A stretch of DNA of 64,000 nucleotides from Trypanosoma brucei (Eukaryota). The first letter of the stretch is position 1. Each line of letters begins with the position of its first letter. The translations under genes were made by a program, and so were the position numbers. Location of the stretch: positions 2,144,001-2,208,000 of the forward strand of contig CH464491.1 in the NCBI GenBank assembly GCA_000002445.1. The letters are read 5' to 3'. This document shows positions 1-64,000 of this stretch, one piece after another. The notes beneath the pieces are model-generated. The model was not told where the DNA came from and made no database searches. It worked only from the letters and a program-made list of their open reading frames with translations.

Positions 1-1043
1 TCCCCCCGACTAACTGCACGTTCAAACACGTGAAGGGCATCTGTTACGGGAAGGTTATGTTTTAATGCCTTTACCACATCAACAGATGCACGATCCAACG
101 TACCGCAATTACGGAGGCAGGTAAGGTCTCGCATTGCCCCTGAATCGGCCACAACTATGTCCTCATCAGAAGGAATACCGCTCACGAGTTCACCAGCTTT
201 TTTCCCCCCACAATCACGATTATTGCTGCCCCCACTGATGCCATTCATGTTTTCGTCATCATTGTCATCGTCTCCCCCAAGCGTGAAGAGTTCACCGCAG
301 AGTCTTGCAATCCGAAGCTTTATCGTTGCTGTATACATCTCCTGCTGCAACAAATCAGTTCCCGGTGGTGCGGAACCACCAATAAGAACGGGGGGCATTT
401 GCGTCCCAAACGAATGCGGTAAGTAGCGGTAAACCTGAGCCACAAGATGTGAGGCAGTAGCCCAATCCATCGCAGCGGAACCCGCAGTGTACATTGCTTC
501 AAGACGTATAATATTCTCAAACGCACCAATTTGTGATATTATCTGACGATCGTGGGTGGACAAGCCGTCATGGCAATCCTCACTCCTTCTAGCACCTTGC
601 CCGTCAACGGTATCCGCAGGGCCGCTCACACGGTCACGAATAAGCGACACAACCCGATCAGATCCCTCATTTTCCTGGTGCTGAAGGAGACAGAGAGCCT
701 CCTCCCTTTCACGCTTCATTTCGGTGCGACGAATCGCTTCAATGTCTTGCATACGTTTATAACGCTTACGATAACTCTTCTCCTCATTCATAATGGCCTT
801 GTACACGTCACGGTTCTCACGCTTTGTCTTGCGGTCTCGTGTAATCATCGTGTACAGTCTGCTCTCGTGCAGGTACGGATCCCCGACAAAAAGTGATGGA
901 TCGTGAAAAAGGGTACGAACAACTTTTGTTGCAGCATGAAGCTCATCCAATGTAAACCCCCAACGCGCCTCACGTGCCGCTAACGTCATTTCCTCTCCTG
1001 CCACCTCCTGTGGTAAAGACTTTCCCTCATCCCCGTCACTCAT
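1..1043 (-). CDS. N-terminal ~347 codons of a protein-coding gene that runs off the window start (hypothetical protein; C-terminus outside window)
   Basis: ATG at 1043-1041 (complement), then an unbroken minus-strand frame to position 3, checked codon by codon with no tta/cta/tca in frame. Composition is non-repetitive and protein-like. Missing from the ORF track because it has no in-window stop. Confidence 0.55.
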   Translation of the reverse strand, partial: MSDGDEGKSLPQEVAGEEMTLAAREARWGFTLDELHAATKVVRTLFHDPSLFVGDPYLHESRLYTMITRDRKTKRENRDVYKAIMNEEKSYRKRYKRMQDIEAIRRTEMKREREEALCLLQHQENEGSDRVVSLIRDRVSGPADTVDGQGARRSEDCHDGLSTHDRQIISQIGAFENIIRLEAMYTAGSAAMDWATASHLVAQVYRYLPHSFGTQMPPVLIGGSAPPGTDLLQQEMYTATIKLRIARLCGELFTLGGDDDNDDENMNGISGGSNNRDCGGKKAGELVSGIPSDEDIVVADSGAMRDLTCLRNCGTLDRASVDVVKALKHNLPVTDALHVFERAVSRG

Positions 1044-1762
1044 TGAGTCAACCTCCGGGGACGGTTTACCACCGATTACCTTGCGATATTCAACAAGCAA
1101 AACCAAAAGGAAGAAGTGGGTGATATCCGGCGAAAGAAATAAGTAGAAGTCAAAATAAGATACAGAGAAGTTGGTCAGGCAGAGAGAGAAAGAATAACCA
1201 GAAACGGCGACTGTCCTTCGGCGTTAATCCACCTATAGGCGTTAAGGACTCCGTTATTTTATCGTTTCACTTACTCAACCGTTTATACACACACGCGCAG
1301 CTGCAGAATGAATGCAACCGTGCAGTGCCCTTTTTTGACTCATTATTTTTCCCCGGACGATGCACATTTCATACGTAAATAAAGTAGCGAATCACTTTAC
1401 ACTTGATGGAAGATCTGCACAAACATAACAAACCTTCACCAAAAAGCTCTGTCTGCTTGATACCGCCACGAGGTCGCGAAGGGTTGCAGTGGACTAAGAA
1501 AAAAAAAAGATGAAACGAAGGGGAAAAAGTAAAACCGACAAACATTTGCCGACCGCCACCAAATGCCTCCTAATCTGAATCGAAGCGGTACGCCGCATCA
1601 AATTACTGAGCCCACAACATGTTATTCCCTTCCTTGATCACAACAACCATTCCGCTCACAAACACGCCTGGCAAATGAAGTGCCCCCGTTGACCAACAAA
1701 ACAACAGCGAAGACGTCATCACATCGGCTCCCGCTAGCCACTACCTCCATACTTCTTTAACA

Positions 1763-3022
1763 TTACATGCCGCCACCCATCATTGCCGCTAAATCCATTC
1801 CCCCTCCCATACCCATATTTTCCAACATCATCTGTTGCATCATTTGATTCTGCCGCATCTGTTGCAGCTGCTTTCGCCTTGCTTCTTCATCCGCCATGCG
1901 GCGCTCCGCGATCTGCGAACGGTAACGCTCCAAATACCTTTGCACCTTGCTTGTGCACTGTGGTACATGCGATAGAAGTTGCACGAGCACCTCAGCACGA
2001 TCCCGCAGGACCTTGTCTGACGCACGGCACCAAATTTCGAACATGGTAGAAATTATGTCTGTCTTTTCCGCCACGTTATGGAAAAACTTCGGCCCTTCTT
2101 TGCTGTCGAACATAACCAACAGAATTGAAAGAACGGAATTGATTATACGTGGATCACTTGTTGCGGAAAAGTTTTCGGCCAGCCGGCAGAGGTTTTCTTC
2201 CTCTGCCAACTCTGCGTGGCCTATGCCCGATCGAGCGAGGTAGCGGATCGTCATGATGCAATGTTCCGCAACACCCTGATTGTTATGCTCGAGAAGGCGC
2301 AAGAAATACGAAATTCCGCTGTGCCCATCAAGTCCGCGCCCAATCACAACAGCACCAGCGCGTAGTGCACAGACATTTGCAAATATGCCTGTAAGGGAGC
2401 TGAGGAGCACAATTGAGCTCTGTGGATTCAGCACACGGAGCATCTTCACGGTTGCTGGAATGCGAGCCAACGCATAAGCTCCCTCTGACCCGACAGGGAC
2501 ATCCGTATCGAGTATAACCTCCGAATCGTCTACACGCGTGAGTGTGTGCAAAACCTCCGCCGTCTCTTCGAGAAGTGGTTGCAACCCCTGCCGGTGTGCC
2601 TCGCTCAGTGTCGTAAGAAGAGTACGATAACCGCCCAACATGTACAACTTTCGATGGCCCGCTGCGTCGGCGCCGAAAATGACAACAAGTGCCTTGATCG
2701 CCGCTCTTACAACAGTCGCGTTGGAGCCATCTTTTTGCAAGGCGGCGAGACGCACAAGTGTGGAGCCATGTCTTTCAGCAGAGAGGCGAGTCATACCTTT
2801 CTTCTGGGCGGATTCTTCCTTTATTTTGGAAACGATTTTGGCAATGGCAGTCTCGCTCTCACATCCCGTCTGAGCCGTACTAATTGCTTTGAAGTCAGCA
2901 TCCAGTGATGATAGAAGGTCGTACCGCTCGTGGTAAAGTGAAAATAGAGAGGCGAAGGAGAGGGCCGCGACACCTCCACGGAAGAGGAACTTCCAAATTT
3001 CTGGGTTGATCGGCGACTCCAT
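1763..3022 (-). CDS. Hypothetical alpha-helical (ARM/HEAT-like) protein with a Q/M/G-rich C-terminal tail
   Basis: 442-aa ORF in the track. The first 23 codons are translated from a pyrimidine-rich tract, so the likely start is the Met at 3022 (MESPINPEIW...). Non-repetitive helical composition and a QQMRQNQMMQQMM..GMGGGM tail. Confidence 0.6.
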   Translation of the reverse strand: MESPINPEIWKFLFRGGVAALSFASLFSLYHERYDLLSSLDADFKAISTAQTGCESETAIAKIVSKIKEESAQKKGMTRLSAERHGSTLVRLAALQKDGSNATVVRAAIKALVVIFGADAAGHRKLYMLGGYRTLLTTLSEAHRQGLQPLLEETAEVLHTLTRVDDSEVILDTDVPVGSEGAYALARIPATVKMLRVLNPQSSIVLLSSLTGIFANVCALRAGAVVIGRGLDGHSGISYFLRLLEHNNQGVAEHCIMTIRYLARSGIGHAELAEEENLCRLAENFSATSDPRIINSVLSILLVMFDSKEGPKFFHNVAEKTDIISTMFEIWCRASDKVLRDRAEVLVQLLSHVPQCTSKVQRYLERYRSQIAERRMADEEARRKQLQQMRQNQMMQQMMLENMGMGGGMDLAAMMGGGM

Positions 3023-3190
3023 ACCACACTTTATAATTTTCCCTCCTCTTATTTTGTTCTCGCCTCCCTTGCTCCTTTTCGACAGCAACACAAGTTTACC
3101 GATTAATGATTACTCGTTATGTGACTAACTCACTCTTCTACTTGTGCGATAGTATTAACCACCCTTAGACACCAATAGGGGAAAATGGTA

Positions 3191-3201
3191 TAAATAAATA
3201 A

Positions 3202-3241
<40 letters not shown>

Positions 3242-3250
3242 TTATTTATG
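3191..3250. repeat. (AAAT)n(TA)n(ATTT)n compound microsatellite
   Basis: taaataaataaatacatacatatatatatatatatatatatatatatatttatttatttatg. Confidence 0.9.
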
Positions 3251-3616
3251 GGCAGTCAATCAAAAAAGACGCACAATACAAGTGAAAAAAAAAAATCAGT
3301 GCACCATGAGGTGTGTAACGAACCGAGTGCGCTGAGATATTGATGGTGAAAAGTGATAAGTGGCAGGTGATTGGGGGGAGGAATGTCGATATGTCTCATC
3401 CCTCACAGCCGCTTCGGATGTCGTCTGGCATATATCAAAAGTAAACAGACATATATATTCATGTAGCGAGAGCAGAAGCCGGAAAAGTGAACTTGGATGC
3501 GGATAAAGCATTGAACATACTCCCTGAGGGAAACGAAAGATGGAAGGATAGAAAACACCGTATCATACCTCACTCCTGGCAGAGAACCAATGCTTTGATC
3601 TGTGCATTTGTAGATG

Positions 3617-4183
3617 CTAAAGATACGGCGCCACCGGCCGCTCTGCAGCGCGTTCTTCCTCAGTCTTAACCATGCTATTCTCATAATTCAAATATTTTTC
3701 CCGGGCCATAACATCCTCATCTTTCCGGTTCGCAAGATAATATCGCATCAAACTTTCCTTGTCGAAGAGTGGCTTTGGCATAATTTTCGAGTTTTGCGTT
3801 AATGAAGGGGGAAGCAACCCCGCCTTCGCCAGAAGTGCCCATGGTTTCATCGACAATCGGCATCGCTTAACACCAAACCAATACTTAAAGGCATCGATAT
3901 CCACCGTTGTTAACATAAACAAGTGACGGTCCTGTGCCACAGGGGTATCAGGGGACCAAAGAGACTTCTGCGGGTGTGGGCAGTGCTTTCCAAGATAATG
4001 CAGCAATCGAATATCGGAGTTGCGCCGCTTGTGTGTGTGCTCCACTACGAGATCGTACGACTGGAATTTCCATACAACATGATGTCCACGCATGCGAATG
4101 ATCGGTGCCCCAGGTGCACCCCATAACTGTGGTGAGCGCCGCTTAATTACAGCCCTCGCAAGCACCGTTTCTGTCACTTGCAT
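3617..4183 (-). CDS. Hypothetical basic protein (188 aa); possibly a mitochondrial ribosomal or RNA-associated protein
   Basis: Complete ORF on the PTU strand with lysine/arginine-rich, non-repetitive composition. No diagnostic motif recognised. Confidence 0.4.
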   Translation of the reverse strand: MQVTETVLARAVIKRRSPQLWGAPGAPIIRMRGHHVVWKFQSYDLVVEHTHKRRNSDIRLLHYLGKHCPHPQKSLWSPDTPVAQDRHLFMLTTVDIDAFKYWFGVKRCRLSMKPWALLAKAGLLPPSLTQNSKIMPKPLFDKESLMRYYLANRKDEDVMAREKYLNYENSMVKTEEERAAERPVAPYL

Positions 4184-5677
4184 GTTGCAACGTGTGTAAC
4201 TTCTCAGAAGTTATGTTATGGAATGCCAAAGCACTTTAAACGGCACCAAAAAAAAAAAAAGAAAAAAGAAAGAGGCGAGACTGTGAGAGGAGAAGCGCTA
4301 AAGAACACGGAGGCTCAAAGGCGCGCGCTCAACCTGTCACTTCCTAATGCTGTGGGCACGATACTTCCCCTCTACCCTACAAAAAAAAAAAAAAGATTCT
4401 TTTCTGTCTATAAAGTCGTTTTCAACTGGAATGAAAATAAGGTTGAACAAAAACGAAGAAGAAGCAAAGTGGGGATGGTTTCTTTTTCTTTTTTTTCCCA
4501 CACCCATCGACAAGAGAAAAAAACATCACACACTTCACTTGAAGCAGAAAACTTCCAGTGGCAAGTTGCACTTCCCAAAGGTACAAACCGAGTGAACGCG
4601 TACACGCAAGCACGAAAAAGCATGGGATGAAAGGTGCAACTCCTCCCTCTGCATACATTATGGTTGAACAGTAAACGGTGGTACAAGTATATAAAGCGTA
4701 CAGTAAATAGTTCAAGACACACCACATACTTTTTCACAAGGCAAAAAAGAGGGGGGAAAAAAAAGAGAACAAAAAAAAGCGGTAAAATATTTTTTAAAAA
4801 ACGGATGGCAATACATCAGCCTCCATATATAAATATACACGTATGCACACAGGTATTTGTATTAAAATGTGATTACATTAAGGGGCAATTACAGGGTAAC
4901 CATAGACAAATTTGACTTTACCTGTGGTTTACTCTCGGTACAAGTAAAGAAGAAAAGCGAAGGGAAAAAAAAGGAGGAAGAAATTCCTCCTGACCTCAAC
5001 ACACGACAGTAACAATTAAGACGAAGACACTCCCAGTCACATCAACCGCCGCATAAATTTTTTGTAGTTAATTCTCCTTCTTCCCCTAATTTCCATCTTG
5101 AATCCTTTTTTATACGCATCGCTGAAAAACCAGCTTTTCGCCCAGGTCAAAGCATTAACCCTCAGTACGGTCTCAGTCACAAATACAAATGGTGCTTGCG
5201 TCTCCCTCCTCCATCAGGAACCACATGAGTTCAAGAAAAAGGGGGAATTAAAAAAAAATAATTGTCGGGTTAGAATTGGAAAGGGGAATTGAAAGCGGAG
5301 TGAAGTGGAAGGGAAGAAAAATGACCAACCTAATCGAATATGTACAAATAACACTTAAACAATTATATATAATAATATACGTTGGGTACAATACAATGGC
5401 GTGATTGTTGAATCAAAGCAATAATACAAGAAATAAAAAAAAGAACAAAACATCACAGCCAGTGAAAGAAACAAAAACACTACGAGACACAACCACACAC
5501 GCCAACAGGGTTACCTTTCTTATTTTTTTTTTTGTTACGCCCCCTTTGGGGTTGTTTTTGCTGTTACTGTCATTATTTCTTTTCTTTTCTTTTCTTTTTT
5601 TCTAAAATTTCTTTCGGAAAAAAAAAACCCCCGTTTCTGCCCTGCCGTGTGTTGTTAATGTCGAGCTCACGGAACCT

Positions 5678-6397
5678 TCATACACGACGCAGTCCCCGCC
5701 GCATACCGACAGCGAGAGCCAAATAACCCAAAACCCCCGGCGCAACCCCACCGAATCCGAGTTTTGTCGACACATGTCGCATTCGATTCTCCACAAGATA
5801 ACTTAAGTCGTCGGCATTTACCACACCATCACCATTGGCATCAGCAAGTTCTTTTACCTTTCGCTTGAAAGCCGCCTCCAGCAGCTGTTGCTCGATAAAA
5901 TTCCTCTGCGCCAAAAATTGCAAACCGGTGTAGACGGTGGCTCCGGCCAGTGTAATGAAATATTTCCTCGCATACACGCGTCGAATAACGCGACCGGTGA
6001 GGTATCCGGAGCCAATACCAACCAACCATTGACCAGCCCATGGAATTACCGTGTCGAGAGTGTCGCTGTTGTTACGAATTGCTCCTTTTAGTTTGCTTTC
6101 GTATATGGTTTGAAGGTCCCGTGGCGTGACATGTCCATCACCATCGGCGTCCAGCGCCTTGACAAGTCCTTCCGACATGCGCCTTCCCGCATCGCTCTCC
6201 ACAAACATGCGGACATCCTCATGGGAGGACATTCGGCCAATGAGTTTATCTTTCAAATCAAAAATGTAATTGAAGAGTGGAAGTGTCTCATCTTGTTTGT
6301 GTGGCCTCCCAAATGTTGCAATGTAGTCGAGAGCATTTTCCAAATCTTTAGAATTTAACATTTTCTGCCGCTGTTGCTGGTGTTGTTCCGTCGCCAT
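5678..6397 (-). CDS. FUN14-like membrane protein with two EF-hand-like DxDGDG loops and a C-terminal TM segment
   Basis: Loops DADGDGHVTPRDL and DANGDGVVNADDL. A glycine-zipper segment (GIGSGYLTGR...LAGATVYTGLQFL) resembles the FUN14 domain. Hydrophobic C-terminus GVAPGVLGYLALAVG. A purine-rich tract at 6540-6850 (polypyrimidine on the minus strand) is the likely splice-acceptor region. Confidence 0.5.
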   Translation of the reverse strand: MATEQHQQQRQKMLNSKDLENALDYIATFGRPHKQDETLPLFNYIFDLKDKLIGRMSSHEDVRMFVESDAGRRMSEGLVKALDADGDGHVTPRDLQTIYESKLKGAIRNNSDTLDTVIPWAGQWLVGIGSGYLTGRVIRRVYARKYFITLAGATVYTGLQFLAQRNFIEQQLLEAAFKRKVKELADANGDGVVNADDLSYLVENRMRHVSTKLGFGGVAPGVLGYLALAVGMRRGLRRV

Positions 6398-9300
6398 TTT
6401 TTTTGTTTTTTGTTTGTTTGTTGCTTGTGTTGTTTTGTTTTGTTTTTGCTTCCTAGTAAAAAAACTTCCACACGCACAAGTTATTCCACCCTTTTGGACC
6501 TCTGTTCCTTTTCTTTTTGTCTATGGATATGTTAATATGTATGGCCTTCAAAGGGGTCTTATGAAAGCAAAATAATAATAATAATAATGTTGCCTAAAAC
6601 CTTGAGTTTCCTTCCTTTTTCCCTTAATTAATAATGTTTGCACTAATAACGCAGTAGGGAAGCTGAAGGGGTGTGCAATTGAGAAGATTGAGGGTAAAAG
6701 AGAAAAAGAGAAAAAGAAATATAATAACCCCGCGCATAAGCGTGAAGGACAAAGTGACTGGAAGGGAGAAGGAAAATAAAGAAAAGGAGTGTGAAAAGAG
6801 GGGAAATAAGAGGGGGGGGAGGAAATGAGAGGAACCGTTAAATAGAAGATAGTGAAAGAACGTAAAAATTATTAGTATAAATAATAAAAAGAAACGTAAA
6901 TTTATTAAATGCTCTTCGTGGTGGGTGAAAGGCTACCATCATGCTCAGGGATCATGAAGAAAAGAAGCAGAGGGATTATTTTTTTTTTTTGCGGCATACG
7001 TGTGTTTGTGTTTTTTTTCGGAATGTGGGGAAGTGGCGGGAATTTGTTGTTTTTTTTTTTTTAAAAAAAAGAAAAAGAAAAACAGAAAGAGGAATGAAGC
7101 GCGTTGGAGGGGGGGGGGGGTGGCGGGCACAAGTGGTAATGAACAGCTACATCCCCACAGTTCAATAAACTCGTTTAATGTTGAACGGAGAATAATGAAT
7201 GGTAAAAACAGACAGACAAACAACAACGAAAAATAGAAGAAAAAGACGGAACAAAAATGAATATCGAAGCCCATGGCTTATCTCCACAATACGCAAATAT
7301 ATAAATATATAAATATATTTACATGTATTTATTGACTCCCTCCCCACACACACCTTCCTCCGTACCTCTGTACGCAAAGAAAAGAAAAAAAAAGAAAAAA
7401 TGCGAATGACCGCAGCCATCCACAACTCAAGTGAATGACGAAACAAACGAAAAATAATTCCTCCACTGGGGTTTGCCACCACTCGCAACCCGCTAGTCTC
7501 CCAACCACAATAAATGGAAACAATAGTAAGTGCAATGAGTAGAAAAAACAAAAAAACAAAAAAACAAAAAACAAAAAACAAAAAACATACGAATTGCAAT
7601 TTTAAAAAAAAACGACCAAAAAAGCGGGTAAAACAGGGGAGGATGGAAAGAAAGAGTTTAAGTGCCTCCTGCACTCCTTTTGTTCATTTATTTCCTTTTG
7701 GTTTTTTTTTCGTTTATTCAACGGTACAAACCGAAATATCTGTGTATTATTAGTTACTTTTTGTTCTCCTAAACCTACACTCTCAAACCAAGCAAACAAA
7801 CACAAACACAAGCACACACATACGTACATGAATTAATAACAATAACAATAATAATAGCACTCTGTTTTGTCGTGCATATTATATGTATGATGTATAACAT
7901 ATTTTCTCAAACAAAACAAAACAAAACACTTCAAGCAGTATCCTAAGCGCAAATTTTTTTTTAAAAAACGCCCGTAAAACCGAAAAAAAAACAAAGGGGA
8001 AGAGGAAGGGGGTGGGTGAATACCACCGGCATTGCCAGGTTGAATCAGTACCTCAAGCAACAGTTTGTGATGTATTAATTCAAATATTCGTGCGTGAAGC
8101 GTATAATTGAGTTTCTGGACACGCAAGCGGTGGGAATATGCAACACAAAAGAAAAAAAAGAAAGAAAAAAAAGAAAAAAGTGGTGTGGCATATAACGCAG
8201 TGAAACGGTACAGCAAAAACAGAAGGAATCGCATGAGGCATTCAACAAAAGTAGAAAAGGAAACAAAAGAATGAAACGAATTATTCGCCAACGCGAGTTT
8301 GAGTAAAAGGAAGAGATAATAACAAGTGGTTAACAGCTCGCCTCCCCTCCTCCTATACATACATAAACACATGTGCCTTTCCCCCAAAAAAAACCTTCTC
8401 AAAAAAGTAAGAAACGAAAAAAAAAAGTAAGAAGAAAAAAAAAACACCGAAAACGAGTGAGGAACAAAAAAAAACATCAAAGTAAATTTTAAAAAAAAAG
8501 AAAAGAAAAAAGAAAAAAGAGAAGACAAGCGGAACTCCAAAAGGTCCATTATTTCTCCTCCTCCGTCCCACCGGAACGCACCATTTGCAACAACAACAAC
8601 CAAAAAAAAAAGAAAAAAAATGAAACAAATAATGAGCCGCTCTCATGCAAGAGATAAAAAAAGGAGACGGGGGAGGTCGTATAAACAAGAGTTCGAAAAG
8701 AAACTAAAACGAACAAAAAGAAAAAAAGAAAACAAAAGAAGATATATGCGGTTATTAACAACTTGTCCCGCAGTACGTCCCGCAATATTTCAACATTTGG
8801 CCCCAGTTTGGATAATTTCATCAGACAATTTCATCACCGAACTCCTCATGACTAAATTGACCCAATGCAATTCTCATTATTATTTTATTATTTTGCTCTT
8901 TGTTGTTTCTTTTTTTTTTTGTCGACTTTCTTCACAACCTCAAAACTGTGAAATTCAAAGTGATCACTGTTGTTTGTTTTTCTTTGTTTATTGTACCCAT
9001 GTGAGAAGTACCAAATAAAGCAATGAAAGCAACAACCCCAGCAATAATAGTAATTAGTAATGAGAAAAACAGGAGAGATAATAAAAGAACTTTGAAAAAA
9101 AAAAAGAAAGAGAGAAATAAATACAACAAACAAAACACAACATCAATAAGAAGTAACAATAAATATAATAATTATAATAATTATAATTATGGTAATAATG
9201 ATGATAACAACAACAACAACAACAAATGGCCTAAAGGATGTATCACAGAGCTAACAACTTCCATGCCCCATCCAGAAAAAACTTCCAACTTTGGGCCACA

Positions 9301-9969
9301 TAATGCAAAAGAAGTGACGTAAGAGGTGAGAAGAAAAGAAGGATTTAAAAAGAAAAAAAAGTAAAAAAGAAGTAAAAAAGGATTACGGCAAACAACAACG
9401 ATGAAACCATTGGCCACCTTTTCAAAGTAAGTTTTATTGTTTTCATTTTTTTTTTCATTTTTTTAATTTTTTTTTTTTAAATCTTTCTTTTCTTCTCACC
9501 TCCTTCTTTGGCATACCCCCTGCCGCGGACTGTCACCTTTGCAGAAACTGGCAAGGTACTCGTCCTTTTAAAAAAAAAAAAACAATAAAAGATCAAAAAG
9601 AAAATTTTCGACTTTATCGAACTCTTTTACATGCACCATCAGCTGTGCTTCATTCTATCATTAAATATTTTTCTTTCTTTTGTTCTTTAAATATTACTCG
9701 AACACGTCAATAATTCCCAACAACTGCAATTGAGCCTCACAATACGCCTTGCCTCCTGTTACCGACACCGATGCGACACAACAAAGCCACATGTATATAT
9801 ATATATGTATATATATGTATATATATGACTACAAATACGAACACAGAATTTTTTTTCAGAAATCAGAGTAAAAACGTAAAAAGAAAAAAAAAGATGTTAG
9901 TAAATAAGGTTTCCCCCATCACTATTAGACGCGCCCTTATATTATACATAATTTCTTCCTAAACACACA

Positions 9970-10007
<38 letters not shown>

Positions 10008-11362
10008 TATATTATTATATATATATATTGCCTTATCCCGCCACTAAATAATAATCCATTAATCCACTAACCGACCCCGCATTAATGTCAAGACGATTTC
10101 TTCCCTCATTATTTTTCGTTCATTATTTTTTTTTAAATAATTTGCATATTCTTTCGTTTCTCTTCTTTTAAAAAAAAAAAAAATACTTTAATCATCCCTT
10201 AAAATACGGACAGTCGCGCAAAGCGGATAATGACAGTAACAACAACAACTACTACTACGTAAACGCCAGTATAATTTGCTTTTCAACTTTTTTTTTTTTT
10301 TACATCTGTACCGCAGTAATTGACACCAAAAAAAAAAAAGGTACACACGCAATAATGTGGGGGGGGGGAGAAAAAAAAAAACAGAAAGTTGTCAAAACGG
10401 TAAAAAAAAAAAAATGATGGGCGTCGCCCGCTCCTCCTCCTCCTCCTCTTCCACCTCCTTTTCACACACATCAGCAAATGTAAAGGCAACCGCAAATGGT
10501 AATTTTTCACACATATACACACAAAAAACAATAAATATTGTTGTTATTATTATTATTATTATTAGTTTTCTTTTCTTTAAAAAAAAAAAACATTTGCCGC
10601 AACGTACATACAGGAAAACATATGTGCGGAAAAAAGTAAGGAGGAGGAAATGGTGGGACCAAAATAAAGAAAAAACAAAAAAAAGAGAACAACAACAACA
10701 ATAATAATAATAATAATAACAGTGTTAATAGTAAGATATTATGAACTACATTAATAACGACAATAATAATAATAATAGTAATAATAATTTTAATAGTGAC
10801 TTACAAGGGGGGAAAAAAAAAACCACGGCGCGCACAGACACACAAACACATAAAAACATACACGTGTATGTGTGTATGCCTTCCCTGCTCTATTATTATT
10901 CTTTTTTTTTTTGTAAAATAATTAATTATATATTTTGTTATCATTAATTTGTTTTCTTTTCTTTGTTTCAATATATTTATTTTTCATTCCCTTTTGTTTG
11001 TCCGTTTTGTCAAAAATGCGGGACCCGTATATTTACATCTTTTGTTCCCACACATTCTTTCTTTCCTTCTTTTTTTCCTGCCCCCCCCCACCTCCCCTCA
11101 ACTGTAATGTAACTCACATCACATCACACATTACATGCGCTCAAACTTCACCTGGTCAAAAAAAAAAAAATGATGATAAAATGGGAGACAAACGTAAGAA
11201 CAACAACAAGAAGAAATAAAGTGAAATAAAAAGAAAAGAAAACATCCCGTCAATTTTCCATTTTATTCAACTGCTTGTGCATTTGATCTTATTTCTTTTT
11301 CTTTTCTCCCTCTTTTTCTCTCTTGTCATTATTATTTCTTCACTTCCCCTCTCCATTCCTCC

Positions 11363-11397
<35 letters not shown>

Positions 11398-13593
11398 GGA
11401 GGGGGATGATTTGTTTTTCCCTCAACATATGAAGGCACATCGCCGTTAATTATATAATTGTACTCGTATTTGTATACGCTTGCATGCCTTTACTGCGGCG
11501 TCTCCCTCCCCTGCTCTCCTTTTCCTTTTCCATTTCCTTTAAAAAAAAAAAAGAAATTGTCGAGAAGAGGAACTCCGAAACAAAAAAAAAGGGAGGGAAA
11601 AGACAAAATAAAGAAGATAAAAGCAAAGTAAAGTAAAGTAAAAAAAAAAAAGTAAAGAAAAGAAAAGTAAAATAATGGAAGCGAGGGCGGAGGAAACCAC
11701 TCAATGCAGATGAGCGTGTGAAATATGTGCAAAGGAAACCAAAACCAAAAAGGGGGAAAAAAAGGAAAGAATGGAGGCTGGTGTGCGACTAAAGATAAGA
11801 TCATACAAAATTATGTCAAAATATGAAAACAAAAATTCCCTTTGTCGTTCTTTCTTTTTTCTTTTTTGTTTGATTTCACTCCAGCAGACATATATATATA
11901 TTTTTTTTTAATAATTTTCCTTCTACCATTACCACCATCCAAACCTTTCTCTTCACCCTCTTCCTTTTAACTTCTCTACATGAAACATACAGAAAATATA
12001 TACATTTACCGTATATTCCATGCGCAACATGTGCATATTCCGAATCCGTACACTCGTATACATTTTTATTTTCATTTTTATTTTTATTTTTATTTTTTAA
12101 AAGGGAAAAGAAAAAAACACAAACACAAACACTTTTTAAAGGCCATTTTCGCATTTCCCTCCACCTCCTGCGTCATGTCATATCAAACTGAAAGCGCAAC
12201 CACACATTTTCAAACACGCAACTCGTGATTAATTGGCACGCAACCATTACGACTTTTTTTTTTCACAAAAAAAAAAAAGAAAGAAAATATCAAAGAACGG
12301 GGAAAAGAAGAAGTCCCTTCCCTTCCCATCCCATTTCTCTCGATCTCTTTTTTTTTTGTTGTTTTTGCTTATTTGTTTGTTTCTTTTGTTTTCTTTTTTC
12401 TTCCCCTCTTTCCCTCTTCTTATTTTAATTTTTTTTTTTAAAAAGAAAAAGAAAACAAAAGTTGATTCGTTTCCAATAAATGTCACCACAGCGTCGGTGG
12501 ATGAGGAGGCACTAAAGTGACGTAAGTCGGAGGTGGTAGTGAAGATTAAAAACACGGGAAAAGCGAAAGGGAAAAAAAGAAAAAAAGAAAAGGGGAAGGG
12601 AAAAAAGAAAAAGAAAAAGAATTAATTCCGATGCCACGTCATTACCAAAAATAGGCGTTTTTTTTCTTTTATTTTTCTTTTTAATTTCCTCTTTTTTACT
12701 TCTTCAAAACCTTACAATCCGCAGGGGCGTGTTTTCGTCAAAGTAATAACGACTAAGCCTCCATCACTACGGCAAGCAATGAATTTAAAAAAAAAAAGAA
12801 TCACAAAAATGAATAAAGAATTCAGCGCCTCACAACATAATTGTAGTAATGAAAAGTAATAATGGCTGATACACAACTTCCCAACTTCCTCCTCTCTCTC
12901 ACATGTGGTCGTTCATACTTTTGAATTTTACAAATAAAGACGAGAAGAAAGCAAAAGGAAATCCAACAATAAAAAACAAAAAGGTAAAAAAGAAAGAAAG
13001 AGAAGAAACCCCCTTTTTTTTTCCTGCTGTTTGACACTTATCTTTTCTTTTCTTTTTTTTCTTTTCTTTTCTTTTTTCTCCTCATGCCCCGCCATGTTAT
13101 TCTTCTTTTTTTCCTCCTCCTCCTCCTCCTCCTCCCATCCACATGGTAAGAACAAACACACATACAAAGACACAAACACAGAAGACAAAGGAAAAAAGAA
13201 AAAACAACAACATTATAAAAGGAGAGAAAACAGGTAGCGGTGGCAGTCATAACAGCAGCAGCATCAACATCAACAGCGACATTAACAGCGACAAAGGTAA
13301 AACCATCCCACTAAAAGAATAGTTACTTAGAAAGAGAACAAAAGAAAATGACAAAACAGGACGAAGGCGTGCGCGCGTGTAGTTATCTTTTTTTTTTTTA
13401 AAAAAAAAGAAAAAGGAAAAAAAGGAAAAGAAGAAAGCGGAACAGTCAGTGGGGAGCGGCCGAGCCTGCGGCGTATTAGTGAAGCAAAGGGTCAAAAAGC
13501 ATTTTTTACCGGCAAAAAAAAAAAGTTTCTTATCGGCCAAATCAATAATATCACAAACACATACCACAAAAAAAAAAAAAGGTAACTGACACC
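6398..13593. repeat. 7.2 kb low-complexity spacer (poly-dA/dT, (TA)n, (AAC)n, (AAT)n, purine/pyrimidine tracts) between two same-strand genes
   Basis: No ORF with protein-like composition in any frame. Track ORFs here are Phe/Lys/Asn-rich translations of homopolymer runs. Homopolymers and microsatellites are dense throughout. Confidence 0.85.
9972..10028. repeat. (TA)n / (ATTAT)n microsatellite
   Basis: catatatatatatatatatatatatatatatattatattatattattatatatatatat. Confidence 0.9.
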
Positions 13594-15237
13594 TTAAGAG
13601 AGTAAGCACAGCGGAACTATAACGGCGCCCACGGGGCAATGATCACTCGGACAGTTTGGTGCTGGAAGATTTGTGCTTGATGACAGCCTTAACACATCTG
13701 TACAACCAAGATGCCTCTTGTCTATGAGAATGTGGTCATATACTTTACCTTTACCGCCATCTCCCGGATCCACAAATGATACACGCCGCGGATGGCGTTC
13801 CCTGTAAATTTCATAAACATCCGTTAGAGCCAATGAGTGCCCGGCTGCAGGGGCCGTGAAACCGCTACATGTACCACCACCTCCCGCTCCACAGGGCGAT
13901 TCAACCATTGGGGTCCCTGATTTGCTATTTTCCACATCAACATCAGTGTCGCGTGAAATAGGACTAAAAGCACCAGTTTCCCTACCAGGTGTTCCGCACC
14001 ATGCACCAACATTACTGCTTTCGGGGAGCGAGCCGTTCAAAGCATACGCGATCGGCGGCTCCCACGACTCGGAGTTAAAGTCACCACCGAGCACAACTGC
14101 TACGATTGGACACTCTCCATTTGAGTTTTCTATGTGACTCTCGTGTTCCCCCTTAACTTGTTCAATATAACTCATTACGCGGTGCAGCTGCCACAACTGG
14201 CACCGTGAGCCGCTCCAAAGGAGGTGAAGATTGCACACCACATATATTACATTTGGTTTGTTCAGATCACGCAAAACGGTTATAAGAGCTACATTGTGGG
14301 ACATTCTCCGCAAACTCCGTCGTTCACTTTGTGTGAGGGTCTTATCAGCATTAGCTATTTCATTGAGTCGAATGGGAATAACTTCAAGTAACTCAAAGCG
14401 GTCCTTCAAGAAAAATGTAGCAACACCCTCCAAATCAGACCGCGGTGGCTCCACCGTTTTCTCAGCAGCGACATCATTAGAACGGCGGCTCTCCACAGTT
14501 CCTGAAGGGGAAGGCTTGGAAGACGAAGTGGTCACTTCTTGGAAAACTACGGCCTGAGCTCCGTCAGTTGAAGAATCAAAACTTGTATGGCGAGGTCGGC
14601 CCGACAAATCTGTGACCACTACATGGTTACCGATGAAGCCATGCTTTTCCCGCAAATTCTCGCCCAGTAAGCCGGGTTTCCCAAACACATCAACACTGAT
14701 TTCTTGTAGCAAAATGATGTCAGGATCTGCCTGAAGTAACTCCTGTTCTGCAAATCCACAGCGGTAGTCCTCCGCGAGGGCAAACGGAGGGCAGCGCGGA
14801 TAGCGCTGCATGGAGAGAAACCGCTGCGCTAAAATATTGTAACATACAAGCCTAACGACTCCGTTGTTTGACAATGCCTGTGATGAGACACCCAAATCTG
14901 TCTTGGACCATCCACGGAAGACGGTTCTATTGCTGTTACAATCCCCTTCAATGGCCTCTGGACAATCGTTCTGCAGTGTCTCGACACATAAACTGAGAAA
15001 ACTCCCGCCGAGCAATTTTTCGCGTCGTTCCTGAAGTGTTGTCCGATGAGTCGGTGATGCTGTTGATACTCCCAACGAAGGGAAACCTTCTGCCACTTGG
15101 TCATCAGTTGGTTGGAATGATGCGAGTCCAGAAGAATTCGTGTCATTCCGTGTCATGGGTGGACTGGATTCATCCTTTCCGATATCGAGGAAATGATGCG
15201 GGATTGCAAGTGGGGAGTTAGGCATTGTTGTATACAT
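13594..15237 (-). CDS. Endonuclease/exonuclease/phosphatase (EEP) family nuclease of the CCR4/nocturnin/PDE12 type
   Basis: LVCYNILAQRF...YRCGFAEQELLQADPDIILLQEI matches the CCR4 catalytic N and E motifs. C-terminal SDHCPV matches the EEP SDHxP motif. 547-aa uninterrupted ORF. Confidence 0.8.
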   Translation of the reverse strand: MYTTMPNSPLAIPHHFLDIGKDESSPPMTRNDTNSSGLASFQPTDDQVAEGFPSLGVSTASPTHRTTLQERREKLLGGSFLSLCVETLQNDCPEAIEGDCNSNRTVFRGWSKTDLGVSSQALSNNGVVRLVCYNILAQRFLSMQRYPRCPPFALAEDYRCGFAEQELLQADPDIILLQEISVDVFGKPGLLGENLREKHGFIGNHVVVTDLSGRPRHTSFDSSTDGAQAVVFQEVTTSSSKPSPSGTVESRRSNDVAAEKTVEPPRSDLEGVATFFLKDRFELLEVIPIRLNEIANADKTLTQSERRSLRRMSHNVALITVLRDLNKPNVIYVVCNLHLLWSGSRCQLWQLHRVMSYIEQVKGEHESHIENSNGECPIVAVVLGGDFNSESWEPPIAYALNGSLPESSNVGAWCGTPGRETGAFSPISRDTDVDVENSKSGTPMVESPCGAGGGGTCSGFTAPAAGHSLALTDVYEIYRERHPRRVSFVDPGDGGKGKVYDHILIDKRHLGCTDVLRLSSSTNLPAPNCPSDHCPVGAVIVPLCLLS

Positions 15238-15337
15238 GAATGAAATGCCCCACTAATAAGTCTTAAAATTACCTATCCTTCCCCCGTTCCCTATGCGTTC
15301 AACTTCTCTTCTTTTTTTTCTCTCTCTTTTTTTTTCT

Positions 15338-15340
<3 letters not shown>

Positions 15341-15368
<28 letters not shown>
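15341..15368. repeat. (TA)14 microsatellite in the spacer upstream of the EEP nuclease gene
   Basis: tatatatatatatatatatatatatata. Confidence 0.9.
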
Positions 15369-16092
15369 CTTGATTCCCGCTCTATCGGTTTCTTCTTTCC
15401 CTCTCGTGCCCCTTTTCGAAGCCCTTTCTCACGGGAAAAGATACAAAATATCTGTGTGTATCTATGTACGTGTACAGAAAGGTATTGCTTTCTTTCTGAC
15501 CGAGCTGCGTATCGAGTGATATAAACCGTCGGGTGAGCGGAAGGGGGAAAAGTAAAAATGGGAGAAATAGAAATGGAAGCGCGAGCGGGAGAAAGGGGGA
15601 GTGAAGAAAAGAAGGTGAGAGGACGAACTTTAAAATTTAAAAAAAAAGAAACTACAGCAAATAACATGCACAGAAGAAAAAAACGCAACAGAAAGTGCCT
15701 ACGTAAATTCGCAGGATAATATAATTTCACTTGGAAACGACCCGAACATGAGCCAAACTATATGTTCTCTACAGCGTGCTGTGCAACGTATATCTATAGA
15801 TCCGGAACCGCAGAGCGGTGCAAACTTAGATGAGCAACAACGAGGAAACAGTCCCTCACATGTATGTCCACCGTAAGTGGAAACACCCGGCTTGCGCGAG
15901 CCCGAGACGCCTGTTGCGCGTTTCATACGCTATTTTTCAGGTAATCGCCCGAGTATATACGATAGGTAACGCCCCTATGGTTAAATGTACAGGATACTTC
16001 AAAGGGGGGAAGAAGGGAGAGACAAGTAACGAAATAACAAAAACAAAAACAAAAAGTAAAACGCGCGCGAATATTGTGTTCTGCGCAGAAAA

Positions 16093-16905
16093 CTACCGGC
16101 TCCTGCCATATGAAGCATGGATGGTACCCTTCAAATTATCATATTCCTTCTCACGTGACTCTAGAAGTTGTCGAAGCTCCCGTAGCTTCTTCTCTGCATT
16201 AAGTTTCGCCCGTCCCTCCTTTGTGGAAGAAAGTTTGTCCTCACCTAGAAGTCCATAATTAAGTGCCTTTAGGTACTCGTGGCGCTTCTTTAGGCATTTT
16301 ATGGACTCTTCTTGCTGTTCATATTCAGTCCTCAGCGCAGCGGCTTCCTTTTCAGGTACATTGAAGAGCACCTGCTTCTGTAGTGCGGCGCAGCGTTCAT
16401 GAAGTTGAACATCTCGCTTTTCTACAGCCCTCCACTCCTCATTCAGCTCCTTCAGCCTGTCGCGCAGAGCATGTTGTTCATTGTATTGCTTACTACGAAG
16501 ATCATCTCGGACGCGCTCATCTGCCTGTGCTTCAACTATGGCGGTGGTTAGGTTTGAGTGAGCGATGCCCAATGACTCTACCTCCATGTTGATTTGCCTT
16601 ACTTCTTGCAACACTGCAACAGTTTGGTTGTGCAAATCAGCTACATCTGGGTGCCTCACCATGCTTCCGCCATTAGATCTAAGTTTTGCTAACTTCCTAC
16701 GAAGCGCTGCATTTTCGCGAGTGAGCCGTCGCTTTTCTGCATCAGACTCACTTTCCCCGCTCTTACCATCTGCCCTACCGGCCTGTCGTGCGCGAAGCAC
16801 ATCTAACCGCACACGTTCCCTCTCCAACTGCTCTGTGTACGATTTCAACTCCCTCTCCAATCTCTCTACATCTCGCTTCACCAATCCCCCTCTAAGTGCC
16901 CGCAT
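16093..16905 (-). CDS. Coiled-coil protein (270 aa), function unknown
   Basis: Continuous heptad-like E/R/K/L-rich sequence (ERLERELKSYTEQLERERVRLDVLRARQ...) with no enzymatic motifs. Confidence 0.55.
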   Translation of the reverse strand: MRALRGGLVKRDVERLERELKSYTEQLERERVRLDVLRARQAGRADGKSGESESDAEKRRLTRENAALRRKLAKLRSNGGSMVRHPDVADLHNQTVAVLQEVRQINMEVESLGIAHSNLTTAIVEAQADERVRDDLRSKQYNEQHALRDRLKELNEEWRAVEKRDVQLHERCAALQKQVLFNVPEKEAAALRTEYEQQEESIKCLKKRHEYLKALNYGLLGEDKLSSTKEGRAKLNAEKKLRELRQLLESREKEYDNLKGTIHASYGRSR

Positions 16906-17941
16906 GGGACACTAGCGGCCAAGGGGACACTCACGGCAGTGACTCAATAACAATTACGTCACCGCACAAAGTGATTCGATTGGGGGGGGGAATGGGAAGA
17001 AAAAATAAACTAAAAAAAACGAAACACCCAAGCGTTACTGTTCACAGTTGTGTTTCACGTTCCGACTTATGGCACCCAAGCAACCATGAACAGTGATTTA
17101 TTATTATTTTTTTGTATGTGTGATAGAGAGAAAAAGAAAAAAGGGGAGATTAGCGAAAGGAAGGCAAGAGTATATGGCAAACCATGCGGGGCGCACAGTG
17201 GAGAAGACAAAACGAGGCAAACAGAATTATATGCCCAATATTGTGCCCACACGAGGGCGAAGAAAAGCATGTAGTAACGGCTACCATGGAAATGGCAATA
17301 GAGCCATAAATTATCTATGTAAACTGAGAAAGCGGAAGAATGCGTGTAAAAATTTACACCTTGCAGAGAGCACAAATAGCGGAGAAATGCAGCCCAATCT
17401 ATTGTTCATATTTTTTTTTATTTATATCTTGTATTTTAGCCATTCTCCAAGAACGCTGAATCCACCTATCCCCGTTATCCCAACGGACGCAGAAGGGGAA
17501 GACGACCTCGCAGAAAAAAAAACGAAAAAGAAAAGAGCACAAAGGTAAATGAATATTAGTTATCCCCGTCACCCGAGGTCCATCCCTTCACGGCATCTCC
17601 ACACGCACGACACAAAAAAAAAACACGGGTCTAAGGAATAACGTGTAGACGAAAAACCGGGTGAGTAGAAGAACGAAGAGAGGTAACAAGAATAAAAGTT
17701 GCAGAGTAATTCCTTTTTCCTTCATTTTCCGCGTATTAAAGTTCCTTCTTTTAAGAGGGAGGAAATATTTACGAAAAAAACAAAAACACAGTCAAGAGGG
17801 GAGATCGTACGTATAGATATATATGTACATACATACACATATATACGTACTCATGTAAAATTACCTGTTCATGTGTTTGGATCATCGTCTCCACTGGCTA
17901 AATTGGGGGCCCTCATCGAATAAAAGACGCTACAGAGGTAT

Positions 17942-20458
17942 CTACGAACCACAATTCAGGCATCCCCCATCACCGTCTGTGTCTGGGGGTCCGTTGAGAT
18001 TAGGAGCTCCAGCATTTGAATGGTTCGCCGTCGGCTTCTCCCCAGCCCGCTTCCTTTTTCCTCGGCCCACACTTCCGTGTACTTCCTCTTTACTTTGCTT
18101 ATCCGGCTTCGGCAGTTCTTTCATTGCCTTGGGGTCGAGTGTAAATTTGATGGCATCAGCGGCAGGTTGAGAGCGTAAGTAATACATACCGGTCTTAAGG
18201 CCTTTCTTCCACGAATAGAAATGCATAGAAGTGAGTTGACTGGAGGTGGGTGTTCCCAGAAAGAGATTTAGGCTCTGGCTCTGATCGATATACCTCCCCC
18301 GGTCGGCTGCCATGTCAATCAAATCCTTCTGTCGGATCTCCCATACGACCTTGTAAAGCTCTCTGATCCGTTCCGGTATCTCCTTGATGCCGCTAACAGA
18401 GCCATTTAATGCGATAATCTTTCTTCGCATATCATCGTTCCACAATTGAAGCCGAATGAGCTCCTTTACAAGGTGTTTGTTTACAACTGGAAACTCCCCG
18501 CTTAAGACCCGGCGCACGTAGATATTGGAAGTAAAGGGTTCGATGCACTCATTGTTACCAAGGATCTGCGACGTAGATGCCGTTGGCATGGGCGCAACTA
18601 ACAGCGAGTTACGCATACCAACCTTGACCACACGCTCCTTGAGGCTATCCCAGTCCCAGAGTCCGCAGTGTGAATGCACAGAGTCCTCGTTCATACCTCT
18701 TATCCTACGCTCCTCATCCCACAGATCAAACTGCAGTTTCCCTTCCGAAGCAGGGCTTCCTTTAAACGTTTCATAGGGCCCGTCCTTTTCAGCCAATTCC
18801 GTACTTGCTTCCACAGCTGCAAAGTAAATGGTCTCGAAGATTTGTCTATTCAACTTCTTTGCCTCGGGGTGTGCGAATGGCAGGGAAAGCAGTGCAAACG
18901 TATCCGCCAGTCCCTGGACACCGATACCCACAGGGCGATGCCTCAAATTACTGTATCGGGCCTCACGCACTGGATAGTGGTTGCGATCAATCACCCGGTT
19001 AAGATTTCTGGTCACAACCTTTGTCACCTCCTTCAATGCAACGTAGTCAAATGCGCCATCCTTCACAAAACGCGGAAGGGCAATAGAGGCTAGGTTGCAT
19101 ACGGCCACCTCGTCCCTCGAAGTGTACTCGACAATTTCCGTGCACAAATTTGAGCATTTTATCGTGCCGAGATTTTTCTGATTAGACTTGAAATTACATG
19201 CATCCTTGTAAAGCATAAAAGGAACCCCCGTTTCCACCTGAGACTCAAGGATAAGGAACCACAGTTCCTGGGCCTGAATAGTTCTTACGCCACGACCTTC
19301 CCTTTCATATCGCTCATATAAATCAGTAAACTCTTGGCCATAACAGTCACTCAAAAAGGGGGCTGTGTTGGGGTCCATAAGCGTCCAAGTCCCATGACTC
19401 TCAACTCGTTCCATAAACAGGTCAGGAATCCACAGACCGTAAAACAAGTCCCGCGCACGCTGATCCTCCTTGCCCGTATTTTTCTTCAGAAGGAGGAAAC
19501 CAAAGATATCCGCGTGCCAGGGCTCCAAATAAATAGCAAAGGCGCCCTTGCGCTTGCCACCGCCCTGGTCAACATAGCGAGCAGTGTTATTCCACACACG
19601 AAGCATGGGGACCAGACCATTCGACGTACCATTTGTCCCGGCGATGTAGCTCCCCGCTGCGCGAATGTTGTGCATGTGGATCCCGATCCCACCAGCTGAT
19701 TTGCTGATGATCGCACACTGTTTGAGTGTGTCGTAGATGCCATCAATACTGTCTTCACGCATAGCTACAAGAAAGCATGAACTCATTTGTGGGAATGGGG
19801 TCCCCGCATTGAATAACGTTGGAGTAGCGTGGGTAAAAAACCCTTGCGACATGTAGTCATATGTCTCCTTCACACGTTCCAAGTCCTCTCCATGGATACC
19901 GAGGGCAACACGCAGGAACATCTGTTGTGGACGCTCCACCACTTCCATAACTCCCCGCCCCTTATCGACACGAAGGAGGTAAGAACGCTCAAGTGTCTTG
20001 TACCCGAAATACTCAAAATCAAAATCCCGCTCGTAATTAATGATTTGCTGCAACGCCGCAGAGTGCTTATTTGCGATATCCCACAATTCTTCTGATATAA
20101 GGGGAGCATGCCGCCTCGTTGCCTGCGAAACATGTTCGTGTAGCACCCTAAAAGAATCCAGTACACTTTCTGTCGTCGTCTTGTGCAAAGCTGTTACAGC
20201 CAACCGGCCAGCCAGCAGACCGTAATCGGGATGCTTTGTTACGCAATAAGCAGCAGTTTCAGCCAGCAGTTCATCCAACATTGAGGTGCTCATACCTTCC
20301 CGCACCCCCTCCCCCACTACACGAACAAGGTCATCAACATCAACATAATAAGAATCAATCCCGGACATAAGGTTGACGATGCGGCTGCGCACGACTTTTT
20401 CATCATACGGTTCCACAGACCCATCACGTTTGGTCACAAGCTTCACCGTTTCCAACAT
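17942..20458 (-). CDS. RNR1: Ribonucleoside-diphosphate reductase large subunit (R1)
   Basis: N-terminal ATP-cone ([20 protein letters not shown]), catalytic region [11 protein letters not shown]-terminal redox cysteines GGCLNCGS. Collinear with class Ia R1 over 838 aa. Confidence 0.95.
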
Positions 20459-21492
20459 TATTTTAGGTACTGCAAACGAAAAATTTTTTAAAAAGCCGCT
20501 CTGCTTCCTATCTCTCTGTTGAAAACCAACGTGTTTAACTGCAAAATAATATTTATAATGATAATTATCATTATTATTGAGGCGTGAGGGAAAGAGAGGA
20601 GGGGAAGAAAGAAGAAAGGTTCAAACAGTACATCTCAAGCATATGAGGAGCAACCTCATGTCAGTCATTGCATTGGTCACAGACGTTGTTTCTCCTTCCC
20701 CCCTTTTTAACACACAAACATAAAAACTCGAACACGCGCGCCTCCTTCACATGTTTATCGCAACCACCTAACACCTTGTGTTTAACTGGAAACAGGAAAA
20801 GATAGATAAAAGGGGGAAAATGAAGTCACAAACAACAAAGACGTTAAAACACGGGTAAATATACACAACTCGGCCGTCTCGCTACCGTGTGGAAGTCGAG
20901 AAACGCGTACAATCGCCATCACGCCAGGAGGGAACGAAATCTGCTTCATAGATGCGCACGTACGTGCAGTTGTAAATAAGGGAGGTGTTGCAAATAGCAG
21001 CAGAAAAAGGAGAAAAGGGAGGTAAGTAACCTCGGTGCATTGCTAAACATGGTGGGAGGCACATAAAATAAGACAAGCTAATCCCTTTTCGCCTGCCTCA
21101 AAGTCTGGTTCCTCATTTTTTTTTCCTTTCTTTCACTCTCCCGCCTCGCGATGTGCGAGGGACTGAATAGAAAAGAACCACTGGTACGCATTAAATTTTG
21201 TTTTGTTTTTTTTTTAAAGGAAAGGAAGAAGGGACGTCAAGTTCTTTTCAAGGAATCCCCACTGCCAGTTAACCGTTTCACTCCGTCCTCCTCCTCCTCC
21301 TCCCTCGCCTCTTTCCTTCGGCGCTCCTTTCGGTCATTAGCCCACACATGTGTACGCTCACACACCCCATATGGTACTTAACAAATGAAGAAACTAAGAG
21401 AAAGCGTACCCCTCACCACACAGACAAAAATACACTCCCTTTCCCCTTTCCTCCCTTCTTCCCTAAAAAGAAAAAGTGAGAAACATGGGACA

Positions 21493-22014
21493 CTACCCGA
21501 GCCGCCTAATAAGGCACCAATTCAGCACAAACACCTGCACAGGCCTTCTTCCCACGCACCGTAACATATAGATACCCTCCGGTAAAATCACTCGCACCTT
21601 TTCAACTTCCCCTTCCCTAACAGAAGCAATACTGAGCCACTTATTAGAAGGACTCCTCAACCCAAACAAGTCGGCCGCCATTATCTGCAGCGAAACCCTT
21701 CCATCACTTCCATCGTGTGATGAGGAACTGGAGGTCGTGGGTGACCGTGATGCAACACTTGTCAGTTGCATGCGTTTCTCCACTTCTAGCGTAAATATAT
21801 TGCCCTGCCGAATTTCGAACGCATCACCCTTTTTCACAATTGACATAGTCTCCGTAAACCAATATTCACTATTCAAGCAGCGGGGAGGTGGTTTGACGAG
21901 GCGTACCGTATTTCTGTTTTGCATAAAGCTAATGCGCTTTCGTGGCGGTGATGAGACACCAGTGTTTCCCTGTGAAGACTTCTTAGCGCTAGACCTCTGC
22001 ATAGACACCACCAT
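21493..22014 (-). CDS. Hypothetical protein (~174 aa)
   Basis: Track ORF 21493..22149. The first 45 codons come from a (CA)n/(GT)n microsatellite and polypyrimidine region, so the Met at 22014 (MVVSMQRSS...) is the likelier start. Ser-rich and non-repetitive. Confidence 0.35.
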   Translation of the reverse strand: MVVSMQRSSAKKSSQGNTGVSSPPRKRISFMQNRNTVRLVKPPPRCLNSEYWFTETMSIVKKGDAFEIRQGNIFTLEVEKRMQLTSVASRSPTTSSSSSHDGSDGRVSLQIMAADLFGLRSPSNKWLSIASVREGEVEKVRVILPEGIYMLRCVGRRPVQVFVLNWCLIRRLG

Positions 22015-22053
22015 TTTCTTCTCTTTTTCCCCCTCCTTCTTTGCTTTGCCTTG

Positions 22054-22087
22054 CGTGTATGTATGTATGTGTGTGTGTGTGTGTGTT
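22054..22087. repeat. (GTAT)n(GT)n microsatellite
   Basis: gtgtatgtatgtatgtgtgtgtgtgtgtgtgtt. Confidence 0.9.
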
Positions 22088-23773
22088 ATTATGTGCTGAA
22101 CCGCGCTACCGTCGTTGTGATATTCCCGTGTGCCTGTGTGAATGGCCACTGCCCTCCCCTATAATTGCTGACTATATAGACCTTTTCCCCTTTTTTTACC
22201 CACCTCACTTTGTTACCTTTCGGTTGATAGGACCCCGCTCCCGTTGCCACTCGTTAAATGGTTATTATATTTTTCTTGGAATTGGCCCCTGGTGTATCCC
22301 CTTTGGCTTCCTCCCGCTCGACTGCCCTCGGTTACAAACAGTTTGGTTGATAACCGACATTCCACAAGTACGGCCACAAACCCGGACAAGAAAAAAAAAA
22401 CAGTTCAAAAAGCAGAGGAAATGAAGGAAAAGTAAAGGCAAACACGCCCACAAAGTGGCCTCTAAAAGCGCATGCACATGTGCAAATACAGAGATAGAGG
22501 AAGTGTAGACAAAACGAAGAAATACGATGCGCAACACCGGTCCTTCCCTTCTCGCTGCATCCAAAAAATTAACTGCTTCCACTTCTGTGCCATGCCCACC
22601 TGAGAAGGGTTTCCAACAAGCGAGTGGGAGCTCAATACAAGAGGATATGTCTCTTCCACCCCAATAGCACTACACAGTACAAAAATCAGTAGCACTGTTT
22701 TACACACGCAACGTACATGACGAAACAACAACTGTTACACAAGCCTGAACCCTCTGGCATAAATAGAAAAATATGGACCTTCCACTTGTGTGCGCGATCA
22801 AATCCGCGCCTGTTTTTTTTTGTTTCAGACGGTGGCAGCCAGTGGGCCCAACGGCATAGAAAATTCTCACCTAGTAGTCGACCCACCGTCATCAAATCTG
22901 TTGGAGGAAGTTAAACATTGCCAGAAATAGAATTCACCTGCGCCAACTTTCTTCCTCGACCCCACTGCACCCTCTACTGTTTGTTCAGTTGGAGGCACGC
23001 CACTTGTTAGAACTTGGACTTCTGCGGAACACATTGAGTCAACACCAACAACTTCCAGCGAATGCCTCCTCATGTATGTTTTCCCTTTTGTTTTAAACTG
23101 CGTGGACGTTGCCTGATTTGTTTGTTTGCTTGCTTGCTTTTCCCTTCCACATTGTTTAATATTATTTTCATCCCATTGACTAAGATAGTTGCTGCAGTGC
23201 TGCCACACCACCACGTGAGCGCAACGCCTTTTCCTTTTGAGTCCTTCAAAGGAACGAATGAAACACCACGGCACTCGAGGTGGTTTTGGTGACGCATGGA
23301 AAATGTCCCACCAACTTCTGTCTCACAAACTGAAGGCAGACAATGTTAACCAAATAGTGGAAGGACAATGCAACCAGATCCGTGCAAAAAGATCAAAAAA
23401 ACAAGGAACTGGGCCAAACGTGGGCATACGCACTCCATTAAAGTGAAAATCACAAAGAAAGTAAAACGCATGCAGGGCACGGTAAGAACTTTAAAAAAAA
23501 AACAGCAGAAAGTCACGGGGCACGACAGTTGCACAAATAACTGCTATAAACGACGAGTAACATCTACGTGCCGCCAAAACAAATACTCAAAAACTAAAAC
23601 AGGTTATTGGCAGCCCCAAGCGAGGGACTCCTTAACCGAATTATCCCCTCCCATTCGATAAAGAACAAACGGAAGAAGGGAGACATGCAGGTATTTATTT
23701 TTTCTTTGTGCGGTCTATGGTGCGGACAGAACGGATAAGGAGTAACACATACCTGCAGATTATTCCTGCGGGG

Positions 23774-26620
23774 TTACACCAGGGAGTGCTCTATTTGAAG
23801 GGGTACACCGGTGCCGGGGTCACGTATTAAAGTATAATCTCTCTTGAACTCCTCGGAATCAAAAAAGGCATTTAGAGCCTCCTTTGATACATTCATTGTG
23901 CAATGCTCCAGCTGCATTACGTCAATACGCACGCGTGTCGGCTCCACGCCACCTGACATTTGCCGCTCGAACGCCCGAATAGCATGGACAGCAACCTTTA
24001 TGTGATGCTGAATGAGAGGCAGAGGCTCCGTATCGGAATCGAAGTATTTACGAAACCTGTTCTCCATCGCACTCCGCAGACTGTACTTTTGAGTCTGAAT
24101 AAAGCAGCGTAAAAATAGTGATATTGCGGCATTAACATCTTCGTCGCGAACGAAGTCACGAAGGTGCAACCGCGCATGAGCTTCGGAAAGGCGTATCACT
24201 GACTCCATATGCCTAACAGTGATCGCCACACCACCATGTTTCGACTCCTGTCGGAGTTCCGTGTAGAGCCGCGCAATTGTGTTTGCATCGATATTGGAAA
24301 CACGGGGGTGACAGTGTGCCTTGGCATAAAGAATATACTTTCTCAGCAATTGCTGCGGCAGCGGTTTATCACTTGACGGATCTTCATCTTCATTCAGTGG
24401 CTCGTTGGCGAGAGAGTTACGTAGTTGCTGCAACTGCGCCTCTACCACCCGGCGTTCCTCTTCTGTGGATGCGTTCTCCAGCGCGTACCGTAAACTGGAC
24501 AGTCGTTCCTGCAGTTCTCGCTCACTGCGCCGGCTCTCCTGTTGCGTTCGGGGATGGTTTCGAATGTGTGAATGACATATAAAAGTTGCTAACTTTTCGT
24601 CCAACTCCACGTTAACCTCGTCACGCACAACAAAGAGGAGATCGAAACGCGAAAGAATTGGTGTTGTAAGATTGACGTTAGAGTCAAACGATATGGAGGG
24701 GTCGTACCGCCCCCCTATAGGATTGGCCGCAGCGACTATGCTACACCGTGCTGAAAGCGTAGTGACAATACCACCACGAGCAACGGATATGGTTTGCTGC
24801 TCCATCGCTTCATGAATTGAAGTACGGTCTTGATCAGACATTTTGTCAAATTCGTCAATAAGGCAGCTGCCCCGGTCTGCAATAACAAGCGCGCCACCCT
24901 CCAACACAAAATCCCCCGTAACACCATCCCTATGCACGGAAGCCGTAAGCCCAACGGCTGTGGAGCCTCGACCCGTTGTGAAGACTGCGCGATTTGCCGT
25001 CTTCTCCACAAATTTGAGGAACTGAGATTTGGCACAGCCGGGATCACCAACAAGCAACACGTTAATGTCCCCTCGAATACGATGTGATTGATCGCCACCC
25101 ACGTCTTTTGGCACACCACCGAGCATCCCCAAGAGAAGACCAAGTTTGATGTCTTCACGCCCGTGGATGCTCGGAGCAATTGAGCGTAACAACTTCCGCT
25201 TGACACGCGGGTGCTTAGCCAGGTCCATTATTCGGACCCGCTCATCGTCAGGCAAGCGAAAACTATCGACCTCAGCGGTGCGACGCACCACGTTATTCGC
25301 GTGTAGCAAAGTTGTGAATACGGGAAAGCCCTGACGACTGTTTAGAAGCGGGTCGAAATTGTTGCGGTAGATTCCTGTGACGTCCACCTCCTCTCCAGGG
25401 TTCGCGCGGTCAATCAAGTCGTTCGTAAGAATGACCTCCAGGCTCCGTGGAAGCCGACCAGGAGGTACCTTCCCGGGTGATTCCTGCAGTACAATCGTCT
25501 GATGGTTGCGATACTCTGTGAGGGTCATGTTTACACGAAAGGGGCCCTTACTGTGGCAACTAGGACACAAACTGACGCGTTGCTCCTTATCTCCCCGCTG
25601 GTATATGGGACCAATAATGTAGCTGCAACGCACACAGTCGTACCTAACCGCCTGCATCTGGGGGTAAACGGGGGAACGCCGGATGACCACTCCCTCAACG
25701 CGCACAAGGACATTCATGTGTATCTGACGAAAGTCACGAATTGGGTCACACAACGGTAGGTCACATATTCGGACCAGAATGTGTTTATGGACTTTTCTGT
25801 AATGTGGAAACAGTTTAAAAGCAAAGTAGTTTGCTGCATCCTCCAGCAGTTCAATCATCACGTCGGGAACATCGACAAGCCACAGCGCCAACACAGAATC
25901 GTAGACGCGACTCAAATGGCTGTAGCTTAGCTGGAAGCTCTGCTCATTCTCACGAGCCATCAGATGCACCTTCTGTTCATAGACACAGACGCCATTTTCC
26001 ACATAGTTTAGGTAAAAGTTGTAGATACGGTTCTTCACAACGTGTCGAGGAAGTTCCTGAGAGAGCCACTCCACCAGGTCACACTGAGGTTGCCGCCAGT
26101 CAAAATCCATGGGGCCCAGCTCCCCGCGAACGTACACACCATCGTCATTGCCAGCGGTAGTGGTAACATCCTCATCCTCCTCATCGCCACCGGCACCTCT
26201 CCCTCCCACGCTTCCCTCCGCTGTAAAACCACTTCCGTCGCTACCAGTGCTAGGAATAGAATCCTTATCTACATCACTGAAGACACCCTCCTCCAATTGT
26301 CTTCGCTCCTCACGCAACCGCTGTTCCATTTCATTTCTTCTGTCGAGCAACGCATCAACAGCCAACCGGCCGGAGTCTGATATGACAGAAATATCGCTAT
26401 TGTCGTCAATCCAGTCGTCGTCCTCTACATCATCTTCAAGGACTTCGCTCTCCTCATCAGGGTGAAGATAATCGCGCTCGTAGTTGTCACCGAAGAGGTC
26501 CTCGCCTAGTTCTTCCTCGTCTCGTTCACTATCATCATCTTCTTCGCGCCCCCCGACGTCGTCAGCGCCTTGATGACGTGACGTGTCACCCTCCCGCCTG
26601 CGCTTGCGGTGAGGAGGCAT
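23774..26620 (-). CDS. MCM2: MCM-family replicative helicase subunit, most consistent with MCM2
   Basis: Walker A GDPGCAKSQFLK, MCM box IDEFDKM, arginine finger SRFDL, CxxC...CxxC zinc finger, and a long acidic N-terminal region typical of MCM2. Confidence 0.85.
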   Translation of the reverse strand: MPPHRKRRREGDTSRHQGADDVGGREEDDDSERDEEELGEDLFGDNYERDYLHPDEESEVLEDDVEDDDWIDDNSDISVISDSGRLAVDALLDRRNEMEQRLREERRQLEEGVFSDVDKDSIPSTGSDGSGFTAEGSVGGRGAGGDEEDEDVTTTAGNDDGVYVRGELGPMDFDWRQPQCDLVEWLSQELPRHVVKNRIYNFYLNYVENGVCVYEQKVHLMARENEQSFQLSYSHLSRVYDSVLALWLVDVPDVMIELLEDAANYFAFKLFPHYRKVHKHILVRICDLPLCDPIRDFRQIHMNVLVRVEGVVIRRSPVYPQMQAVRYDCVRCSYIIGPIYQRGDKEQRVSLCPSCHSKGPFRVNMTLTEYRNHQTIVLQESPGKVPPGRLPRSLEVILTNDLIDRANPGEEVDVTGIYRNNFDPLLNSRQGFPVFTTLLHANNVVRRTAEVDSFRLPDDERVRIMDLAKHPRVKRKLLRSIAPSIHGREDIKLGLLLGMLGGVPKDVGGDQSHRIRGDINVLLVGDPGCAKSQFLKFVEKTANRAVFTTGRGSTAVGLTASVHRDGVTGDFVLEGGALVIADRGSCLIDEFDKMSDQDRTSIHEAMEQQTISVARGGIVTTLSARCSIVAAANPIGGRYDPSISFDSNVNLTTPILSRFDLLFVVRDEVNVELDEKLATFICHSHIRNHPRTQQESRRSERELQERLSSLRYALENASTEEERRVVEAQLQQLRNSLANEPLNEDEDPSSDKPLPQQLLRKYILYAKAHCHPRVSNIDANTIARLYTELRQESKHGGVAITVRHMESVIRLSEAHARLHLRDFVRDEDVNAAISLFLRCFIQTQKYSLRSAMENRFRKYFDSDTEPLPLIQHHIKVAVHAIRAFERQMSGGVEPTRVRIDVMQLEHCTMNVSKEALNAFFDSEEFKRDYTLIRDPGTGVPLQIEHSLV

Positions 26621-27273
26621 AGAAACGCTTACGCAAAGAGCAGAGCCCCTGGAGCCGCTATAACTTCAGCTAGCTTTTGAAATGCTTTACGAAAAGAAAG
26701 ATGTAAAGAAAAAATGAGGAAGGAATGGTAACCACATCCATTCCTTAACAGTCCTTCTGGGCACCGTGCCTCATACCAGTAATATCACTTTTCCTTTTTC
26801 TTGAGTGGGAGGGGTGTCCTTCACTGATGTCAAAATCCGTCAAAAGTCACAGCGTATTGGTCACACGTCCACTAAAGTGAAACTTCTCGTGCTCAATAGA
26901 TCCATACATCTCCTTACAGATGCCGACCCGGAGGCACCGAGCACAAGGGCTTGAAGTTGTTTAAAGAAGCATAAAAACACAGGACAAAAATGAGAAATAA
27001 AAAAAATATCTGTGAAAACCATTGCAAAAATAACACTCAAAAAAAAAGTGGTGCTACCACATATTTCCTCTCCATGTGAAAGGAGGTGAGCAAGCCCCGT
27101 TAAACATGGGCATTGGTGAAAGAAAATAGCATCCACAAAGCACACAAAAGTCAACAGCAACGGCCACAATAGCACAATAAATGCTCTGTGGTGTCGCCCA
27201 GTGCTTGTGTCTTTGATAATATTATTCAAAAGTATTGGCGGATTGTTTCGGCCCTGCGGCAGGCCTCCACCAT

Positions 27274-29046
27274 CTAAACACCAATGTCACAGGCAGTAAC
27301 CCTGTCACTGCGCAGCGTTGTGAAGAACCAATCGGCATTTTCAACCTCCTCAATATTTACAAACAGCCCTCCGCCGAAAACGACGCCCTTTTCATCCTCG
27401 AAGGGGCACCCTCTTAAGTAACCCTTGCATCGTCTACGTGACCTCACTGTGGCCCCGTGCTGAGCCACCAGCTCTTGCGGAACCCACAGAGCGGAAGTAT
27501 AACGACGCTCCCAAGCACGCAGTGCGAGGAGACTTTTCAGGGTACCGCTGTATGGTTTATTCAAAATATCATGAGGTATGTAACTTGGCCACCATTTCAA
27601 GGCTTCAGCAGGAACCTTCACATCCGACATGTTGTAGATGACAAACGGGCGGCCGGAGGCACTGTACATGTGTTCCACGCGGAAAGCGTCCGGTGACAGC
27701 GTCCATCGGTCGCTTAAATAGTCTAGAAATGTTGCTGGTATCCACATCCGTGAAAGGGTCTTTTTCGCGCACTGGGCTCGTACACACTCCCAAGCGCACG
27801 AAATTCCAAAAACAGGAGCCTGGTTAAGAAACATTGTTGGGGTCTTCATTATCATCTCTTCGAGGTGCAGTGGGTCTTCAAACTGCTCTACGTTGAAGAA
27901 GCAACTGCTGCTCTGCATACCACAATGAGTGTCATGAATTCCTGGTGTGACGAACGTTATGCCCTGTTCCCGTGGCTTCAAGCGGACGACACCACCAACT
28001 TCATCCGTGTGGAGTACAAAGTAGGGATTGGCGTACCCCCTTAGAAGCGCAAAGCGCTGAAGGGCCTTCTGAAACTCGCGATTGGTGCAGTGGACGGTAG
28101 CCATGCGGGACAGACTGAACAGCACGGGAAGGGAAAGTTTTGCTACCTCTTCCGCTAAACAGCGGTGCCTGACAGTACTTACTGGCTCTCTAGCAAGGGA
28201 GGAAAGGAACGGAAAACCACTGACCTTCATTTGGCCAATCGTTACGCCACCAACTGCCAAATCAATTTCCTTTTTCGTCGGAAACACATCGGCGTCCTCA
28301 AACTGGTCGGCGCAGAAGTACTCCACGGCGTGCGCACCTCCCTTTCCGGAAAAGTACGACGTAAGTATGGGAGGATAGTCCCTCATTCCCTCCCTTGAAA
28401 CATTTACGCCAAATGAAGCGCCTTCTGCCATGGTAACCCATGTGCGAGAAACATAACCGCAGCGCAGGGCCTTTCGACGCATAAGTATAGAGATAGGACG
28501 GGGAAACGGTTGATTTGTGAGGGAATGGGGTTCATAAAGAACACAATCGCTTGGGTTGTAGCGCCCCTGGAAGGGTGTTTGCTCCGCGTTGATTAAGCGC
28601 CTGCTGCTGCAGCCCTCACCCACCCAGTAGGGGCTCCTAAAACAAGCTTTCCCGGCTATCAACTTCAACGCTTTAACACGAGATTCCCCAAAGGGAGCTC
28701 CAACGGATGACAGAGGGAAGGATCCGTGTAGTCCCGCAGCGATGTTGCCCTTGTAGTCTTCGAAGAACTCCACATCCGTCGTGTGAGCGGCGTTAACCAG
28801 TATACGATCGTGGCCAAGAGCTGCAAGGTCAGTAACAGCACATCCCGGTATTAACAAAACGTCGCACAAAATAGCGTTCGGAAGCAGTGTGATTCCTTCT
28901 TTCAGGCCTTTCACCAGCCTTTTGGGAACCCAAACATTACTCTCCAGTTTGTATCGACTAGCGAATACGATGAGGCCGCGACAAATCTCCTCAGGAAAAA
29001 ATGCACCGGTGAAAAGGTGAGGTGTTTTCCACCTCCATTTGGTCAT
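27274..29046 (-). CDS. Conserved-looking hypothetical protein (590 aa), Cys/Trp-rich, no recognised motif
   Basis: Long uninterrupted ORF on the PTU strand with globular, non-repetitive composition. Confidence 0.55.
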   Translation of the reverse strand: MTKWRWKTPHLFTGAFFPEEICRGLIVFASRYKLESNVWVPKRLVKGLKEGITLLPNAILCDVLLIPGCAVTDLAALGHDRILVNAAHTTDVEFFEDYKGNIAAGLHGSFPLSSVGAPFGESRVKALKLIAGKACFRSPYWVGEGCSSRRLINAEQTPFQGRYNPSDCVLYEPHSLTNQPFPRPISILMRRKALRCGYVSRTWVTMAEGASFGVNVSREGMRDYPPILTSYFSGKGGAHAVEYFCADQFEDADVFPTKKEIDLAVGGVTIGQMKVSGFPFLSSLAREPVSTVRHRCLAEEVAKLSLPVLFSLSRMATVHCTNREFQKALQRFALLRGYANPYFVLHTDEVGGVVRLKPREQGITFVTPGIHDTHCGMQSSSCFFNVEQFEDPLHLEEMIMKTPTMFLNQAPVFGISCAWECVRAQCAKKTLSRMWIPATFLDYLSDRWTLSPDAFRVEHMYSASGRPFVIYNMSDVKVPAEALKWWPSYIPHDILNKPYSGTLKSLLALRAWERRYTSALWVPQELVAQHGATVRSRRRCKGYLRGCPFEDEKGVVFGGGLFVNIEEVENADWFFTTLRSDRVTACDIGV

Positions 29047-29473
29047 GACCCTTCAAACTACACCGCTGCCAACAGGGAATACGAAAAAAAAAAAGTGAGC
29101 AACAACCCGCAACTTGTGTTCGATCCTTACCACACTTCTAGCATGTTGTGGGGAAATAGAGACAGCATTTACCTTTTAAAAAAAAAGATAGAAAAATGCG
29201 GCACAGATGAGATGTCATCCAGTACAGAGGAATAGTGAAGGCAGGTGGAAGGCAGCGTGAGATAAAATCAATATCGCGCAACGGATAGTGCCTGATCCCT
29301 ACCTTTAACAACGTAGCGTTGCTTCGGCATTGTTTCCCGAGAACAAAAGTGTACATCGCACTTTGTAGGCCCAACTCCAGCGGCCTGCAAGGGAGAACCG
29401 ATGCTTTTCTCACACCTTCACCCGTACCTGTGGTAGTTTTGCGTTGCAAGGAAAAGTCAACCCTGCGAGCGAA

Positions 29474-29953
29474 TCAATCACTGATGCTAAAGGTGGCCCT
29501 AAATTCCCTCATCCGGGCTTCGAGGTATTCAGTCAACTCCTTCCCGCTTGCCACGAGTTCTTCAGCAATCTGTTCCCGCTCCAGCGCGTACCTCTTCACT
29601 GAACGACTGTGTTTCCTGAATTCCTCATGTAGATTCGCCACAGCCGGGTCAACCAGCAGAACAGAAGAGTCAGGGCTTTGCCCAACATTATACGGCGTCG
29701 CAGTAAAAGCATTTTTACAGAGCGGTGGGCGTCCCCGCTTCTTGCGATCGGGCTGCAGGGTCCCATTCCCCTGGTTATCCACCAAATTACCGTCTGAATC
29801 CGTGCCTGATAACTGGACTGCTATTTCGTGAAGACGGTCGAAGCCCTCTTCTATCTTACAATCCAAAACCCTCAATCGTCTCAGGTACCGCCACGCATCC
29901 GAACGAGTGTGCTCCGTGCTCGCAACAAACAATTCGAGTTGGTTTAGTTCCAT
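29474..29953 (-). CDS. Hypothetical protein (159 aa) with a KKRGRPP AT-hook-like motif
   Basis: Complete ORF on the PTU strand with a GRP AT-hook core. Low confidence that it is expressed. Confidence 0.4.
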   Translation of the reverse strand: MELNQLELFVASTEHTRSDAWRYLRRLRVLDCKIEEGFDRLHEIAVQLSGTDSDGNLVDNQGNGTLQPDRKKRGRPPLCKNAFTATPYNVGQSPDSSVLLVDPAVANLHEEFRKHSRSVKRYALEREQIAEELVASGKELTEYLEARMREFRATFSISD

Positions 29954-29992
29954 ATATATATATATATATATATTTATTTATTTATTTATTTC
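29953..29992. repeat. (TA)n(ATTT)n compound microsatellite directly upstream of the preceding ORF
   Basis: catatatatatatatatatatatttatttatttatttatttcg. Confidence 0.9.
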
Positions 29993-31120
29993 GTGAGTGA
30001 GTGAGAAAACGCCGGAGTGTAACAACGCTTATCGGTGTGATGATTGTGCTCGTGACAATACAGTTAGTTTAATCCAGCAAAGCGCAATCTGGGTATAATC
30101 CGTCCCACCCGCCCGCATACGCGGCCGCCGCCCAGTGGGGAACTTGTGGGTCCGAAACCTCTTCGTTTCCTTGTCGTTGTTGGATGTAATTGATGTGGTG
30201 CATAGTGAAATTGCAAAAGGGGAAGGAATGGCAAAGCAGTTGGTTATGTAACTGAAGTGAACACATGTGGTATAAACGACATGTACAAGCGAGCCCACAG
30301 TCTCTCGATGAGCCCACTTAGGGATAATTGGAAACATTCCAGATGCCCAACTCCTCTGTGGAACAACACTCGAGTAACAAAAGGGAAGAGAAACTGATGG
30401 ATTCCTCAGACAAACAACGCGAAAGGAAGTAACAACAACACAGTGCGGTAATGATAATGGTTGAGTAAAAGCAGCTTAAAAATCGGGCGCCTCACAGGTG
30501 CCTCACGCACGCGAAACATCGTATTATACCAAAGGATTTGCAATAACCCCCCCCCATAAAACCAGTGTCGCCTTAACATGCTGGGGGTAACGGAACACTG
30601 TGTTTGTACAACCGGGCCCCCTCTCACTACCGCCTATCCATTAAATGGCATTTTTAATTCTATTGAACTACGACGTATGCTTTCCACATTTCTGCTTTAC
30701 TCTTTTTTTAAATACCCGCCCCCTCAATTGTTTATTAGTAGTGTAGACATGCCCCCCCCCCTCCCTTCCTGGTCCCGAACGGCCGAATTAACCCTTTCCC
30801 TCAATAGTAAACACCACCCCCTTCACCCGCATAACATGTAAGGCCCCCTCACCGAAAGCACCGATCGTCAGATTTGTTATTTAAAATATTTAAAAGCCCT
30901 TCTTCACATCATTCCCCGAGACCCCCCTCCACAAAGAGTAAAGATGCCAACACACACACACACAGGGCCATGCAGAAGGTAAGAAAAAAGGGGGAGAAGT
31001 GTGTCCATATGGACGGACCATCGACCGCGTGTTCTGCTGCCAACGTAGCGAAGGGACAAGAAGAGAGCAAGGAGTGTGATCAGTCGAAAACGTATTTACT
31101 CTCGACAAACACGACGACGT

Positions 31121-32410
31121 TCAGCTGGATCTCCCGTCCCACTGCCATTGTGGCGAAGGGAGTCGTTCACTCCTTAACTTGTACACGCCAATGGTATCAT
31201 TTCCAGCGTATACAAGCCCCATATCTTGCGGGCTCCAGCGACGCACCTCTCTGCGAACGGTGTAGTCCTTCACAAGTTTATAGTGAGTGTAGAGGAGTTC
31301 GTGAAAACGCCAGTCACCTGTCGAAGCTACATCACCAATGTAAATGACGACCTTGCCACCTGCTTGTGTGAAGTACTCCAAAGCTTCGAACGCCATGGAG
31401 CTCTGCTCCTCCTTGGGAGAGCCGAATGGGGGCCAAGAGAGTAGTAGCACACTTGTAGGACACTGCAATGAGAGCAGAGCAACGGGTCCCCCGAGCGACA
31501 CACACACACTGTAAGGACAATTCAGTGCAACCTCGTCAAAGGCGTATATGGGAAGCTTTTTCTTGGGGTAAAAGCACGCATGCACACCCTCAAACGAAGA
31601 GATGCCCAAAGCAGGATCTGGATCCCTTGGCGCCGCCGGTACGCCATTGGCAACACGGTTAAAAATGTGTTCCACGTACCCAACGCCACTTCCCACACTC
31701 ACAATACAACTCATCTCAGGAAGAGCCCTGTACGCAGCATCCAATGCATCCTTCACGTGTTTGGGAGATACGAGACTCCAAGCGAATGCCGTTGATGCAA
31801 TACGGTGTGCCTCGTACGTCAGTGGCACCTTCAAAATGTCCGGCAGTTCCCTACGACACCGATCAATTTCATCTTTAAAGATTTGGTAATCATCACCAGA
31901 GGCGTCAAAGATGGCATCGACCAAGTACGCTATGTGTGGAAAGTAACACATAAGAGAACATCGGGGGCAATTACGATAGTAATACATCTCTCCTACCCTT
32001 CCCTGCGTGTTTTCATCTATGCCATCGAACCCGCAAACGTCGCAACTCCAGAGTTCTTCTTCCTCCTGCAACCGTGCCTTCTCCCGCAGACGCTCTAACT
32101 CCTCACGACTTGTTCCTTTTCGCTCCACTAATGGCGTTTTTTCTCCACTGTGAGGCAGAAAACAAATGCGGCCAAACGGACAGAAACCGTATTCCTCGAA
32201 CACCGGGCACACGACGAGCCGCTCCGGGGGTGGGGCCAGTTGTGGAACCTCTGGTGGAAGTCCCCCCGTTTCAGCGTAGAAAGGGGATGGTCGGGCTAAC
32301 ATTACGTGTTTTGATGCCCTCCGCTGGTTTGCATATACCGAAGCAGTGTGGCAGGTGAGCTTACACATAGAACACGAACACAAAGCACCCTCTACGCTGT
32401 GCATTGACAT
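31121..32410 (-). CDS. CCCH zinc finger plus CxxC zinc ribbon plus SAM-methyltransferase-like domain protein (TRM13-like architecture)
   Basis: CPVFEEYGFCPFGRICFLPH gives C-x8-C-x5-C-x3-H. SCDVCGF...NCPRCS gives CxxC...CxxC. VSVGSGVGYVEHIF is a GxGxG Rossmann motif. The N-terminal CCCH plus C-terminal MTase order resembles tRNA 2'-O-methyltransferase TRM13. Confidence 0.55.
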   Translation of the reverse strand: MSMHSVEGALCSCSMCKLTCHTASVYANQRRASKHVMLARPSPFYAETGGLPPEVPQLAPPPERLVVCPVFEEYGFCPFGRICFLPHSGEKTPLVERKGTSREELERLREKARLQEEEELWSCDVCGFDGIDENTQGRVGEMYYYRNCPRCSLMCYFPHIAYLVDAIFDASGDDYQIFKDEIDRCRRELPDILKVPLTYEAHRIASTAFAWSLVSPKHVKDALDAAYRALPEMSCIVSVGSGVGYVEHIFNRVANGVPAAPRDPDPALGISSFEGVHACFYPKKKLPIYAFDEVALNCPYSVCVSLGGPVALLSLQCPTSVLLLSWPPFGSPKEEQSSMAFEALEYFTQAGGKVVIYIGDVASTGDWRFHELLYTHYKLVKDYTVRREVRRWSPQDMGLVYAGNDTIGVYKLRSERLPSPQWQWDGRSS

Positions 32411-33167
32411 ATCCCTCTAAGAATGCAGGTAAAAAGACTAAGTGAGGGGGAAAGAGAGGAGGATACACAAAATCAAGCTGAGTTCACACCGCAGCCGGTA
32501 CAATCCCGGCACGCTTGGTAAAGAAAAAAAGAGCGTAGGGAAGAGGCTCAGTGGAGACACGTTATATATAGCATTAAGACACGCTCAAAAAAAGACGACC
32601 TGCACCCTAAACACCTCAACAGTGGAAGGAACGCACGTAACATTACTATTCATCACTCCTTTCCTTAGACCCTCTAGCCCATGAGAAAGATTGTGCAGGG
32701 AAGAGTTTTACTAAGGTTGAACTTATTCTCTCGTCCTTTCCCACCTATATACCCTCATTAACATGTGTGTGAGAACTTGGCAAAAGTGCCCTGGCTTAGT
32801 TTCAGTGAAACACAGATGTATCGGTGGAACGCTGACAAATGACGGACTTCGTACTGAGCAATATTCTCACGCCCCCGGGCCTGTTCGTTACTTTTTCTTA
32901 TGTCTTTACGATGCTCTTCTAGCCCATCAACAGCGACTTGACCAGTATTGGTTGAACCCCTTGTACCAGTTAAATGTGCATTCGTTCCCCTTTGTCTACC
33001 TTTATATTGTTCACTTCAATACAAAAATCATCTTCTCGTTCTCCTTTAAAGCGAATAAGAACTTTTTCCCCCTCCGCTTAACCACTGGCAAAAACTGCAG
33101 AAAAACCAAGAGCACTTGCCGCCAACCACCCACACCGAACATCGACGACCGCAGCTCACTTTAGCAT

Positions 33168-33593
33168 CTAAAAGTCATCGCTGAAGCTCTGGTGCTGGCC
33201 ACCTTGTTGGTTATCATTACGTCCCCTGCCTGAGTTACGATCACCACCAAAATCCCTTCCCCCTCGGCCGCCACCGAAGCCGCGACCGCGTCCTGCTCCC
33301 TCTGGTGGCCTCGGCCCTGACGGAAGCTTGGCTCCTCCAGGAGAAGTAACATTCTCGGCACGCGTGCGGCCATCCTGCGAAGCAACCTCGAACTCAACTT
33401 CCTGTCCGACAGTTAGTGCACGAAAGCCCCCCGTTTCCGTTTGAAGAGCTGAGAAATGCACAAAGTGTTGCTTCTTGTCTGCGTCGTCTTCAATGAAACC
33501 AAAACCACGTCCAGACATCCACGATATCACCTTACCCTTGTTGAGAAAGAGGGTGCATGGAGCCATGCGCTTAACTATGGAAGCGCGAATCAT
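33168..33593 (-). CDS. RBP16: Cold-shock domain protein with a C-terminal RGG/RG-rich tail; matches mitochondrial RNA-binding protein RBP16 (Y-box family)
   Basis: CSD core GKVISWMSGRGFGFIEDD...HFVHFSAL...GQEVEFEV. Tail GRGRGFGGGRGGRDFGGDRNSGRGRN. 141 aa, consistent with a ~16 kDa CSD+RGG protein. Confidence 0.7.
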   Translation of the reverse strand: MIRASIVKRMAPCTLFLNKGKVISWMSGRGFGFIEDDADKKQHFVHFSALQTETGGFRALTVGQEVEFEVASQDGRTRAENVTSPGGAKLPSGPRPPEGAGRGRGFGGGRGGRDFGGDRNSGRGRNDNQQGGQHQSFSDDF

Positions 33594-33944
33594 CTGTAAG
33601 GTGTTACTTAATAGTTCTTACGTGTGCGTGTATGTGGGTGATGGTGACCTATCGGTCTTCTCTTTTCCTACTAACTTGGAAGGATGAAACGATCCACGTG
33701 GACAAACTGACGTACCCTAAGGAGAAATAGCATTGAAAGACAGAAGGAGAAGTGGTACATTAGGAATAAGCCGTCAAACCAACACGTGGGCTCATGAAAG
33801 AGGTAGACAAGACACTTTGGTCGACATTACACACTGAGAAACAACTCATTAAAAATAACAAAAACGTAGCGCGCCTCGCATAATCATGCTCAAGCGGCCG
33901 TGAGTGTGAGCACGAGTTTTTGTGACCATAAGGATCCTCTTCCA

Positions 33945-34466
33945 TCAAAAATCAACTGGGACCCCACTGAAAGGGTCCGGAAAACTGTCGTCGATAACAT
34001 GCAGTCTGTCTTGGATTCCTTGGTAAAGGTACTTTTGCAAACGCTCTTGCTCTCCCCTGTACTTCAACCACTTTGATCTGCTCATGCATCGGTGAGAAGT
34101 GTCAGAGCACAAGCTACTGCGCACTCTGATTTGTTGGGCCCAGATTTCGGGCCCGAAACTAAGTGGTGTATCCGAACGGTTGAACTTCTCACGTTGCAGC
34201 GTGAAGAAAACCACTTCCCCCAATAAAACCACCGGCACCCATTCACTCTTGGAATTCACCGCAGTGGATAACCGGACCCTCCGATTTCCATCCAACGCAA
34301 CGATGTCATCAACAGAAAAGAAAATCGCATCCGTTGGTTCAAGGGTGGTTACAGTGTCACCTACACGACGGATAACACGTGCAGACGAAAGGTTGTGCTT
34401 GATTACACCGAGTCCCTTGTCAGCGCTAAATTTGGTTATTATCCCTTCAACTACGGCACCCTTCAT
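33945..34466 (-). CDS. Divergent cold-shock/OB-fold-like protein immediately upstream of RBP16
   Basis: GIITKFSADKGLGVIKHN...IFFSVDDIVAL...GEVVFFTLQRE has the same spacing as the CSD (KGFGFI / FVHFS / GxxVxF) but with substitutions. The track ORF extends to 34553, and the Met at 34466 is the likelier start. Confidence 0.4.
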   Translation of the reverse strand: MKGAVVEGIITKFSADKGLGVIKHNLSSARVIRRVGDTVTTLEPTDAIFFSVDDIVALDGNRRVRLSTAVNSKSEWVPVVLLGEVVFFTLQREKFNRSDTPLSFGPEIWAQQIRVRSSLCSDTSHRCMSRSKWLKYRGEQERLQKYLYQGIQDRLHVIDDSFPDPFSGVPVDF

Positions 34467-34661
34467 GTGCAAGCAGGAGAAAAACTCTGCACACATCAGA
34501 TGGAATTTTTTTATTGGTCGGAAGAAGGAAATGTAAATCCTTTTTGCGTTCAACTTAACTGCAATCGCACAGTGTAAAGCACAAGCACTTCAAACGACCC
34601 CAGCCGACCGTAAGACAACTTCTGTTACAGAACTCAGCCGCAACAAAATGGGATAAATCCA

Positions 34662-35906
34662 TCACGGGATAGTATCAGGATGTTCGCCCCTCGTTAGACG
34701 TATTAGCCTCTCCTTGGCACGCAGGACATCGGCTGAATATCCCATCTCCTTTGCTCTGGCCACCGTGTCCCACGCAACCTTGATTACCTCGTTGTTCCTG
34801 TCACCATGGGCACCCGAACCACGGACAGGACACGGTTTAGGCGCCCTGTCCTCCTCACTTCCTTGCCTTCGAACACAATAGAAGGCACCTTCAGCATCAA
34901 AAGTAGAGCGGTTCACATCCTCATGGACCCGGAGTGACCGCCGAAGTCGGCGGTAAACGTTTGGTTTGGGAAACAAAGAATCAGAACCGCCGACCGACTT
35001 TCGAACATTCAAAATTTCTGGAGACGGGACTTCTTCGCTATCCCCTTCCCCCGTGTCACCTCGCAGTTTCGGAGGAGTCGTAAATGTGCGATCGTCATCG
35101 TCGGGAAAATATTTTGCGGTCCAGTCCACGAGAGAAGGGTCAAGTGTTTCCTTATTTTCCAGGGCGCGCTGCCGCAGAAACGGGAACGCAGAGTACGAAG
35201 AGGTTCGTTCCTCTTTGTGTGTCAAGTCCATCATCGCCGGTGTGTTTTCCAGATTTGCCCACTCACCCTGGAGACGCCGTTTCTGGGCGGCATCTTCCTG
35301 TGACGCGACATTAACCCCGCAACGCTCCCCACATTCGCCGGTGTGCCTATCTTCTTCATGAAGCGTCGCCGCGCGCTCGGAGCACACTGTCTCTTGGCAC
35401 CATCTGGATTTTTTGCTCCCTTTATCTGACTCCTTCAAAGCGGTCATGATGTGAGTTCGCAGATGTTTGGGTGAGGAAAATGCTGCAGCAGCAACAAACG
35501 AACGATACTCTGCATCCATCTGTTCACAGAGACGCATATACTTTCTGGCGTTGCGGGTTTCAAGCATGGCAGCCCCAGTGGTATCTTTAAGATAGTCTTG
35601 AAGCAAAGAGGACAACTTTTCCCGCATCGCCCTATCCTTAATATTTTGCCAATTCTCCTTTCGGCCATATAGTCGCTCGGCATCATCCATGTACGTCCGC
35701 CTCCGGTCCTGCAACCACGGGACGGTTGGAAGGGGTCGTAGCTTAGAAAACCGCATGTCTCGGTGGAAATTCCCCTTCTCTCGCACTGTCTGGGGATTAG
35801 AAGACCGGCGCTTGTATGGCCGCTTGGCATCTACTTTCCAGTGCCGCTGCGTGTGGACAAAGGCAGGCTGCCACCTAGGGATGGTTTTAACACATTGCCG
35901 TATCAT
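34662..35906 (-). CDS. Hypothetical protein (414 aa)
   Basis: Long uninterrupted ORF on the PTU strand with charged, non-repetitive composition and no recognised motif. Confidence 0.5.
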   Translation of the reverse strand: MIRQCVKTIPRWQPAFVHTQRHWKVDAKRPYKRRSSNPQTVREKGNFHRDMRFSKLRPLPTVPWLQDRRRTYMDDAERLYGRKENWQNIKDRAMREKLSSLLQDYLKDTTGAAMLETRNARKYMRLCEQMDAEYRSFVAAAAFSSPKHLRTHIMTALKESDKGSKKSRWCQETVCSERAATLHEEDRHTGECGERCGVNVASQEDAAQKRRLQGEWANLENTPAMMDLTHKEERTSSYSAFPFLRQRALENKETLDPSLVDWTAKYFPDDDDRTFTTPPKLRGDTGEGDSEEVPSPEILNVRKSVGGSDSLFPKPNVYRRLRRSLRVHEDVNRSTFDAEGAFYCVRRQGSEEDRAPKPCPVRGSGAHGDRNNEVIKVAWDTVARAKEMGYSADVLRAKERLIRLTRGEHPDTIP

Positions 35907-36153
35907 CTAGAGCGAGGCGACATGAAAAAGAAAGATGAAGGAAAGACGTAGCCCGAAGTAGCGAGGCGCTCAAGTAAATGCATGTGAATCCGGCTGCCAC
36001 CGATCAGTGGGAAGGGGGACCTACGTCTTCAGCAATACTTGCCGAAAAGAAAGAGAATAAATACCCACACGTTGCTTTCTTAGCAGTTAATTTCATTTAC
36101 GACAACCAACCAACGGGAAATACGTCCAAGGGTTGACTCGGCTGTTTTCCGCA

Positions 36154-36603
36154 CTAACTTCCGGGGCGTTTCATCAAGATATAGACGTCGCTATTATAAT
36201 GAACGTCTTTAAGACTCTGGGGTTTTCCGACAATCTGCGTTAGCAGTCCGCCGCAACTGATATGAACCGTCACGTCCAAGCTACTTTCGTTAACTTCCAT
36301 GCTGTACACGCGGCCGTGCATGGCATAATCACAATCGTCTAGGCGCGTGGAGCGATGGTATACACTCTGGTCGTAGTGCTTAGAGCCTGCTTGTTCAGAC
36401 AGCTCGATGGAATCTGTCAAAATTATGGTCAACCGGTCGCCGGAGTGAAGTGGAAATTCTCCCGTGTTAACGTCGGATGTAATAATAAGACCTCCTCCCT
36501 CACCTGTACACCGAACTCGTGACACTCGGGAGTAAACCGTACCCTCCTCGTTCACAGCTGCCACCGTGAAGGTGTCTTCCAATATTACTTTCGAGGAAGC
36601 CAT
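36154..36603 (-). CDS. RPB8: RNA polymerase I/II/III common subunit RPB8 (ABC14.5)
   Basis: 149 aa from the Met at 36603. The OB-fold pattern DTFTV...VSRVRC...ITSDVN...FPLHSGDRLTIILT...DDCDYAMHGRVY...HISCGGLLTQIVG...YILMKR is collinear with yeast and human Rpb8 (DYVMYG...SFGGLLM...YLLIRR). Confidence 0.8.
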   Translation of the reverse strand: MASSKVILEDTFTVAAVNEEGTVYSRVSRVRCTGEGGGLIITSDVNTGEFPLHSGDRLTIILTDSIELSEQAGSKHYDQSVYHRSTRLDDCDYAMHGRVYSMEVNESSLDVTVHISCGGLLTQIVGKPQSLKDVHYNSDVYILMKRPGS

Positions 36604-36823
36604 CACACTTTGCAACACAAGGGGCACATGTTATACATAAGCGAAGATGAAAAAGAAAGTATGAGGGAATATAGGGGGTCAGCTTCGCCAACACCCATGG
36701 TGCCACGTTGATCATTTACAGTGGTTTGTGGAAGGCAGAGAGGGTTGTCCAAACACGCTGTATACGCCAACTCTACATTACAAAAGGAGAAGAACGACAG
36801 TAAATGCAAAGGTGACAAAAGTT

Positions 36824-37288
36824 TCAGCGAAAAATCTCTGGGGTCATCTTATACACAACATCAGAGAGAATGAAGTTTCCTTCCATATCCATCTCCGACC
36901 GCATCTCCTCAACAAAGGCGTTCATTTCATCCGTACTCAAGCGCTCACCCTGCGTTGTTAAAATGTAGCGAAGGTCATGCTGAGACATGTATCCCTTGCG
37001 TTCAGGGTCTATCCCCTTAAAAGCTTCTTTCAGATCACGCATCGTCCTCATATTTTCAAAAGCCATCTTCATCGCGCAGCAGAAGCCGTCAAACGACACT
37101 GACCCACGACCCTCGTAGTCTGCTTCAGCCTTCAAAGATTCAATGTCCGCTTCAAGTGGTGTACCACCACAGATTCTAACTAGAGATATGAGATCACTCA
37201 AAGGTATACGCCCAATCTTGTCATGATCGAAGGCATCAAAACGACGCTTCAAATACTCACGCGTCAAATCGTCAAATGCGCTGGACAT
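36824..37288 (-). CDS. EF-hand calcium-binding protein (calmodulin/myosin-light-chain-like, 154 aa)
   Basis: Four EF-loop-like segments: DHDKIGRIPLSDL, DYEGRGSVSFDGF, DPERKGYMSQHDL, DMEGNFILSDV. Confidence 0.7.
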   Translation of the reverse strand: MSSAFDDLTREYLKRRFDAFDHDKIGRIPLSDLISLVRICGGTPLEADIESLKAEADYEGRGSVSFDGFCCAMKMAFENMRTMRDLKEAFKGIDPERKGYMSQHDLRYILTTQGERLSTDEMNAFVEEMRSEMDMEGNFILSDVVYKMTPEIFR

Positions 37289-38420
37289 CCTTCTACAAAT
37301 AGCAAACTTGAGTCCTAGCCTAAAAGAAACATGGAGTAGCTATAACGAAAGCAGTGCGGGAGGCATCACTGTAACGAAAATCAGCAAATCCGAACTAGTA
37401 GAAAGTAATCATAGACCGCGCAAATCACGGATATGATCATTCGACCCAACTGCGCAGCCCGCTTCACCCCACTCCCCCCTCCCCACCTTGAATCGAACCC
37501 GACCAACATAGATGCGTACGGCGACACACCCTCTTCCATTTTCTTCACTGAAGAAATATAAACGCACATATTTCCATTTAAGCCAAAGCCATTTCAGAAT
37601 CGGAGCACTAAGAATTTCGGATGATTCAAGTGTGTTGTTGAGTCCACGCGCACCCTTTCACTACACAAAGCTTCCAAATCTGATCGGTGCACATGTCGAC
37701 CAGGCAAGTGTAACCCTTTTCCCCCACGAGCCCGGTGTCTGGAAAAGTTTTTAAAAAAATAAACAAATAAGCAGAAGCTATAACTTCCCTTCCCCCCCCC
37801 AATCAATCAAAATAATGATCGTTTCAAGATATAATGCCTTACATCGGCCTAGTCAAAATAAATCAACGACAGCTATCATGCTTGCACGGTCACGATTGCG
37901 AACCAGTGATGGCACAAAAGAAAACAAGTCGCACATTTAGAAAATAAATAATAAAACACCGCACAAGTGTTTGGACAAACTCACAACAGTAAATGTTTCC
38001 CTCACCCCCTCCCCTTGTGTCTCACCCAGACTGCCGAATGTATACCTTTTTTTTACCGGTTGCAATCCAGGGCCTTTGTGAGCGGTGCTATATCCCTCAC
38101 AGCTCGTACCACCAAGTGGGGAGAAGAGCATCAGTAGAGCCTCCTGGACAGGAAAACATTTGTGCCCAACTATAACACATTTTTCAGCGTCGTATCATAA
38201 AGGAAAAAAAGAGCACCAGTGAGCTTCAGTAAATCAAAGTGGATCATACAAATAATATTTATAAGAACCCCTACAACACCGAGGTACGTCATGAGTCTGT
38301 GCGGTTGATTCATCACAGCGAATCTTAAACAACCCTTGGATGCTTCTTTTTTTTTTTAAATGAAGTACTGAAAAATGCACAACAATTGAGTTATGTGAAA
38401 ATGAAGGGACCCTGTCTCTT

Positions 38421-40277
38421 TCATTCACCGGAACAGGAGATGTCACTAGACACTACCACAGCTCCATTATCTATCATTGAGCTCAACTCTTGCAGTATCC
38501 ATGGCAGGAAATCCACAACTTTGCCGTACTGCTCCATATAAACCCTATTAACAAGTTGTATCGAAGTTGCGATCTCCACCCAAGGTGCCTTCTCGTCAGC
38601 GATGGATTTGATTGTACCAATCTCGGCAACATTGAGGTAGGACTCCATCAAATACCGGTCAATTGCGTCGAAGAAGAGGCGAATACCTACGGCTCCACCG
38701 ACAACCTTACGCATCCACAGCAAGGCTATACCTTCATTTGGTTCTTCTGTATAAACAAACTTGTCTATCACAGCCAATAGTGTTGAACCGCCCAGCACCG
38801 CATTAAGCATTTCCAGCTCTACATCATCTTTCAGATGACCCACTTGGGAAACCATGCACGAGAATATATCTACAGCTATAGCACATCCGTCTGCGGTTGC
38901 ATTGCAGGTCAACTCCGAGATTTTATACTCGGATGGGGGAGAAATTCTGCTTGAAGTCACCTGAAGCAAATATAGTCCCTCCTCATTCATAAGCTCCCCG
39001 CTATATCTGAGCTGGACAAATCCTACGGCATAAGGAGCCAAAAATGGTAAAAACGTAAAACTCAACCTCATTCCCTCAGGACACCCTCTAGCAATTTCAT
39101 CCTCGGAGTCTGCCCAATAAGGCACGCCCCTCGGGTTGTTGATCATATGTGTGGTATGCACTGTCTCTAGCAAAGAAGAAAATGCCTTCGCGACATCAGA
39201 GAGGCACTTTCCGGCTCCAGAGCAGCCGATCGCTTTAACCATCTCAAAATAGAAACAATCATCAAAGGGGTCTCCAAATTCCTCAGTAATATCATTAATG
39301 AAATTCGGCATATGCTGGAAAATGCTTTTCACAATATCGGAGACGTTGCTGAAAAATGAAGGAACGTCCACGTATACTTCCTCAACAATGCATTGGTTAA
39401 TATGGGCGGCAATCATCAGTACCGCGGAACCAACGCCGGGGGTGATACTTAACACGGATGATATAACGTACCCAAAATTCTTCCTATCTTCTATGAAGCG
39501 TCTCTCTCGAAGCAGCAACCGAAGCTGCCTCTCAATAAAATGGTTGAGCTCAGTTCCCCCACGTACCTCACTAGCTGCCAGAGTGGCTGAGAGCATGTCC
39601 GATATCCTGTAATAAGCACCCTCCTCCCATCTCATTAGTTGCTTCTGAAAACCTGGGTTAGGACTCACAATCGGCCGGCTTTTTCTCATGATAGAGACAG
39701 ACTCATCCTTGGAATACCTTCCTCGCTTCATCATGTAAGCTGCCACCACAGCAGCTGAGCGACTAACTCCCATCAGGCAGTGCACTACGACTGTGTGCTG
39801 GCGGGCCAATTCAACCTCTGTATCCCTTCTGTGCATCATAACCAGCTCAATAAGCGCACACATTTCAGGGAAATGTCTACTTATGTCGTACGTTGGGCAG
39901 TCTTCAGCAGGAACAGACCGGATGAAAACCTTGCGTTGCAGAGGGTCTTCCGGCACGCTTGTCGAGGCATATTCTTCCAAAAGGGATGCAAACACGTTAA
40001 AAGAACATATTTTCTTGTAAACATATCGTTGGTCCTCCGCCAAATACTCATAAATCCGATAGGGCGCCACGTGTTCTCCACCGTTCAGCGTTAAAATAAG
40101 AGAAATACTTTCCTCTATTGACCTAGCCCGGTTACATACCCTTTCCTCAGAAGTAAGGTAGAGACCCGGTAATATTTCGCTTAACTCGGCATAAGGATTA
40201 GCGCTATCAGTTACCTCTAGCGAATCCTTTGGGAGTAACTTCCTTGGAACGGTCCAGTCGATCTTTTCAAGGGCCAT
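38421..40277 (-). CDS. Dual-specificity protein phosphatase with a ~400-aa C-terminal extension
   Basis: Active-site P-loop VVVHCLMGVSRSAAVVAAYMM, i.e. HCxxGxxRS. The 618-aa ORF has a catalytic domain in the first ~200 aa and a long non-repetitive tail. Confidence 0.8.
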   Translation of the reverse strand: MALEKIDWTVPRKLLPKDSLEVTDSANPYAELSEILPGLYLTSEERVCNRARSIEESISLILTLNGGEHVAPYRIYEYLAEDQRYVYKKICSFNVFASLLEEYASTSVPEDPLQRKVFIRSVPAEDCPTYDISRHFPEMCALIELVMMHRRDTEVELARQHTVVVHCLMGVSRSAAVVAAYMMKRGRYSKDESVSIMRKSRPIVSPNPGFQKQLMRWEEGAYYRISDMLSATLAASEVRGGTELNHFIERQLRLLLRERRFIEDRKNFGYVISSVLSITPGVGSAVLMIAAHINQCIVEEVYVDVPSFFSNVSDIVKSIFQHMPNFINDITEEFGDPFDDCFYFEMVKAIGCSGAGKCLSDVAKAFSSLLETVHTTHMINNPRGVPYWADSEDEIARGCPEGMRLSFTFLPFLAPYAVGFVQLRYSGELMNEEGLYLLQVTSSRISPPSEYKISELTCNATADGCAIAVDIFSCMVSQVGHLKDDVELEMLNAVLGGSTLLAVIDKFVYTEEPNEGIALLWMRKVVGGAVGIRLFFDAIDRYLMESYLNVAEIGTIKSIADEKAPWVEIATSIQLVNRVYMEQYGKVVDFLPWILQELSSMIDNGAVVVSSDISCSGE

Positions 40278-40546
40278 ATCTCATCCTAGATAAAAAATGT
40301 CGCGCACAACAATAAATGAGATATGAAAAGGGGAAAACAAATCAAAGTGCACCACTATAACCAAAATAATTTTAAAAGGGGAACACACATTTCTCCAAAG
40401 TGGCGAAGCGGGGGGAAGTCTTTTTTCTTTTTAATGAAAAGATGGCCCTCGGGCGAGCACCGCCGTCCACCGTTGTCCAAATAAAGCTAAAAACAGCTTT
40501 AAGGCGGCACTAGATACTTTGTCACCCAATGCCACGTCCATATGTA

Positions 40547-42130
40547 CTACTGATGATTGTCGCATTTTATCCAGCCAAGAACATCCTTGGCTACATTCGA
40601 TACGACACGCTGCTCTTCGGTGTGTCTGGCTGCTCGCGCGCCAAACCTCTCCATTGACTTTCGGCGCTCATGAAAGGCCACCTTTTTTAATAGGTGTCGC
40701 GCCTCCAGTTGGTCAGATGAATACGTTGTTGAAGCAATTCCTCTGGAAGCCAATGTTCGACTTCTCCTAACAGGTCGCGGTGGAGACTTTGTGATAATGT
40801 TGACTGTGAAATCGGGGTCACCTCGTTCCTGAAGCAGAGTCGCCAAAGCAGCTGAGTGAGCGCTCCTAACGTATTCTGTAGCTTCGCTGTCAAGATTCCT
40901 CCCAATGTTATCAAGCCCGTAGGGATCCTTTATCGCAAATTCAAAAAATGGTGGTCTACCCGTCTCCGTTCCGGGAGACTTCTCCCAACGCATCGTCTTC
41001 TTTAGAAGGTTGATATTTGTCGTACAAACAACATTTTTCCCATAGTCAAAAACAGCGCCATAGTACTCAAAAAAAGCAGCTGTCAGAAACCCCAGTTCTG
41101 CTAAATCACAGTCCTCACCATCGTGAAGCGGCCGATAATCCGGAAAGGGCGGAAGAAGTTGTGGTTCATCCGCGGATCGAAGCGTTGACACTTTTGGAAT
41201 AACCCCCACTTTGATCAAGAAGTGAGCACACATGACGGTCAGGGCGTAACTCGCCAGAAGACCATCGATAGAATTTATAACTCCGCTCGATCTTCCCCAT
41301 CTCTTAATCAAAAGTAGTAGATGCCTTGAAAAAACATACTTAGAGAGCGCATCGCTCAACAAATACGAATTCCGCAATCCGACAGAAGAAAAACAAAAAT
41401 CGAAGGAAAGTCGGTAGAGCTCCGGTCCATTCCGAGGATCCACTGGAAGACGCAAAGGGATGTCAACACCTTCATGCCGTTTCACCTCCGTTAACGCAGC
41501 AACAAGTGCCGAACTCGAACTGAATTCAACCGTTGAGAACTGCTGATTGTTACTCCACTCTGTGTTCACCGCCCCAAAATTTTCTTCCATCCTCGATTTA
41601 AACGAAGTGCATTCATTGTTATTCATTTGTCGTGTAAACTGAAAAATACCGCACGTGGATAGGTGGTGAAGAGGTGTTCCTGGTAAGGACTTGCTAACCC
41701 TATCCACCTTTATCACTGGAACACGAGCCTTTGGCAGCGCGCTACTTTTCAAACCCAGACGTCTCATTTCCCTCGACAAACGTGAAACAATTTCACCTGC
41801 CTCAGCGACGCCGGGTTCAACATCTGCTACCCCGACGAAATCAGCATCGCCTCCAACTTCTAGTAAACCCATAACCACAATGCCTCCAAACGCAAAGACG
41901 CTCGCATCGTAGCCTGTCGACTGAACAAGCGTTTCTAATTGCTGCCTTGCCGTACTACATTCATCAAACGCAGATCTTCCAGTGTCCGAGGCCAATGCCA
42001 TCCTTACAACAGACTTCCCCAACCCCTCCCACTGGCTGTCGCTTTTAGGTGGAAGGGATGACTTCCAGGGCAACGTGATGCATCTCTTCACTCCCGTATT
42101 CCCTGACCGAAAAGCTGAAAACTTTCTCAT
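40547..42130 (-). CDS. Cid1/TUTase-family nucleotidyltransferase (non-canonical poly(A) polymerase / terminal uridylyltransferase-like)
   Basis: FGGIVVMGLLEVGGDADFV fits the [GS]S..GL...SD.D nucleotidyltransferase signature. A PAP-associated-like region follows (LLLLIKRWGRSSGV...LLASYALTVMCAHFLI). Confidence 0.75.
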   Translation of the reverse strand: MRKFSAFRSGNTGVKRCITLPWKSSLPPKSDSQWEGLGKSVVRMALASDTGRSAFDECSTARQQLETLVQSTGYDASVFAFGGIVVMGLLEVGGDADFVGVADVEPGVAEAGEIVSRLSREMRRLGLKSSALPKARVPVIKVDRVSKSLPGTPLHHLSTCGIFQFTRQMNNNECTSFKSRMEENFGAVNTEWSNNQQFSTVEFSSSSALVAALTEVKRHEGVDIPLRLPVDPRNGPELYRLSFDFCFSSVGLRNSYLLSDALSKYVFSRHLLLLIKRWGRSSGVINSIDGLLASYALTVMCAHFLIKVGVIPKVSTLRSADEPQLLPPFPDYRPLHDGEDCDLAELGFLTAAFFEYYGAVFDYGKNVVCTTNINLLKKTMRWEKSPGTETGRPPFFEFAIKDPYGLDNIGRNLDSEATEYVRSAHSAALATLLQERGDPDFTVNIITKSPPRPVRRSRTLASRGIASTTYSSDQLEARHLLKKVAFHERRKSMERFGARAARHTEEQRVVSNVAKDVLGWIKCDNHQ

Positions 42131-42332
42131 TTTATCCTATTTATACGCCCCGAAAAAAAAAAAAGAGGAAGAAACGTTTTCCCTCCACATAAAATGAGTA
42201 TAACTGAGTTTTCACAAATATATCAAAAGGTAGCCACGCAGAACAAAACAATGTTTGTATGAAAAATAGGCATTTTTGACCTTTTGCATTGCATTAACAG
42301 TAGAGAGGAATTTAACATCTATCCAGCGGTCT

Positions 42333-43289
42333 TCAGTTTTCCGATATTTGTTCAATGTGCCGAACAAGCTGTCCATACCCTCCACCGTACATAGCAGTCA
42401 GTGGTTGAGAAAAAGTTAGTGGACAAAAAATACCTGAGGCAACTGTAGTGTAAAAGTTGCTAGCAGTCCCCTCTCGCGTTTCACTGGAAAAGATTTTTTC
42501 CAGAAAATCACGTCTTCTCGCTGCTAAAAACGAAGAGTTCACAACTGTTGTTACGTTTTCTGAGGTGACATCATGCAAACCGATAGTTTCCATCAAAGAA
42601 AACTGTATGAAGTCTGTGTTAACCTTTGCCTCAATGGATGAATGCGCTGCCATTACTCTTTTAGCAGGTTCAACAGAAATGGGGTGCTCCATTTGCTCCT
42701 TCAAATCTGAGGTCTGATGTGAGGCTGGCAAAACACCAAAGTGCCCACCAGCCTTAATATAATCCACAAAGGGTGCCGCACCATCCTCAAGGAAAGATAT
42801 CAGCTGCGAGACGTAAAACCGCCTTTTAGATGATGTGGCCCCTCTCTCCCCTATTGATAGGTTCTCCACTTTGCAGTTCTCCAAAATGAATCTCCTAAGC
42901 CTCCGGCAGAAGCCACTCCGCCACCGCATTCGGATCAAGTAACCTCCTACCACAGCTTTAAACTTTTCAAAAAAAATACCCACATCTTCTTCCGTTAGAA
43001 TTTCTTCGACATCATTTCCCGAGGAACCAAAACCACTGTGGAGATCGCAGCCATCGCATTTAGGCAAACTGCTCCGATGTTGTGCCCCATTGCACCCGGT
43101 CGCCGTTACTGAGACTTCGTTGCTGAAATCAACATCTTCTGAGAAGTCAGCATCGCGACACAAGGTTAACGACTCGCTTCGAATGACGCGATCCATGTCC
43201 CTCTCCCTCACCTCTGTAACGCCATCAGCCGAAGATTTTGCATCACAGGCGTGAAATCCAATCTGTTTATAAAACAATCCAGCAAGCAT
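42333..43289 (-). CDS. Hypothetical protein (318 aa); first gene of the minus-strand PTU
   Basis: Complete ORF with non-repetitive composition. Nothing coding lies upstream of it in the strand-switch region. Confidence 0.5.
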   Translation of the reverse strand: MLAGLFYKQIGFHACDAKSSADGVTEVRERDMDRVIRSESLTLCRDADFSEDVDFSNEVSVTATGCNGAQHRSSLPKCDGCDLHSGFGSSGNDVEEILTEEDVGIFFEKFKAVVGGYLIRMRWRSGFCRRLRRFILENCKVENLSIGERGATSSKRRFYVSQLISFLEDGAAPFVDYIKAGGHFGVLPASHQTSDLKEQMEHPISVEPAKRVMAAHSSIEAKVNTDFIQFSLMETIGLHDVTSENVTTVVNSSFLAARRRDFLEKIFSSETREGTASNFYTTVASGIFCPLTFSQPLTAMYGGGYGQLVRHIEQISEN

Positions 43290-43589
43290 ACCCTGAATAC
43301 GAAGTTATAGCACCGTACCGTGTGCAAACCACTCGCTTAAATATTAATAACTTGGTTGTCTCAAAGGTTAGGAAATACAAGGCAACCAAAAAAGGGATGG
43401 TTATGCAAAGGGGATGGCAAGTTAGTTTGCAACGCGCCAACTTTGACATAGAGGTGAGAACAGATGAATATCACCGCAGGAACATGTGGACACACGCCCA
43501 TCCTTGCCTATGTTGCAGAAATGCCCAGTAACCCGGAAGCTCGAGGGGGCAAAAAACTATCGATTGCACCGCCGAATATATAATCCGTA

Positions 43590-44300
43590 TCGCATCTATA
43601 CCACTTCCGCAAGACAAAGGGCCACCTTCACCACAAACCTTTTAAAAAAATATACACCGTCGTCCAACCAACACAAGACAAAAGCGCCACACACCTCCCA
43701 AGCTCCGGCGTTGGTACTCAATTGCGCAAGTTCGTCGCGAAAACGGAACTGAAAGACCTGCGCTAAACTACAAACACGAACGGGTAATGGAAAAGAACCA
43801 CTGATCGACGTTTCGTGGCGGCTCCGCCTCCTCACCACCCCTCTCTGTTTTTCCTCCTCCATTCAATAGAGGCACTCCACCTCAACAAAATATACGAAAA
43901 AGAAAAAGGTGCAATCAGAGAGTTTGGTTGAAACGTGCTGCTCACGTATCACCCTCCGAAGCGAAAGCATGTCCAGTAGAACTAACATGGACAGGCATTC
44001 ACACATACTCCACTAAAAATAGAAGTCAGAGGGGGCAGTTGCCCACGCACGACGGCCACCACCCACCACAGCAGCGGTAAACAGGGAGACTCTACGAAGG
44101 GCAAATACAGTGCCACATCACCGCCCCCATGGGTGTTCCCCCCGCCCCTGACGAGACGGAAACATCATTTCTGTGACGCCGCCAACCGGCTCGCATAGAA
44201 AGGAACAGAGGAACAAGGCCCTCCTTCGAGCATTGGCACAGCGGTGACACCTGACATCAGACAACCAGAGCAACCAGGTGCGGCAACAGTCGAGCACCAC
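43590..44300 (-). promoter_or_regulatory. AC-rich tract on the top strand (GT-rich on the minus strand) with C-runs at 44121-44149; candidate GT-rich promoter for the minus-strand PTU
   Basis: ccaccacccaccacagcagc, cgtccaaccaacacaagacaaaagcgccacacacctccc, ccgcccccatgggtgttccccccgcccc. Lies just upstream of the first minus-strand gene. Confidence 0.45.
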
Positions 44301-46684
44301 AGGAAGGTGCCTACTTTAAGCACTGCCTAATGCCAGCGAAAGTGCACACTTTTATGCTCTGTTGACGGGGTTATCTTGCCCCTCAGCGGGGATACCAAGC
44401 AGAACCCAGTTCCCGCTCCCATCATCGGAGCTTAACGAAACGGAGGGACACCTCTCAGGCGGAAACGTGTGATCCTCCCGGCAATGCTCTGCGAGGGCGC
44501 GCTGGACCTTTCCGTCACGCAGGAGGTGATCGCAAAGATTATGGGAACCGCGCCATTCACCTCCTATGGTTGCAAACACACGGGGCTTGCCCATTTTAGA
44601 GATAAAAGCACCAGGGCGTCAACACACGTTCGTTTTGGAGTGGTGTAGCTACGAGTCTGAGAACAAACACAGATTTGGGAAGCGTCACTGTTGCAATGGT
44701 GCCTGAAAGTAGTGAACAGCATGCTGTGACATATTTCCCTTTCCCCGACAACTCTAACGTGAGCACGGGAAGGTCGGAGTTACTGGGAGAAATAAAGGTC
44801 CACGGCTATTTTGAGCGGATTCGAATTGTCGCCCTGCTGCCGGAACTCGCGCGCCCCAAAGGAAGAGAGTGAGAGAAGCTGATATTAAATTTGGCAACTG
44901 GAGAAGAGTTTAATGGTCACCGGCAGTGAAGACCTAATGTGACACACAACACTGGGAGACAGGCTGTTTCACACAAACGTTACCTATTTCTGGCGTTGTG
45001 AGGTGATCGTTCAGAATGTGGTGCGGAACCGTAACAGCTACCACAGTTGGATCACCTCCAATGTAGCAGTGGGGCGCGATATGAAAAGGATAATGTACTT
45101 CAAAACTCCACAACCTTTTACTTCCTCAGAAAAGGGGGCTGGTTGGCCCAAATTACTGAAAGGAACGCGCAATTAAGCCCCGTAAATAGGGGAAAGGTGG
45201 AGTGGACGGCACTTGAAGACTCCAACGAGGGCATTACATCTGTTGTTCGCCCGTTGACATCAAATACAATCCCTAATAGGGGCGACATGCTGCCACAACA
45301 ATGGGTGCCGGAACAGAGAGTCCGTGAAAGTAAGGCAAATCAACGCAGGAGCCTAGCGAAAAGACTAGCCTTCATTAGGTTGGGAAAAAATGTTTTGAAC
45401 CCTAGCGATGCCGGCCACATCAACGTGGTGTCAGGGTCCAGTACCCCGTATCATCGGGGGAAGCCAAGAGCTAGCAGCGTTCCTCTCATGGGGAACACTG
45501 CTGTGCTCCGGCTACGGCATCATACAGCACAGGGATCAGCAGCGTCTTGCTGGGACACCGTTTTTCATTTGTCGGTCCCTGGGCACGTGGCTAGCGTGCC
45601 ATCAGCAGTATCATCCGCACTAAGATGCTGCTGTCCGGTGATGATGTTTCGAATGATGTATTTTTAGGGTGTCGAGGGGGAATGCTGCCAAATCATCCGT
45701 CACTGAAGGGCGAAACTGGATTTGACCGAGGGTGAGTCCACCGCCTGCTCGTCATCTATCATCGCTCAGGCAAGAAGTGAGTGCACGGTGACGAAAAAAT
45801 GATAGACACAAGTTGTATGTAGATACGTATACGTAGCATTCTACAAAGAATCCAACAATTCCACCAACGAATGTTGCCATCACTGAATACTGTCCGTTTA
45901 AGCCCATTTTCAACGCGGTTACAATAAAGAGTCCCTCGGAGAGGCGTTTGTTGTACTAGAGAAAGGGGGGGATGAAACTTCTAACATAAAGTTAGCCTCC
46001 CTACGTAAAACTGGCAGGGCTTTGATGTCCAAACGGAGATTCCTGTTGTCTCACCGTAGATCCACAATCAGGCGCCTCGTTGAGGTAGAGAAGCTGAGCA
46101 TGCACGCCCACTGGACCAGAATTGAGTCGAGTGGGAAAGGCTACAGCAGCATTCTCCCGCATGTAGCGTAGCAGATGCACTGCCAAACAAATATCATAGG
46201 ATGTCCACAGGTGCGTGCAAGTGCGCCGTTAGGAACATCAACCACATCAAAATGCACAGCAATGCCGGTGTCAAAGTGAGCCCGCATCTAGCCCAGGCAG
46301 CGCCAAGGAAAATACCGATGGGTTTACGAAGCCGAAGCATATTTTATTTGGCAGCACGTTAGCCCAGGGGAAGTGACCTTCCGTTTCCTCAGCCGTGCCA
46401 AGAATTTTCGCCTCGGAGTAAGTCAGTTCCATCTTCTTTCCCGCTCGCCCATTAGGGCTGGTCGTGGCTTTAAGGTGGAAGATGCATCTGTTCTCATTAT
46501 TAAGACTCTGTCTGAGTGGAGGCACGTGGCTCTAGCACTACTAGACACGAAATTGTTTGCACAGCAGTGCGTTCTGTAAGATTCAACAGCCAAGCAGTGA
46601 GTTCCATTTTCCTTCCTTGTGGAAAGAGGGGTTCATTATGGAATGTCCGGCCCATGTCATTGAGACATATTCTTCCGGACGCCT

Positions 46685-46699
46685 GGGGGGGGGGGGGGC
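46685..46699 (+). repeat. G15 homopolymer in the middle of the strand-switch region
   Basis: gcctggggggggggggggggctc. Guanine runs on the coding strand are the one motif reported as enriched at trypanosome Pol II start regions. Confidence 0.9.
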
Positions 46700-48479
46700 T
46701 CATGATTCATTGTTGTCTTCACAATAACTATCCAATCATCAACGCTGAGGAGCATATATTCTTGACGAGTATGACCTAAACGCCGTTTTTTATCGGATGT
46801 AACGTTCCTACAAGACTAAGTGGTTTCGGGCAGAAGTGGACGGCCTACAATCTATAACGAAAGGCAAATGGTATTCCTTGACGAATGCATGGTACTAGGC
46901 AAACTACCAAAACCACTGAAATTACCTCGGTGAGTCCTGTTTTCACGGGTATGCAGTGACTTGGGAAAGATGACCCCCGTCAATGAAAGAGTAAAAGCAA
47001 CCAAAGCGGTTGGGGGGTGGAGAAATATCCACAGCCGTACCGACACACAGTTTTGTGACCATTACTCACTATGAAATGATCGGGGCAGATCATTGGACAG
47101 GAGAATACCGGAGGCCTCTCTCCTGAGACAAAAAATTGGCCGGAACGGAAAATAAGATAAATATCCCCACAAAAAAAAAAAGCAGGCGCAACCACCTTTT
47201 GCTTCAGAAGCGAACGCCCATATCTGACTCTGCTCAATTCCCAGCGGTGTCGAAAGAAAAGCTTCAGCATAGGTACGCCTGATAAGAACGGCCTCAAGAA
47301 TCAGCAGACGAGTTGCGTCTTGCTTAGCGGACTCCTCAGTGCGAGAATCGCACCTCAGGATGGTGGAAAAAAGAATCAATTGCTTTATTACCCCGAAGAT
47401 TTCTGGAGAATCATACTCAGATCTCTCATCACCCCCTCCGCGGGATACTTACCAACTGAAGGGTGACATGGGAGTCAGATTGAGGGAGCACGTGGTGACC
47501 GGTGAGCCGGCGGAAGGCCAAGCAGAATTTGCAACCCTCATATTATTGGTCTCACGGGGGCCACACCTGCTAACTGTGGCAAGTTGTTCCATATGGCGCG
47601 GCGAAACATAACGACCAGCATAGCACTGGCGGCGGTTTTGTGGCTAAATCGAAAAGGGGGTTGATGCTCCTCTTCTGAGCCCCATGCCGTGGCGGCCGGC
47701 TTTCTGGGAGGTACTCCGGCATCAAAGGGGTCCTTTCAGTCAGTGAGGAAGCCGCAGCGCCGTCTTGGATAGCGTTCGTCGCGCGGTCCCAATTGTTCAT
47801 CGGTCCGCAGCCTAGCAGGGCATTTTGGCCAACTCTCCTCCACACCCCTGATTCATTGTCCCGGAGCTTTACCATTCAGAAGTTGAAGGTACGTTTCGTC
47901 CCTACTAAAAGTGCAACCTGGTCCTGCTACGTGGTGGAATCTTGATGCGCTGAAGTGGAAAATGTGGAATCGGAGTGTAATTGCAACGGACCTCCCCCCC
48001 ACATAAATGAGGAAAGAGATAACTTTGTTGGGAGAGGAGGCGGTGCACTTCCTCCTTGAAGTCAAGGAGTTCCACCTTCCTTCTCGCACCAGTACTTTCT
48101 TCGCGTGAACGGTGCGTGCCAACAGAAGCAGTCAGGCTGCTCCTAATGATGCCACCTCTCCGTGTTTGGTGCACCTAAAGAGGGTGAGGAATTCTTTGAC
48201 TTTAGGCTCACCGATCTTGTCGCCACTAACGTTTAGGAGTATTCAAAAGATTGACGATGTGCATTGGGCCCCAAGATTGGCTTGGGGCTAGCGATGTCGC
48301 TTCTATCGCGGGATGTGTTCGACATTGAGGGCGGGCATGTAACCTCACAGTCCCCTCTATTTTAGGGAAGGCTGAGGAAAAAAAATGGGCGTTCTCTTTC
48401 CATAAGAAAAGCAAAGCAACTGCCGCCGTTTGGTGCAACCGAGGTGGACGCGATATGCCCGAGTTGCTTCATGTTTTTT

Positions 48480-49340
48480 CTGAGGTTAGCACCGCTGCCA
48501 AATGCGGTGCGTCCGCGTCGTTTGCCAAAGGTTCGTTGAGTTTGTGACCTTTTGTAGCGGCGTCGTCCCGCCGTTAGCATTGCTTGGATATCCTCTGCCG
48601 GGGAGTGGGTGCCAGAAGACTCACCCAACTGCATTATCCCTGAAAGGCGCCAGGGTGGGAGACGCCGACGCTGGGAACGCTGACACTTGGCTGTCGCGGG
48701 CCATTCCGCGCAATTGGGCGGCTTTCTGTGTAAACCTGCAGGCGCGAGGGGTTGGACTGGTGACGGTGGGCTTGTCGTATGGTTCTCCCAGCGTCGTTGT
48801 TAGACAGGTCCTGGGGTGGGGCTGTGGTGGTAACGAGTTGCGCCTGTATGGCTTTTGTCGCTCCTCAGTGCTTTGCCGGGTGTGGGGAGTGTCTGTCCCC
48901 CTTTCTGCCTTTACGCCGTGTTCCGTGGATGATTCCATTTTTTCGCTTTTGCGCTACCGTATATTTCGTGCGTGCGCGTCACGCTCCACCTGAGGTGCAG
49001 GCTGTGTGTACTGGCTTCGGCTTACCCTTCCCGGGTTTGGGCGTCTCACCTCCGCTTGGGAGTTGGGGGGTACGTCGGCTAGTTTTGGTTTTGCCGGTCC
49101 CACAAACAAGCGAACGGGGACGGCGTGTTTTGGCAGGTTTTCTACTTTTCCGATACTTATAGAAGTGTGCTGCTATCATATCTCCTCCATGTGATGGGAA
49201 AGCATGGGCGAACTACTGGCGATTGTTCAGTTCTACTTGTGACCGGGTGACAGTGGTAACCAAGCATTCATGTCGGAGCGACGGGGTGTCTGGTACTACA
49301 CACCTCCTCAATGTTTTTTCCTTAAAAAAAGAATTGCATT
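48480..49340 (+). promoter_or_regulatory. GT-rich tract on the top strand immediately upstream of the first plus-strand gene; candidate GT-rich Pol II promoter
   Basis: Strong G+T skew: gcgtccgcgtcgtttgccaaaggttcgttgagtttgtgacc...ggtgacggtgggcttgtcgtatggttctc...ggggtggggctgtggtggt...gggtgtggggagtgtctgtc...ggtttgggcgtctc. Confidence 0.5.
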
Positions 49341-49614
49341 GACCGGTTTGTGTTTCAGTTCTTGCTTCTGTGCCCGGAGGGGTTCAGGCCCATACCCCGA
49401 AGTCGCTGCCGTCTATCGCCTCTGCTGCTAATGTGCGTATTTATCCTTGCGCACGCTACGCAATGCGATGTATTTATTGCAAAGATTTCTAGCACAGCAC
49501 AAAGCGCTTTACTAACGCGTGTGTTTCCCCCTAGGGGTTCTTTATTTTCCCGTCTAATTGTGCCGACCCACGTGTACTGCTGCTAAAAGTTATTTAACAT
49601 GAGCGATATAGTTT

Positions 49615-51288
49615 TTGTTTTCCATTTTTTTTAAAAATATTTTTGCAGTACTGATGTTCGCTGATAGCCATTTAGGTGGATGTACATCAACAAAAAGAAA
49701 TAGAGGTGATTACGAGACGTTGTGGGGCTCGCAGAGCCGAGCGCAAGTTCGCTTCGTAGAAGAGCTTGTCGAGTCGTACTTCCTTAGACCTTCTAGGATA
49801 GAATCTGAGCAGGCTAAGAGGAAAGGTCTTGGCTCTTGCAATTTGGATGAAGTTTCACCCTCGCTAGCGAAGCAGGTTGGTGCCGTTGTTCATCGCTATC
49901 AGTTGTTGAACAGCAAATACGTACCGTCTTCTTTCGCTCATTCTAATGTTCCTCTGCAGGCCCCGAAACGTCCATTCATAGCTGCCGTATTAGCCATTGT
50001 GGCACGAGCATGTGTGTTTGAGAATAGCGGTGTACACATCTCAGTGACCGCCTTCGATAGATGGTTTGAGGCGAATAGTTGCGGACGATTTTTAATATCA
50101 AAGGTTTGGTTAGACGCGAAGATGTATGTAGCAAGGTGCGTGGCTAGAAGAGACAGGATAGCACTTTTTGGTCAAGAAGTGATAGGATATCAATTTATTC
50201 ATTCTGGAAGGCTGCGCTCTTTAGACGAGAGGATTTTTTGGATGATACATGTTAGCATTGGGTGCGGCGACTTATCGCTGCACGACCATGCTGTGGTCGA
50301 ACATTTTAAGTGGCAAAACATTCCTGAGACAGACTCTTGGTTTAGGATATCAAAAGAATCTCATATATGGAGTATTTGGAGCACGACCGTATTTTCTTTG
50401 GATATTTTTTCCGATACATCGGCGGAAGATAAAACAAAAACTTCAGAGGCACTACTCGGTGAGGGAGTTAAACGCGGTATTCAACTTGTCGCGCTTGTAA
50501 TTGGCTTTCTCCGTTCTGAACGCATTGATAAATGTGATCACTCTTATCGCACTATGCAGGTTCTTTTTTCGGGTACTGCTGGCGAGTTGGCCGCCGTAAG
50601 CGTATTTTTGGGAATGAAGAGAGCCGTCAAAATATACTTTTCAGGCAAACCGTTCAACAAAAAATACATTCTCAAGTCAACGGAGATTATGTCCAGGCTG
50701 TTCCAGCAGCTTGTTTTATATTATACGTTCTTAGTTCCCACTAACCGGCACTATTGTTTATTGGATGCTTGTGAGGCCCTGTGGCAAAACTCCCGCGGCA
50801 GAGGTTTACAGGAAGTTTCCAAGGAATCTGCGGTGTCGGTACGACGCGAAAATTCTTTTAATGTGTTTCAAGAGGATGTGTTCGTTGGTTGCCTAGAGGG
50901 AGCCTGTATTTACCGACCGTTCCGAGATCATACGCTGACCCCACCTATGTCACGTTGTAACTTAAATATAATTGGTTCCTCGAGTGGGTTGGAGTTATTT
51001 TTACGAAGCATTGAATTGCAACGCGGCATAAATAGCGAAAGTACGAGTCAATGTTGTGAAAACGTTTATAAGCGAAATCTGCTGGTTGAGGTATTTAGTA
51101 CACGGACTGTGGACACATCCATTGAAGATATAAATCTGTGCACATCGTGGTGTCTTCTTAACCTTCCACCCGACACAGAAGATGAAACACATTTTGTGAA
51201 TCAGTTTGTTAGAGACACGCCTGATTCTGTGTCGAAGAAGTTGGTTATTGACACTGTAGTTGCATTAACGGAAGAAGATGTAGCTTAG
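49615..51288 (+). CDS. Hypothetical protein (557 aa); first gene of the plus-strand PTU; AT-rich third codon positions
   Basis: Long uninterrupted ORF with non-repetitive composition. Codon usage is visibly more T/A-ending than RNR1 or MCM2. Confidence 0.55.
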   Translation: MFSIFFKNIFAVLMFADSHLGGCTSTKRNRGDYETLWGSQSRAQVRFVEELVESYFLRPSRIESEQAKRKGLGSCNLDEVSPSLAKQVGAVVHRYQLLNSKYVPSSFAHSNVPLQAPKRPFIAAVLAIVARACVFENSGVHISVTAFDRWFEANSCGRFLISKVWLDAKMYVARCVARRDRIALFGQEVIGYQFIHSGRLRSLDERIFWMIHVSIGCGDLSLHDHAVVEHFKWQNIPETDSWFRISKESHIWSIWSTTVFSLDIFSDTSAEDKTKTSEALLGEGVKRGIQLVALVIGFLRSERIDKCDHSYRTMQVLFSGTAGELAAVSVFLGMKRAVKIYFSGKPFNKKYILKSTEIMSRLFQQLVLYYTFLVPTNRHYCLLDACEALWQNSRGRGLQEVSKESAVSVRRENSFNVFQEDVFVGCLEGACIYRPFRDHTLTPPMSRCNLNIIGSSSGLELFLRSIELQRGINSESTSQCCENVYKRNLLVEVFSTRTVDTSIEDINLCTSWCLLNLPPDTEDETHFVNQFVRDTPDSVSKKLVIDTVVALTEEDVA

Positions 51289-51746
51289 ATAGTTACTCAT
51301 TTGTATTGTTTTGTTCCAGTTTGAGGATGGAAAAACAAGTAGTTTCCCGTGCTCGCGTGATTTCCTATTTTCTTCTATTTATTTATTTTTGGAGGACGGC
51401 TATCTCGGTTTTGTTACATCAGTTGAACTGATGGTCGGCCACTACCCAACAGAGTTGTGTTGTAAGAGTCTGTGGAGCATTTTATTTTTCTTTTTGCTGA
51501 GACACACTGCTGTGCCCATTTTTTTCTTTTTGTGAAAGTGAAAAGGCAGTTACTGATTTTTACGGTGTTATTGGTGCAATGTTTCAGTTTGAGCTGATTT
51601 GGTTTATGGCTTTTGTAGATGTTTGTTACTGATGTATCTGTCAGTCTATCTGTTCAGGACATACACCACCGGAGGAGTGGTTCCCGTGCCTTATGGCATT
51701 CTTCTATTTTTTGTATCTAAAAAAAAAAATAAAAAAATAATGGTTA

Positions 51747-54044
51747 GTGCCACAGATGTTGTTTTGTCGGCATTTATTGTTCAGAGGAAGCTGTTTATTT
51801 TTGACAGCGAAACAAGGTATAGTATCAACAAATGAACCAGCGACTGTTCAAGGGTTTTATTCATGTATGGAATATGATGACCTTGGTGCTGCAGACGTTC
51901 CAGATTTGCAAGTTTCACTTCTCCCATTTCAGAGGGAAGGTGTATACTGGATGATGCTTCGTGAGCGTCATCATGTGGGTGGTATAATGGCTGATCAACT
52001 TGGAATGGGTAAAACAATTCAGATGATAGGCCTATGTCTTAGTTCTCACCAGTGCAATAAAGTCGTACGTGAACGTCACATTCGGAATATTCAAACAAAG
52101 GCCCAAAATTATCGGTTGTTAACAGTGATTAGACAGATGCAGCGCATCACTGTTGTTGCAAACTGCTCAAGAATTAATCGCCCGGCTACGGATCTTCGTT
52201 CCTTATTGAGTAAAGTTGAATGCTCCGATGCAAATCATTCTGATCAGAATATGTCAGATGTTCGTACGGAGGTGGAAAAGTGGCTTCGGTTCACTGGTAA
52301 GTTCCATCCTACGTATGAGAAACGGGCTTTGGCCTTTTTAGATGACGAACAAAAACGGTCGTTCGATTTAATTGAGTCGAAAGAACTTCGTACTCTCGTA
52401 GTAGTTCCAGCAGCTCTAATGCTCCAATGGAAAAGTGAGATTGAGTCGAAGGTAAAATCATCGCGGGGTTTGAGGGTTTACCTCTATCACGGACAGAGCA
52501 AAGTAATTAGCAATACAGAGCTTGAGTTGTACGATTTTGTCATTACTACATATGACACCTTGGCGAACTCCGCCAGCGGCGCCTTTGCGCCGGCATTTGG
52601 TGACAGTAACATAGTGTTTAACAGGAGAGAAGCTGGCCCACTTTTCCATATCCGATGGAAGCGCATTATTTTGGATGAGGCACATATGGTTAGGCATTCC
52701 CGAACTCAAAGGTGGAGGGCCGTTAAGGAATTACAGGGGGTACATCGGTGGGCCGTCACGGCCACACCTCTTCATAACAATATCGAAGATATTCAAAATC
52801 TTCTCCATTTTGTGGGCCTCCCCAGACTTCCAGTGCTCCCAGGGTCAAATCCAGAGGAAATTCTAAACGATCCAATTCTACAGCGTGGTATAGCGCGCTC
52901 ACTGCAACCTGCGTTCTTGCGTCGGGGTCCAGTAATGATTCGCAATGGTAAAAGAGAGGTGCTAGTGGAGCTCCCACCCAAAACCGAGAAGGTTGTTATG
53001 AAGCGCTTTTCTTCCGAGGAGTCCAAACGGTACAACAGCATACTTGCCCGATCGAGGTCGGCGTTGGAGAGTTCGGAGCGTAAGGAGGCTGCTTTTCACA
53101 TTTTTGCTATGATGACACGCCTTCGTCAGGCGTGTTGTCACCCGTGGATTAGTAGGGATCGTGCGCTTACCGTATCAGTGTGTGGTATATGCAAAAGCGA
53201 AGCTGTCTCTTCAGTCTTAACGAAGTGTGGACATTACTTTTGTTATGAGTGCTTGCTTCTTCGATTCCGTGATGCGGTTGATGGTGACAGCGTTGCCGTT
53301 CGCCTGGAGTGCCCCACCTGCGGGGAAATCATCACAAAAAGTTCTGTGTTTAGGAATCAAACACTTACCTCGGCGGAGCGCATTGCCAAACTGAAAAACG
53401 AGGAAGTGGAAGTAAGTACAAAATTACAGATGATACTGGATTCCATTCAGGCAATGAAGAAGAATTGCCCCGATGATAAAATGATTATATTTTCACATTT
53501 TACTTCATTCATGGACGTTATATCGGTAGCTCTCGACAATTTGGACATAGCTCATTTACGTTTGGACGGAACAATGAGTTTGAGCAGCCGAAACCTCGTG
53601 ATTCGTTGCTTTCAATCGAGTGATGATGTACGGGTTATTCTTGCGAGCAAAACAGCAACAGGTGTTGGATTAAACTTAACGGCGGCTAATCACGTTTTGG
53701 TAGTTGATCCGTGGTGGAATCCGGCCATTGAAGAGCAGGCTGTTCATCGCTGTTATCGCATCGGCCAGCGCAAGCACGTTCACGTGAAGCGCATAATTAT
53801 CGAAGACACAATCGAGCAATACTGCTACGAGATTTGCAGGCGTAAGAAGGAATTTGGTGATGCAATCTTGCGAGCCGCAACGAAAGGAGAGTCCGGAGCA
53901 TCGTTGGCAACATCGAAACTTCGTGAGTTACTTTCTCGCCTGCAGTTTGTCCCAGATAGCAACAAAACGAGCGACAATGTGGGCGATAACTTCACTAAAA
54001 CTGCAAGGGAGGACTGTGCCAGTGGCAGTAAAAGTTCAAGATAA
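51747..54044 (+). CDS. SNF2-family DNA-dependent ATPase with an embedded C3HC4 RING finger (RAD5/RAD16/HLTF-like)
   Basis: Motif I ADQLGMGKT, motif II ILDEAHMVRH (DEAH), RING CGICKSEAVSSVLTKCGHYFCYECLL...CPTCG, motif VI QAVHRCYRIGQ. The true start may be the Met at 51867. Confidence 0.9.
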   Translation: MPQMLFCRHLLFRGSCLFLTAKQGIVSTNEPATVQGFYSCMEYDDLGAADVPDLQVSLLPFQREGVYWMMLRERHHVGGIMADQLGMGKTIQMIGLCLSSHQCNKVVRERHIRNIQTKAQNYRLLTVIRQMQRITVVANCSRINRPATDLRSLLSKVECSDANHSDQNMSDVRTEVEKWLRFTGKFHPTYEKRALAFLDDEQKRSFDLIESKELRTLVVVPAALMLQWKSEIESKVKSSRGLRVYLYHGQSKVISNTELELYDFVITTYDTLANSASGAFAPAFGDSNIVFNRREAGPLFHIRWKRIILDEAHMVRHSRTQRWRAVKELQGVHRWAVTATPLHNNIEDIQNLLHFVGLPRLPVLPGSNPEEILNDPILQRGIARSLQPAFLRRGPVMIRNGKREVLVELPPKTEKVVMKRFSSEESKRYNSILARSRSALESSERKEAAFHIFAMMTRLRQACCHPWISRDRALTVSVCGICKSEAVSSVLTKCGHYFCYECLLLRFRDAVDGDSVAVRLECPTCGEIITKSSVFRNQTLTSAERIAKLKNEEVEVSTKLQMILDSIQAMKKNCPDDKMIIFSHFTSFMDVISVALDNLDIAHLRLDGTMSLSSRNLVIRCFQSSDDVRVILASKTATGVGLNLTAANHVLVVDPWWNPAIEEQAVHRCYRIGQRKHVHVKRIIIEDTIEQYCYEICRRKKEFGDAILRAATKGESGASLATSKLRELLSRLQFVPDSNKTSDNVGDNFTKTAREDCASGSKSSR

Positions 54045-54365
54045 ACGTATGCGTTGCCGCTGAAAGTATTCATTTTTCGCTTCAGGGCTGTACCATATGG
54101 ACTGCTGCTGTGTTGTTTGTGGAAGTGTTAACGTCAGCTGCCGTCAGGTAAAAACAGTGGTTCTAGTTTTGCGGAGGGGAGGAGGCAGGGGGTGCTCGGC
54201 GTTGAAAACAACTTTTCACCGCTCATGTTACTGTTGCTTGAATCTTTACGGAGTTGTTTTATGCTCCTTCTTGCTCTGTATGTATATTTGTTGTGCTCAC
54301 AGGGTTGTTACAGGTAGGGGCACCAGTGTTAGAAAACCTAATTTTCAGTCTCGCCATACCTTTCG

Positions 54366-54863
54366 ATGGCACTTGAAGGGTCAACACCAGAGGCGTTTTC
54401 GTTGTATGCCTTACCGACGTTTCGAATAACTAACTCGTGGGCGCAGCAGACGCGGACGGGGTTGTTTCAACCTCCGGAACTGTCCACTTCCCCGGCTCGG
54501 TTTGACAGCGGTGATTGTAGCAGCAGTAATGGGGCGAACTCAGCCCCATTTGCCGCATCGCGAAATGAGTGTTACCTAGTGTCTAGATGCAATTTTGGAC
54601 CGGATGGGGAGCTGTTGCTACGTAAAGGGGATCGCTCTCTCGAGAGCATCATGAACATGATTATCAATGAGATCGGTAAGGAGCAGGATGCGTTTGCCAC
54701 TCAGAGGGAAGGTAATCTTGTCTTAGAGCGTGAACTAAGACAGGTTCAACAAGGCCGAAGGGATGCAGAGCTCGAGTTGCATAAGACCGAGGCACTTTTG
54801 TTTTGTGTCAAGTCAATAGTTAAGGAGCAGCAAAACTTGCTGAATGAACTGAGGCACGTGTAG
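54366..54863 (+). CDS. Possible small coiled-coil protein (165 aa)
   Basis: On the PTU strand. Composition is protein-like in the C-terminal half (ERELRQVQQGRRDAELELHKTEALL). Weak call. Confidence 0.3.
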   Translation: MALEGSTPEAFSLYALPTFRITNSWAQQTRTGLFQPPELSTSPARFDSGDCSSSNGANSAPFAASRNECYLVSRCNFGPDGELLLRKGDRSLESIMNMIINEIGKEQDAFATQREGNLVLERELRQVQQGRRDAELELHKTEALLFCVKSIVKEQQNLLNELRHV

Positions 54864-55087
54864 GCGAACAATTAAGTTTGGGGACGCGTAGTTGGTATTG
54901 TTTTCCGAGTATTTTCTTCGTCCTGGAGGTCACACAGCTGTGTTGCATATACGACGCTTTTTTTTTTTTTTGAATACCACATGCGAGTCCGAGCCGCGTT
55001 TGTGCTTCCTCTGCTTCCCAAATAATCTTTGTGATTATTAACCTCTCTCCTATGCTTATCAGTTTAAGAAGTGTTTCGTAAGCAACG

Positions 55088-56341
55088 ATGGAAGAAGGAA
55101 CGTATGCGGGGCAACTGGGGACGCAAAATCTAGATAGTGTCGTAGAGACGGATGAAACTAACTTTCTCCACGAACGGTTATCCTCCAAAATTAGTAATGG
55201 GTTTGCTTCGAGTGCGTACTGGGGTGCCACCGGGGAGTTGCCGCCCCGGGAGCCGGATGACGTGGCTGGGAAGAAGCCACATTGCTTTGAAATGGAACTC
55301 AATCGCAAACTTGTACCCTTCCCTGAGGACAAGACTAGTCTTCCGCGGATATTGGATTACTCACACGTTGGGCTTCATCGACTAAGGGACGGCGCTGAGG
55401 ATCCTCCGAAGCTTAACGAGGCTCAGTTGCGGGCGTTGGAGGCTGGTGGATCGGCCTCAGGGGATAACACGTTAAAGAGAAGGGGGCTGCCTCTTTTGGA
55501 GAGGACAACCACACAAGGGCGTACCATCGGTAAGGGGATCTTAGGTCCTGAAGCACTGAACGCCCTTCGGGAAGGAAATGCCAACATAAGTGCAGCAGAA
55601 GCTAACCGTGAGCAACTAAAGAGCAAGCCCTTCACATCTGCAGACCCCAATGCCTACCGGCCGACTTCGTGGGACTACTGTGACATGACCGGTATTGATC
55701 CATCTTCTTACTGGGTTACCGCGCTTGATCAAGAGAGCGTGGGGATGCCTGCCGTCTACAAGAGTCGATACAATTTGGTCGAGAAAGAGGGGCCCGTGCG
55801 GCGGGAAAGAACTACATTGATGCTGGAACGGGGGAAGACTGTTGATAAAAAGCAATTGAGAGATACCCTGGATGGCATTAATGCTGAAGCAGTACCTCAA
55901 GGCTACAAAACTTGGTCAGCCGGTCACTGGATGAGCACCACTCATGATGCCCATGCCCCGTATGACATTGGAGGAGCTACGGAAATCAATAAGCGGAATG
56001 CGACTGTGCCACTCCCCAGGACGTACCACACGCTCACGCCGGTGCACGAGGAGACCGTCTTGTCGCAGACGCAGCGGCACCTGAACAGGCACAATGGTAA
56101 GTGGGCCACTGAATACTCAGTGTCTTACAAGGACAGTTTTGATGAAGCAGAGGTAAACAAGGCCTATAGCAAGAGAAGTATATTTGATATCAGGGACGGC
56201 GCCTACACCATGCACCCTTACGCTCATCACCCTCGCGACGATACGGCGACTGGGGAAAATTATACGCCTGCACAGATTGTACCGGGCCAATATACTTCCA
56301 TTGCCAGGCAACCACTTCACGCACGTAATGCTATCAAATAA
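55088..56341 (+). CDS. Hypothetical protein (417 aa)
   Basis: Long uninterrupted ORF with non-repetitive hydrophilic composition and no recognised motif. Confidence 0.55.
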   Translation: MEEGTYAGQLGTQNLDSVVETDETNFLHERLSSKISNGFASSAYWGATGELPPREPDDVAGKKPHCFEMELNRKLVPFPEDKTSLPRILDYSHVGLHRLRDGAEDPPKLNEAQLRALEAGGSASGDNTLKRRGLPLLERTTTQGRTIGKGILGPEALNALREGNANISAAEANREQLKSKPFTSADPNAYRPTSWDYCDMTGIDPSSYWVTALDQESVGMPAVYKSRYNLVEKEGPVRRERTTLMLERGKTVDKKQLRDTLDGINAEAVPQGYKTWSAGHWMSTTHDAHAPYDIGGATEINKRNATVPLPRTYHTLTPVHEETVLSQTQRHLNRHNGKWATEYSVSYKDSFDEAEVNKAYSKRSIFDIRDGAYTMHPYAHHPRDDTATGENYTPAQIVPGQYTSIARQPLHARNAIK

Positions 56342-57410
56342 GGTATTAACTCTCACACAGTGCGTGGATGCTTCTCCCTGAGAATGATACTTTGGATGAA
56401 CTGCGGGGAAAGATGCAGACGTGGAATAACTAGACCAACGTGCATCGGGGCCCCCAAATGTAGAAATATGTAGTTGTGTTTATTTGTTTGCCTTTTTCAC
56501 ACGCGGTAGAGAGTCCTGGCGTACATGTTTACAACTCCTCTAATACCACCGAATAACTGTGTCTGTTCACAATATATGTATTTTTGGACTTTTTTTTTGC
56601 GTTTTGGCAGTATGTTTACTTTTTTTTTTTGCTGTTAGGGTAGCTGGAGAGTCGTTTACATATCTGACTTCAACACACGGCACCACGACCTGCGTCCAAA
56701 AGTTGTGGGAAGTTTTGATTTTCGTTAGGAAAACTTTTAAACGACTGGTGTAGCTCTTAGTCTGTAAACGGGACGTACTAAACAGGTATCGTTTCAACCG
56801 AGGGGGCACGCTGGGATTTTTCATCGCGGACCTAATCTGTTTATCGGAGCGAAATAAAATTTAGGATGCGTTTCACTTTCGTGTAGTTGCCAACAGGAGG
56901 GTTTGAAGGCCTACTTCCCCCCTCCCCATTGGCAGCCTGTGTTGTTACGTTTGTGAAATGTCCTGGGGGATGCAGTTGCTCGCAAATATTGTCCTCTGGT
57001 GTTTCCGTATTTGCTGAGATGGTGTCGGCGGGAGGGGCTGATGCTTGCTATCTGTGTTAGTGTGTGGAGTACAAGGCGAACATTTTCTTGATGGTTTGAT
57101 TACTCCATTAGTATTGCCGTTGCATGCAGCTATCTCTTTGAGGTATTGTGCATTTTGATTCCAATGGTGCTATCAGTCAAGAGGGCCACGAGCAGGGCAT
57201 TTTGAAGGTCTACCCGGAGATGATTACTTAGCGACTAGTCTCTGTAAGTGAAAATGGTTTAATGGTACGGTAGCGGGGTAAGTGGTTTTTTTTTTCACTG
57301 TCTTATGGTTGCTTATTTTTGTCCAATCCCTTTTCACTCAATTTCCCTGCTATGCCTTCCTTCAGGTTTGCAGTAGCAGAGACTAAATAGCGTAGTCGGC
57401 AGTTAAATAT

Positions 57411-57968
57411 ATGTTGAATCCGACATTTTCTCTGTACAGGAAGACGTTGCAGTCCTATCCTGTACCACCGAAGATTCGCCACTACGATCGGCGATGGAGT
57501 GGAAGTCGCACAAACCCATACAATCGTCAATATTGGCGCGTGATTATGAACGAGAACTACTCCCGTCCATCCTTTTGGGTTTCAGACTTCCGTCACCGTT
57601 ACTTGATGCGTACAGGAACGGATTATCAAGGGCAGGTGCCTTCTTCACCACAACCCGGCCTCTACCAGGGGTTCAGTGACGTACATAAATTGTTAGCCAA
57701 CCACCCCAAACCACAGAGGGAATCCCGCCATTTACCAGTGTTGCCGATGACCCCACGGGTTGTCTTTGAACACGCCAATGAAAAGCGCATAGATACGGCG
57801 AAGAAGATGCGCAGGGACAGACGCAGGATAGAGGAATTGAAAACATTGGAATTTTGGGGGTGGTATATGAAGCTGCAGCGCGTCCGGGGCCGCTGGTGCC
57901 GGGAACAGGGCGTTTCGAGCCGTGGCGTTTATGGACCGGCAGTGGACGCAGCGGAGTTATGGGGTTAG
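57411..57968 (+). CDS. Hypothetical basic protein (185 aa)
   Basis: On the PTU strand. Arg/Trp/Tyr-rich and non-repetitive. Confidence 0.4.
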   Translation: MLNPTFSLYRKTLQSYPVPPKIRHYDRRWSGSRTNPYNRQYWRVIMNENYSRPSFWVSDFRHRYLMRTGTDYQGQVPSSPQPGLYQGFSDVHKLLANHPKPQRESRHLPVLPMTPRVVFEHANEKRIDTAKKMRRDRRRIEELKTLEFWGWYMKLQRVRGRWCREQGVSSRGVYGPAVDAAELWG

Positions 57969-58205
57969 TGTTTCAACGTGGAATGTGTCTGTGTTAGGAA
58001 GGAGGAGGTCCGTTTGTTGAATCCCCTATATCTTTACGCACACTTACTCTTAACACATCCTTTACTGGCTGTCACGTTTCCACCTTGCTTACGTTGCGTT
58101 AAGTTTCTCTTTCCCATTTTATTTACGTAGAGGCATTAGAAACCGAGTGCACTTGGGTAGGCCGATTGTCCGTCCTCCACTACCACCGCACCCCCAGTAA
58201 AAGCC

Positions 58206-59777
58206 ATGATGAAGGGCAAACGCCTGAGCAAACGCCTCAGACGTAAGGAGGAACAAGAAGAGATAATCGAAGACCTCGACCTCGACGTGGAGGACTACGA
58301 GATTGAGGAGGATGACGTCGTCCACAATCGACGTAGTAAAGTGAAGGACAAGGGTGACGGAGTGAATGGTGTGCTCCCGGTGGACGCTCACAAGCTGGAA
58401 GGCTTTGACGATGACGATGAGGAAAAGGGTGCTCATCTAGAGGAAGAGAGACTCGCTCTTGAAGTAAACAAGACTATGCGAAAAAATACGGTTGATTCTG
58501 ATTTTGATGTTGGTGGTATCTCCGCGGGAACGAAGCGTAAGAGGACACCCGAATTTAACGTAACCCAAAGTGTTGCACCCGTTATTGAGGCCGTGGAGCG
58601 CGACTACGCCGCATTAACTTCTTCGGAGCGGCTGTCAATTGTGCAGAAAGAGTCTCCTGAGATGATCAAGATGCTTGAGGAAATGAAGCGGTACCTTGCC
58701 GAGGTGAGGGAACTGGGCGATCCTCTTCACGAACTGCTCTTCCGGCGGCGACTGTCAAGCGCCGATCGGAGCCTCGTTCAGTTCCTGGAAACAAAGGTGC
58801 AGCTAATGCTCAGTTATTGTATGCACGTGACATTCTATTTACTTATGAAAACGGAAGGCAAAAAGATTGCCGGCCACCCAGTCATAGACAATCTGGTGGA
58901 GATACGTGTTTACCTTGAGAAGTTGTTCCATATGGAGGAGAAGCTGCAGTACTCGTTGAATCGCCTACTAAGCGGCAAGACAACAGCTGTTGCACACCTT
59001 GATACTCTACGCCCTCTTCAGTGTAATGAGCGCGTCTCCATGACAACCAACAAAGATGCAAAGAAGAGTCGCAAGCAACTTGAAGCGATGAAAGAAGCGG
59101 AAGAAATTGAGAAGGAGGAAATGGCAACAATGAACCGCATTCGCACTAAGAAGTCAGGTAGCCTTGACGAGGTAACACCTGTTGATAGCAAGGCAGCCGC
59201 TTCAGTACTGGGCTACCACGAGGATGAAGACCAGTTTTTTGCAAAGCTAGCGGCAACCGAGAGTGACGAAGATGGAGAGGAGGGCCTTTCCTTAGTTGAG
59301 CGCTTAAAGAAGCGTCAACGAGCACTCGCAAAGGGTAGCGACGACGCTGACGACGAAGGCAATCGCAACGGAAACGTGATCGTGGATGATGATGATGATG
59401 GTAGTTATGACCAAGAGGAGTGTGAAGACGAGCTTCTCAGTGAGGGTGTGAACGAAGAGGGCGAGTACGAGACGCTCTTGGAGGAGGAGCGGGATCGCCA
59501 GAAGAGAAGGGTTGCGACTCTGCAACCCAAGCGGGAGTTAATCGAACCTGCAGTGGATCGTCGCAAGACGACCAAGAAGATTGAAACGCACCGGGGGCTG
59601 ACCAAATCTCGCCCGAAGGACCGGAAAACTCCCCGGACAGCTCAACGACGCAAGTATGAGAAAGGTTTGCGCATCCATAAGACACAGACACGCACTGTTC
59701 AACCGGAGCCGGAGGGTGGCTTTGTGGGTGTGCCGCTGCTCAAGTCTCGCGTTACGCAAAGCGTTCGGTTTCAGTAG
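58206..59777 (+). CDS. SAS10/UTP3-family nucleolar protein (SSU processome component)
   Basis: Acidic N-terminus. The C-terminal segment HRGLTKSRPKDRKTPRTAQRRKYEKG matches the Sas10 C-terminal signature (GLT.KR...RNPR.K.R.KYEKA). Confidence 0.75.
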   Translation: MMKGKRLSKRLRRKEEQEEIIEDLDLDVEDYEIEEDDVVHNRRSKVKDKGDGVNGVLPVDAHKLEGFDDDDEEKGAHLEEERLALEVNKTMRKNTVDSDFDVGGISAGTKRKRTPEFNVTQSVAPVIEAVERDYAALTSSERLSIVQKESPEMIKMLEEMKRYLAEVRELGDPLHELLFRRRLSSADRSLVQFLETKVQLMLSYCMHVTFYLLMKTEGKKIAGHPVIDNLVEIRVYLEKLFHMEEKLQYSLNRLLSGKTTAVAHLDTLRPLQCNERVSMTTNKDAKKSRKQLEAMKEAEEIEKEEMATMNRIRTKKSGSLDEVTPVDSKAAASVLGYHEDEDQFFAKLAATESDEDGEEGLSLVERLKKRQRALAKGSDDADDEGNRNGNVIVDDDDDGSYDQEECEDELLSEGVNEEGEYETLLEEERDRQKRRVATLQPKRELIEPAVDRRKTTKKIETHRGLTKSRPKDRKTPRTAQRRKYEKGLRIHKTQTRTVQPEPEGGFVGVPLLKSRVTQSVRFQ

Positions 59778-60205
59778 TGGTTGAAGAAGGAGTTCTGTCT
59801 AAGTGCGTTGTTTCGTACGGTGGCTTGGTACGGTACAAGCGTTGTGATCTTTGGGACGCACGGGAACTTCCGTGGTCTGCCCGGCGCTAATGTGCTGTTC
59901 AGCGGTTACGTTTGGTTAAAAAAAATAATTATGCTGTGAATACCGGAGGACAATAAGAAAAAACAAACCAAATCAGTAAGCAATAAACCCAAGTAAAATT
60001 AATTAAGACCGCGTCACCTGTGGGCATTATTACTACTGCTTGTTTATTGAGCTGCAGCTTGCCAATGGGATATTTGTCACTCCCGGTGTGGCGAGTGCAG
60101 CTTTTGGCTGAACATGTTCGTCGGTGGTGACTTGTTGCTTTTTATCAATTTTGCTCTTTACTCTTGCCAAACATAGAATAATTAGACTCGGAGTAAACAC
60201 GACTC

Positions 60206-61927
60206 ATGCAACCTATAGAACGTGCTGAGGAGCTACTGGCCCATGAGCGAGAGAAAATTGGTTTGTTCCGGATGCCGTTTCGCACACTTCAACTTTCATG
60301 TGCCTATTGCGTGAAGACTGTCACCAGCTACGTTGTCAAGTGTATCAAGTCATCCGCCTTTATGTTTGTGCTACCGGTTATCCTTCTGGTGGTTGGAGTT
60401 TCGACTTTTTTGATCGATTCCCCCGCTGGTCGTGCATTCAGGTTCCTAGACGCTGATGGCGATGGCTATGTGTCAGTTGCAGAGGTGGAGGGTTATTTTA
60501 GAGACAAATTGAACAGGAAACTGGGTGCTGGACGAGGGGCAAATTCTATTTTCCCTTCCGGAACTGCCCGTTTAGACAAGTCGAAGTTCACGTCATGGTG
60601 GGTGGAAGGCTACGGTGATGCTGTTAGACAGAACGCTTTCTTCAACCAAGGACCCTGGAGGGAGGCTGAGTACATGCTCGCTGATGCGCTGTGGTGGCTC
60701 GGCCTGGGAATCCTTTCTTCAATTGGTTTGGGCACAGGGATGCACTCTGGGTTGTTGTTCTTGTTTCCCTATATTTACCAGCTTTGCGCTGCAGTAGACT
60801 CATGCGGTAACACTAACTTTTGGACGTACCCGGTGAACCCCATTTACGGGCCGCGGGATCGTGTGTTTGCCTGCCTTAACCCTCAAAAGAAGGATGTCCC
60901 GACGTCGGTACTTACACGTGTGCTGATGCTGCTCCCTGCATGCTTCATTTGGGGGGTGGGCACAGCAATCGGCGAGATTCCGCCGTACCTGTTGAGTTAC
61001 ACGGCGGCCCGGCAGGGAAAGCGCAACTCGGAGTTGGATGAGGCTTCAAGGTACGACATCCTTAATAAAATGAAGGCATGGATGCTGGAGAAAATACAAC
61101 GTTATGGCTTCGTAGCAGTTCTCCTACTCGCCGCTTGGCCTAACATGGCTTTTGATCTCTGTGGTATGGCCTGCGGACAGTTTCTGATGCCCTTCTGGAC
61201 CTTCTTTGGTGCAACACTCATTGGTAAGGCATTTTGCAAGATTACACTGCAGGCTGTTTTCTTTGTTCATCTATTCTCCGGTGACAACGTGGAGCGCTTG
61301 ATCCATCGTGTAGGTGACGTCATAGCAGCTGTTGTTGTTATCCCCTCCTCAGTTTATTCGGGTGGGACTCAGGGCCTTGTCAAAAAGGCCGTAGAGGCTG
61401 TTGTGCGCGCCCGCCAAAGTATCGCCCTAAGGGCACGCGGTGAAGCAACTGTCGGCGAGGGAATGCAGTCTGCATCCCTCTTAGCGACTATCTTCGGTTG
61501 GGTAGTCGTTGCAGCAATCGCTTTTTTCGCTAAATCCGTCGTGGAAACGTTTGCTCAGAACGAGCAACAACAATACGACAAGATTGTACTAGAATATATT
61601 GGGAAGGCATTGGCACGAGGTCGGTCGAAAAAGAGCGTCACCGACGAAGAATTGCTTCAACTAATTGAGGAGTCGCAACGCTTATGCGTGGAACCAGAGC
61701 ACCTGATGAGTTTTAACCATGAGACGCTCGTAACCTATGTTTGCGTGGTTGTCGCTGGTTTCGTGATGGTTCACTATTCCGCAGTTGCCGGTCTCTCGCT
61801 CCTATTCCACATGTTTGTGTGTATGGTACATAACAACGAGTCTCTCCACCCAGTGACACTGTGGTTGCTGCGACTGTTGTTTGCGTCAGCGGCCCTTTAC
61901 ACGTTGTGTGGCCTGGAAACGCTGTAG
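60206..61927 (+). CDS. VMP1: VMP1 (vacuole membrane protein 1 / TMEM49; VTT-DedA superfamily) homologue with an N-terminal extension
   Basis: Core [20 protein letters not shown]...[40 protein letters not shown] closely parallels human VMP1 (GTAIGELPPYFMARAA...[40 protein letters not shown]). Multiple TM segments. An EF-hand-like loop [15 protein letters not shown] sits near the N-terminus. Confidence 0.85.
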   Translation: [573 protein letters not shown]

Positions 61928-62609
61928 TATAGGGGACCGCTTAGCTAGAAATCTCGTTTCTTTGCTAGTGATGCATAAGAATGACCATTTGTATGTGTGG
62001 CTGGGGTGTAGGCAATTATACTTCAGTGAATTCGTTGGTGATGCATAACCAAGGCTACACATCCACAAGTATTTACTCTAAACCAAATTTGTGGCGCCTT
62101 TGTGCCGACGAGGTCCATGGTGCTGACCGTAGAACAACAACAACACTGGAAATGACATAATTAGAATGGCGGGAGCGATGTGCATTGCTGTGGGTAAGTG
62201 TCTGCAGCAGACGCCGCGAGTCGACGGCGCTGGGATAAAGGTGGCACAGCGAAAGGACAAATACTGTTCTGTCACTTGCTCTTTTCGGCCGTCAAGGTGG
62301 CAGTCGTGAGCAGGGGTGGGGGGTGGGAGATTGAACTAGACAAAGCAATGAGTGACATGATGCTTCAAGTTTGTTATTGTTGATGTATTTGCGTGTCCCC
62401 TAATCATTTGTGCAATATCCCCAGTTGTGATAATGATTCGTTCATTATGTCCATAAATGCGCCTTACTGGCTCCATCTATTTCCTCTGAGGTTGTTTGTA
62501 TGCCGAATTCTACAATTAGGTAATAGCGACAAGCGGTTCAACCGAGCCAAACCGTGCTATCGTTTTGGTATCCCACGTATTTCGGGGGTAGGAGGTTCTT
62601 TTTCGAGAT

Positions 62610-63218
62610 ATGGATTTCCAGGGCTTACTACAACAAGAGGCATCCACGCGTGGACTCACAATGGTTCCGCTTTCTAGTGTGGTTGCAATGCCGTCGTCAC
62701 GGAAGGTGGCCTGTTGCGGTGGGTTTGTAGAGAAGGTTGTCGCGGAGTCAGAGCGGGACTGCACGGTTCTTCTTAGAGACGCGACGGGCGGCGTACACTG
62801 TGCCATTCACGGTGCGGTTTCCGACCGTTACCCCGATGTTCTCGCGACTGGTGCGGTCCTCCTTCTCCAAGACGTTACTGCGTTGATTGTTCCATCTTTG
62901 TTACCACCGATCATTGTGGTTTGCCTCGAGCATCTGGTGGCACTACTTCTTCCAGAGGGACCTCCGTTAAGCAATGCTGAATACACACTGGATTCGACGG
63001 CTCCGGGTGAAGAGTCACCAACCTTGGGGCACTTTACCAGCACTAATGACGTTGTGCAAACACCTGGTCGTTTAAGTGGTGCTGCAGAGGGAGCGTCACC
63101 GCAGGTCGCGCCCCCAAACATATCTGGTCTACCAACCAAAGTCGAGGAGGCAGCAGACGTTGTTTCCGTTGACCATGCAAGTGATGATGATAGCCTACAA
63201 CTTGCCGATGATTTATAA
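62610..63218 (+). CDS. Hypothetical protein (202 aa)
   Basis: On the PTU strand with non-repetitive composition. No motif recognised. Confidence 0.35.
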   Translation: MDFQGLLQQEASTRGLTMVPLSSVVAMPSSRKVACCGGFVEKVVAESERDCTVLLRDATGGVHCAIHGAVSDRYPDVLATGAVLLLQDVTALIVPSLLPPIIVVCLEHLVALLLPEGPPLSNAEYTLDSTAPGEESPTLGHFTSTNDVVQTPGRLSGAAEGASPQVAPPNISGLPTKVEEAADVVSVDHASDDDSLQLADDL

Positions 63219-63566
63219 TAGATACCCATTCTGTGTACCCTCAGGGAACGAACAGACCGCGGGACGCACATTTCTACTCCCTGTTTATTCTTAATTTATA
63301 TACATCGTATTCCTCCTGTTTCAGTGCTTATTCTTTCGCTGAAAGGCGATATGTGTAATATGCACTCGTGCTTTCCTCTCGGTGGGAGCCTGATTTCCTA
63401 TGTCATTCGAAAACAACTTTGATACACGAGGAGGACTCATAACTGCTGGCAAAACTGCGTGTCGTTGGTAAAACCACCGCAGGCGAGGGCAATTGAATCC
63501 CTTTTCTTCCCACTCCTTCTACGCGCGCAAACTTATTGGTGTCTCACGTACTCTCGAGTGCAGCCA

Positions 63567-64000
63567 ATGAGAGAGAGAAAACCCATTAGGAAGATGAAGA
63601 GGAGCCGCGTCAGCGACCAAATCATTCGCGTCGAAGAGCCGGATGCAGAAGAGGGCGAGGCTTCCCCTGCAAAAGCCACCCCGGTTCCACATTTTAGCGA
63701 TAGGCGCATTTGCATCAATGTCGGAGGGGAATACATCACAACGCTGGCCAGCACACTGTGCTCTGAGCCCTCCAAGTTTTCGGAGTGGGTGGAAAACAAC
63801 TTTCAAGGACTCCCGCGCGACTCTATGGGCAACCCCTTTATAGACAGGGATCCAGAGAACTTTCGACAGATAATCAGTTACTTGCGCGGCTACGAGCTGC
63901 CGACTGCAACTGAAAAAATTGTTTTTTTGGCCGAAGACGCGGAGTACTATCACATTGATAGGTTGCTAGCTCTGATCAACCCCCCAGCGGAGTGGCGTTT
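63567..64000 (+). CDS. BTB/POZ (potassium-channel T1-type, KCTD-like) domain protein; 3' end beyond the window
   Basis: Translation from the ATG at 63567 gives ...RICINVGGEYITTLASTL...GNPFIDRDPENFRQIISYLRGYELP, the T1/BTB signature (V.LNVGG..F.T...TL ... FFDRDP..F..ILNYLR.G.L). Runs open to the window end. Confidence 0.7.
   Translation, partial: MRERKPIRKMKRSRVSDQIIRVEEPDAEEGEASPAKATPVPHFSDRRICINVGGEYITTLASTLCSEPSKFSEWVENNFQGLPRDSMGNPFIDRDPENFRQIISYLRGYELPTATEKIVFLAEDAEYYHIDRLLALINPPAEWR

What the first reader, a model, noticed from the sequence alone, without database searches (positions are those of the whole stretch)
6398..13593. Unusually long (7.2 kb) low-complexity spacer downstream of the CCR4/nocturnin-type nuclease gene
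The nuclease gene (13594-15237, minus strand) and the next gene downstream (5678-6397, minus strand) are separated by 7.2 kb. The spacer is homopolymer, (TA)n, (AAC)n, (AAT)n and purine/pyrimidine tracts with no coding potential. The clearest splice-acceptor-like polypyrimidine block for the downstream gene sits at 6.5-6.85 kb. So the nuclease mRNA would carry a multi-kilobase 3' UTR unless internal processing sites are used. There are many internal polypyrimidine tracts on the minus strand, for example 8400-8530. In trypanosomes very long 3' UTRs mark tightly regulated mRNAs. Alternatively the region could give rise to processed non-coding RNAs.
Basis: partly seen in the sequence, partly recalled or inferred. 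Interest (0 to 1): 0.5.

Follow-up and report, generated by a model that had tools for sequence, protein, structure and literature searches.

The report
Very long trypanosome 3' UTR spacer
A genuine 7.2-kb stretch of simple, non-coding sequence follows a nuclease gene on Trypanosoma brucei chromosome 11, and it most likely acts as an unusually long regulatory tail (3' UTR) of that gene's mRNA, which is an extreme example of a known trypanosome habit and not a new kind of element.

Summary
The window is T. brucei TREU927 chromosome 11 (v4 2,144,001-2,208,000). The nuclease is Tb927.11.7820, the EF-hand gene is Tb927.11.7800, and 7,196 bp with no Ns lie between them. That is 3.2 times the next-longest of 15 spacers in the same transcription unit. 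Tandem repeats cover 24% of it, and it has 54 sense-strand polypyrimidine tracts against about 8 expected.

Three Trypanozoon assemblies give 7.20-7.27 kb, so it is not an artefact. Public annotation places one ORF inside it (Tb927.11.7810, 7833-8549). That ORF has weak codon bias and is frameshifted in T. b. gambiense and T. equiperdum. A ribosome-profiling study removed it as non-coding, although sense poly(A)+ RNA covers it.

Tb927.11.7820 is one of 33 genes whose stage regulation works mainly through translation, higher in bloodstream forms.

The best reading is a roughly 6.8-kb 3' UTR of the nuclease mRNA, ending at an annotated poly(A) site near 6769, with internal splice signals mostly ignored. 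This matches the RBP10/DRBD12 class. I could not show that the transcript is continuous. The main rival is a shorter UTR plus a separate non-coding RNA. Either way it is a new member of a known kind, of low to moderate interest.

The parts
6398..13593 (-). The 7,196-bp non-coding, low-complexity inter-CDS region. It equals Tb927_11_01_v4 2,150,398-2,157,593. It is the candidate 3' UTR of Tb927.11.7820 plus the processing signals for Tb927.11.7800.
   Evidence: The v4 anchor comes (Tb11.02.5780 CDS 2178662-2179906 equals window 34662-35906).
13594..15237 (-). Tb927.11.7820 (old ID inferred as Tb11.02.5700). A 547-aa EEP-family nuclease of the CCR4/PDE12/nocturnin type. Its translation is bloodstream-biased.
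5678..6397 (-). Tb927.11.7800 (Tb11.02.5680). A 239-aa EF-hand protein and the next real gene downstream. Its own 3' UTR is 1,104 nt, with the major poly(A) site at window 4574.
   Evidence: The spacing in Kolev's 3' UTR table reproduces the ORF ends exactly.
7833..8549 (-). Annotated 'hypothetical protein' Tb927.11.7810 (238 aa, Phe/Leu-rich). It is a spurious ORF inside the spacer. It takes over the annotated distal poly(A) site.
   Evidence: Its length and position match v5 CDS 2210088-2210804. The codon score is 0.09. It is frameshifted or stopped in T. equiperdum and T. b. gambiense. Jensen et al. removed it as non-coding: CDS Ribo 99, mRNA 998, RRS at background.
6558..6834 (-). Distal processing block. 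Sense PPTs lie at 6834-6793, 6789-6760, 6719-6690 and 6587-6563, with candidate AG acceptors at 6758, 6663 and 6558. The annotated poly(A) site is at about 6769 (v5.1 2,209,024).
   Evidence: The 106-nt distance from 6769 to the AG at 6663 fits the published median poly(A)-to-splice-site distance of 142 nt.
8401..8742 (-). Internal PPT cluster: 8742-8706, 8676-8649, 8636-8602, 8534-8491, 8474-8449 and 8444-8401. AGs lie at 8704, 8642, 8561 and 8398. This is the most likely place for internal trans-splicing if a separate 'Tb927.11.7810' RNA exists.
   Evidence: Use of these sites is inferred, not shown.
11577..11696 (-). The longest internal sense PPT, 120 nt with single purine interruptions, followed by an AG at 11573.
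12556..12621 (-). A 66-nt internal sense PPT, with the next AG at 12512.
9973..10002 (.). An (AT)15 repeat, with a second TATGTATATA-type array at 9794-9827. (AU)n repeats raise bloodstream-form expression in the RBP10 3' UTR context.
9323..9502 (-). Inverted repeat with 60-nt arms and a 60-nt loop. It predicts a long hairpin in the sense RNA.
   Evidence: 83% complementary. (-61.5 kcal/mol, z = -5.2). It is present in T. equiperdum.

Best explanation
The interval is an ordinary but extreme piece of a T. brucei RNA polymerase II polycistron. It lies between the EEP nuclease gene Tb927.11.7820 and the EF-hand gene Tb927.11.7800, is transcribed on the minus strand, and is non-coding.

Shown:
- It is real and it encodes no protein.
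- Its sense strand is present in poly(A)+ RNA at least over 7833-8549.
- A poly(A) site is annotated at about 6769, inside the polypyrimidine block that precedes Tb927.11.7800.

Inferred:
- That poly(A) site is coupled, as usual in trypanosomes, to trans-splicing of Tb927.11.7800 about 100-200 nt downstream.
- It is the main 3' end of the nuclease mRNA. This gives a 3' UTR of about 6.8 kb and an mRNA of about 8.6-8.8 kb.
- The database credits the site to Tb927.11.7810 only because annotation pipelines assign a poly(A) site to the nearest upstream annotated CDS.
- The 54 internal sense PPTs are mostly kept silent in the nucleus by PPT-binding proteins, following the DRBD18 model described for RBP10 and DRBD12. 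Minor use of them gives shorter isoforms and UTR-derived fragments.
- The long U-rich, repeat-rich UTR, with its (AU)15, A- and U-runs and a long hairpin, carries redundant binding sites that hold translation down in procyclic forms and allow it in bloodstream forms.
For: - Identity and reality of the locus. Three assemblies give 7,196, 7,226 and 7,271 bp.
- No coding capacity.
- Sense poly(A)+ RNA reaches far into the spacer. There are 998 mRNA reads on 717 nt at 7833-8549, summed over all of that study's mRNA libraries. The six Jensen PCF and cultured-BSF libraries listed give 1,196 reads on the 1,644-nt nuclease CDS. The library sets are not identical, so this shows only that the densities are of the same order.
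- The distal poly(A) site is at v5.1 2,209,024, about window 6769, within the PPT block.
- UTR pipelines assign a poly(A) site to the next upstream annotated CDS. Siegel et al. discarded any 3' UTR above 5 kb. A 6.8-kb UTR would therefore have been missed or mis-assigned.
- Kolev et al. list no independent novel transcript anywhere between v4 2,104,641 and 2,200,639.
- Regulation is at the level of translation, bloodstream over procyclic, in two datasets.
- There is precedent for 7.3-kb and roughly 8-kb mRNAs whose internal PPTs are masked by DRBD18 and whose regulatory elements are redundant.
- The spacer after this gene's orthologue is the longest in its neighbourhood in T. cruzi (2,832 bp), T. 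theileri (1,951 bp) and T. vivax (over 3,444 bp). A long downstream region is therefore an old property of this gene, although no sequence is conserved.
Against: - I found no read, northern or nanopore molecule that links the nuclease CDS to the distal site.
- Jensen et al. did not label Tb927.11.7810 'no SL; no distinct RNA', which is their label for ORFs sitting in another gene's 3' UTR. They gave it a unique note instead. That leaves room for a distinct RNA.
- Their '3' UTR mRNA' count for Tb927.11.7810 is only 71. If that count covers the full 1,064-nt annotated UTR, RNA drops sharply below 7833. If it covers their default 100 nt, it does not.
- PPT plus AG is normally enough for trans-splicing, and this region has many strong examples.
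- The spacer diverges between subspecies as fast as or faster than neighbouring spacers: 2.2% substitutions and 9.9 indel events per kb. There is no sign of unusual constraint.
Confidence: 0.5

Rival explanations
1. Constitutive internal processing. The nuclease mRNA ends at an internal poly(A) site, for example about 8.8 kb, giving a 3' UTR of about 4.8 kb or less. A separate trans-spliced, polyadenylated non-coding RNA of about 1.8-2 kb runs from an acceptor near 8.56-8.70 kb to the poly(A) site at about 6769. This RNA is what the databases call Tb927.11.7810. It would belong to the class of about 1,400 intergenic lncRNAs of T. brucei.
For: - A PPT cluster with AGs sits just upstream of the Tb927.11.7810 ORF (8742-8602; AGs at 8704, 8642 and 8561).
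- Tb927.11.7810 carries its own annotated 3' UTR.
- Jensen et al. did not file it under 'no SL; no distinct RNA'.
- It has mRNA reads but only background ribosome signal.
- T. brucei lncRNAs are intergenic, GC-poor, and both SL-spliced and polyadenylated.
Against: - There is no Tb11.NT transcript in this interval in Kolev et al.. However, an RNA overlapping an annotated CDS would not have been listed as novel.
- The annotated poly(A) site would be credited to Tb927.11.7810 whichever RNA it ends.
- I could not retrieve any mapped spliced-leader site for it.
Confidence: 0.35
2. The spacer holds a real protein-coding gene, either Tb927.11.7810 or another small ORF. The nuclease's own spacer would then be shorter than it looks.
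For: - TriTrypDB and GenBank annotate a 'hypothetical protein' here (accession gap EAN79744).
- T. b. gambiense has three small ORFs called in the interval.
Against: - The ORF is broken by indels not divisible by three and by stop codons in T. equiperdum and T. b. gambiense. The flanking nuclease CDS differs at 0 and 6 of 1,644 sites in the same two genomes.
- Codon score is 0.09, against at least 0.23 for real genes.
- There is no Pfam hit.
- Ribosome footprints are at background and on both strands, and the ORF was removed as non-coding.
- No conserved peptide appears in other trypanosomes.
- No other assembly records a gene with this exact product.
Confidence: 0.02
3. The region acts mainly as a DNA or chromatin element and not as an RNA tail. 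Examples would be a site of transcription attenuation or pausing, an R-loop or fragile microsatellite zone, or a replication-related element. Its length would then be a by-product of microsatellite expansion with little function.
For: - Density of homopolymers, T(n)A(n) junctions and purine/pyrimidine tracts is extreme on both strands. There are 32 antisense PPTs against 2.2 expected.
- Divergence is fast and rich in indels, with no conserved islands.
- The region grew from about 2-3 kb in other trypanosomes to 7.2 kb in Trypanozoon.
Against: - It lies in the middle of a unidirectional unit, about 30 kb from the strand-switch region where such elements are normally found.
- Downstream genes are expressed and have mapped poly(A) sites.
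- Length is held at 7.20-7.27 kb across three Trypanozoon genomes despite 73 indel events.
- The upstream gene is post-transcriptionally regulated.
Confidence: 0.08
4. The spacer is an assembly or scaffolding artefact.
For: Low-complexity sequence is prone to mis-assembly. The v4 and v5.1 coordinates differ by about 8 bp across the region. The T. equiperdum copy holds 140 Ns.
Against: - The window contains no Ns.
- Three assemblies are colinear along the whole length at 97.6-99.6% identity, with lengths of 7,196, 7,226 and 7,271 bp.
Confidence: 0.01

Closest known systems
Extraordinarily long 3' UTRs of T. brucei regulatory mRNAs: RBP10 (Tb927.8.2780, 7.3-kb 3' UTR), DRBD12 (about 8.4-kb mRNA) and ZC3H22
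   Same: - Length is about 7 kb.
- Both have many low-complexity tracts, (AU)n repeats, poly(A) and poly(U) runs, and many internal PPTs that would be splice signals if used.
- Both sit inside a polycistron.
- The upstream gene shows bloodstream-biased, largely translational regulation.
   Different: - Continuity of the mRNA is proven for RBP10 and DRBD12 by northern and single-molecule FISH, and is not proven here.
- The gene encodes an EEP nuclease. The class is usually said to encode RNA-binding proteins or kinases.
- A spurious annotated ORF hides the UTR in the databases.
- No regulatory fragment has been tested.
Trans-spliced, polyadenylated intergenic lncRNAs of T. brucei (1,428 in Guegan et al. 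2022, including grumpy, plus the Kolev 2010 Tb.NT transcripts)
   Same: It is GC-poor, intergenic and non-coding. It is present in poly(A)+ RNA, poorly associated with ribosomes, and flanked by normal PPT/AG and poly(A) signals.
   Different: - I could retrieve no mapped SL site or full-length read for this locus.
- It is not in Kolev's list of novel transcripts.
- No snoRNA or other Rfam family lies inside it.
'Hypothetical protein, unlikely' ORFs lying in the UTRs of T. brucei genes
   Same: Tb927.11.7810 behaves like them. It is low-complexity, not conserved and not translated, and the ribosome-profiling study deleted it.
   Different: It is annotated 'hypothetical protein', without 'unlikely'. 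The reason given for its removal was unique to it and not the standard 'no SL; no distinct RNA'.

Membership tests
Very long 3' UTR mRNA of T. brucei (RBP10/DRBD12 class) | One mature mRNA runs from the CDS to a poly(A) site several kb downstream | not testable with these tools
   No read-level RNA data could be reached. Indirect evidence only: sense poly(A)+ reads lie 5.0-5.8 kb past the stop codon, and there is a distal poly(A) site at about 6769.
Very long 3' UTR mRNA of T. brucei (RBP10/DRBD12 class) | No translated ORF between the stop codon and the distal poly(A) site | tested here: met
   Codon scores, frameshifts in sister taxa, no conserved peptides, and ribosome profiling at background.
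Very long 3' UTR mRNA of T. brucei (RBP10/DRBD12 class) | Internal polypyrimidine tracts and low-complexity tracts within the UTR | tested here: met
   54 sense PPTs of at least 20 nt against 8.4 expected. An (AU)15 repeat and A/U runs.
Very long 3' UTR mRNA of T. brucei (RBP10/DRBD12 class) | Developmentally regulated expression of the encoded protein | tested here: met
   From the literature, not from my own data. Jensen 2014 Table 2 gives log2 TE of +1.94 and +3.12. Raw counts in two datasets agree.
Very long 3' UTR mRNA of T. brucei (RBP10/DRBD12 class) | UTR fragments confer the regulation on a reporter, and DRBD18 loss unmasks internal sites | not testable with these tools
   This needs reporter assays and DRBD18 RNAi read data. 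The supplements of the DRBD18 paper are not held.
Trans-spliced polyadenylated intergenic lncRNA | Its own spliced-leader acceptor site and poly(A) site bound a transcript longer than 200 nt | tested here: inconclusive
   A poly(A) site is annotated. No SL site could be retrieved, because the relevant supplements were empty, truncated or not held. It is absent from Kolev's list of novel transcripts.
Trans-spliced polyadenylated intergenic lncRNA | Low coding potential and poor ribosome association | tested here: met
Protein-coding gene (Tb927.11.7810) | Reading frame conserved in close relatives | tested here: not met
   There are 7-, 1- and 2-nt indels in T. equiperdum, ten indels in T. b. 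gambiense, and in-frame stops in both.
Protein-coding gene (Tb927.11.7810) | Codon usage and ribosome footprints typical of a CDS | tested here: not met
   Score 0.09 against at least 0.23 for real genes. RRS is at background, with footprints on both strands.
CCR4/PDE12/nocturnin-type EEP nuclease (the flanking gene) | EEP catalytic domain carrying the deadenylase-branch motifs | tested here: met
   PF03372 scores 34.3 bits against a cutoff of 24.5. Best PDB hits are PDE12 at 1.5e-11, CNOT6/6L at 1e-10, Ccr4 and nocturnin. Aligned motifs are YNILA, DIILLQE, EGvATFf, NlHLlW and GDFNS.
Canonical CCR4 (CCR4-NOT subunit) | N-terminal leucine-rich repeat that docks on CAF1 | tested here: not met
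   A Pfam scan at E <= 0.01 returns only PF03372. The best PDB match is PDE12, not CCR4. The protein is CCR4-like in fold, not a demonstrated CCR4.
Known structured RNA families (snoRNA, tRNA and others) inside the spacer | A match at or above the Rfam gathering score, or an ARAGORN call | tested here: not met
   There are 0 matches at gathering score and 0 tRNAs. Only low-complexity or hairpin-driven matches far below threshold appear at E <= 1.

The most novel reading that the evidence does not exclude
The spacer is not just a passive tail. It is cut into one or more independent, stage-regulated, spliced-leader-capped non-coding RNAs. One of them carries the roughly 180-nt inverted repeat at 9323-9502. 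That repeat could feed the trypanosome RNAi pathway or act in cis on the neighbouring deadenylase-like gene. The growth from about 2-3 kb in other trypanosomes to 7.2 kb in the T. brucei group would then mark the birth of new regulatory RNAs.
Probability: 0.12. Interest if true: 0.5.

Novelty: new member of a known kind. Interest (0 to 1): 0.25.

Why it matters
If the whole interval is the nuclease's 3' UTR, Tb927.11.7820 joins RBP10 and DRBD12 among the longest 3' UTRs in T. brucei.

It would be an attractive case for two reasons:
- Its stage control is almost purely translational.
- It would have to keep 54 internal splice-signal-like tracts silent. That makes it a clean substrate for asking how trypanosomes tell real processing sites from decoys.

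There is also a practical annotation point. A spurious ORF (Tb927.11.7810) captures the distal poly(A) site, so genome-wide UTR tables probably under-report this UTR and others like it.

None of this changes current understanding. The phenomenon, its likely mechanism and the lncRNA alternative are all already described.

Tried and rejected
Structured RNAs:
- The Rfam gathering scan of the whole window and ARAGORN found nothing.
- The Rfam E-value scan of the spacer gave only sub-threshold matches to plant or animal miRNA precursors and to Plasmodium RNase P. Hairpins and A/T-rich sequence drive these matches, and I rejected them.

Cross-species comparison:
- Sensitive blastn of the spacer against T. 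cruzi, T. theileri, T. vivax and T. rangeli gave only short low-complexity hits in both orientations, with no colinearity. Only T. cruzi and T. rangeli are colinear with each other.
- tblastx between spacers, and tblastn of the 119-aa ORF called in T. vivax, found no conserved peptide.
- The T. congolense orthologue has no contig on record.

Looking for transcripts in assemblies:
- An exact look-up of the Tb927.11.7810 product in public assemblies found nothing.
- The Logan contig carrying the EF-hand gene breaks at homopolymers and runs past the mapped poly(A) site. It therefore says nothing about transcript ends.

Looking for mapped splice and poly(A) sites:
- Siegel 2010 and the DRBD18 paper have no held files.
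- Nilsson 2010 has no entries for these genes.
- Kolev's 3' UTR table covers only 1,902 genes and skips from Tb11.02.5680 to Tb11.02.5750.
- Trenaman 2024 has no row for Tb927.11.7820.
- Full-text searches for the old gene IDs found nothing.

Other:
- My first alignment of the hairpin to T. equiperdum used the wrong coordinates. I redid it.
- I considered a retroposon remnant, a centromere or an origin. I dropped these because there is no long ORF, Pfam domain or long repeat unit, and the region lies inside a unidirectional unit.

Full report
WHERE THE WINDOW COMES FROM. The nuclease ORF (13594-15237, minus) is 100% identical to the 'endonuclease/exonuclease/phosphatase, putative' protein of T. 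brucei TREU927 and T. equiperdum. The neighbouring 838-aa ORF is ribonucleotide reductase large chain, Tb927.11.7840 or Tb11.02.5720. A ribosome-profiling paper names Tb927.11.7820 as 'endonuclease/exonuclease/phosphatase'. Kolev et al. give the Tb11.02.5780 CDS as v4 2178662-2179906, which is the window ORF 34662-35906. The window is therefore Tb927_11_01_v4 2,144,001-2,208,000. This anchor reproduces the 3' UTR lengths in Kolev's table for three other genes. The genes on the minus strand run MCM2, a small ORF, RNR1 (.7840), a 270-aa protein (.7830, consistent with its annotated UTR), the nuclease (.7820), the spacer, and the EF-hand protein (.7800, or Tb11.02.5680). A divergent strand-switch region lies about 30 kb away, at 43.3-48.5 kb.

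THE OBSERVATION. All the coordinates are right. The gap is 7,196 bp with no Ns.
- Tandem-repeat coverage is 23.9%. It is 4.4% in the other 14 spacers of the same unit, 0.6% in CDS and 1.1% in a shuffle.
- Homopolymers of at least 6 bases make up 12.2%, against 4.1% and 0.6%.
- The other spacers measure 202-2,251 bp.
- Published medians for T. brucei 3' UTRs are 388-400 nt, with about 6% above 2 kb.
- The sense strand has 54 polypyrimidine tracts of at least 20 nt against 8.4 +/- 2.5 in dinucleotide shuffles. The antisense strand has 32 against 2.2.
- The blocks at 6.56-6.83 kb and 8.40-8.53 kb are as described.

NOT AN ARTEFACT, NOT A GENE. T. equiperdum has 7,226 bp here and T. b. gambiense has 7,271 bp. 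Both are colinear with the window over its whole length, at 99.6% and 97.6% identity with 36 and 73 indel events.

GenBank accession numbers skip one entry between the two flanking genes in TREU927 and three in gambiense. So the annotation places ORFs in the spacer. The TREU927 one is Tb927.11.7810. Its v5 CDS, 2210088-2210804, is 717 nt, exactly the window ORF 7833-8549. Four lines of evidence say it does not code:
- It is Phe/Leu-rich low-complexity sequence with a codon frame-contrast score of 0.09, against 0.23-0.44 for 18 real genes.
- Frameshifts and stops break it in both sister taxa. The nuclease CDS differs at 0 and 6 of 1,644 positions in the same two genomes.
- It has no Pfam hit.
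- Jensen et al. deleted it as having 'no evidence of coding potential', with ribosome release score at background and footprints on both strands.

No other spacer ORF scores like a gene except an antisense poly-Asn run made by (AAT/AAC)n. tblastx finds no conserved peptide in the matching spacers of other trypanosomes. There are no tRNAs and no Rfam families.

WHAT THE RNA DATA SAY.
- (a) Jensen et al. counted 998 mRNA reads fully inside the 717-nt Tb927.11.7810 ORF, summed over all their poly(A)+ libraries. Stable sense RNA therefore exists 5.0-5.8 kb beyond the nuclease stop codon. The six Jensen procyclic and cultured-bloodstream libraries give 1,196 reads on the 1,644-nt nuclease CDS. The library sets differ, so I conclude only that the densities are of the same order.
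- (b) The 3' UTR annotated for Tb927.11.7810 is v5.1 2209024-2210087. This places a poly(A) site at about window 6769. That is inside the PPT block and 106 nt upstream of the AG at 6663. The fit with the published median poly(A)-to-splice distance of 142 nt is good.
- (c) UTR pipelines give a poly(A) site to the nearest upstream annotated CDS, and Siegel et al. threw away 3' UTRs above 5 kb. A 6.8-kb nuclease UTR would therefore have been credited to the spurious ORF.
- (d) Kolev et al. list no independent 'new transcript' between v4 2,104,641 and 2,200,639. Their 3' UTR table covers only 1,902 genes and has no entry for the nuclease.
- (e) I could not retrieve any spliced-leader site for either gene.

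REGULATION OF THE UPSTREAM GENE. [quoted passage not shown] Raw counts from two laboratories agree.

| Dataset | Measure | Procyclic | Bloodstream |
|---|---|---|---|
| Jensen | ribosome footprints | 165 / 199 / 199 | 1549 / 1481 / 1062 |
| Silicotryp | ribosome footprints | 221 / 445 / 108 | 1185 / 3589 |
| Jensen | mRNA | 95 / 237 / 49 | 386 / 92 / 337 |
| Silicotryp | mRNA | 14 / 41 / 49 | 146 / 177 |

The counts are raw and not normalised. The footprint difference is larger than the mRNA difference in both sets.

COMPARATIVE ANATOMY. Gene order is conserved in T. cruzi, T. theileri and T. vivax. In each, the spacer after the nuclease orthologue is the longest in the fetched neighbourhood:
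- T. cruzi: 2,832 bp, against 624-1,855 bp for its neighbours.
- T. theileri: 1,951 bp, against 297-1,179 bp.
- T. vivax: over 3,444 bp, where the contig ends.
- T. rangeli: the contig ends after 1,911 bp without reaching the next gene.

No sequence is conserved beyond the T. brucei group. Between T. b. brucei and T. b. gambiense the spacer changes at 2.2% of sites with 9.9 indel events per kb. That is at the fast end of neighbouring spacers (0.9-2.5%) and about six times the nuclease CDS (0.36%). What is conserved is that the spacer is long, not what it says. This suits a UTR built from redundant short low-specificity sites. It equally suits neutral microsatellite growth.

MECHANISM. In trypanosomes the poly(A) site of one mRNA is set by the PPT and AG used to trans-splice the next one. 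I rate two readings.
- The best-supported reading (about 0.5) has the nuclease mRNA running to about 6769. This gives a 3' UTR of about 6.8 kb and an mRNA of about 8.6-8.8 kb. The internal PPTs would be masked as proposed for DRBD18 on RBP10 (7.3-kb UTR) and DRBD12 (8.4-kb mRNA). The UTR would set bloodstream-biased translation. It contains (AU)15 at 9973-10002, and that element raises bloodstream expression in the RBP10 context, though not out of context.
- The main rival (about 0.35) is constitutive use of an internal site, most plausibly the PPT/AG cluster at 8742-8561. That would give a shorter nuclease UTR and a separate non-coding RNA of about 2 kb, of the kind catalogued by Guegan et al.. 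Two details lean this way. Jensen et al. did not use their standard label for ORFs buried in another gene's UTR. Their '3' UTR mRNA' count is low at 71, but its meaning depends on whether a 100-nt or a 1,064-nt window was used.

A real gene (0.02), an artefact (0.01) and a primarily DNA-level element (0.08) are unlikely, for the reasons above.

THE FLANKING NUCLEASE. The 'CCR4/nocturnin-type' label is fair at the fold level. PF03372 scores above its cutoff. The best solved relatives are PDE12, CNOT6/6L, yeast Ccr4 and nocturnin. The catalytic-motif regions align. No leucine-rich repeat is detected, so the protein is not a canonical CCR4-NOT subunit.

VERDICT. Whether there is one long UTR or a UTR plus a lncRNA remains open. 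Both outcomes belong to well-described classes, so this is a new member of a known kind with low to moderate interest.

Noticed in passing
window 9323-9382 and 9443-9502: Inverted repeat with 60-nt arms, 83% complementary, and a 60-nt loop. The sense RNA (9520 to 9300) folds to -61.5 kcal/mol, z = -5.2 against shuffles. Apart from A-run lengths and one substitution outside the arms it is identical in T. equiperdum. It could be a dsRNA source in an RNAi-competent organism.
   Followed up: partly
window ~7045, 7957, 8480, 9551, 10152, 10562, 11521, 12247, 12423, 13382: A recurring junction where a T-run abuts an A-run or A/G-run (TTTTTTTTTTTTAAAAAAAAGAAAAAG), seen as repeat families D8, D11 and D15. 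It reads much the same on both strands. I do not know its significance.
   Followed up: no
window 7833-8549: The annotated 'hypothetical protein' Tb927.11.7810 is almost certainly not a gene. It captures the distal poly(A) site in UTR annotation, so genome-wide 3' UTR tables probably understate the UTR of Tb927.11.7820.
   Followed up: yes
L002 11636-14467; L003 11633-13583; L006 11621-15064: In T. cruzi, T. theileri and T. vivax the spacer after the nuclease orthologue is also the longest in its neighbourhood (2,832 bp, 1,951 bp and over 3,444 bp). No sequence is shared with T. brucei.
   Followed up: partly
window 10300-10900: The middle of the spacer is its fastest-changing part between T. 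b. brucei and T. b. gambiense (21-22 substitutions per 300 nt). The last 2.7 kb (9240-6400) and the first 150 nt change least (1-6 per 300 nt).
   Followed up: no
window ~43300-48500: Divergent strand-switch region between the minus- and plus-strand units. The two ORFs annotated there (Tb927.11.7980 and .7990) were flagged 'no SL; no distinct RNA; in dSSR' by Jensen et al.
   Followed up: no
P0003 (T. rangeli), P0005 (T. conorhini): The orthologues of this EEP nuclease are named 'putative trans-sialidase' in two genome records. This looks like an annotation error, since they share 45% identity and only the PF03372 domain with the query.
   Followed up: no
window ~4123-6941 (v5.1 2206378-2209196): A genomic fragment in the Trenaman 2024 reporter screen is scored 'increased' (log2 about 2.4). 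It spans the whole EF-hand gene and only 172 nt of the spacer's distal end, so it cannot be credited to the spacer.
   Followed up: no
window 8549-16092: Converting v5.1 coordinates to window coordinates needs an offset of 2,202,255 at 8549 and 2,202,263 at 16092. The two reference versions therefore differ by about 8 bp inside the spacer or nuclease region, presumably in homopolymer lengths.
   Followed up: no
window 7108-7121, 6814-6821, 11087-11095: Runs of G12, G8 and C9 sit inside otherwise A/T-rich sequence.
   Followed up: no

What the first reader, a model, noticed from the sequence alone, without database searches (positions are those of the whole stretch)
33168..34553. Tandem pair of cold-shock-domain genes: canonical CSD+RGG protein (RBP16-like) next to a divergent CSD-like paralogue
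The 141-aa product of 33168-33593 is a textbook Y-box/cold-shock domain (GRGFGFI...FVHFS...GQEVEFEV) followed by an RGG box. Immediately upstream on the same strand, 33945-34466 encodes a ~170-aa protein whose N-terminal 80 residues follow the same beta-strand spacing (KGLGVI / IFFSVDDI / GEVVFF) with the key aromatic residues substituted. That looks like an old tandem duplication with one copy diverging, perhaps losing nucleic-acid binding. I know of no such neighbour described for RBP16.
Basis: partly seen in the sequence, partly recalled or inferred. Interest (0 to 1): 0.55.

Follow-up and report, generated by a model that had tools for sequence, protein, structure and literature searches.

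The report
Hidden cold-shock-like gene beside RBP16
Next to the well-known trypanosome mitochondrial RNA-binding gene RBP16 lies a small, fast-evolving gene that no sequence database recognises, but whose predicted structure is a cold-shock-type barrel lacking most of its RNA-gripping residues, probably an old, diverged copy of a neighbouring cold-shock gene.

Summary
33168-33593(-) is RBP16 itself (Tb927.11.7900: CSD, Pfam E=2e-16, plus RGG box), which is already known. 33945-34466(-) is a real 173-aa gene at the position of Tb927.11.7910. It is conserved in seven Trypanosoma species in the same slot (RPB8 / 414-aa gene / this gene / RBP16). It is under purifying selection at both ends, and reads for that gene ID exist in RNA-seq and ribosome profiling.

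The barrel keeps the CSD glycines but loses most RNP1/RNP2 aromatics. It carries two loop insertions, a conserved C-terminal helix and a conserved tail.

Bodo saltans and an environmental kinetoplastid have canonical CSD+RGG paralogues in the same slot, so a tandem-duplication origin is plausible but unproven. Very divergent positional counterparts exist in Leishmaniinae and Phytomonas, and none in Angomonas.

Most likely this is a stand-alone non-canonical CSD acting mainly through protein contacts. Its function is untested. Interest is moderate.

The parts
33168..33593 (-). RBP16 coding sequence (141 aa plus stop); Tb927.11.7900, a mitochondrial Y-box-family gRNA/mRNA-binding protein
   Evidence: ORF. 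PF00313 at E=2.3e-16. Orthologues named rbp16 or mitochondrial RNA-binding protein across kinetoplastids. Gene ID and 15.1 kDa mass from PMC10270622 and the PMC5436138 supplement.
33342..33530 (-). Canonical cold-shock domain of RBP16 (residues 22-84), with RNP1 RGFGFI and RNP2 FVHFS
   Evidence: Pfam stretch 22-84 on profile positions 4-65 of 66. Motifs read from the translation.
33219..33293 (-). RGG box of RBP16 (residues 101-125)
   Evidence: Read directly from the translation. The conserved C-terminal FSD[DE]F end follows.
33945..34466 (-). 173-aa gene (plus stop) encoding the divergent CSD-like protein. It is identical to T. equiperdum TEOVI_000302100 and sits at the position of Tb927.11.7910.
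   Evidence: homologues in 7 Trypanosoma species at about 30% identity. Synteny. dN/dS 0.55 with no indels. Gene numbering. Expression reads.
34119..34454 (-). Non-canonical cold-shock-like beta-barrel (residues 5-116). Strands: beta1 6-14, beta2 19-24, beta3 48-51, beta4 85-90, beta5 108-115. Inserted hairpins at about 30-42 and 55-65.
34002..34100 (-). C-terminal helical region (residues 123-155; long helix 130-155) with invariant S131, W133 and E139. Together with the tail it forms the most constrained third of the protein.
   Evidence: Model pLDDT about 80 for 130-150. Invariant columns. dN/dS 0.29 for residues 116-172. The only segment matched between the Trypanosoma and Leishmaniinae profiles.
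33948..34001 (-). Low-confidence C-terminal tail (residues 156-173) ending in the conserved motif SG(I/V)P(I/V)DF-COOH
   Evidence: Alignments. pLDDT below 50.
34467..34661 (-). Short (195-nt) intergenic region upstream of the gene. It holds a polypyrimidine run (about 34521-34533) and AG dinucleotides (34485-34488), a candidate trans-splice acceptor.
   Evidence: Sequence read. Comparable pyrimidine tracts lie just upstream of the ATG in T. theileri, T. grayi and T. melophagium. The function of these signals is inferred, not shown.

Best explanation
The pair consists of RBP16, a canonical CSD+RGG mitochondrial RNA-binding protein, and immediately upstream on the same strand a stand-alone non-canonical cold-shock-domain protein of 173 aa.

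Most likely origin: the upstream gene descends from a tandem duplicate of an RBP16-type CSD gene present in the kinetoplastid ancestor.

What it kept:
- The barrel-forming residues, including the three CSD glycines at G8, G18 and G20 with spacing G-x9-G-x-G.
- The ADKG turn.
- Ile22.
- Aromatics at the positions of CspA W11 and F34.

What it lost:
- The RNP1 phenylalanines (KGLGVI in place of RGFGFI).
- The RNP2 Phe and His (AIFF in place of FVHF).
- The RGG tail.
- In Trypanosoma, any N-terminal presequence.

What it gained:
- Two hairpin insertions.
- A conserved amphipathic C-terminal helix.
- A conserved C-terminal tail.

Inferred mode of action: it works as a pseudo- or weak RNA-binding OB module. 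Its selected surfaces are beta1-beta3 and, above all, the C-terminal helix and tail. It therefore acts mainly through protein-protein contacts as an adaptor or scaffold, in the way Unr's ncCSDs act in cis, rather than as a high-affinity ssRNA binder.

Shown: the gene is real, conserved and syntenic; the fold resembles a CSD; the motifs are substituted; expression reads exist.
Inferred: the duplication origin, the weakened RNA binding and the adaptor role.

The confidence of 0.6 is a composite: about 0.8 for the CSD-like fold, about 0.55 for the tandem-duplication origin and about 0.35 for the adaptor/pseudo-RBD mode of action.
For: A real gene:
- Orthologues in T. vivax, T. congolense, T. theileri, T. 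melophagium, T. grayi and T. conorhini.
- Wherever the locus could be read (T. vivax, T. theileri, T. grayi, T. melophagium), it sits between the Tb927.11.7920 homologue and RBP16.
- T. theileri against T. melophagium: 172 codons with no indels, while the adjacent intergenic region has 26 gap columns in 386.
- dN/dS is 0.55 overall (Fisher p=0.0095), 0.47 for residues 1-58, 1.14 for 59-115 and 0.29 for 116-172.
- Tb927.11.7910 has 130-1637 poly(A)+ RNA reads and 8-108 ribosome footprints per library.

CSD-like by sequence:
- hhalign P=1.3e-4 (Trypanosoma profile) and 8.6e-4 (with Leishmaniinae added). Both are in the register GxVxKFSADxGxGxI against GKVxSWxxxRGFGFI.
- 0 of 200 shuffles reach the observed score.
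- The family HMM ranks 7 of the 9 CSD genes within the top 10 of 123 ORFs from other kinetoplastid loci, always on HMM positions 6-25.
- The family profile's best PDB match is the N-terminal peptide of CspA.

CSD-like by structure:
- Foldseek top 14 hits are all CSDs.

Origin:
- Bodo saltans has two canonical CSD+RGG genes directly upstream of its RBP16.
- An environmental kinetoplastid contig has the order RPB8 / CFAP77 / double-CSD gene / CSD gene / RBP16 / 433-aa gene. There the upstream copies start right at beta1 with no presequence, like the Trypanosoma protein.

A pseudo-RBD precedent exists in the Unr ncCSDs (PMC7383231).
Against: - No Pfam CSD hit at E<=10 for any of six members.
- BLASTP against RBP16 finds nothing.
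- The hhalign probability is only 23-53%. The significant segment covers beta1-beta2 alone, and the global alignment is not significant.
- The AlphaFold model is of moderate quality: mean pLDDT 64, with the other four models at 32-56. It rests on seven sequences, and the single-sequence model was uninformative.
- The family scores no better against RBP16 than against bacterial CspA, so descent from RBP16 in particular is not demonstrable.
- The Bodo upstream paralogues are 71% identical to each other and may be a lineage-specific duplication.
- The Leishmaniinae/Phytomonas positional counterparts match the Trypanosoma profile only weakly (P=0.0077; HMM E 0.02-4). Alone they do not hit CSD: score 13.7, and 20 of 100 shuffles do as well.
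- Two RNA-contacting aromatic positions are retained, and a third (the second RNP1 Phe) in 3 of 7 species, so RNA binding may persist.
- The gene is absent from Angomonas, so it is dispensable in at least one lineage.
- No localisation or proteomic evidence was found.
Confidence: 0.6

Rival explanations
1. The CSD-like OB fold is real, but the gene is not a diverged tandem copy of RBP16. It derives from another CSD or OB gene, or arrived in the slot independently, and its adjacency to RBP16 is coincidental. It may still be a genuine single-stranded nucleic-acid binder with altered specificity.
For: - The family profile has no preference for RBP16 over CspA or other CSDs.
- The gene upstream of the CSD array in the environmental kinetoplastid is CFAP77, not the Tb927.11.7920 homologue, so synteny with outgroups is imperfect.
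- The Bodo paralogues look lineage-specific: 71% identical to each other and about 50% to RBP16.
- Aromatics persist at the W11 and F34 positions, and a Phe at the F20 position in T. theileri, T. grayi and T. melophagium.
Against: - Same strand and immediate adjacency to RBP16 in every trypanosomatid locus that has the gene.
- Both outgroup loci carry CSD genes in exactly that slot.
Confidence: 0.22
2. The CSD resemblance is an artefact. AlphaFold extrapolated a CSD barrel from a short CspA-like N-terminal motif, and the real protein has another beta-rich fold (for example Sm- or SH3-like) or is largely disordered.
For: - Only beta1-beta2 gives a significant sequence signal.
- Mean pLDDT is 64, and the other four models average 56, 56, 43 and 32.
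- There is a faint Pfam hit to the Ataxin-2 Sm domain (E=0.21, one member only).
- The middle third evolves neutrally.
Against: - The strands predicted for beta3, beta4 and beta5 coincide with the conserved hydrophobic blocks (xIxFS, GxxVxFxL, AxxVxM) and with the low-stringency hhalign register.
- 70 of 72 residues of Unr CSD1 superpose at 2.0 Å.
- The Sm hit is below threshold and not shared by orthologues.
Confidence: 0.1
3. The C-terminal half is a diverged cytochrome bc1 subunit 7 (QCR7/UQCRB) module, so the protein is a respiratory-chain accessory subunit rather than a CSD paralogue.
For: phmmer of the single protein against PDB sequences hits chicken and other QCR7 chains on residues 111-156 at E=0.013-1.4. 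The shared pattern is W-x2-[WY]-x2-E-x3-L-x2-[YL]-L.
Against: - The signal weakens with the family profile (E 0.9-2.3).
- No PF02271 hit for any member.
- Trypanosomes have a separate QCR7 homologue on chromosome 10 (TvY486_1004260).
- The gene was not found in the mitochondrial importome tables that list both of its neighbours.
Confidence: 0.03
4. The upstream ORF is not a functional protein-coding gene. It would be a chance ORF within the UTR or intergenic region between Tb927.11.7920 and RBP16.
For: - It was absent from the original 2005 annotation: the old IDs Tb11.02.5770/5780 and the UniProt accessions Q384M8/Q384M7 of the two neighbours are consecutive.
- The upstream intergenic region is very short, 195 nt.
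- dN/dS is high relative to the neighbours.
- There is no proteomic or TrypTag record in the supplements searched.
Against: - The ORF has been kept at about 170 codons in seven species at about 30% identity, with collinear invariant residues.
- There are no indels, and dN/dS is significantly below 1 at both ends.
- Ribosome footprints and mRNA reads exist for Tb927.11.7910.
Confidence: 0.02

Closest known systems
RBP16 (Tb927.11.7900), the T. brucei mitochondrial Y-box-family protein
   Same: 33168-33593 is this gene. It has an N-terminal presequence, a canonical CSD (PF00313) and an RGG box. The upstream protein shares with it the predicted barrel, the register of the three glycines and a terminal D-F.
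   Different: The upstream protein has no detectable pairwise similarity to RBP16. It has no RGG box and no presequence, and its RNP1 and RNP2 motifs are degenerate. It also has two loop insertions and a C-terminal helix.
Non-canonical cold-shock domains (ncCSDs, 'pseudo-RNA-binding domains') of Unr/CSDE1 (Hollmann et al. 2020, PMC7383231; PDB 6Y6E, 6Y4H, 6Y6M)
   Same: - A CSD fold that escapes the Pfam CSD model because the RNA-binding aromatic motifs are substituted.
- It lies next to a canonical CSD and is probably derived by duplication.
- Entries containing Unr CSDs are among the best structural matches.
   Different: - Unr ncCSDs are domains within one polypeptide, alternating with canonical CSDs. 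This one is a separate gene.
- Unr ncCSDs have an extended beta1-beta2 loop. Here that loop is canonical (ADKG), and the insertions lie after beta2 and after beta3.
- This protein adds a conserved C-terminal helix and tail.
- Lack of RNA binding was shown for Unr ncCSDs and is not tested here.
Bacterial CspA / eukaryotic Y-box CSDs (PF00313)
   Same: The beta1-turn-beta2 sequence is nearly CspA-like (FSADKGLGVI against FNADKGFGFI). It is a five-stranded barrel, with Foldseek target-normalised TM 0.77 to 1MJC.
   Different: It fails the Pfam model. It lacks F18, F20, F31 and H33 (CspA numbering). The domain is about 112 residues rather than about 70.
T. brucei CSD1, CSD2 and CSD3 (the other annotated CSD proteins)
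   Same: They belong to the same organism and domain superfamily. The literature counts four CSD proteins in T. brucei (PMC10270622), and this would be a cryptic fifth.
   Different: They are recognised by Pfam, and this protein is not.

Membership tests
Cold-shock domain, PF00313 (upstream 173-aa protein) | Sequence match to the Pfam CSD model at or above the gathering score (27 bits) | tested here: not met
   No CSD hit at E<=1 for the window protein, nor at E<=10 for any of six family members.
Cold-shock domain, PF00313 (upstream 173-aa protein) | Five-stranded antiparallel beta-barrel of the CSD subclass of OB folds | tested here: met
Cold-shock domain, PF00313 (upstream 173-aa protein) | RNP1 motif [KR]-G-[FY]-G-F-I on beta2 | tested here: not met
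   The aligned segment is K-G-L-G-V-I. K, both G and I are kept, and both aromatics are replaced in T. brucei. The second Phe is retained only in T. theileri, T. grayi and T. melophagium.
Cold-shock domain, PF00313 (upstream 173-aa protein) | RNP2 motif V-F-V-H-F on beta3 | tested here: not met
   The aligned segment is A-I-F-F-S. Only the last Phe (F50, invariant) is kept, His becomes a hydrophobic residue, and the first Phe is variable. This comes from a low-stringency hhalign register consistent with beta3 of the model.
Cold-shock domain, PF00313 (upstream 173-aa protein) | Binding of single-stranded RNA or DNA | not testable with these tools
   Needs EMSA or anisotropy with recombinant protein. 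The pI of the N-domain varies from 4.7 to 9.7 among orthologues, which is uninformative.
Unr-type non-canonical CSD (pseudo-RBD) | CSD fold lacking the Y/FGF and FFHF RNA-binding motifs | tested here: met
   Fold. Motif substitutions. Definition from PMC7383231.
Unr-type non-canonical CSD (pseudo-RBD) | Extended beta1-beta2 loop | tested here: not met
   The beta1-beta2 turn has canonical length (S-A-D-K-G, as in CspA N-A-D-K-G). The insertions are after beta2 and after beta3.
Unr-type non-canonical CSD (pseudo-RBD) | Embedded between canonical CSDs of the same polypeptide, with fixed interdomain contacts | tested here: not met
   It is a separate 173-aa gene with its own start and stop, 351 nt upstream of RBP16.
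RBP16 / Y-box family (33168-33593) | Canonical CSD followed by an RGG-rich C-terminal domain, with orthology to T. brucei RBP16 | tested here: met
   PF00313 at E=2.3e-16. RGG box read from the translation. Orthologues of 70-86% identity are annotated rbp16 or mitochondrial RNA-binding protein. The Tb927.11.7900 mass of 15.1 kDa fits 141 aa.
Cytochrome bc1 subunit 7 (QCR7, PF02271) for the C-terminal half | Match to the UCR_14kD model and being the organism's QCR7 orthologue | tested here: not met
   No Pfam hit. PDB sequence hits reach only E 0.013-2.3 and weaken with the family profile. A distinct trypanosome QCR7 homologue lies on chromosome 10.

The most novel reading that the evidence does not exclude
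The 173-aa protein is a trans-acting pseudo-cold-shock domain, a stand-alone equivalent of Unr's ncCSDs. Through its conserved C-terminal helix and D-F tail and its degenerate barrel, it would dock onto a canonical CSD/RGG protein (RBP16 before import, or a cytosolic CSD protein) or onto that protein's partners. By doing so it would tune RNA selection or protein targeting. That would be the first case of a pseudo-RBD split off as a separate, syntenically linked gene.
Probability: 0.1. Interest if true: 0.65.

Novelty: new variant of a known kind. Interest (0 to 1): 0.4.

Why it matters
RBP16 is a long-studied factor in kinetoplastid mitochondrial RNA editing and stability. The literature counts exactly four CSD proteins in T. 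brucei (PMC10270622).

A fifth, cryptic CSD-fold protein sits beside RBP16. It is conserved across Trypanosoma and probably across most trypanosomatids. It would extend the idea of 'pseudo-RNA-binding' cold-shock domains from multidomain metazoan Unr to a free-standing protist gene.

It also gives a concrete example of how a tandem duplicate can drift beyond sequence recognition while keeping its fold.

It supplies a cheap, testable candidate (Tb927.11.7910) for tagging, RNAi and RNA-binding assays.

The finding does not open a long-standing question. No function is known, and the gene is dispensable in at least one lineage.

Tried and rejected
- BLASTP of the two window proteins found nothing.
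- Pfam scans of the protein and of six orthologues gave only a sub-threshold Ataxin-2 Sm hit in one member.
- Single-sequence AlphaFold was useless, with pLDDT 32.
- The afdb50 Foldseek library was unavailable.
- hhalign in global mode was not significant, P 0.07-0.77.
- A Leishmaniinae/Phytomonas-only profile against CSD was not above shuffles.
- The QCR7 lead for the C-terminus was rejected.
- The family HMM against individual CSD sequences showed no preference for RBP16, so sequence does not support descent from RBP16 in particular.
- Full-text search for Tb927.11.7890/7910 gave no paper.
- The TrypTag, ImportOmics, nuclear-proteome and Jensen ribosome-profiling supplements gave no entry for Tb927.11.7910. 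Several of these files were truncated when stored.
- Rfam and tRNA scans of the window found nothing.
Full report
**Where we are**

The window is from a Trypanosoma brucei-group genome. The 173-aa product of 33945-34466(-) is 100% identical to T. equiperdum TEOVI_000302100. The genes run as one minus-strand polycistron up to about 43.3 kb.

Published tables anchor the gene IDs:
- RBP16 is Tb927.11.7900, 15.1 kDa.
- The 414-aa gene at 34662-35906 is Tb927.11.7920, 48.0 kDa.
- The EF-hand gene at 36824-37288 is Tb927.11.7940.

The ORF under study therefore sits where Tb927.11.7910 should be. The old IDs of its two neighbours (Tb11.02.5770 and 5780) and their UniProt accessions (Q384M8 and Q384M7) are consecutive. 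It was therefore missing from the original annotation and added later.

**The canonical gene**

33168-33593(-) encodes 141 aa. It has a presequence-like N-terminus and a Pfam CSD (residues 22-84, E=2.3e-16). The RGG box and a C-terminal FSDDF can be read from the sequence. Orthologues at 63-86% identity are annotated rbp16 or mitochondrial RNA-binding protein from Trypanosoma to Bodo. All of them end in [FL]SD[DE]F. This is RBP16 itself, and it is already known.

**The upstream gene is real**

An exhaustive phmmer search of 1.8 billion cluster representatives found six family members, all from Trypanosoma. Names recovered elsewhere assign them to T. vivax, T. congolense, T. theileri, T. grayi and T. 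conorhini, with T. melophagium added by the profile search. They share about 30% identity, lengths of 162-173 aa and collinear invariant residues: G8, D16, G18, G20, I22, L26, F50, P78, G83, F88, L90, S131, W133 and E139.

In every locus that could be read the order is EF-hand / RPB8 / about 420 aa / this gene / RBP16 / about 430 aa.

Between T. theileri and T. melophagium the CDS has no indels, while the neighbouring intergenic region has 26 gap columns in 386. dN/dS values:

| Region | dN/dS |
|---|---|
| Whole gene | 0.55 (p=0.0095) |
| Residues 1-58 | 0.47 |
| Residues 59-115 | 1.14 |
| Residues 116-172 | 0.29 |
| Four neighbouring genes | 0.01-0.19 |

So this is a fast-evolving gene with constrained ends.

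A stop 3 codons upstream of the ATG in T. vivax fixes the short N-terminus. Pyrimidine tracts precede the ATG in several species.

Table S4 of PMC4845500 lists Tb927.11.7910 with 130-1637 fragmented poly(A)+ RNA reads and 8-108 ribosome-footprint reads per library, in both procyclic and bloodstream forms. Equating that ID with this ORF rests on numbering only.

**Is it CSD-like? Sequence evidence**

BLASTP against RBP16 and Pfam both find nothing. Profile methods do find a signal:
- The family profile's best PDB sequence match is the N-terminal peptide of CspA, in the register GvvvkysaDkGvGvIkp against GIVKWFNADKGFGFITP, though only at E=0.39.
- hhalign against a 25-sequence CSD alignment gives P=1.3e-4 (Trypanosoma only) and 8.6e-4 (with Leishmaniinae), in the same register.
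- Column-shuffled controls never come close: observed 34.1 against mean 12.1 and maximum 23.2, 0 of 200.
- The Trypanosoma HMM was run against all 123 ORFs of at least 80 aa from seven non-Trypanosoma loci. It put two slot proteins and 7 of the 9 CSD genes into its top ten, always on HMM positions 6-25.
- At low alignment stringency the match extends to TDxIlFSv against hFVHFSa (beta3) and vGxiVlFtL against vGQeVEFeV (beta4).

**Is it CSD-like? Structure evidence**

AlphaFold2 on the seven-sequence alignment gave mean pLDDT 64.3 and pTM 0.56, with 70-83 on the barrel strands and the long helix.

- Foldseek independently put CspA first (E 3.4e-3, TMt 0.77), followed by YBX2, CRHSP-24, YB-1 and Lin28.

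- beta1, residues 6-14
- beta2, 19-24 (KGLGVI)
- beta3, 48-51 (IFFS)
- beta4, 85-90 (VVFFTL)
- beta5, 108-115 (WAQQIRV)

Extra hairpins occupy about 30-42 and 55-65. A long helix spans 130-155, followed by a disordered tail.

**What is kept and what is lost**

Kept:
- The three glycines that are invariant in both families, with identical spacing.
- The ADKG turn and Ile22.
- An aromatic at the CspA-W11 position (F or Y in most species).
- The invariant F50 at the CspA-F34 position.

Lost:
- Both RNP1 phenylalanines in T. brucei; the second survives in three species.
- The RNP2 first Phe and the His.
- The RGG tail and the presequence.

The most constrained third is the C-terminal one, which holds the helix with invariant S131, W133 and E139 and the SGIP(I/V)DF end. 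This points to a selected protein-interaction surface rather than the classical RNA face. That is an inference.

**Distribution and origin**

Leptomonas, Leishmania, Lotmaria and Phytomonas carry a 236-326-aa gene in the same slot. It has collinear but very weak motifs: YRGxVxxFSxDxQxGxV, xFSxKxV, PCYIxxGCP, a helix containing W, and a D(A/G)(V/I)P(M/F) end. Statistical support for orthology is modest: hhalign P=0.0077 and HMM E 0.02-4. On their own these proteins do not hit CSD.

Angomonas has no room for the gene between the Tb927.11.7920 homologue and RBP16.

Two outgroups are informative:
- Bodo saltans has two canonical CSD(+RGG) genes immediately upstream of its RBP16 orthologue.
- An environmental kinetoplastid contig reads DSPc / EF-hand / RPB8 / CFAP77 / a double-CSD gene / a single CSD+RGG gene / RBP16 / 433 aa. 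Its upstream copies begin right at beta1, without a presequence.

The slot upstream of RBP16 is therefore a place where CSD duplicates sit in free-living relatives. That makes descent of the trypanosomatid gene from such a duplicate the simplest reading.

It is not proven. The Bodo pair may be lineage-specific, being 71% identical to each other. The family shows no greater affinity for RBP16 than for CspA.

**Comparison with what is known**

The nearest concept is the non-canonical CSD of Unr/CSDE1. These domains have a CSD fold, lack the Y/FGF and FFHF motifs, are missed by PF00313, do not bind RNA alone and act as scaffolds (PMC7383231).

This protein shares the first three properties. It differs in being a separate gene, in having a canonical beta1-beta2 turn with insertions elsewhere, and in carrying a conserved C-terminal helix and tail.

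It fails three of the four testable PF00313 criteria: the model score, RNP1 and RNP2. It should therefore not be filed as a canonical CSD. It is a CSD-fold protein of a new, trypanosomatid-restricted family.

The literature searched counts four CSD proteins in T. brucei and does not mention this one.

**Rejected lead**

The C-terminus resembles cytochrome bc1 subunit 7 at E=0.013 with the single sequence. The signal fades with the family profile and has no Pfam support. Trypanosomes also have a separate QCR7 homologue on chromosome 10.

**Verdict**

RBP16 is already known. The neighbour is a previously unrecognised non-canonical CSD-fold protein, a new variant of a known kind. It is of moderate interest and its function is unknown. 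The best guess, at about one in three, is that it is a protein-interaction-centred pseudo-RBD.

Noticed in passing
window 33168-33185 and 33948-33968; proteins P0009-P0072: Every RBP16 orthologue from Trypanosoma to Bodo ends in [FL]SD[DE]F-COOH. The Trypanosoma slot proteins end in SG(I/V)P(I/V)DF-COOH. The shared terminal D-F could be a vestige of common origin, a common docking motif or coincidence.
   Followed up: partly
window 27274-29046, 33168-33593, 34662-35906, 40547-42130 (all minus strand): The neighbourhood is rich in mitochondrial nucleic-acid proteins. It holds a Tc-38/p38 family protein (PF20054, E=8.5e-33), RBP16, Tb927.11.7920 (an uncharacterised 48-kDa protein listed in the mitochondrial importome) and a Cid1-type poly(A) polymerase that by numbering is KPAP1 (Tb927.11.7960). 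This order is conserved across trypanosomatids.
   Followed up: partly
L011 (Angomonas deanei LR877156.1) 3293-5001: The slot gene is absent. The homologue of Tb927.11.7920 reads through two different frames, which means a frameshift, a pseudogene or an assembly error. The annotation instead calls a 193-aa minus-strand ORF and a 75-aa ORF there.
   Followed up: partly
L007 (Bodo saltans) 186-1948; L013 (environmental kinetoplastid contig) 5745-8477: Free-living kinetoplastids carry arrays of canonical CSD+RGG/GY genes directly upstream of the RBP16 orthologue. One L013 gene (5745-6641) contains two complete CSD+Gly/Tyr-rich units in a single ORF. The upstream copies in L013 lack a presequence, while the RBP16 orthologue has one.
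   Followed up: partly
window 34002-34136 (residues 111-155 of the 173-aa protein): There is a weak, recurrent sequence resemblance to the C-terminal helices of cytochrome bc1 subunit 7 (QCR7): W-x2-[WY]-x2-E-x3-L-x2-[YL]-L. It scores E=0.013 with the single sequence and about 1 with the family profile, and was judged to be chance.
   Followed up: yes
window 8600-13600: An AT-rich stretch of about 5 kb (GC 0.32-0.33 at 8-12 kb, against about 0.47-0.50 elsewhere). It has no ORF of 150 aa or more on the coding strand and many short low-complexity A/T-rich tandem repeats.
   Followed up: no
window 43290-45050: The coding strand and GC skew switch sign here. Minus-strand genes lie to the left and plus-strand genes to the right, which is a divergent strand-switch region of the kind that marks Pol II transcription start regions in trypanosomes.
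   Followed up: no
window 31121-32410 (minus strand): The 429-aa gene downstream of RBP16 has only a sub-threshold CCCH zinc-finger hit (PF25585, E=0.005). It is conserved in position in all trypanosomatid loci examined, and also in Bodo and in the environmental kinetoplastid.
   Followed up: no
L005:4254-5234, L006:4088-4834, L008:3885-4595, L010:3256-4113: The Leishmaniinae and Phytomonas counterparts of the slot gene are 60-150 aa longer. They begin with Arg/Ser/Cys-rich extensions (for example MLRRSFHCRRSCAFAWY and MRSLSILRSNIY) that look like short mitochondrial presequences. The Trypanosoma proteins start directly at beta1, so the localisation may differ between lineages.
   Followed up: no

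What the first reader, a model, noticed from the sequence alone, without database searches (positions are those of the whole stretch)
43290..49614. Divergent strand-switch region with opposed GT-rich tracts and G/C homopolymers: a probable bidirectional Pol II start site
Gene orientation flips here: minus-strand ORFs to the left, plus-strand ORFs to the right. This ~6.3 kb region is the only stretch of the window that is neither coding nor A/T low complexity. Its flanks are compositionally mirror-imaged. The top strand is AC-rich at 43.6-44.3 kb with C-runs at 44121-44149. The top strand is GT-rich at 48.5-49.3 kb with a G15 run at 46685-46699. Each GT-rich strand faces outward toward its own gene array. 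This matches what is described for T. brucei polycistronic start sites (GT-rich promoter elements, guanine runs, H2A.Z domains). I am reading that arrangement directly from sequence, not from annotation.
Basis: partly seen in the sequence, partly recalled or inferred. Interest (0 to 1): 0.6.

Follow-up and report, generated by a model that had tools for sequence, protein, structure and literature searches.

The report
Known trypanosome divergent transcription start region
This is a divergent strand-switch region on Trypanosoma brucei chromosome 11 that is already catalogued as a pair of RNA polymerase II start regions; its middle is lineage-specific filler that holds a retroposon fragment and differs between strains.

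Summary
The window is T. brucei TREU927 chromosome 11 (v4 2,144,001-2,208,000). Gene orientation does flip at 43290-49614. The outer flanks are skewed in opposite directions: top strand 63% A+C at 43.6-44.3 kb and 60% G+T at 48.5-49.3 kb. The skew is modest, and ordinary intergenic stretches in the window reach similar values. The G run is G14, not G15. It lies in a compositionally neutral centre of about 3.7 kb, not in the GT-rich tract.

Kolev et al. 2010 (Table S14) already list both flanking gene arrays, starting at Tb11.02.5830 and Tb11.01.0540, as "Divergent" Pol II units.

- Positions 45400-45645 are the 5' end of an ingi/RIME retroposon. Its Pr77 hallmark matches the published ingi consensus at 74 of 79 bases.
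- The same strand switch is only about 1 kb long in T. cruzi, T. theileri and Leishmania, so about 5 kb here is added DNA.
- T. b. gambiense and T. b. equiperdum IVM-t1 lose colinearity with this window exactly at the retroposon's first base. In gambiense, 29.65 kb stands in place of about 90 bp.

Interest is low.

The parts
42333..43289 (-). First gene of the leftward polycistronic unit (318 aa; EAN79759; Tb11.02.5830, assigned by ID order next to KPAP1, which is Tb927.11.7960)
   Evidence: Exact protein match to TREU927. Orthologs in T. congolense, T. cruzi, T. theileri and T. grayi. Listed as first ORF of a 'Divergent' unit in Kolev Table S14. KPAP1 identifier from PMC4798371.
43290..44500 (-). 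[quoted passage not shown] Probable 5' part of the leftward start region.
   Evidence: A+C is 0.629 at 43590-44300. Cumulative skew falls until about 44.5 kb. Eleven A/C-only runs of 9 nt or more between 43 and 45 kb.
44501..48300 (.). Compositionally neutral centre, acting as a spacer between the two start regions. No detectable coding capacity except the retroposon fragment.
   Evidence: G+T is 0.497 and cumulative skew is flat. No Pfam domain in any of six frames of 44301-48500. No tRNA or Rfam match. The equivalent gap is about 1 kb in T. cruzi, T. theileri and Leishmania.
45287..45667 (+). Annotated hypothetical ORF Tb11.01.0560 (126 aa), which is read-through of the retroposon 5' end and is probably not a gene
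   Evidence: Exact match to EAN79760, found in TREU927 only. No detectable transcript in Kolev Table S2. Its C-terminal part is the ingi/RIME 5' sequence.
45400..45478 (+). Pr77 hallmark, the first 79 nt of an ingi/RIME-type retroposon, pointing toward the rightward unit. The CGTG downstream promoter element is at 45424-45427 (+25 to +28).
   Evidence: 74 of 79 bases identical to the published T. brucei ingi Pr77 consensus (PMC4748587 Additional file 1). The core pattern is unique in the window, with 0 matches in shuffles. Aligns to the L1Tc Pr77 oligonucleotide.
45400..45645 (+). 5' 245 nt of ingi (the 'RIME-A' half). Homology to the ingi ORF stops before the 2A peptide and endonuclease.
   Evidence: tblastn with P0080, an ORF with the ingi-type N-terminus followed by a DVEENPGP (2A-type) motif: aa 1-34 are 100% identical at 45488-45589 and aa 42-52 match at 45610-45642, with nothing beyond. 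RHS pseudogene products P0077 and P0078 read through the same sequence at 86-89% identity.
45646..45970 (+). Possible remainder of the retroposon; its 3' limit is unresolved
   Evidence: T. equiperdum OVI contig CZPT02001628 follows the window to 45970 and then enters another locus. Contig CZPT02001585 starts at 45914. A 9-nt direct repeat GAAAAAATG lies at about 45384 and about 45792. No clean poly(A) plus target-site duplication was seen when reading the sequence.
46685..46698 (+). G14 homopolymer on the sense strand for the rightward unit; length varies between strains
   Evidence: G13 in OVI (L002 position 772) and G12 in IVM-t1 (L008 position 1609). No canonical four-tract G-quadruplex motif anywhere in the region.
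48301..49653 (+). Right arm: top strand GT-rich. Probable 5' part of the rightward start region, plus the pyrimidine-rich stretch just upstream of the first gene.
   Evidence: G+T is 0.598 at 48480-49340, with the window maximum of 0.617 at 48451. Twelve G/T-only runs of 9 nt or more between 48 and 50 kb. T-rich stretch at 49611-49640.
48502..48993 (+). Annotated hypothetical ORF Tb11.01.0550 (163 aa) inside the GT-rich tract; probably not a gene
   Evidence: Found only in Trypanozoon. No Pfam match. No detectable transcript in Kolev Table S2.
49654..51288 (+). First gene of the rightward polycistronic unit (544 aa from the ATG; Tb11.01.0540)
   Evidence: Poly(A) site at 2195596, which is window position 51596, giving a 308-nt 3'UTR. 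Listed as first ORF of a 'Divergent' unit. Orthologs in T. cruzi, T. theileri and Leishmania.

Best explanation
WHAT IT IS
The region is the divergent strand-switch region of T. brucei chromosome 11 between Tb11.02.5830 (leftward array, which includes KPAP1) and Tb11.01.0540 (rightward array). It holds the upstream ends of two dispersed RNA polymerase II transcription start regions.

HOW IT WORKS
- Shown in the literature for this locus: it is catalogued as two 'Divergent' Pol II units.
- Inferred from the general model: initiation is spread over broad H2A.Z-marked domains that run outward into each array. The GT-rich sense strand of each flank (about 43.3-44.5 kb and about 48.3-49.6 kb) is expected to favour directional initiation and H2A.Z deposition. 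The first mRNA of each array would be released by trans-splicing near the first gene.
- Inferred from composition and synteny: the middle (about 44.5-48.3 kb) is a compositionally neutral spacer added in the African-trypanosome lineage.

THE RETROPOSON
The spacer contains the 5' 245 nt of an ingi/RIME retroposon at 45400-45645. I treat it as a relic, not as the promoter. Its first base is the exact point where T. b. gambiense DAL972 and T. b. equiperdum IVM-t1 lose colinearity with this window, so it marks a structural-variation boundary.
For: - Orientation flip.
- Locus identity.
- Published catalogue entry for both units as 'Divergent', and the paper's statement that 5'-triphosphate enrichment occurs at every divergent unit.
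- Published function of GT-rich sense-strand elements and the roughly 10-kb H2A.Z start regions.
- Opposed skews in the flanks and a neutral centre.
- The same gene pair is divergent with a gap of only 0.96-1.08 kb in T. cruzi, T. theileri and Leishmania. There the AC-rich and GT-rich halves abut directly in T. cruzi and T. theileri.
- Retroposon identity.
- Strain junctions at 45400, at about 45298-45313 and at 45970.
Against: - I could not view read-level TSS or ChIP data for this locus. The published table gives units, not coordinates, so where initiation occurs inside the 6.3 kb is inferred.
- The flank skews are no stronger than those of some ordinary intergenic regions. Composition alone would not single the flanks out as promoters.
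- Gene IDs switch here from Tb11.02 to Tb11.01, which suggests a join of sub-assemblies. T. b. gambiense has 29.65 kb at this point. The reference structure of the centre may therefore be one allele, or partly an assembly product.
Confidence: 0.85

Rival explanations
1. The Pr77 element at 45400-45476 is itself a working, focused Pol II promoter that launches or boosts the rightward array. On this view the retroposon was co-opted and is not a relic.
For: - Pr77 of L1Tc is an internal Pol II promoter that needs the CGTG element at +25 to +28 (PMC1874656 and PMC4748587).
- That element is intact here and the sequence is 94% identical to the ingi consensus.
- It points toward the rightward array.
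- It sits at the same distance from that array in TREU927, DAL972 and IVM-t1.
- The authors of those papers propose this role for Pr77 copies in strand-switch regions.
Against: - Promoter activity was shown for T. cruzi L1Tc. The authors state that experimental evidence for the Pr77 of other elements is still required.
- One substitution (C20A) falls in the CCACC box that was a mutagenesis target.
- The DAL972 copy carries 5 mismatches in the 29-nt core and reads GGTG in place of the CGTG element, so the sequence is not under obvious constraint.
- The same divergent start region exists without any such element in T. cruzi, T. theileri and Leishmania.
- It lies 4.2 kb from the first gene, in the neutral centre and not in the GT-rich tract.
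Confidence: 0.1
2. The opposed GT/AC skew is only a by-product of long-term unidirectional transcription and replication (mutational strand asymmetry). It has no causal role in initiation. Start-site choice would then be set by chromatin and genomic context alone.
For: - The skew is array-wide. The whole minus-strand array is 54% A+C on the top strand and the whole plus-strand array is 53.5% G+T.
- Other intergenic regions reach the same values as the flanks.
- Wedel et al. stress strong dependence on genomic context, and synthetic GT elements gave far less than endogenous levels.
Against: - Synthetic GT-rich elements were sufficient for orientation-dependent transcription and H2A.Z deposition.
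- The skew peaks right at the inner ends of both arrays, here and in the compact T. theileri and T. cruzi versions.
Confidence: 0.2
3. The 6.3-kb structure is not the native locus. The reference may be collapsed or mis-joined at the retroposon. The real region would then be much larger, as in T. b. gambiense, and would include a tRNA gene, so at least one start region would be of the 'next to tRNA' kind.
For: - Gene IDs change from Tb11.02 to Tb11.01 exactly here.
- DAL972 has 29.65 kb between about 45298-45313 and 45400, including a tRNA-Lys.
- IVM-t1 shares DAL972's flank upstream of 45400.
Against: - An independent assembly, T. equiperdum OVI contig CZPT02001628, reads without gaps through 45313-45456 with the TREU927 junction at 99.9% identity.
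- The ancestral state in three outgroups is direct adjacency of the two arrays.
- DAL972 and IVM-t1 may themselves have been scaffolded.
Confidence: 0.15

Closest known systems
T. brucei divergent strand-switch regions and transcription start regions (Siegel 2009; Kolev 2010, PMC2936537; Wedel 2017, PMC5579346)
   Same: - Divergent gene arrays.
- GT-rich sense strand at the inner end of each array.
- A G run on the sense strand.
- A spacer between the two start regions.
- This very locus is in the published list of divergent units.
   Different: Nothing essential differs; it is one of about 71 such regions. The particulars here are a retroposon fragment in the spacer and structural differences between strains.
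ingi/RIME non-LTR retroposons of T. brucei (ingi/L1Tc clade) with the Pr77 hallmark
   Same: - The first 79 nt are 94% identical to the ingi consensus, including the CGTG element.
- The next roughly 165 nt encode the ingi N-terminal peptide.
- RHS pseudogenes carry the same sequence.
   Different: - No endonuclease, reverse transcriptase or RNase H coding sequence follows, so it is not an ingi.
- I could not show the RIME 3' half, a poly(A) tail or a target-site duplication.
Retroelement accumulation at strand-switch regions and synteny breaks in trypanosomatids (as stated in PMC4748587 and PMC4035085)
   Same: - A retroposon relic sits in a strand-switch region.
- It coincides with the points where strains stop being colinear.
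- T. vivax has a Tvingi-like element beside the same array.
   Different: Here the flanking arrays are syntenic across the family. Only the spacer is disrupted.
Compact orthologous strand-switch regions in T. cruzi, T. theileri and Leishmania martiniquensis
   Same: - The same flanking orthologs.
- The same AC-to-GT switch on the top strand, checked in T. cruzi and T. theileri.
   Different: - They are about 1 kb instead of 6.3 kb.
- No neutral centre in T. cruzi or T. theileri.
- No Pr77 core and no long G run in T. cruzi or T. theileri.
- No DNA-level similarity to the T. brucei region beyond low-complexity matches.

Membership tests
T. brucei divergent Pol II transcription start region | Two polycistronic gene arrays pointing away from each other | tested here: met
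   All large ORFs are on the minus strand left of 43289 and on the plus strand right of 49615. The arrangement is conserved in T. cruzi, T. theileri and Leishmania.
T. brucei divergent Pol II transcription start region | Primary (5'-triphosphate) transcript ends enriched on both sides | tested here: met
   I did not see the reads. The locus, mapped by coordinates, appears in Kolev 2010 Table S14 as two 'Divergent' units. The paper states that enrichment occurs at every divergent unit.
T. brucei divergent Pol II transcription start region | Enrichment of H2A.Z/H2B.V and H4K10ac over about 10 kb | not testable with these tools
   No ChIP-seq tracks are available here. This is a general property.
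T. brucei divergent Pol II transcription start region | GT-rich sense strand, strongest at the 5' end of each start region | tested here: met
   Sense-strand G+T is 0.63 on the left and 0.60 on the right, against an array background of about 0.54. G/T-only runs are about twice as dense. Similar values occur in other intergenic stretches.
T. brucei divergent Pol II transcription start region | Sense-strand guanine runs (reported for such regions; recalled from Siegel 2009, which I could not read here) | tested here: inconclusive
   There is one G14 on the plus strand in the centre, with variable length. On the left only C5, C6 and C4 are present. Runs of 9-12 G or C occur elsewhere in the window on both strands.
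ingi/RIME retroposon (ingi/L1Tc clade) | Pr77 hallmark at the 5' end, with CGTG at +25 to +28 | tested here: met
   74 of 79 bases match the ingi consensus, with CGTG at 45424-45427. The core pattern is unique in the window, with 0 matches expected by chance.
ingi/RIME retroposon (ingi/L1Tc clade) | Sequence downstream of Pr77 homologous to the ingi 5' region | tested here: met
   P0080 aa 1-52 map to 45488-45642. P0077 and P0078 match at 86-89% identity.
ingi (autonomous element) | Endonuclease, reverse transcriptase and RNase H coding sequence | tested here: not met
   No Pfam domain in six frames of 44301-48500. Homology to P0080 ends before the 2A/endonuclease part.
RIME (non-autonomous, about 500 bp) | ingi 3' half, poly(A) tail and flanking target-site duplication | tested here: inconclusive
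   No RIME or ingi 3' reference sequence was available. There is only a 9-nt direct repeat (GAAAAAATG) at about 45384 and about 45792, and a strain junction at 45970.
DIRE (degenerate ingi-related element) | Long, heavily mutated ingi-like coding remnants | tested here: not met
   The Pr77 is 94% identical to the consensus, so it is not degenerate. No coding remnants were found. The only hint is a tblastn hit of E=0.002 at 45224-45415 among 27 queries. The full-library HMMER search found no true homolog for the part of that ORF upstream of 45400.
HDV-like ribozyme of L1Tc/ingi 5' ends | Nested double-pseudoknot fold with a conserved catalytic C | tested here: inconclusive
   No Rfam match, even at E up to 1. 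The pseudoknotted fold was not modelled.

The most novel reading that the evidence does not exclude
The ingi/RIME 5' end at 45400 may be an active player and not an inert relic. It could be a recombination point at which this ancient start region has been re-paired with different upstream DNA in different Trypanozoon lineages: about 90 bp in TREU927 and OVI, and about 30 kb with a tRNA gene in gambiense (IVM-t1 shares the gambiense junction). Its largely intact Pr77 in TREU927 could also feed transcription into the rightward array. That would make the locus a natural experiment on how far a dispersed Pol II start region depends on what lies upstream of it.
Probability: 0.1. Interest if true: 0.5.

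Novelty: already known. Interest (0 to 1): 0.15.

Why it matters
The finding shows that strand-switch start regions of trypanosomes can be recognised from raw sequence. However, this locus is already in the published catalogue, so nothing new follows about transcription.

Two smaller points may be useful.
- Comparison with T. cruzi, T. theileri and Leishmania shows that only about 1 kb is needed between these two arrays. The T. brucei version is therefore mostly dispensable spacer.
- That spacer is bounded by a retroposon end at which strains differ structurally. Anyone using this locus for reporter insertion or promoter dissection should take this into account.

Tried and rejected
- tRNA, snRNA or other structured RNA in the region: none found.
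- Internal or window-wide repeats of the region: none.
- Hidden protein-coding genes or reverse-transcriptase/endonuclease remnants: no Pfam hit in six frames.
- A three-frame translation of 45401-47200 found nothing in the word-indexed protein search. This negative is unreliable, because the full HMMER search later found clear homologs of the same stretch.
- An older degenerate ingi upstream of 45400: only one marginal tblastn hit (E=0.002 among 27 queries). The other matches to the part of the ORF upstream of 45400 were bacterial surface proteins, which I read as spurious compositional matches. Rejected.
- DNA-level conservation of the strand-switch region with T. cruzi, T. theileri, Leishmania or T. 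vivax: only low-complexity hits.
- Canonical G-quadruplex motif in the region: none.
- Siegel 2009 and Cordon-Obras 2022: not held in the library, so their motifs could not be tested.
- Full RIME and ingi reference sequences: not found in the searchable text.


Full report
**Where the window comes from.**
Five ORF products of the window are exact matches to T. brucei brucei TREU927 proteins EAN79758, 79759, 79761, 79765 and 79767, on a 5.26-Mb record. ORF coordinates in Kolev et al. 2010 Table S2 fix the position. Tb11.01.0550 lies at 2,192,502-2,192,993, which is window 48502-48993. Tb11.01.0560 lies at 2,189,287-2,189,667, which is window 45287-45667. The window is therefore Tb927_11_01_v4 2,144,001-2,208,000.

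Poly(A)-site coordinates confirm the gene assignments. The site of Tb11.02.5790 lies 113 nt below ORF 36154-36627. The site of Tb11.01.0540 lies 308 nt below ORF end 51288. By ID order, Tb11.02.5820 is KPAP1 (40547-42130), which PMC4798371 gives as Tb927.11.7960. Tb11.02.5830 is then the 318-aa gene at 42333-43289.

**Checking the observation.**
The strand flip is real. The gap 43290-49653 is the longest ORF-free stretch in the window. It is the only gap of 900 bp or more with GC of 0.5 or higher.

The claimed skews exist but are modest.
- The top strand of 43590-44300 is 62.9% A+C, against 54% for the leftward array.
- The top strand of 48480-49340 is 59.8% G+T, against 53.5% for the rightward array.
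- Ordinary intergenic stretches at 51.3, 56.6 and 8.1 kb are just as skewed.

Cumulative (G+T)-(A+C) falls until about 44.5 kb, stays flat until about 48.3 kb, and then rises. There are thus two skewed arms and a neutral centre of about 3.7 kb, not a mirror plane.

The homopolymer is G14 at 46685-46698, not G15. It lies in the neutral centre. It is G13 in T. equiperdum OVI and G12 in T. b. equiperdum IVM-t1. The 'C-runs' are only C5, C6 and C4. G or C runs of 9-12 bases occur eight times elsewhere in the window, on both strands.

**Is it a Pol II start region?**
Table S14 of Kolev et al. 2010 is titled 'Putative Pol II transcription units'. It lists Tb11.02.5830->Tb11.02.5420 (-) and Tb11.01.0540->Tb11.12.0017 (+), both as 'Divergent'. 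The text says that 5'-triphosphate reads were enriched at every divergent unit and at all sites marked by variant and modified histones.

Wedel et al. 2017 report three relevant points.
- Initiation is thought to occur within H2A.Z domains about 10 kb wide.
- G/T-rich 10-mers are concentrated on the coding strand at the 5' end of each start region.
- Synthetic GT-rich elements drive orientation-dependent transcription and H2A.Z deposition.

It is also already known, and it is better phrased as two dispersed start regions separated by a spacer. The two ORFs annotated inside the region gave no detectable transcript (Table S2), so calling the region non-coding is fair.

**What else is there: a retroposon end.**
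Positions 45400-45478 (+) match the published T. brucei ingi Pr77 consensus at 74 of 79 bases. The CGTG downstream promoter element sits at +25 to +28. A 29-nt core pattern is unique in the window and is not expected by chance.

A full-library HMMER search with the ORF that spans this stretch found several relatives.
- RHS (retrotransposon hot spot) pseudogene products read through the same sequence at 86-89% identity (P0077 and P0078; P0078 carries RHS_N).
- P0080 begins with this same sequence and continues through a DVEENPGP (2A-type) motif into further coding sequence, as expected of an ingi ORF N-terminus.

P0080 residues 1-34 are 100% identical at 45488-45589. Residues 42-52 match at 45610-45642. 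Nothing matches beyond that. So 45400-45645 is the 5' 245 nt of ingi, the part that RIME shares.

No endonuclease or reverse-transcriptase remnant is present. The 3' end could not be fixed. Candidates are 45645, about 45800 (a 9-nt direct repeat) and 45970 (a strain junction). The annotated ORF Tb11.01.0560 is read-through of this element.

**Comparison with other species.**
Around KPAP1 orthologs the same divergent gene pair is found in three outgroups.
- T. cruzi: gap of 1,077 bp.
- T. theileri: gap of 964 bp.
- Leishmania martiniquensis: gap of 1,019 bp.

Orthology of the flanking genes was verified by BLASTP for both sides in T. cruzi and T. theileri, and for one side in Leishmania. In T. 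theileri and T. cruzi the AC-rich and GT-rich halves abut directly.

The strand switch is therefore ancient, and about 1 kb suffices. The T. brucei version carries about 5 kb of added DNA, which matches the neutral centre. In T. vivax a Tvingi-like element with RVT_1 and RNase H lies beside the same array, on the opposite strand.

**Differences between strains.**
- T. b. gambiense DAL972 is colinear with the window only up to about 45298-45313 on the left. It resumes exactly at 45400 on the right.
- Between those points it has 29.65 kb, by record coordinates. The 8 kb that I could read has no ORF above 141 aa, no similarity to the window, and a tRNA-Lys.
- T. b. equiperdum IVM-t1 also starts colinearity exactly at 45400. 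It has the same upstream flank as DAL972.
- T. equiperdum OVI reads through the TREU927 junction but leaves the window at 45970 for a GDPD/UPF0220/CEP76 array. A second OVI contig starts at 45914.
- TREU927 gene IDs switch from Tb11.02 to Tb11.01 here, so a join of sub-assemblies cannot be excluded. The independent OVI contig argues that the short junction is real.

I did not resolve how these structures relate. The safe conclusion is that the spacer, bounded by the retroposon's first base, is structurally unstable or hard to assemble, while both skewed arms are conserved.

**Mechanism.**
- Shown: divergent arrays; the catalogue entry as start regions; the flank skews; the retroposon identity; the compact ancestral form.
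- Inferred: initiation spreads outward from about 44.5 kb and about 48.3 kb across H2A.Z domains, with the GT-rich sense strand giving direction; the centre is spacer.

The rival that Pr77 acts as a focused promoter for the rightward array is not excluded. It is weakened by four points: poor conservation of Pr77 in DAL972, its absence from the compact orthologous regions, its position 4.2 kb from the first gene, and the lack of experimental evidence for Pr77 outside T. cruzi L1Tc.

**Verdict.**
The added findings (retroposon relic, expansion from about 1 kb, strain junction at the element's first base) are members of known phenomena. Interest is low.

Noticed in passing
L009 1-7975 and L010 1-322 (T. 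b. gambiense DAL972 chr11 FN554974.1, 2,195,083-2,224,735): DAL972 has 29.65 kb where TREU927 has about 90 bp (window about 45299-45399). The 8 kb that I read is ORF-poor, unrelated to the window, and carries a tRNA-Lys(CTT) at L009 2487-2561. The remaining 21 kb was not seen.
   Followed up: partly
L001 1-6303 (T. equiperdum OVI CZPT02001628) versus window 45970: The OVI contig follows the window to 45970, a G-run, and then continues into a different array (GDPD, UPF0220, CEP76, DEAD helicase). A second contig starts at window 45914. This is either a real rearrangement or a chimera through a repeat.
   Followed up: partly
L003 about 1-3350, minus strand (T. vivax SOPI01000162.1): A Tvingi-like retroelement (RVT_1, RNase H, zinc finger) lies beside the KPAP1 array in T. 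vivax, on the opposite strand. Its 5' region is 73% identical to a published Tvingi. ingi-clade retroposons therefore lie beside this array in at least two African trypanosome lineages.
   Followed up: partly
window 45400-45600 versus L008 and L010: The first 200 nt of the retroposon differ from IVM-t1 at 12 positions, against 0-2 per 100 nt over the next 400 nt. DAL972 has 5 mismatches in the 29-nt Pr77 core. This may reflect gene conversion with other ingi/RIME copies.
   Followed up: no
window 8550-13593: A 5-kb ORF-free, AT-rich stretch (GC 0.33) packed with A and T homopolymers of 9-15 nt lies inside the leftward array. Its nature was not examined.
   Followed up: no
window 7109-7127 (+): G12 followed by TGGCGGG is the only canonical G-quadruplex motif on the top strand of the window. 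It lies on the antisense strand of the leftward array.
   Followed up: no
window 45287-45667 and 48502-48993: Two 'hypothetical protein' genes of the TREU927 annotation (Tb11.01.0560 and Tb11.01.0550) are probably not genes. One is retroposon read-through and the other is an ORF in GT-rich DNA. Neither gave a detectable transcript in Kolev 2010.
   Followed up: yes
The word-indexed protein search returned nothing for a long query with stop codons replaced by X. That query contained a stretch for which the full HMMER search later found clear homologs. Negatives from such composite queries should not be trusted.
   Followed up: yes
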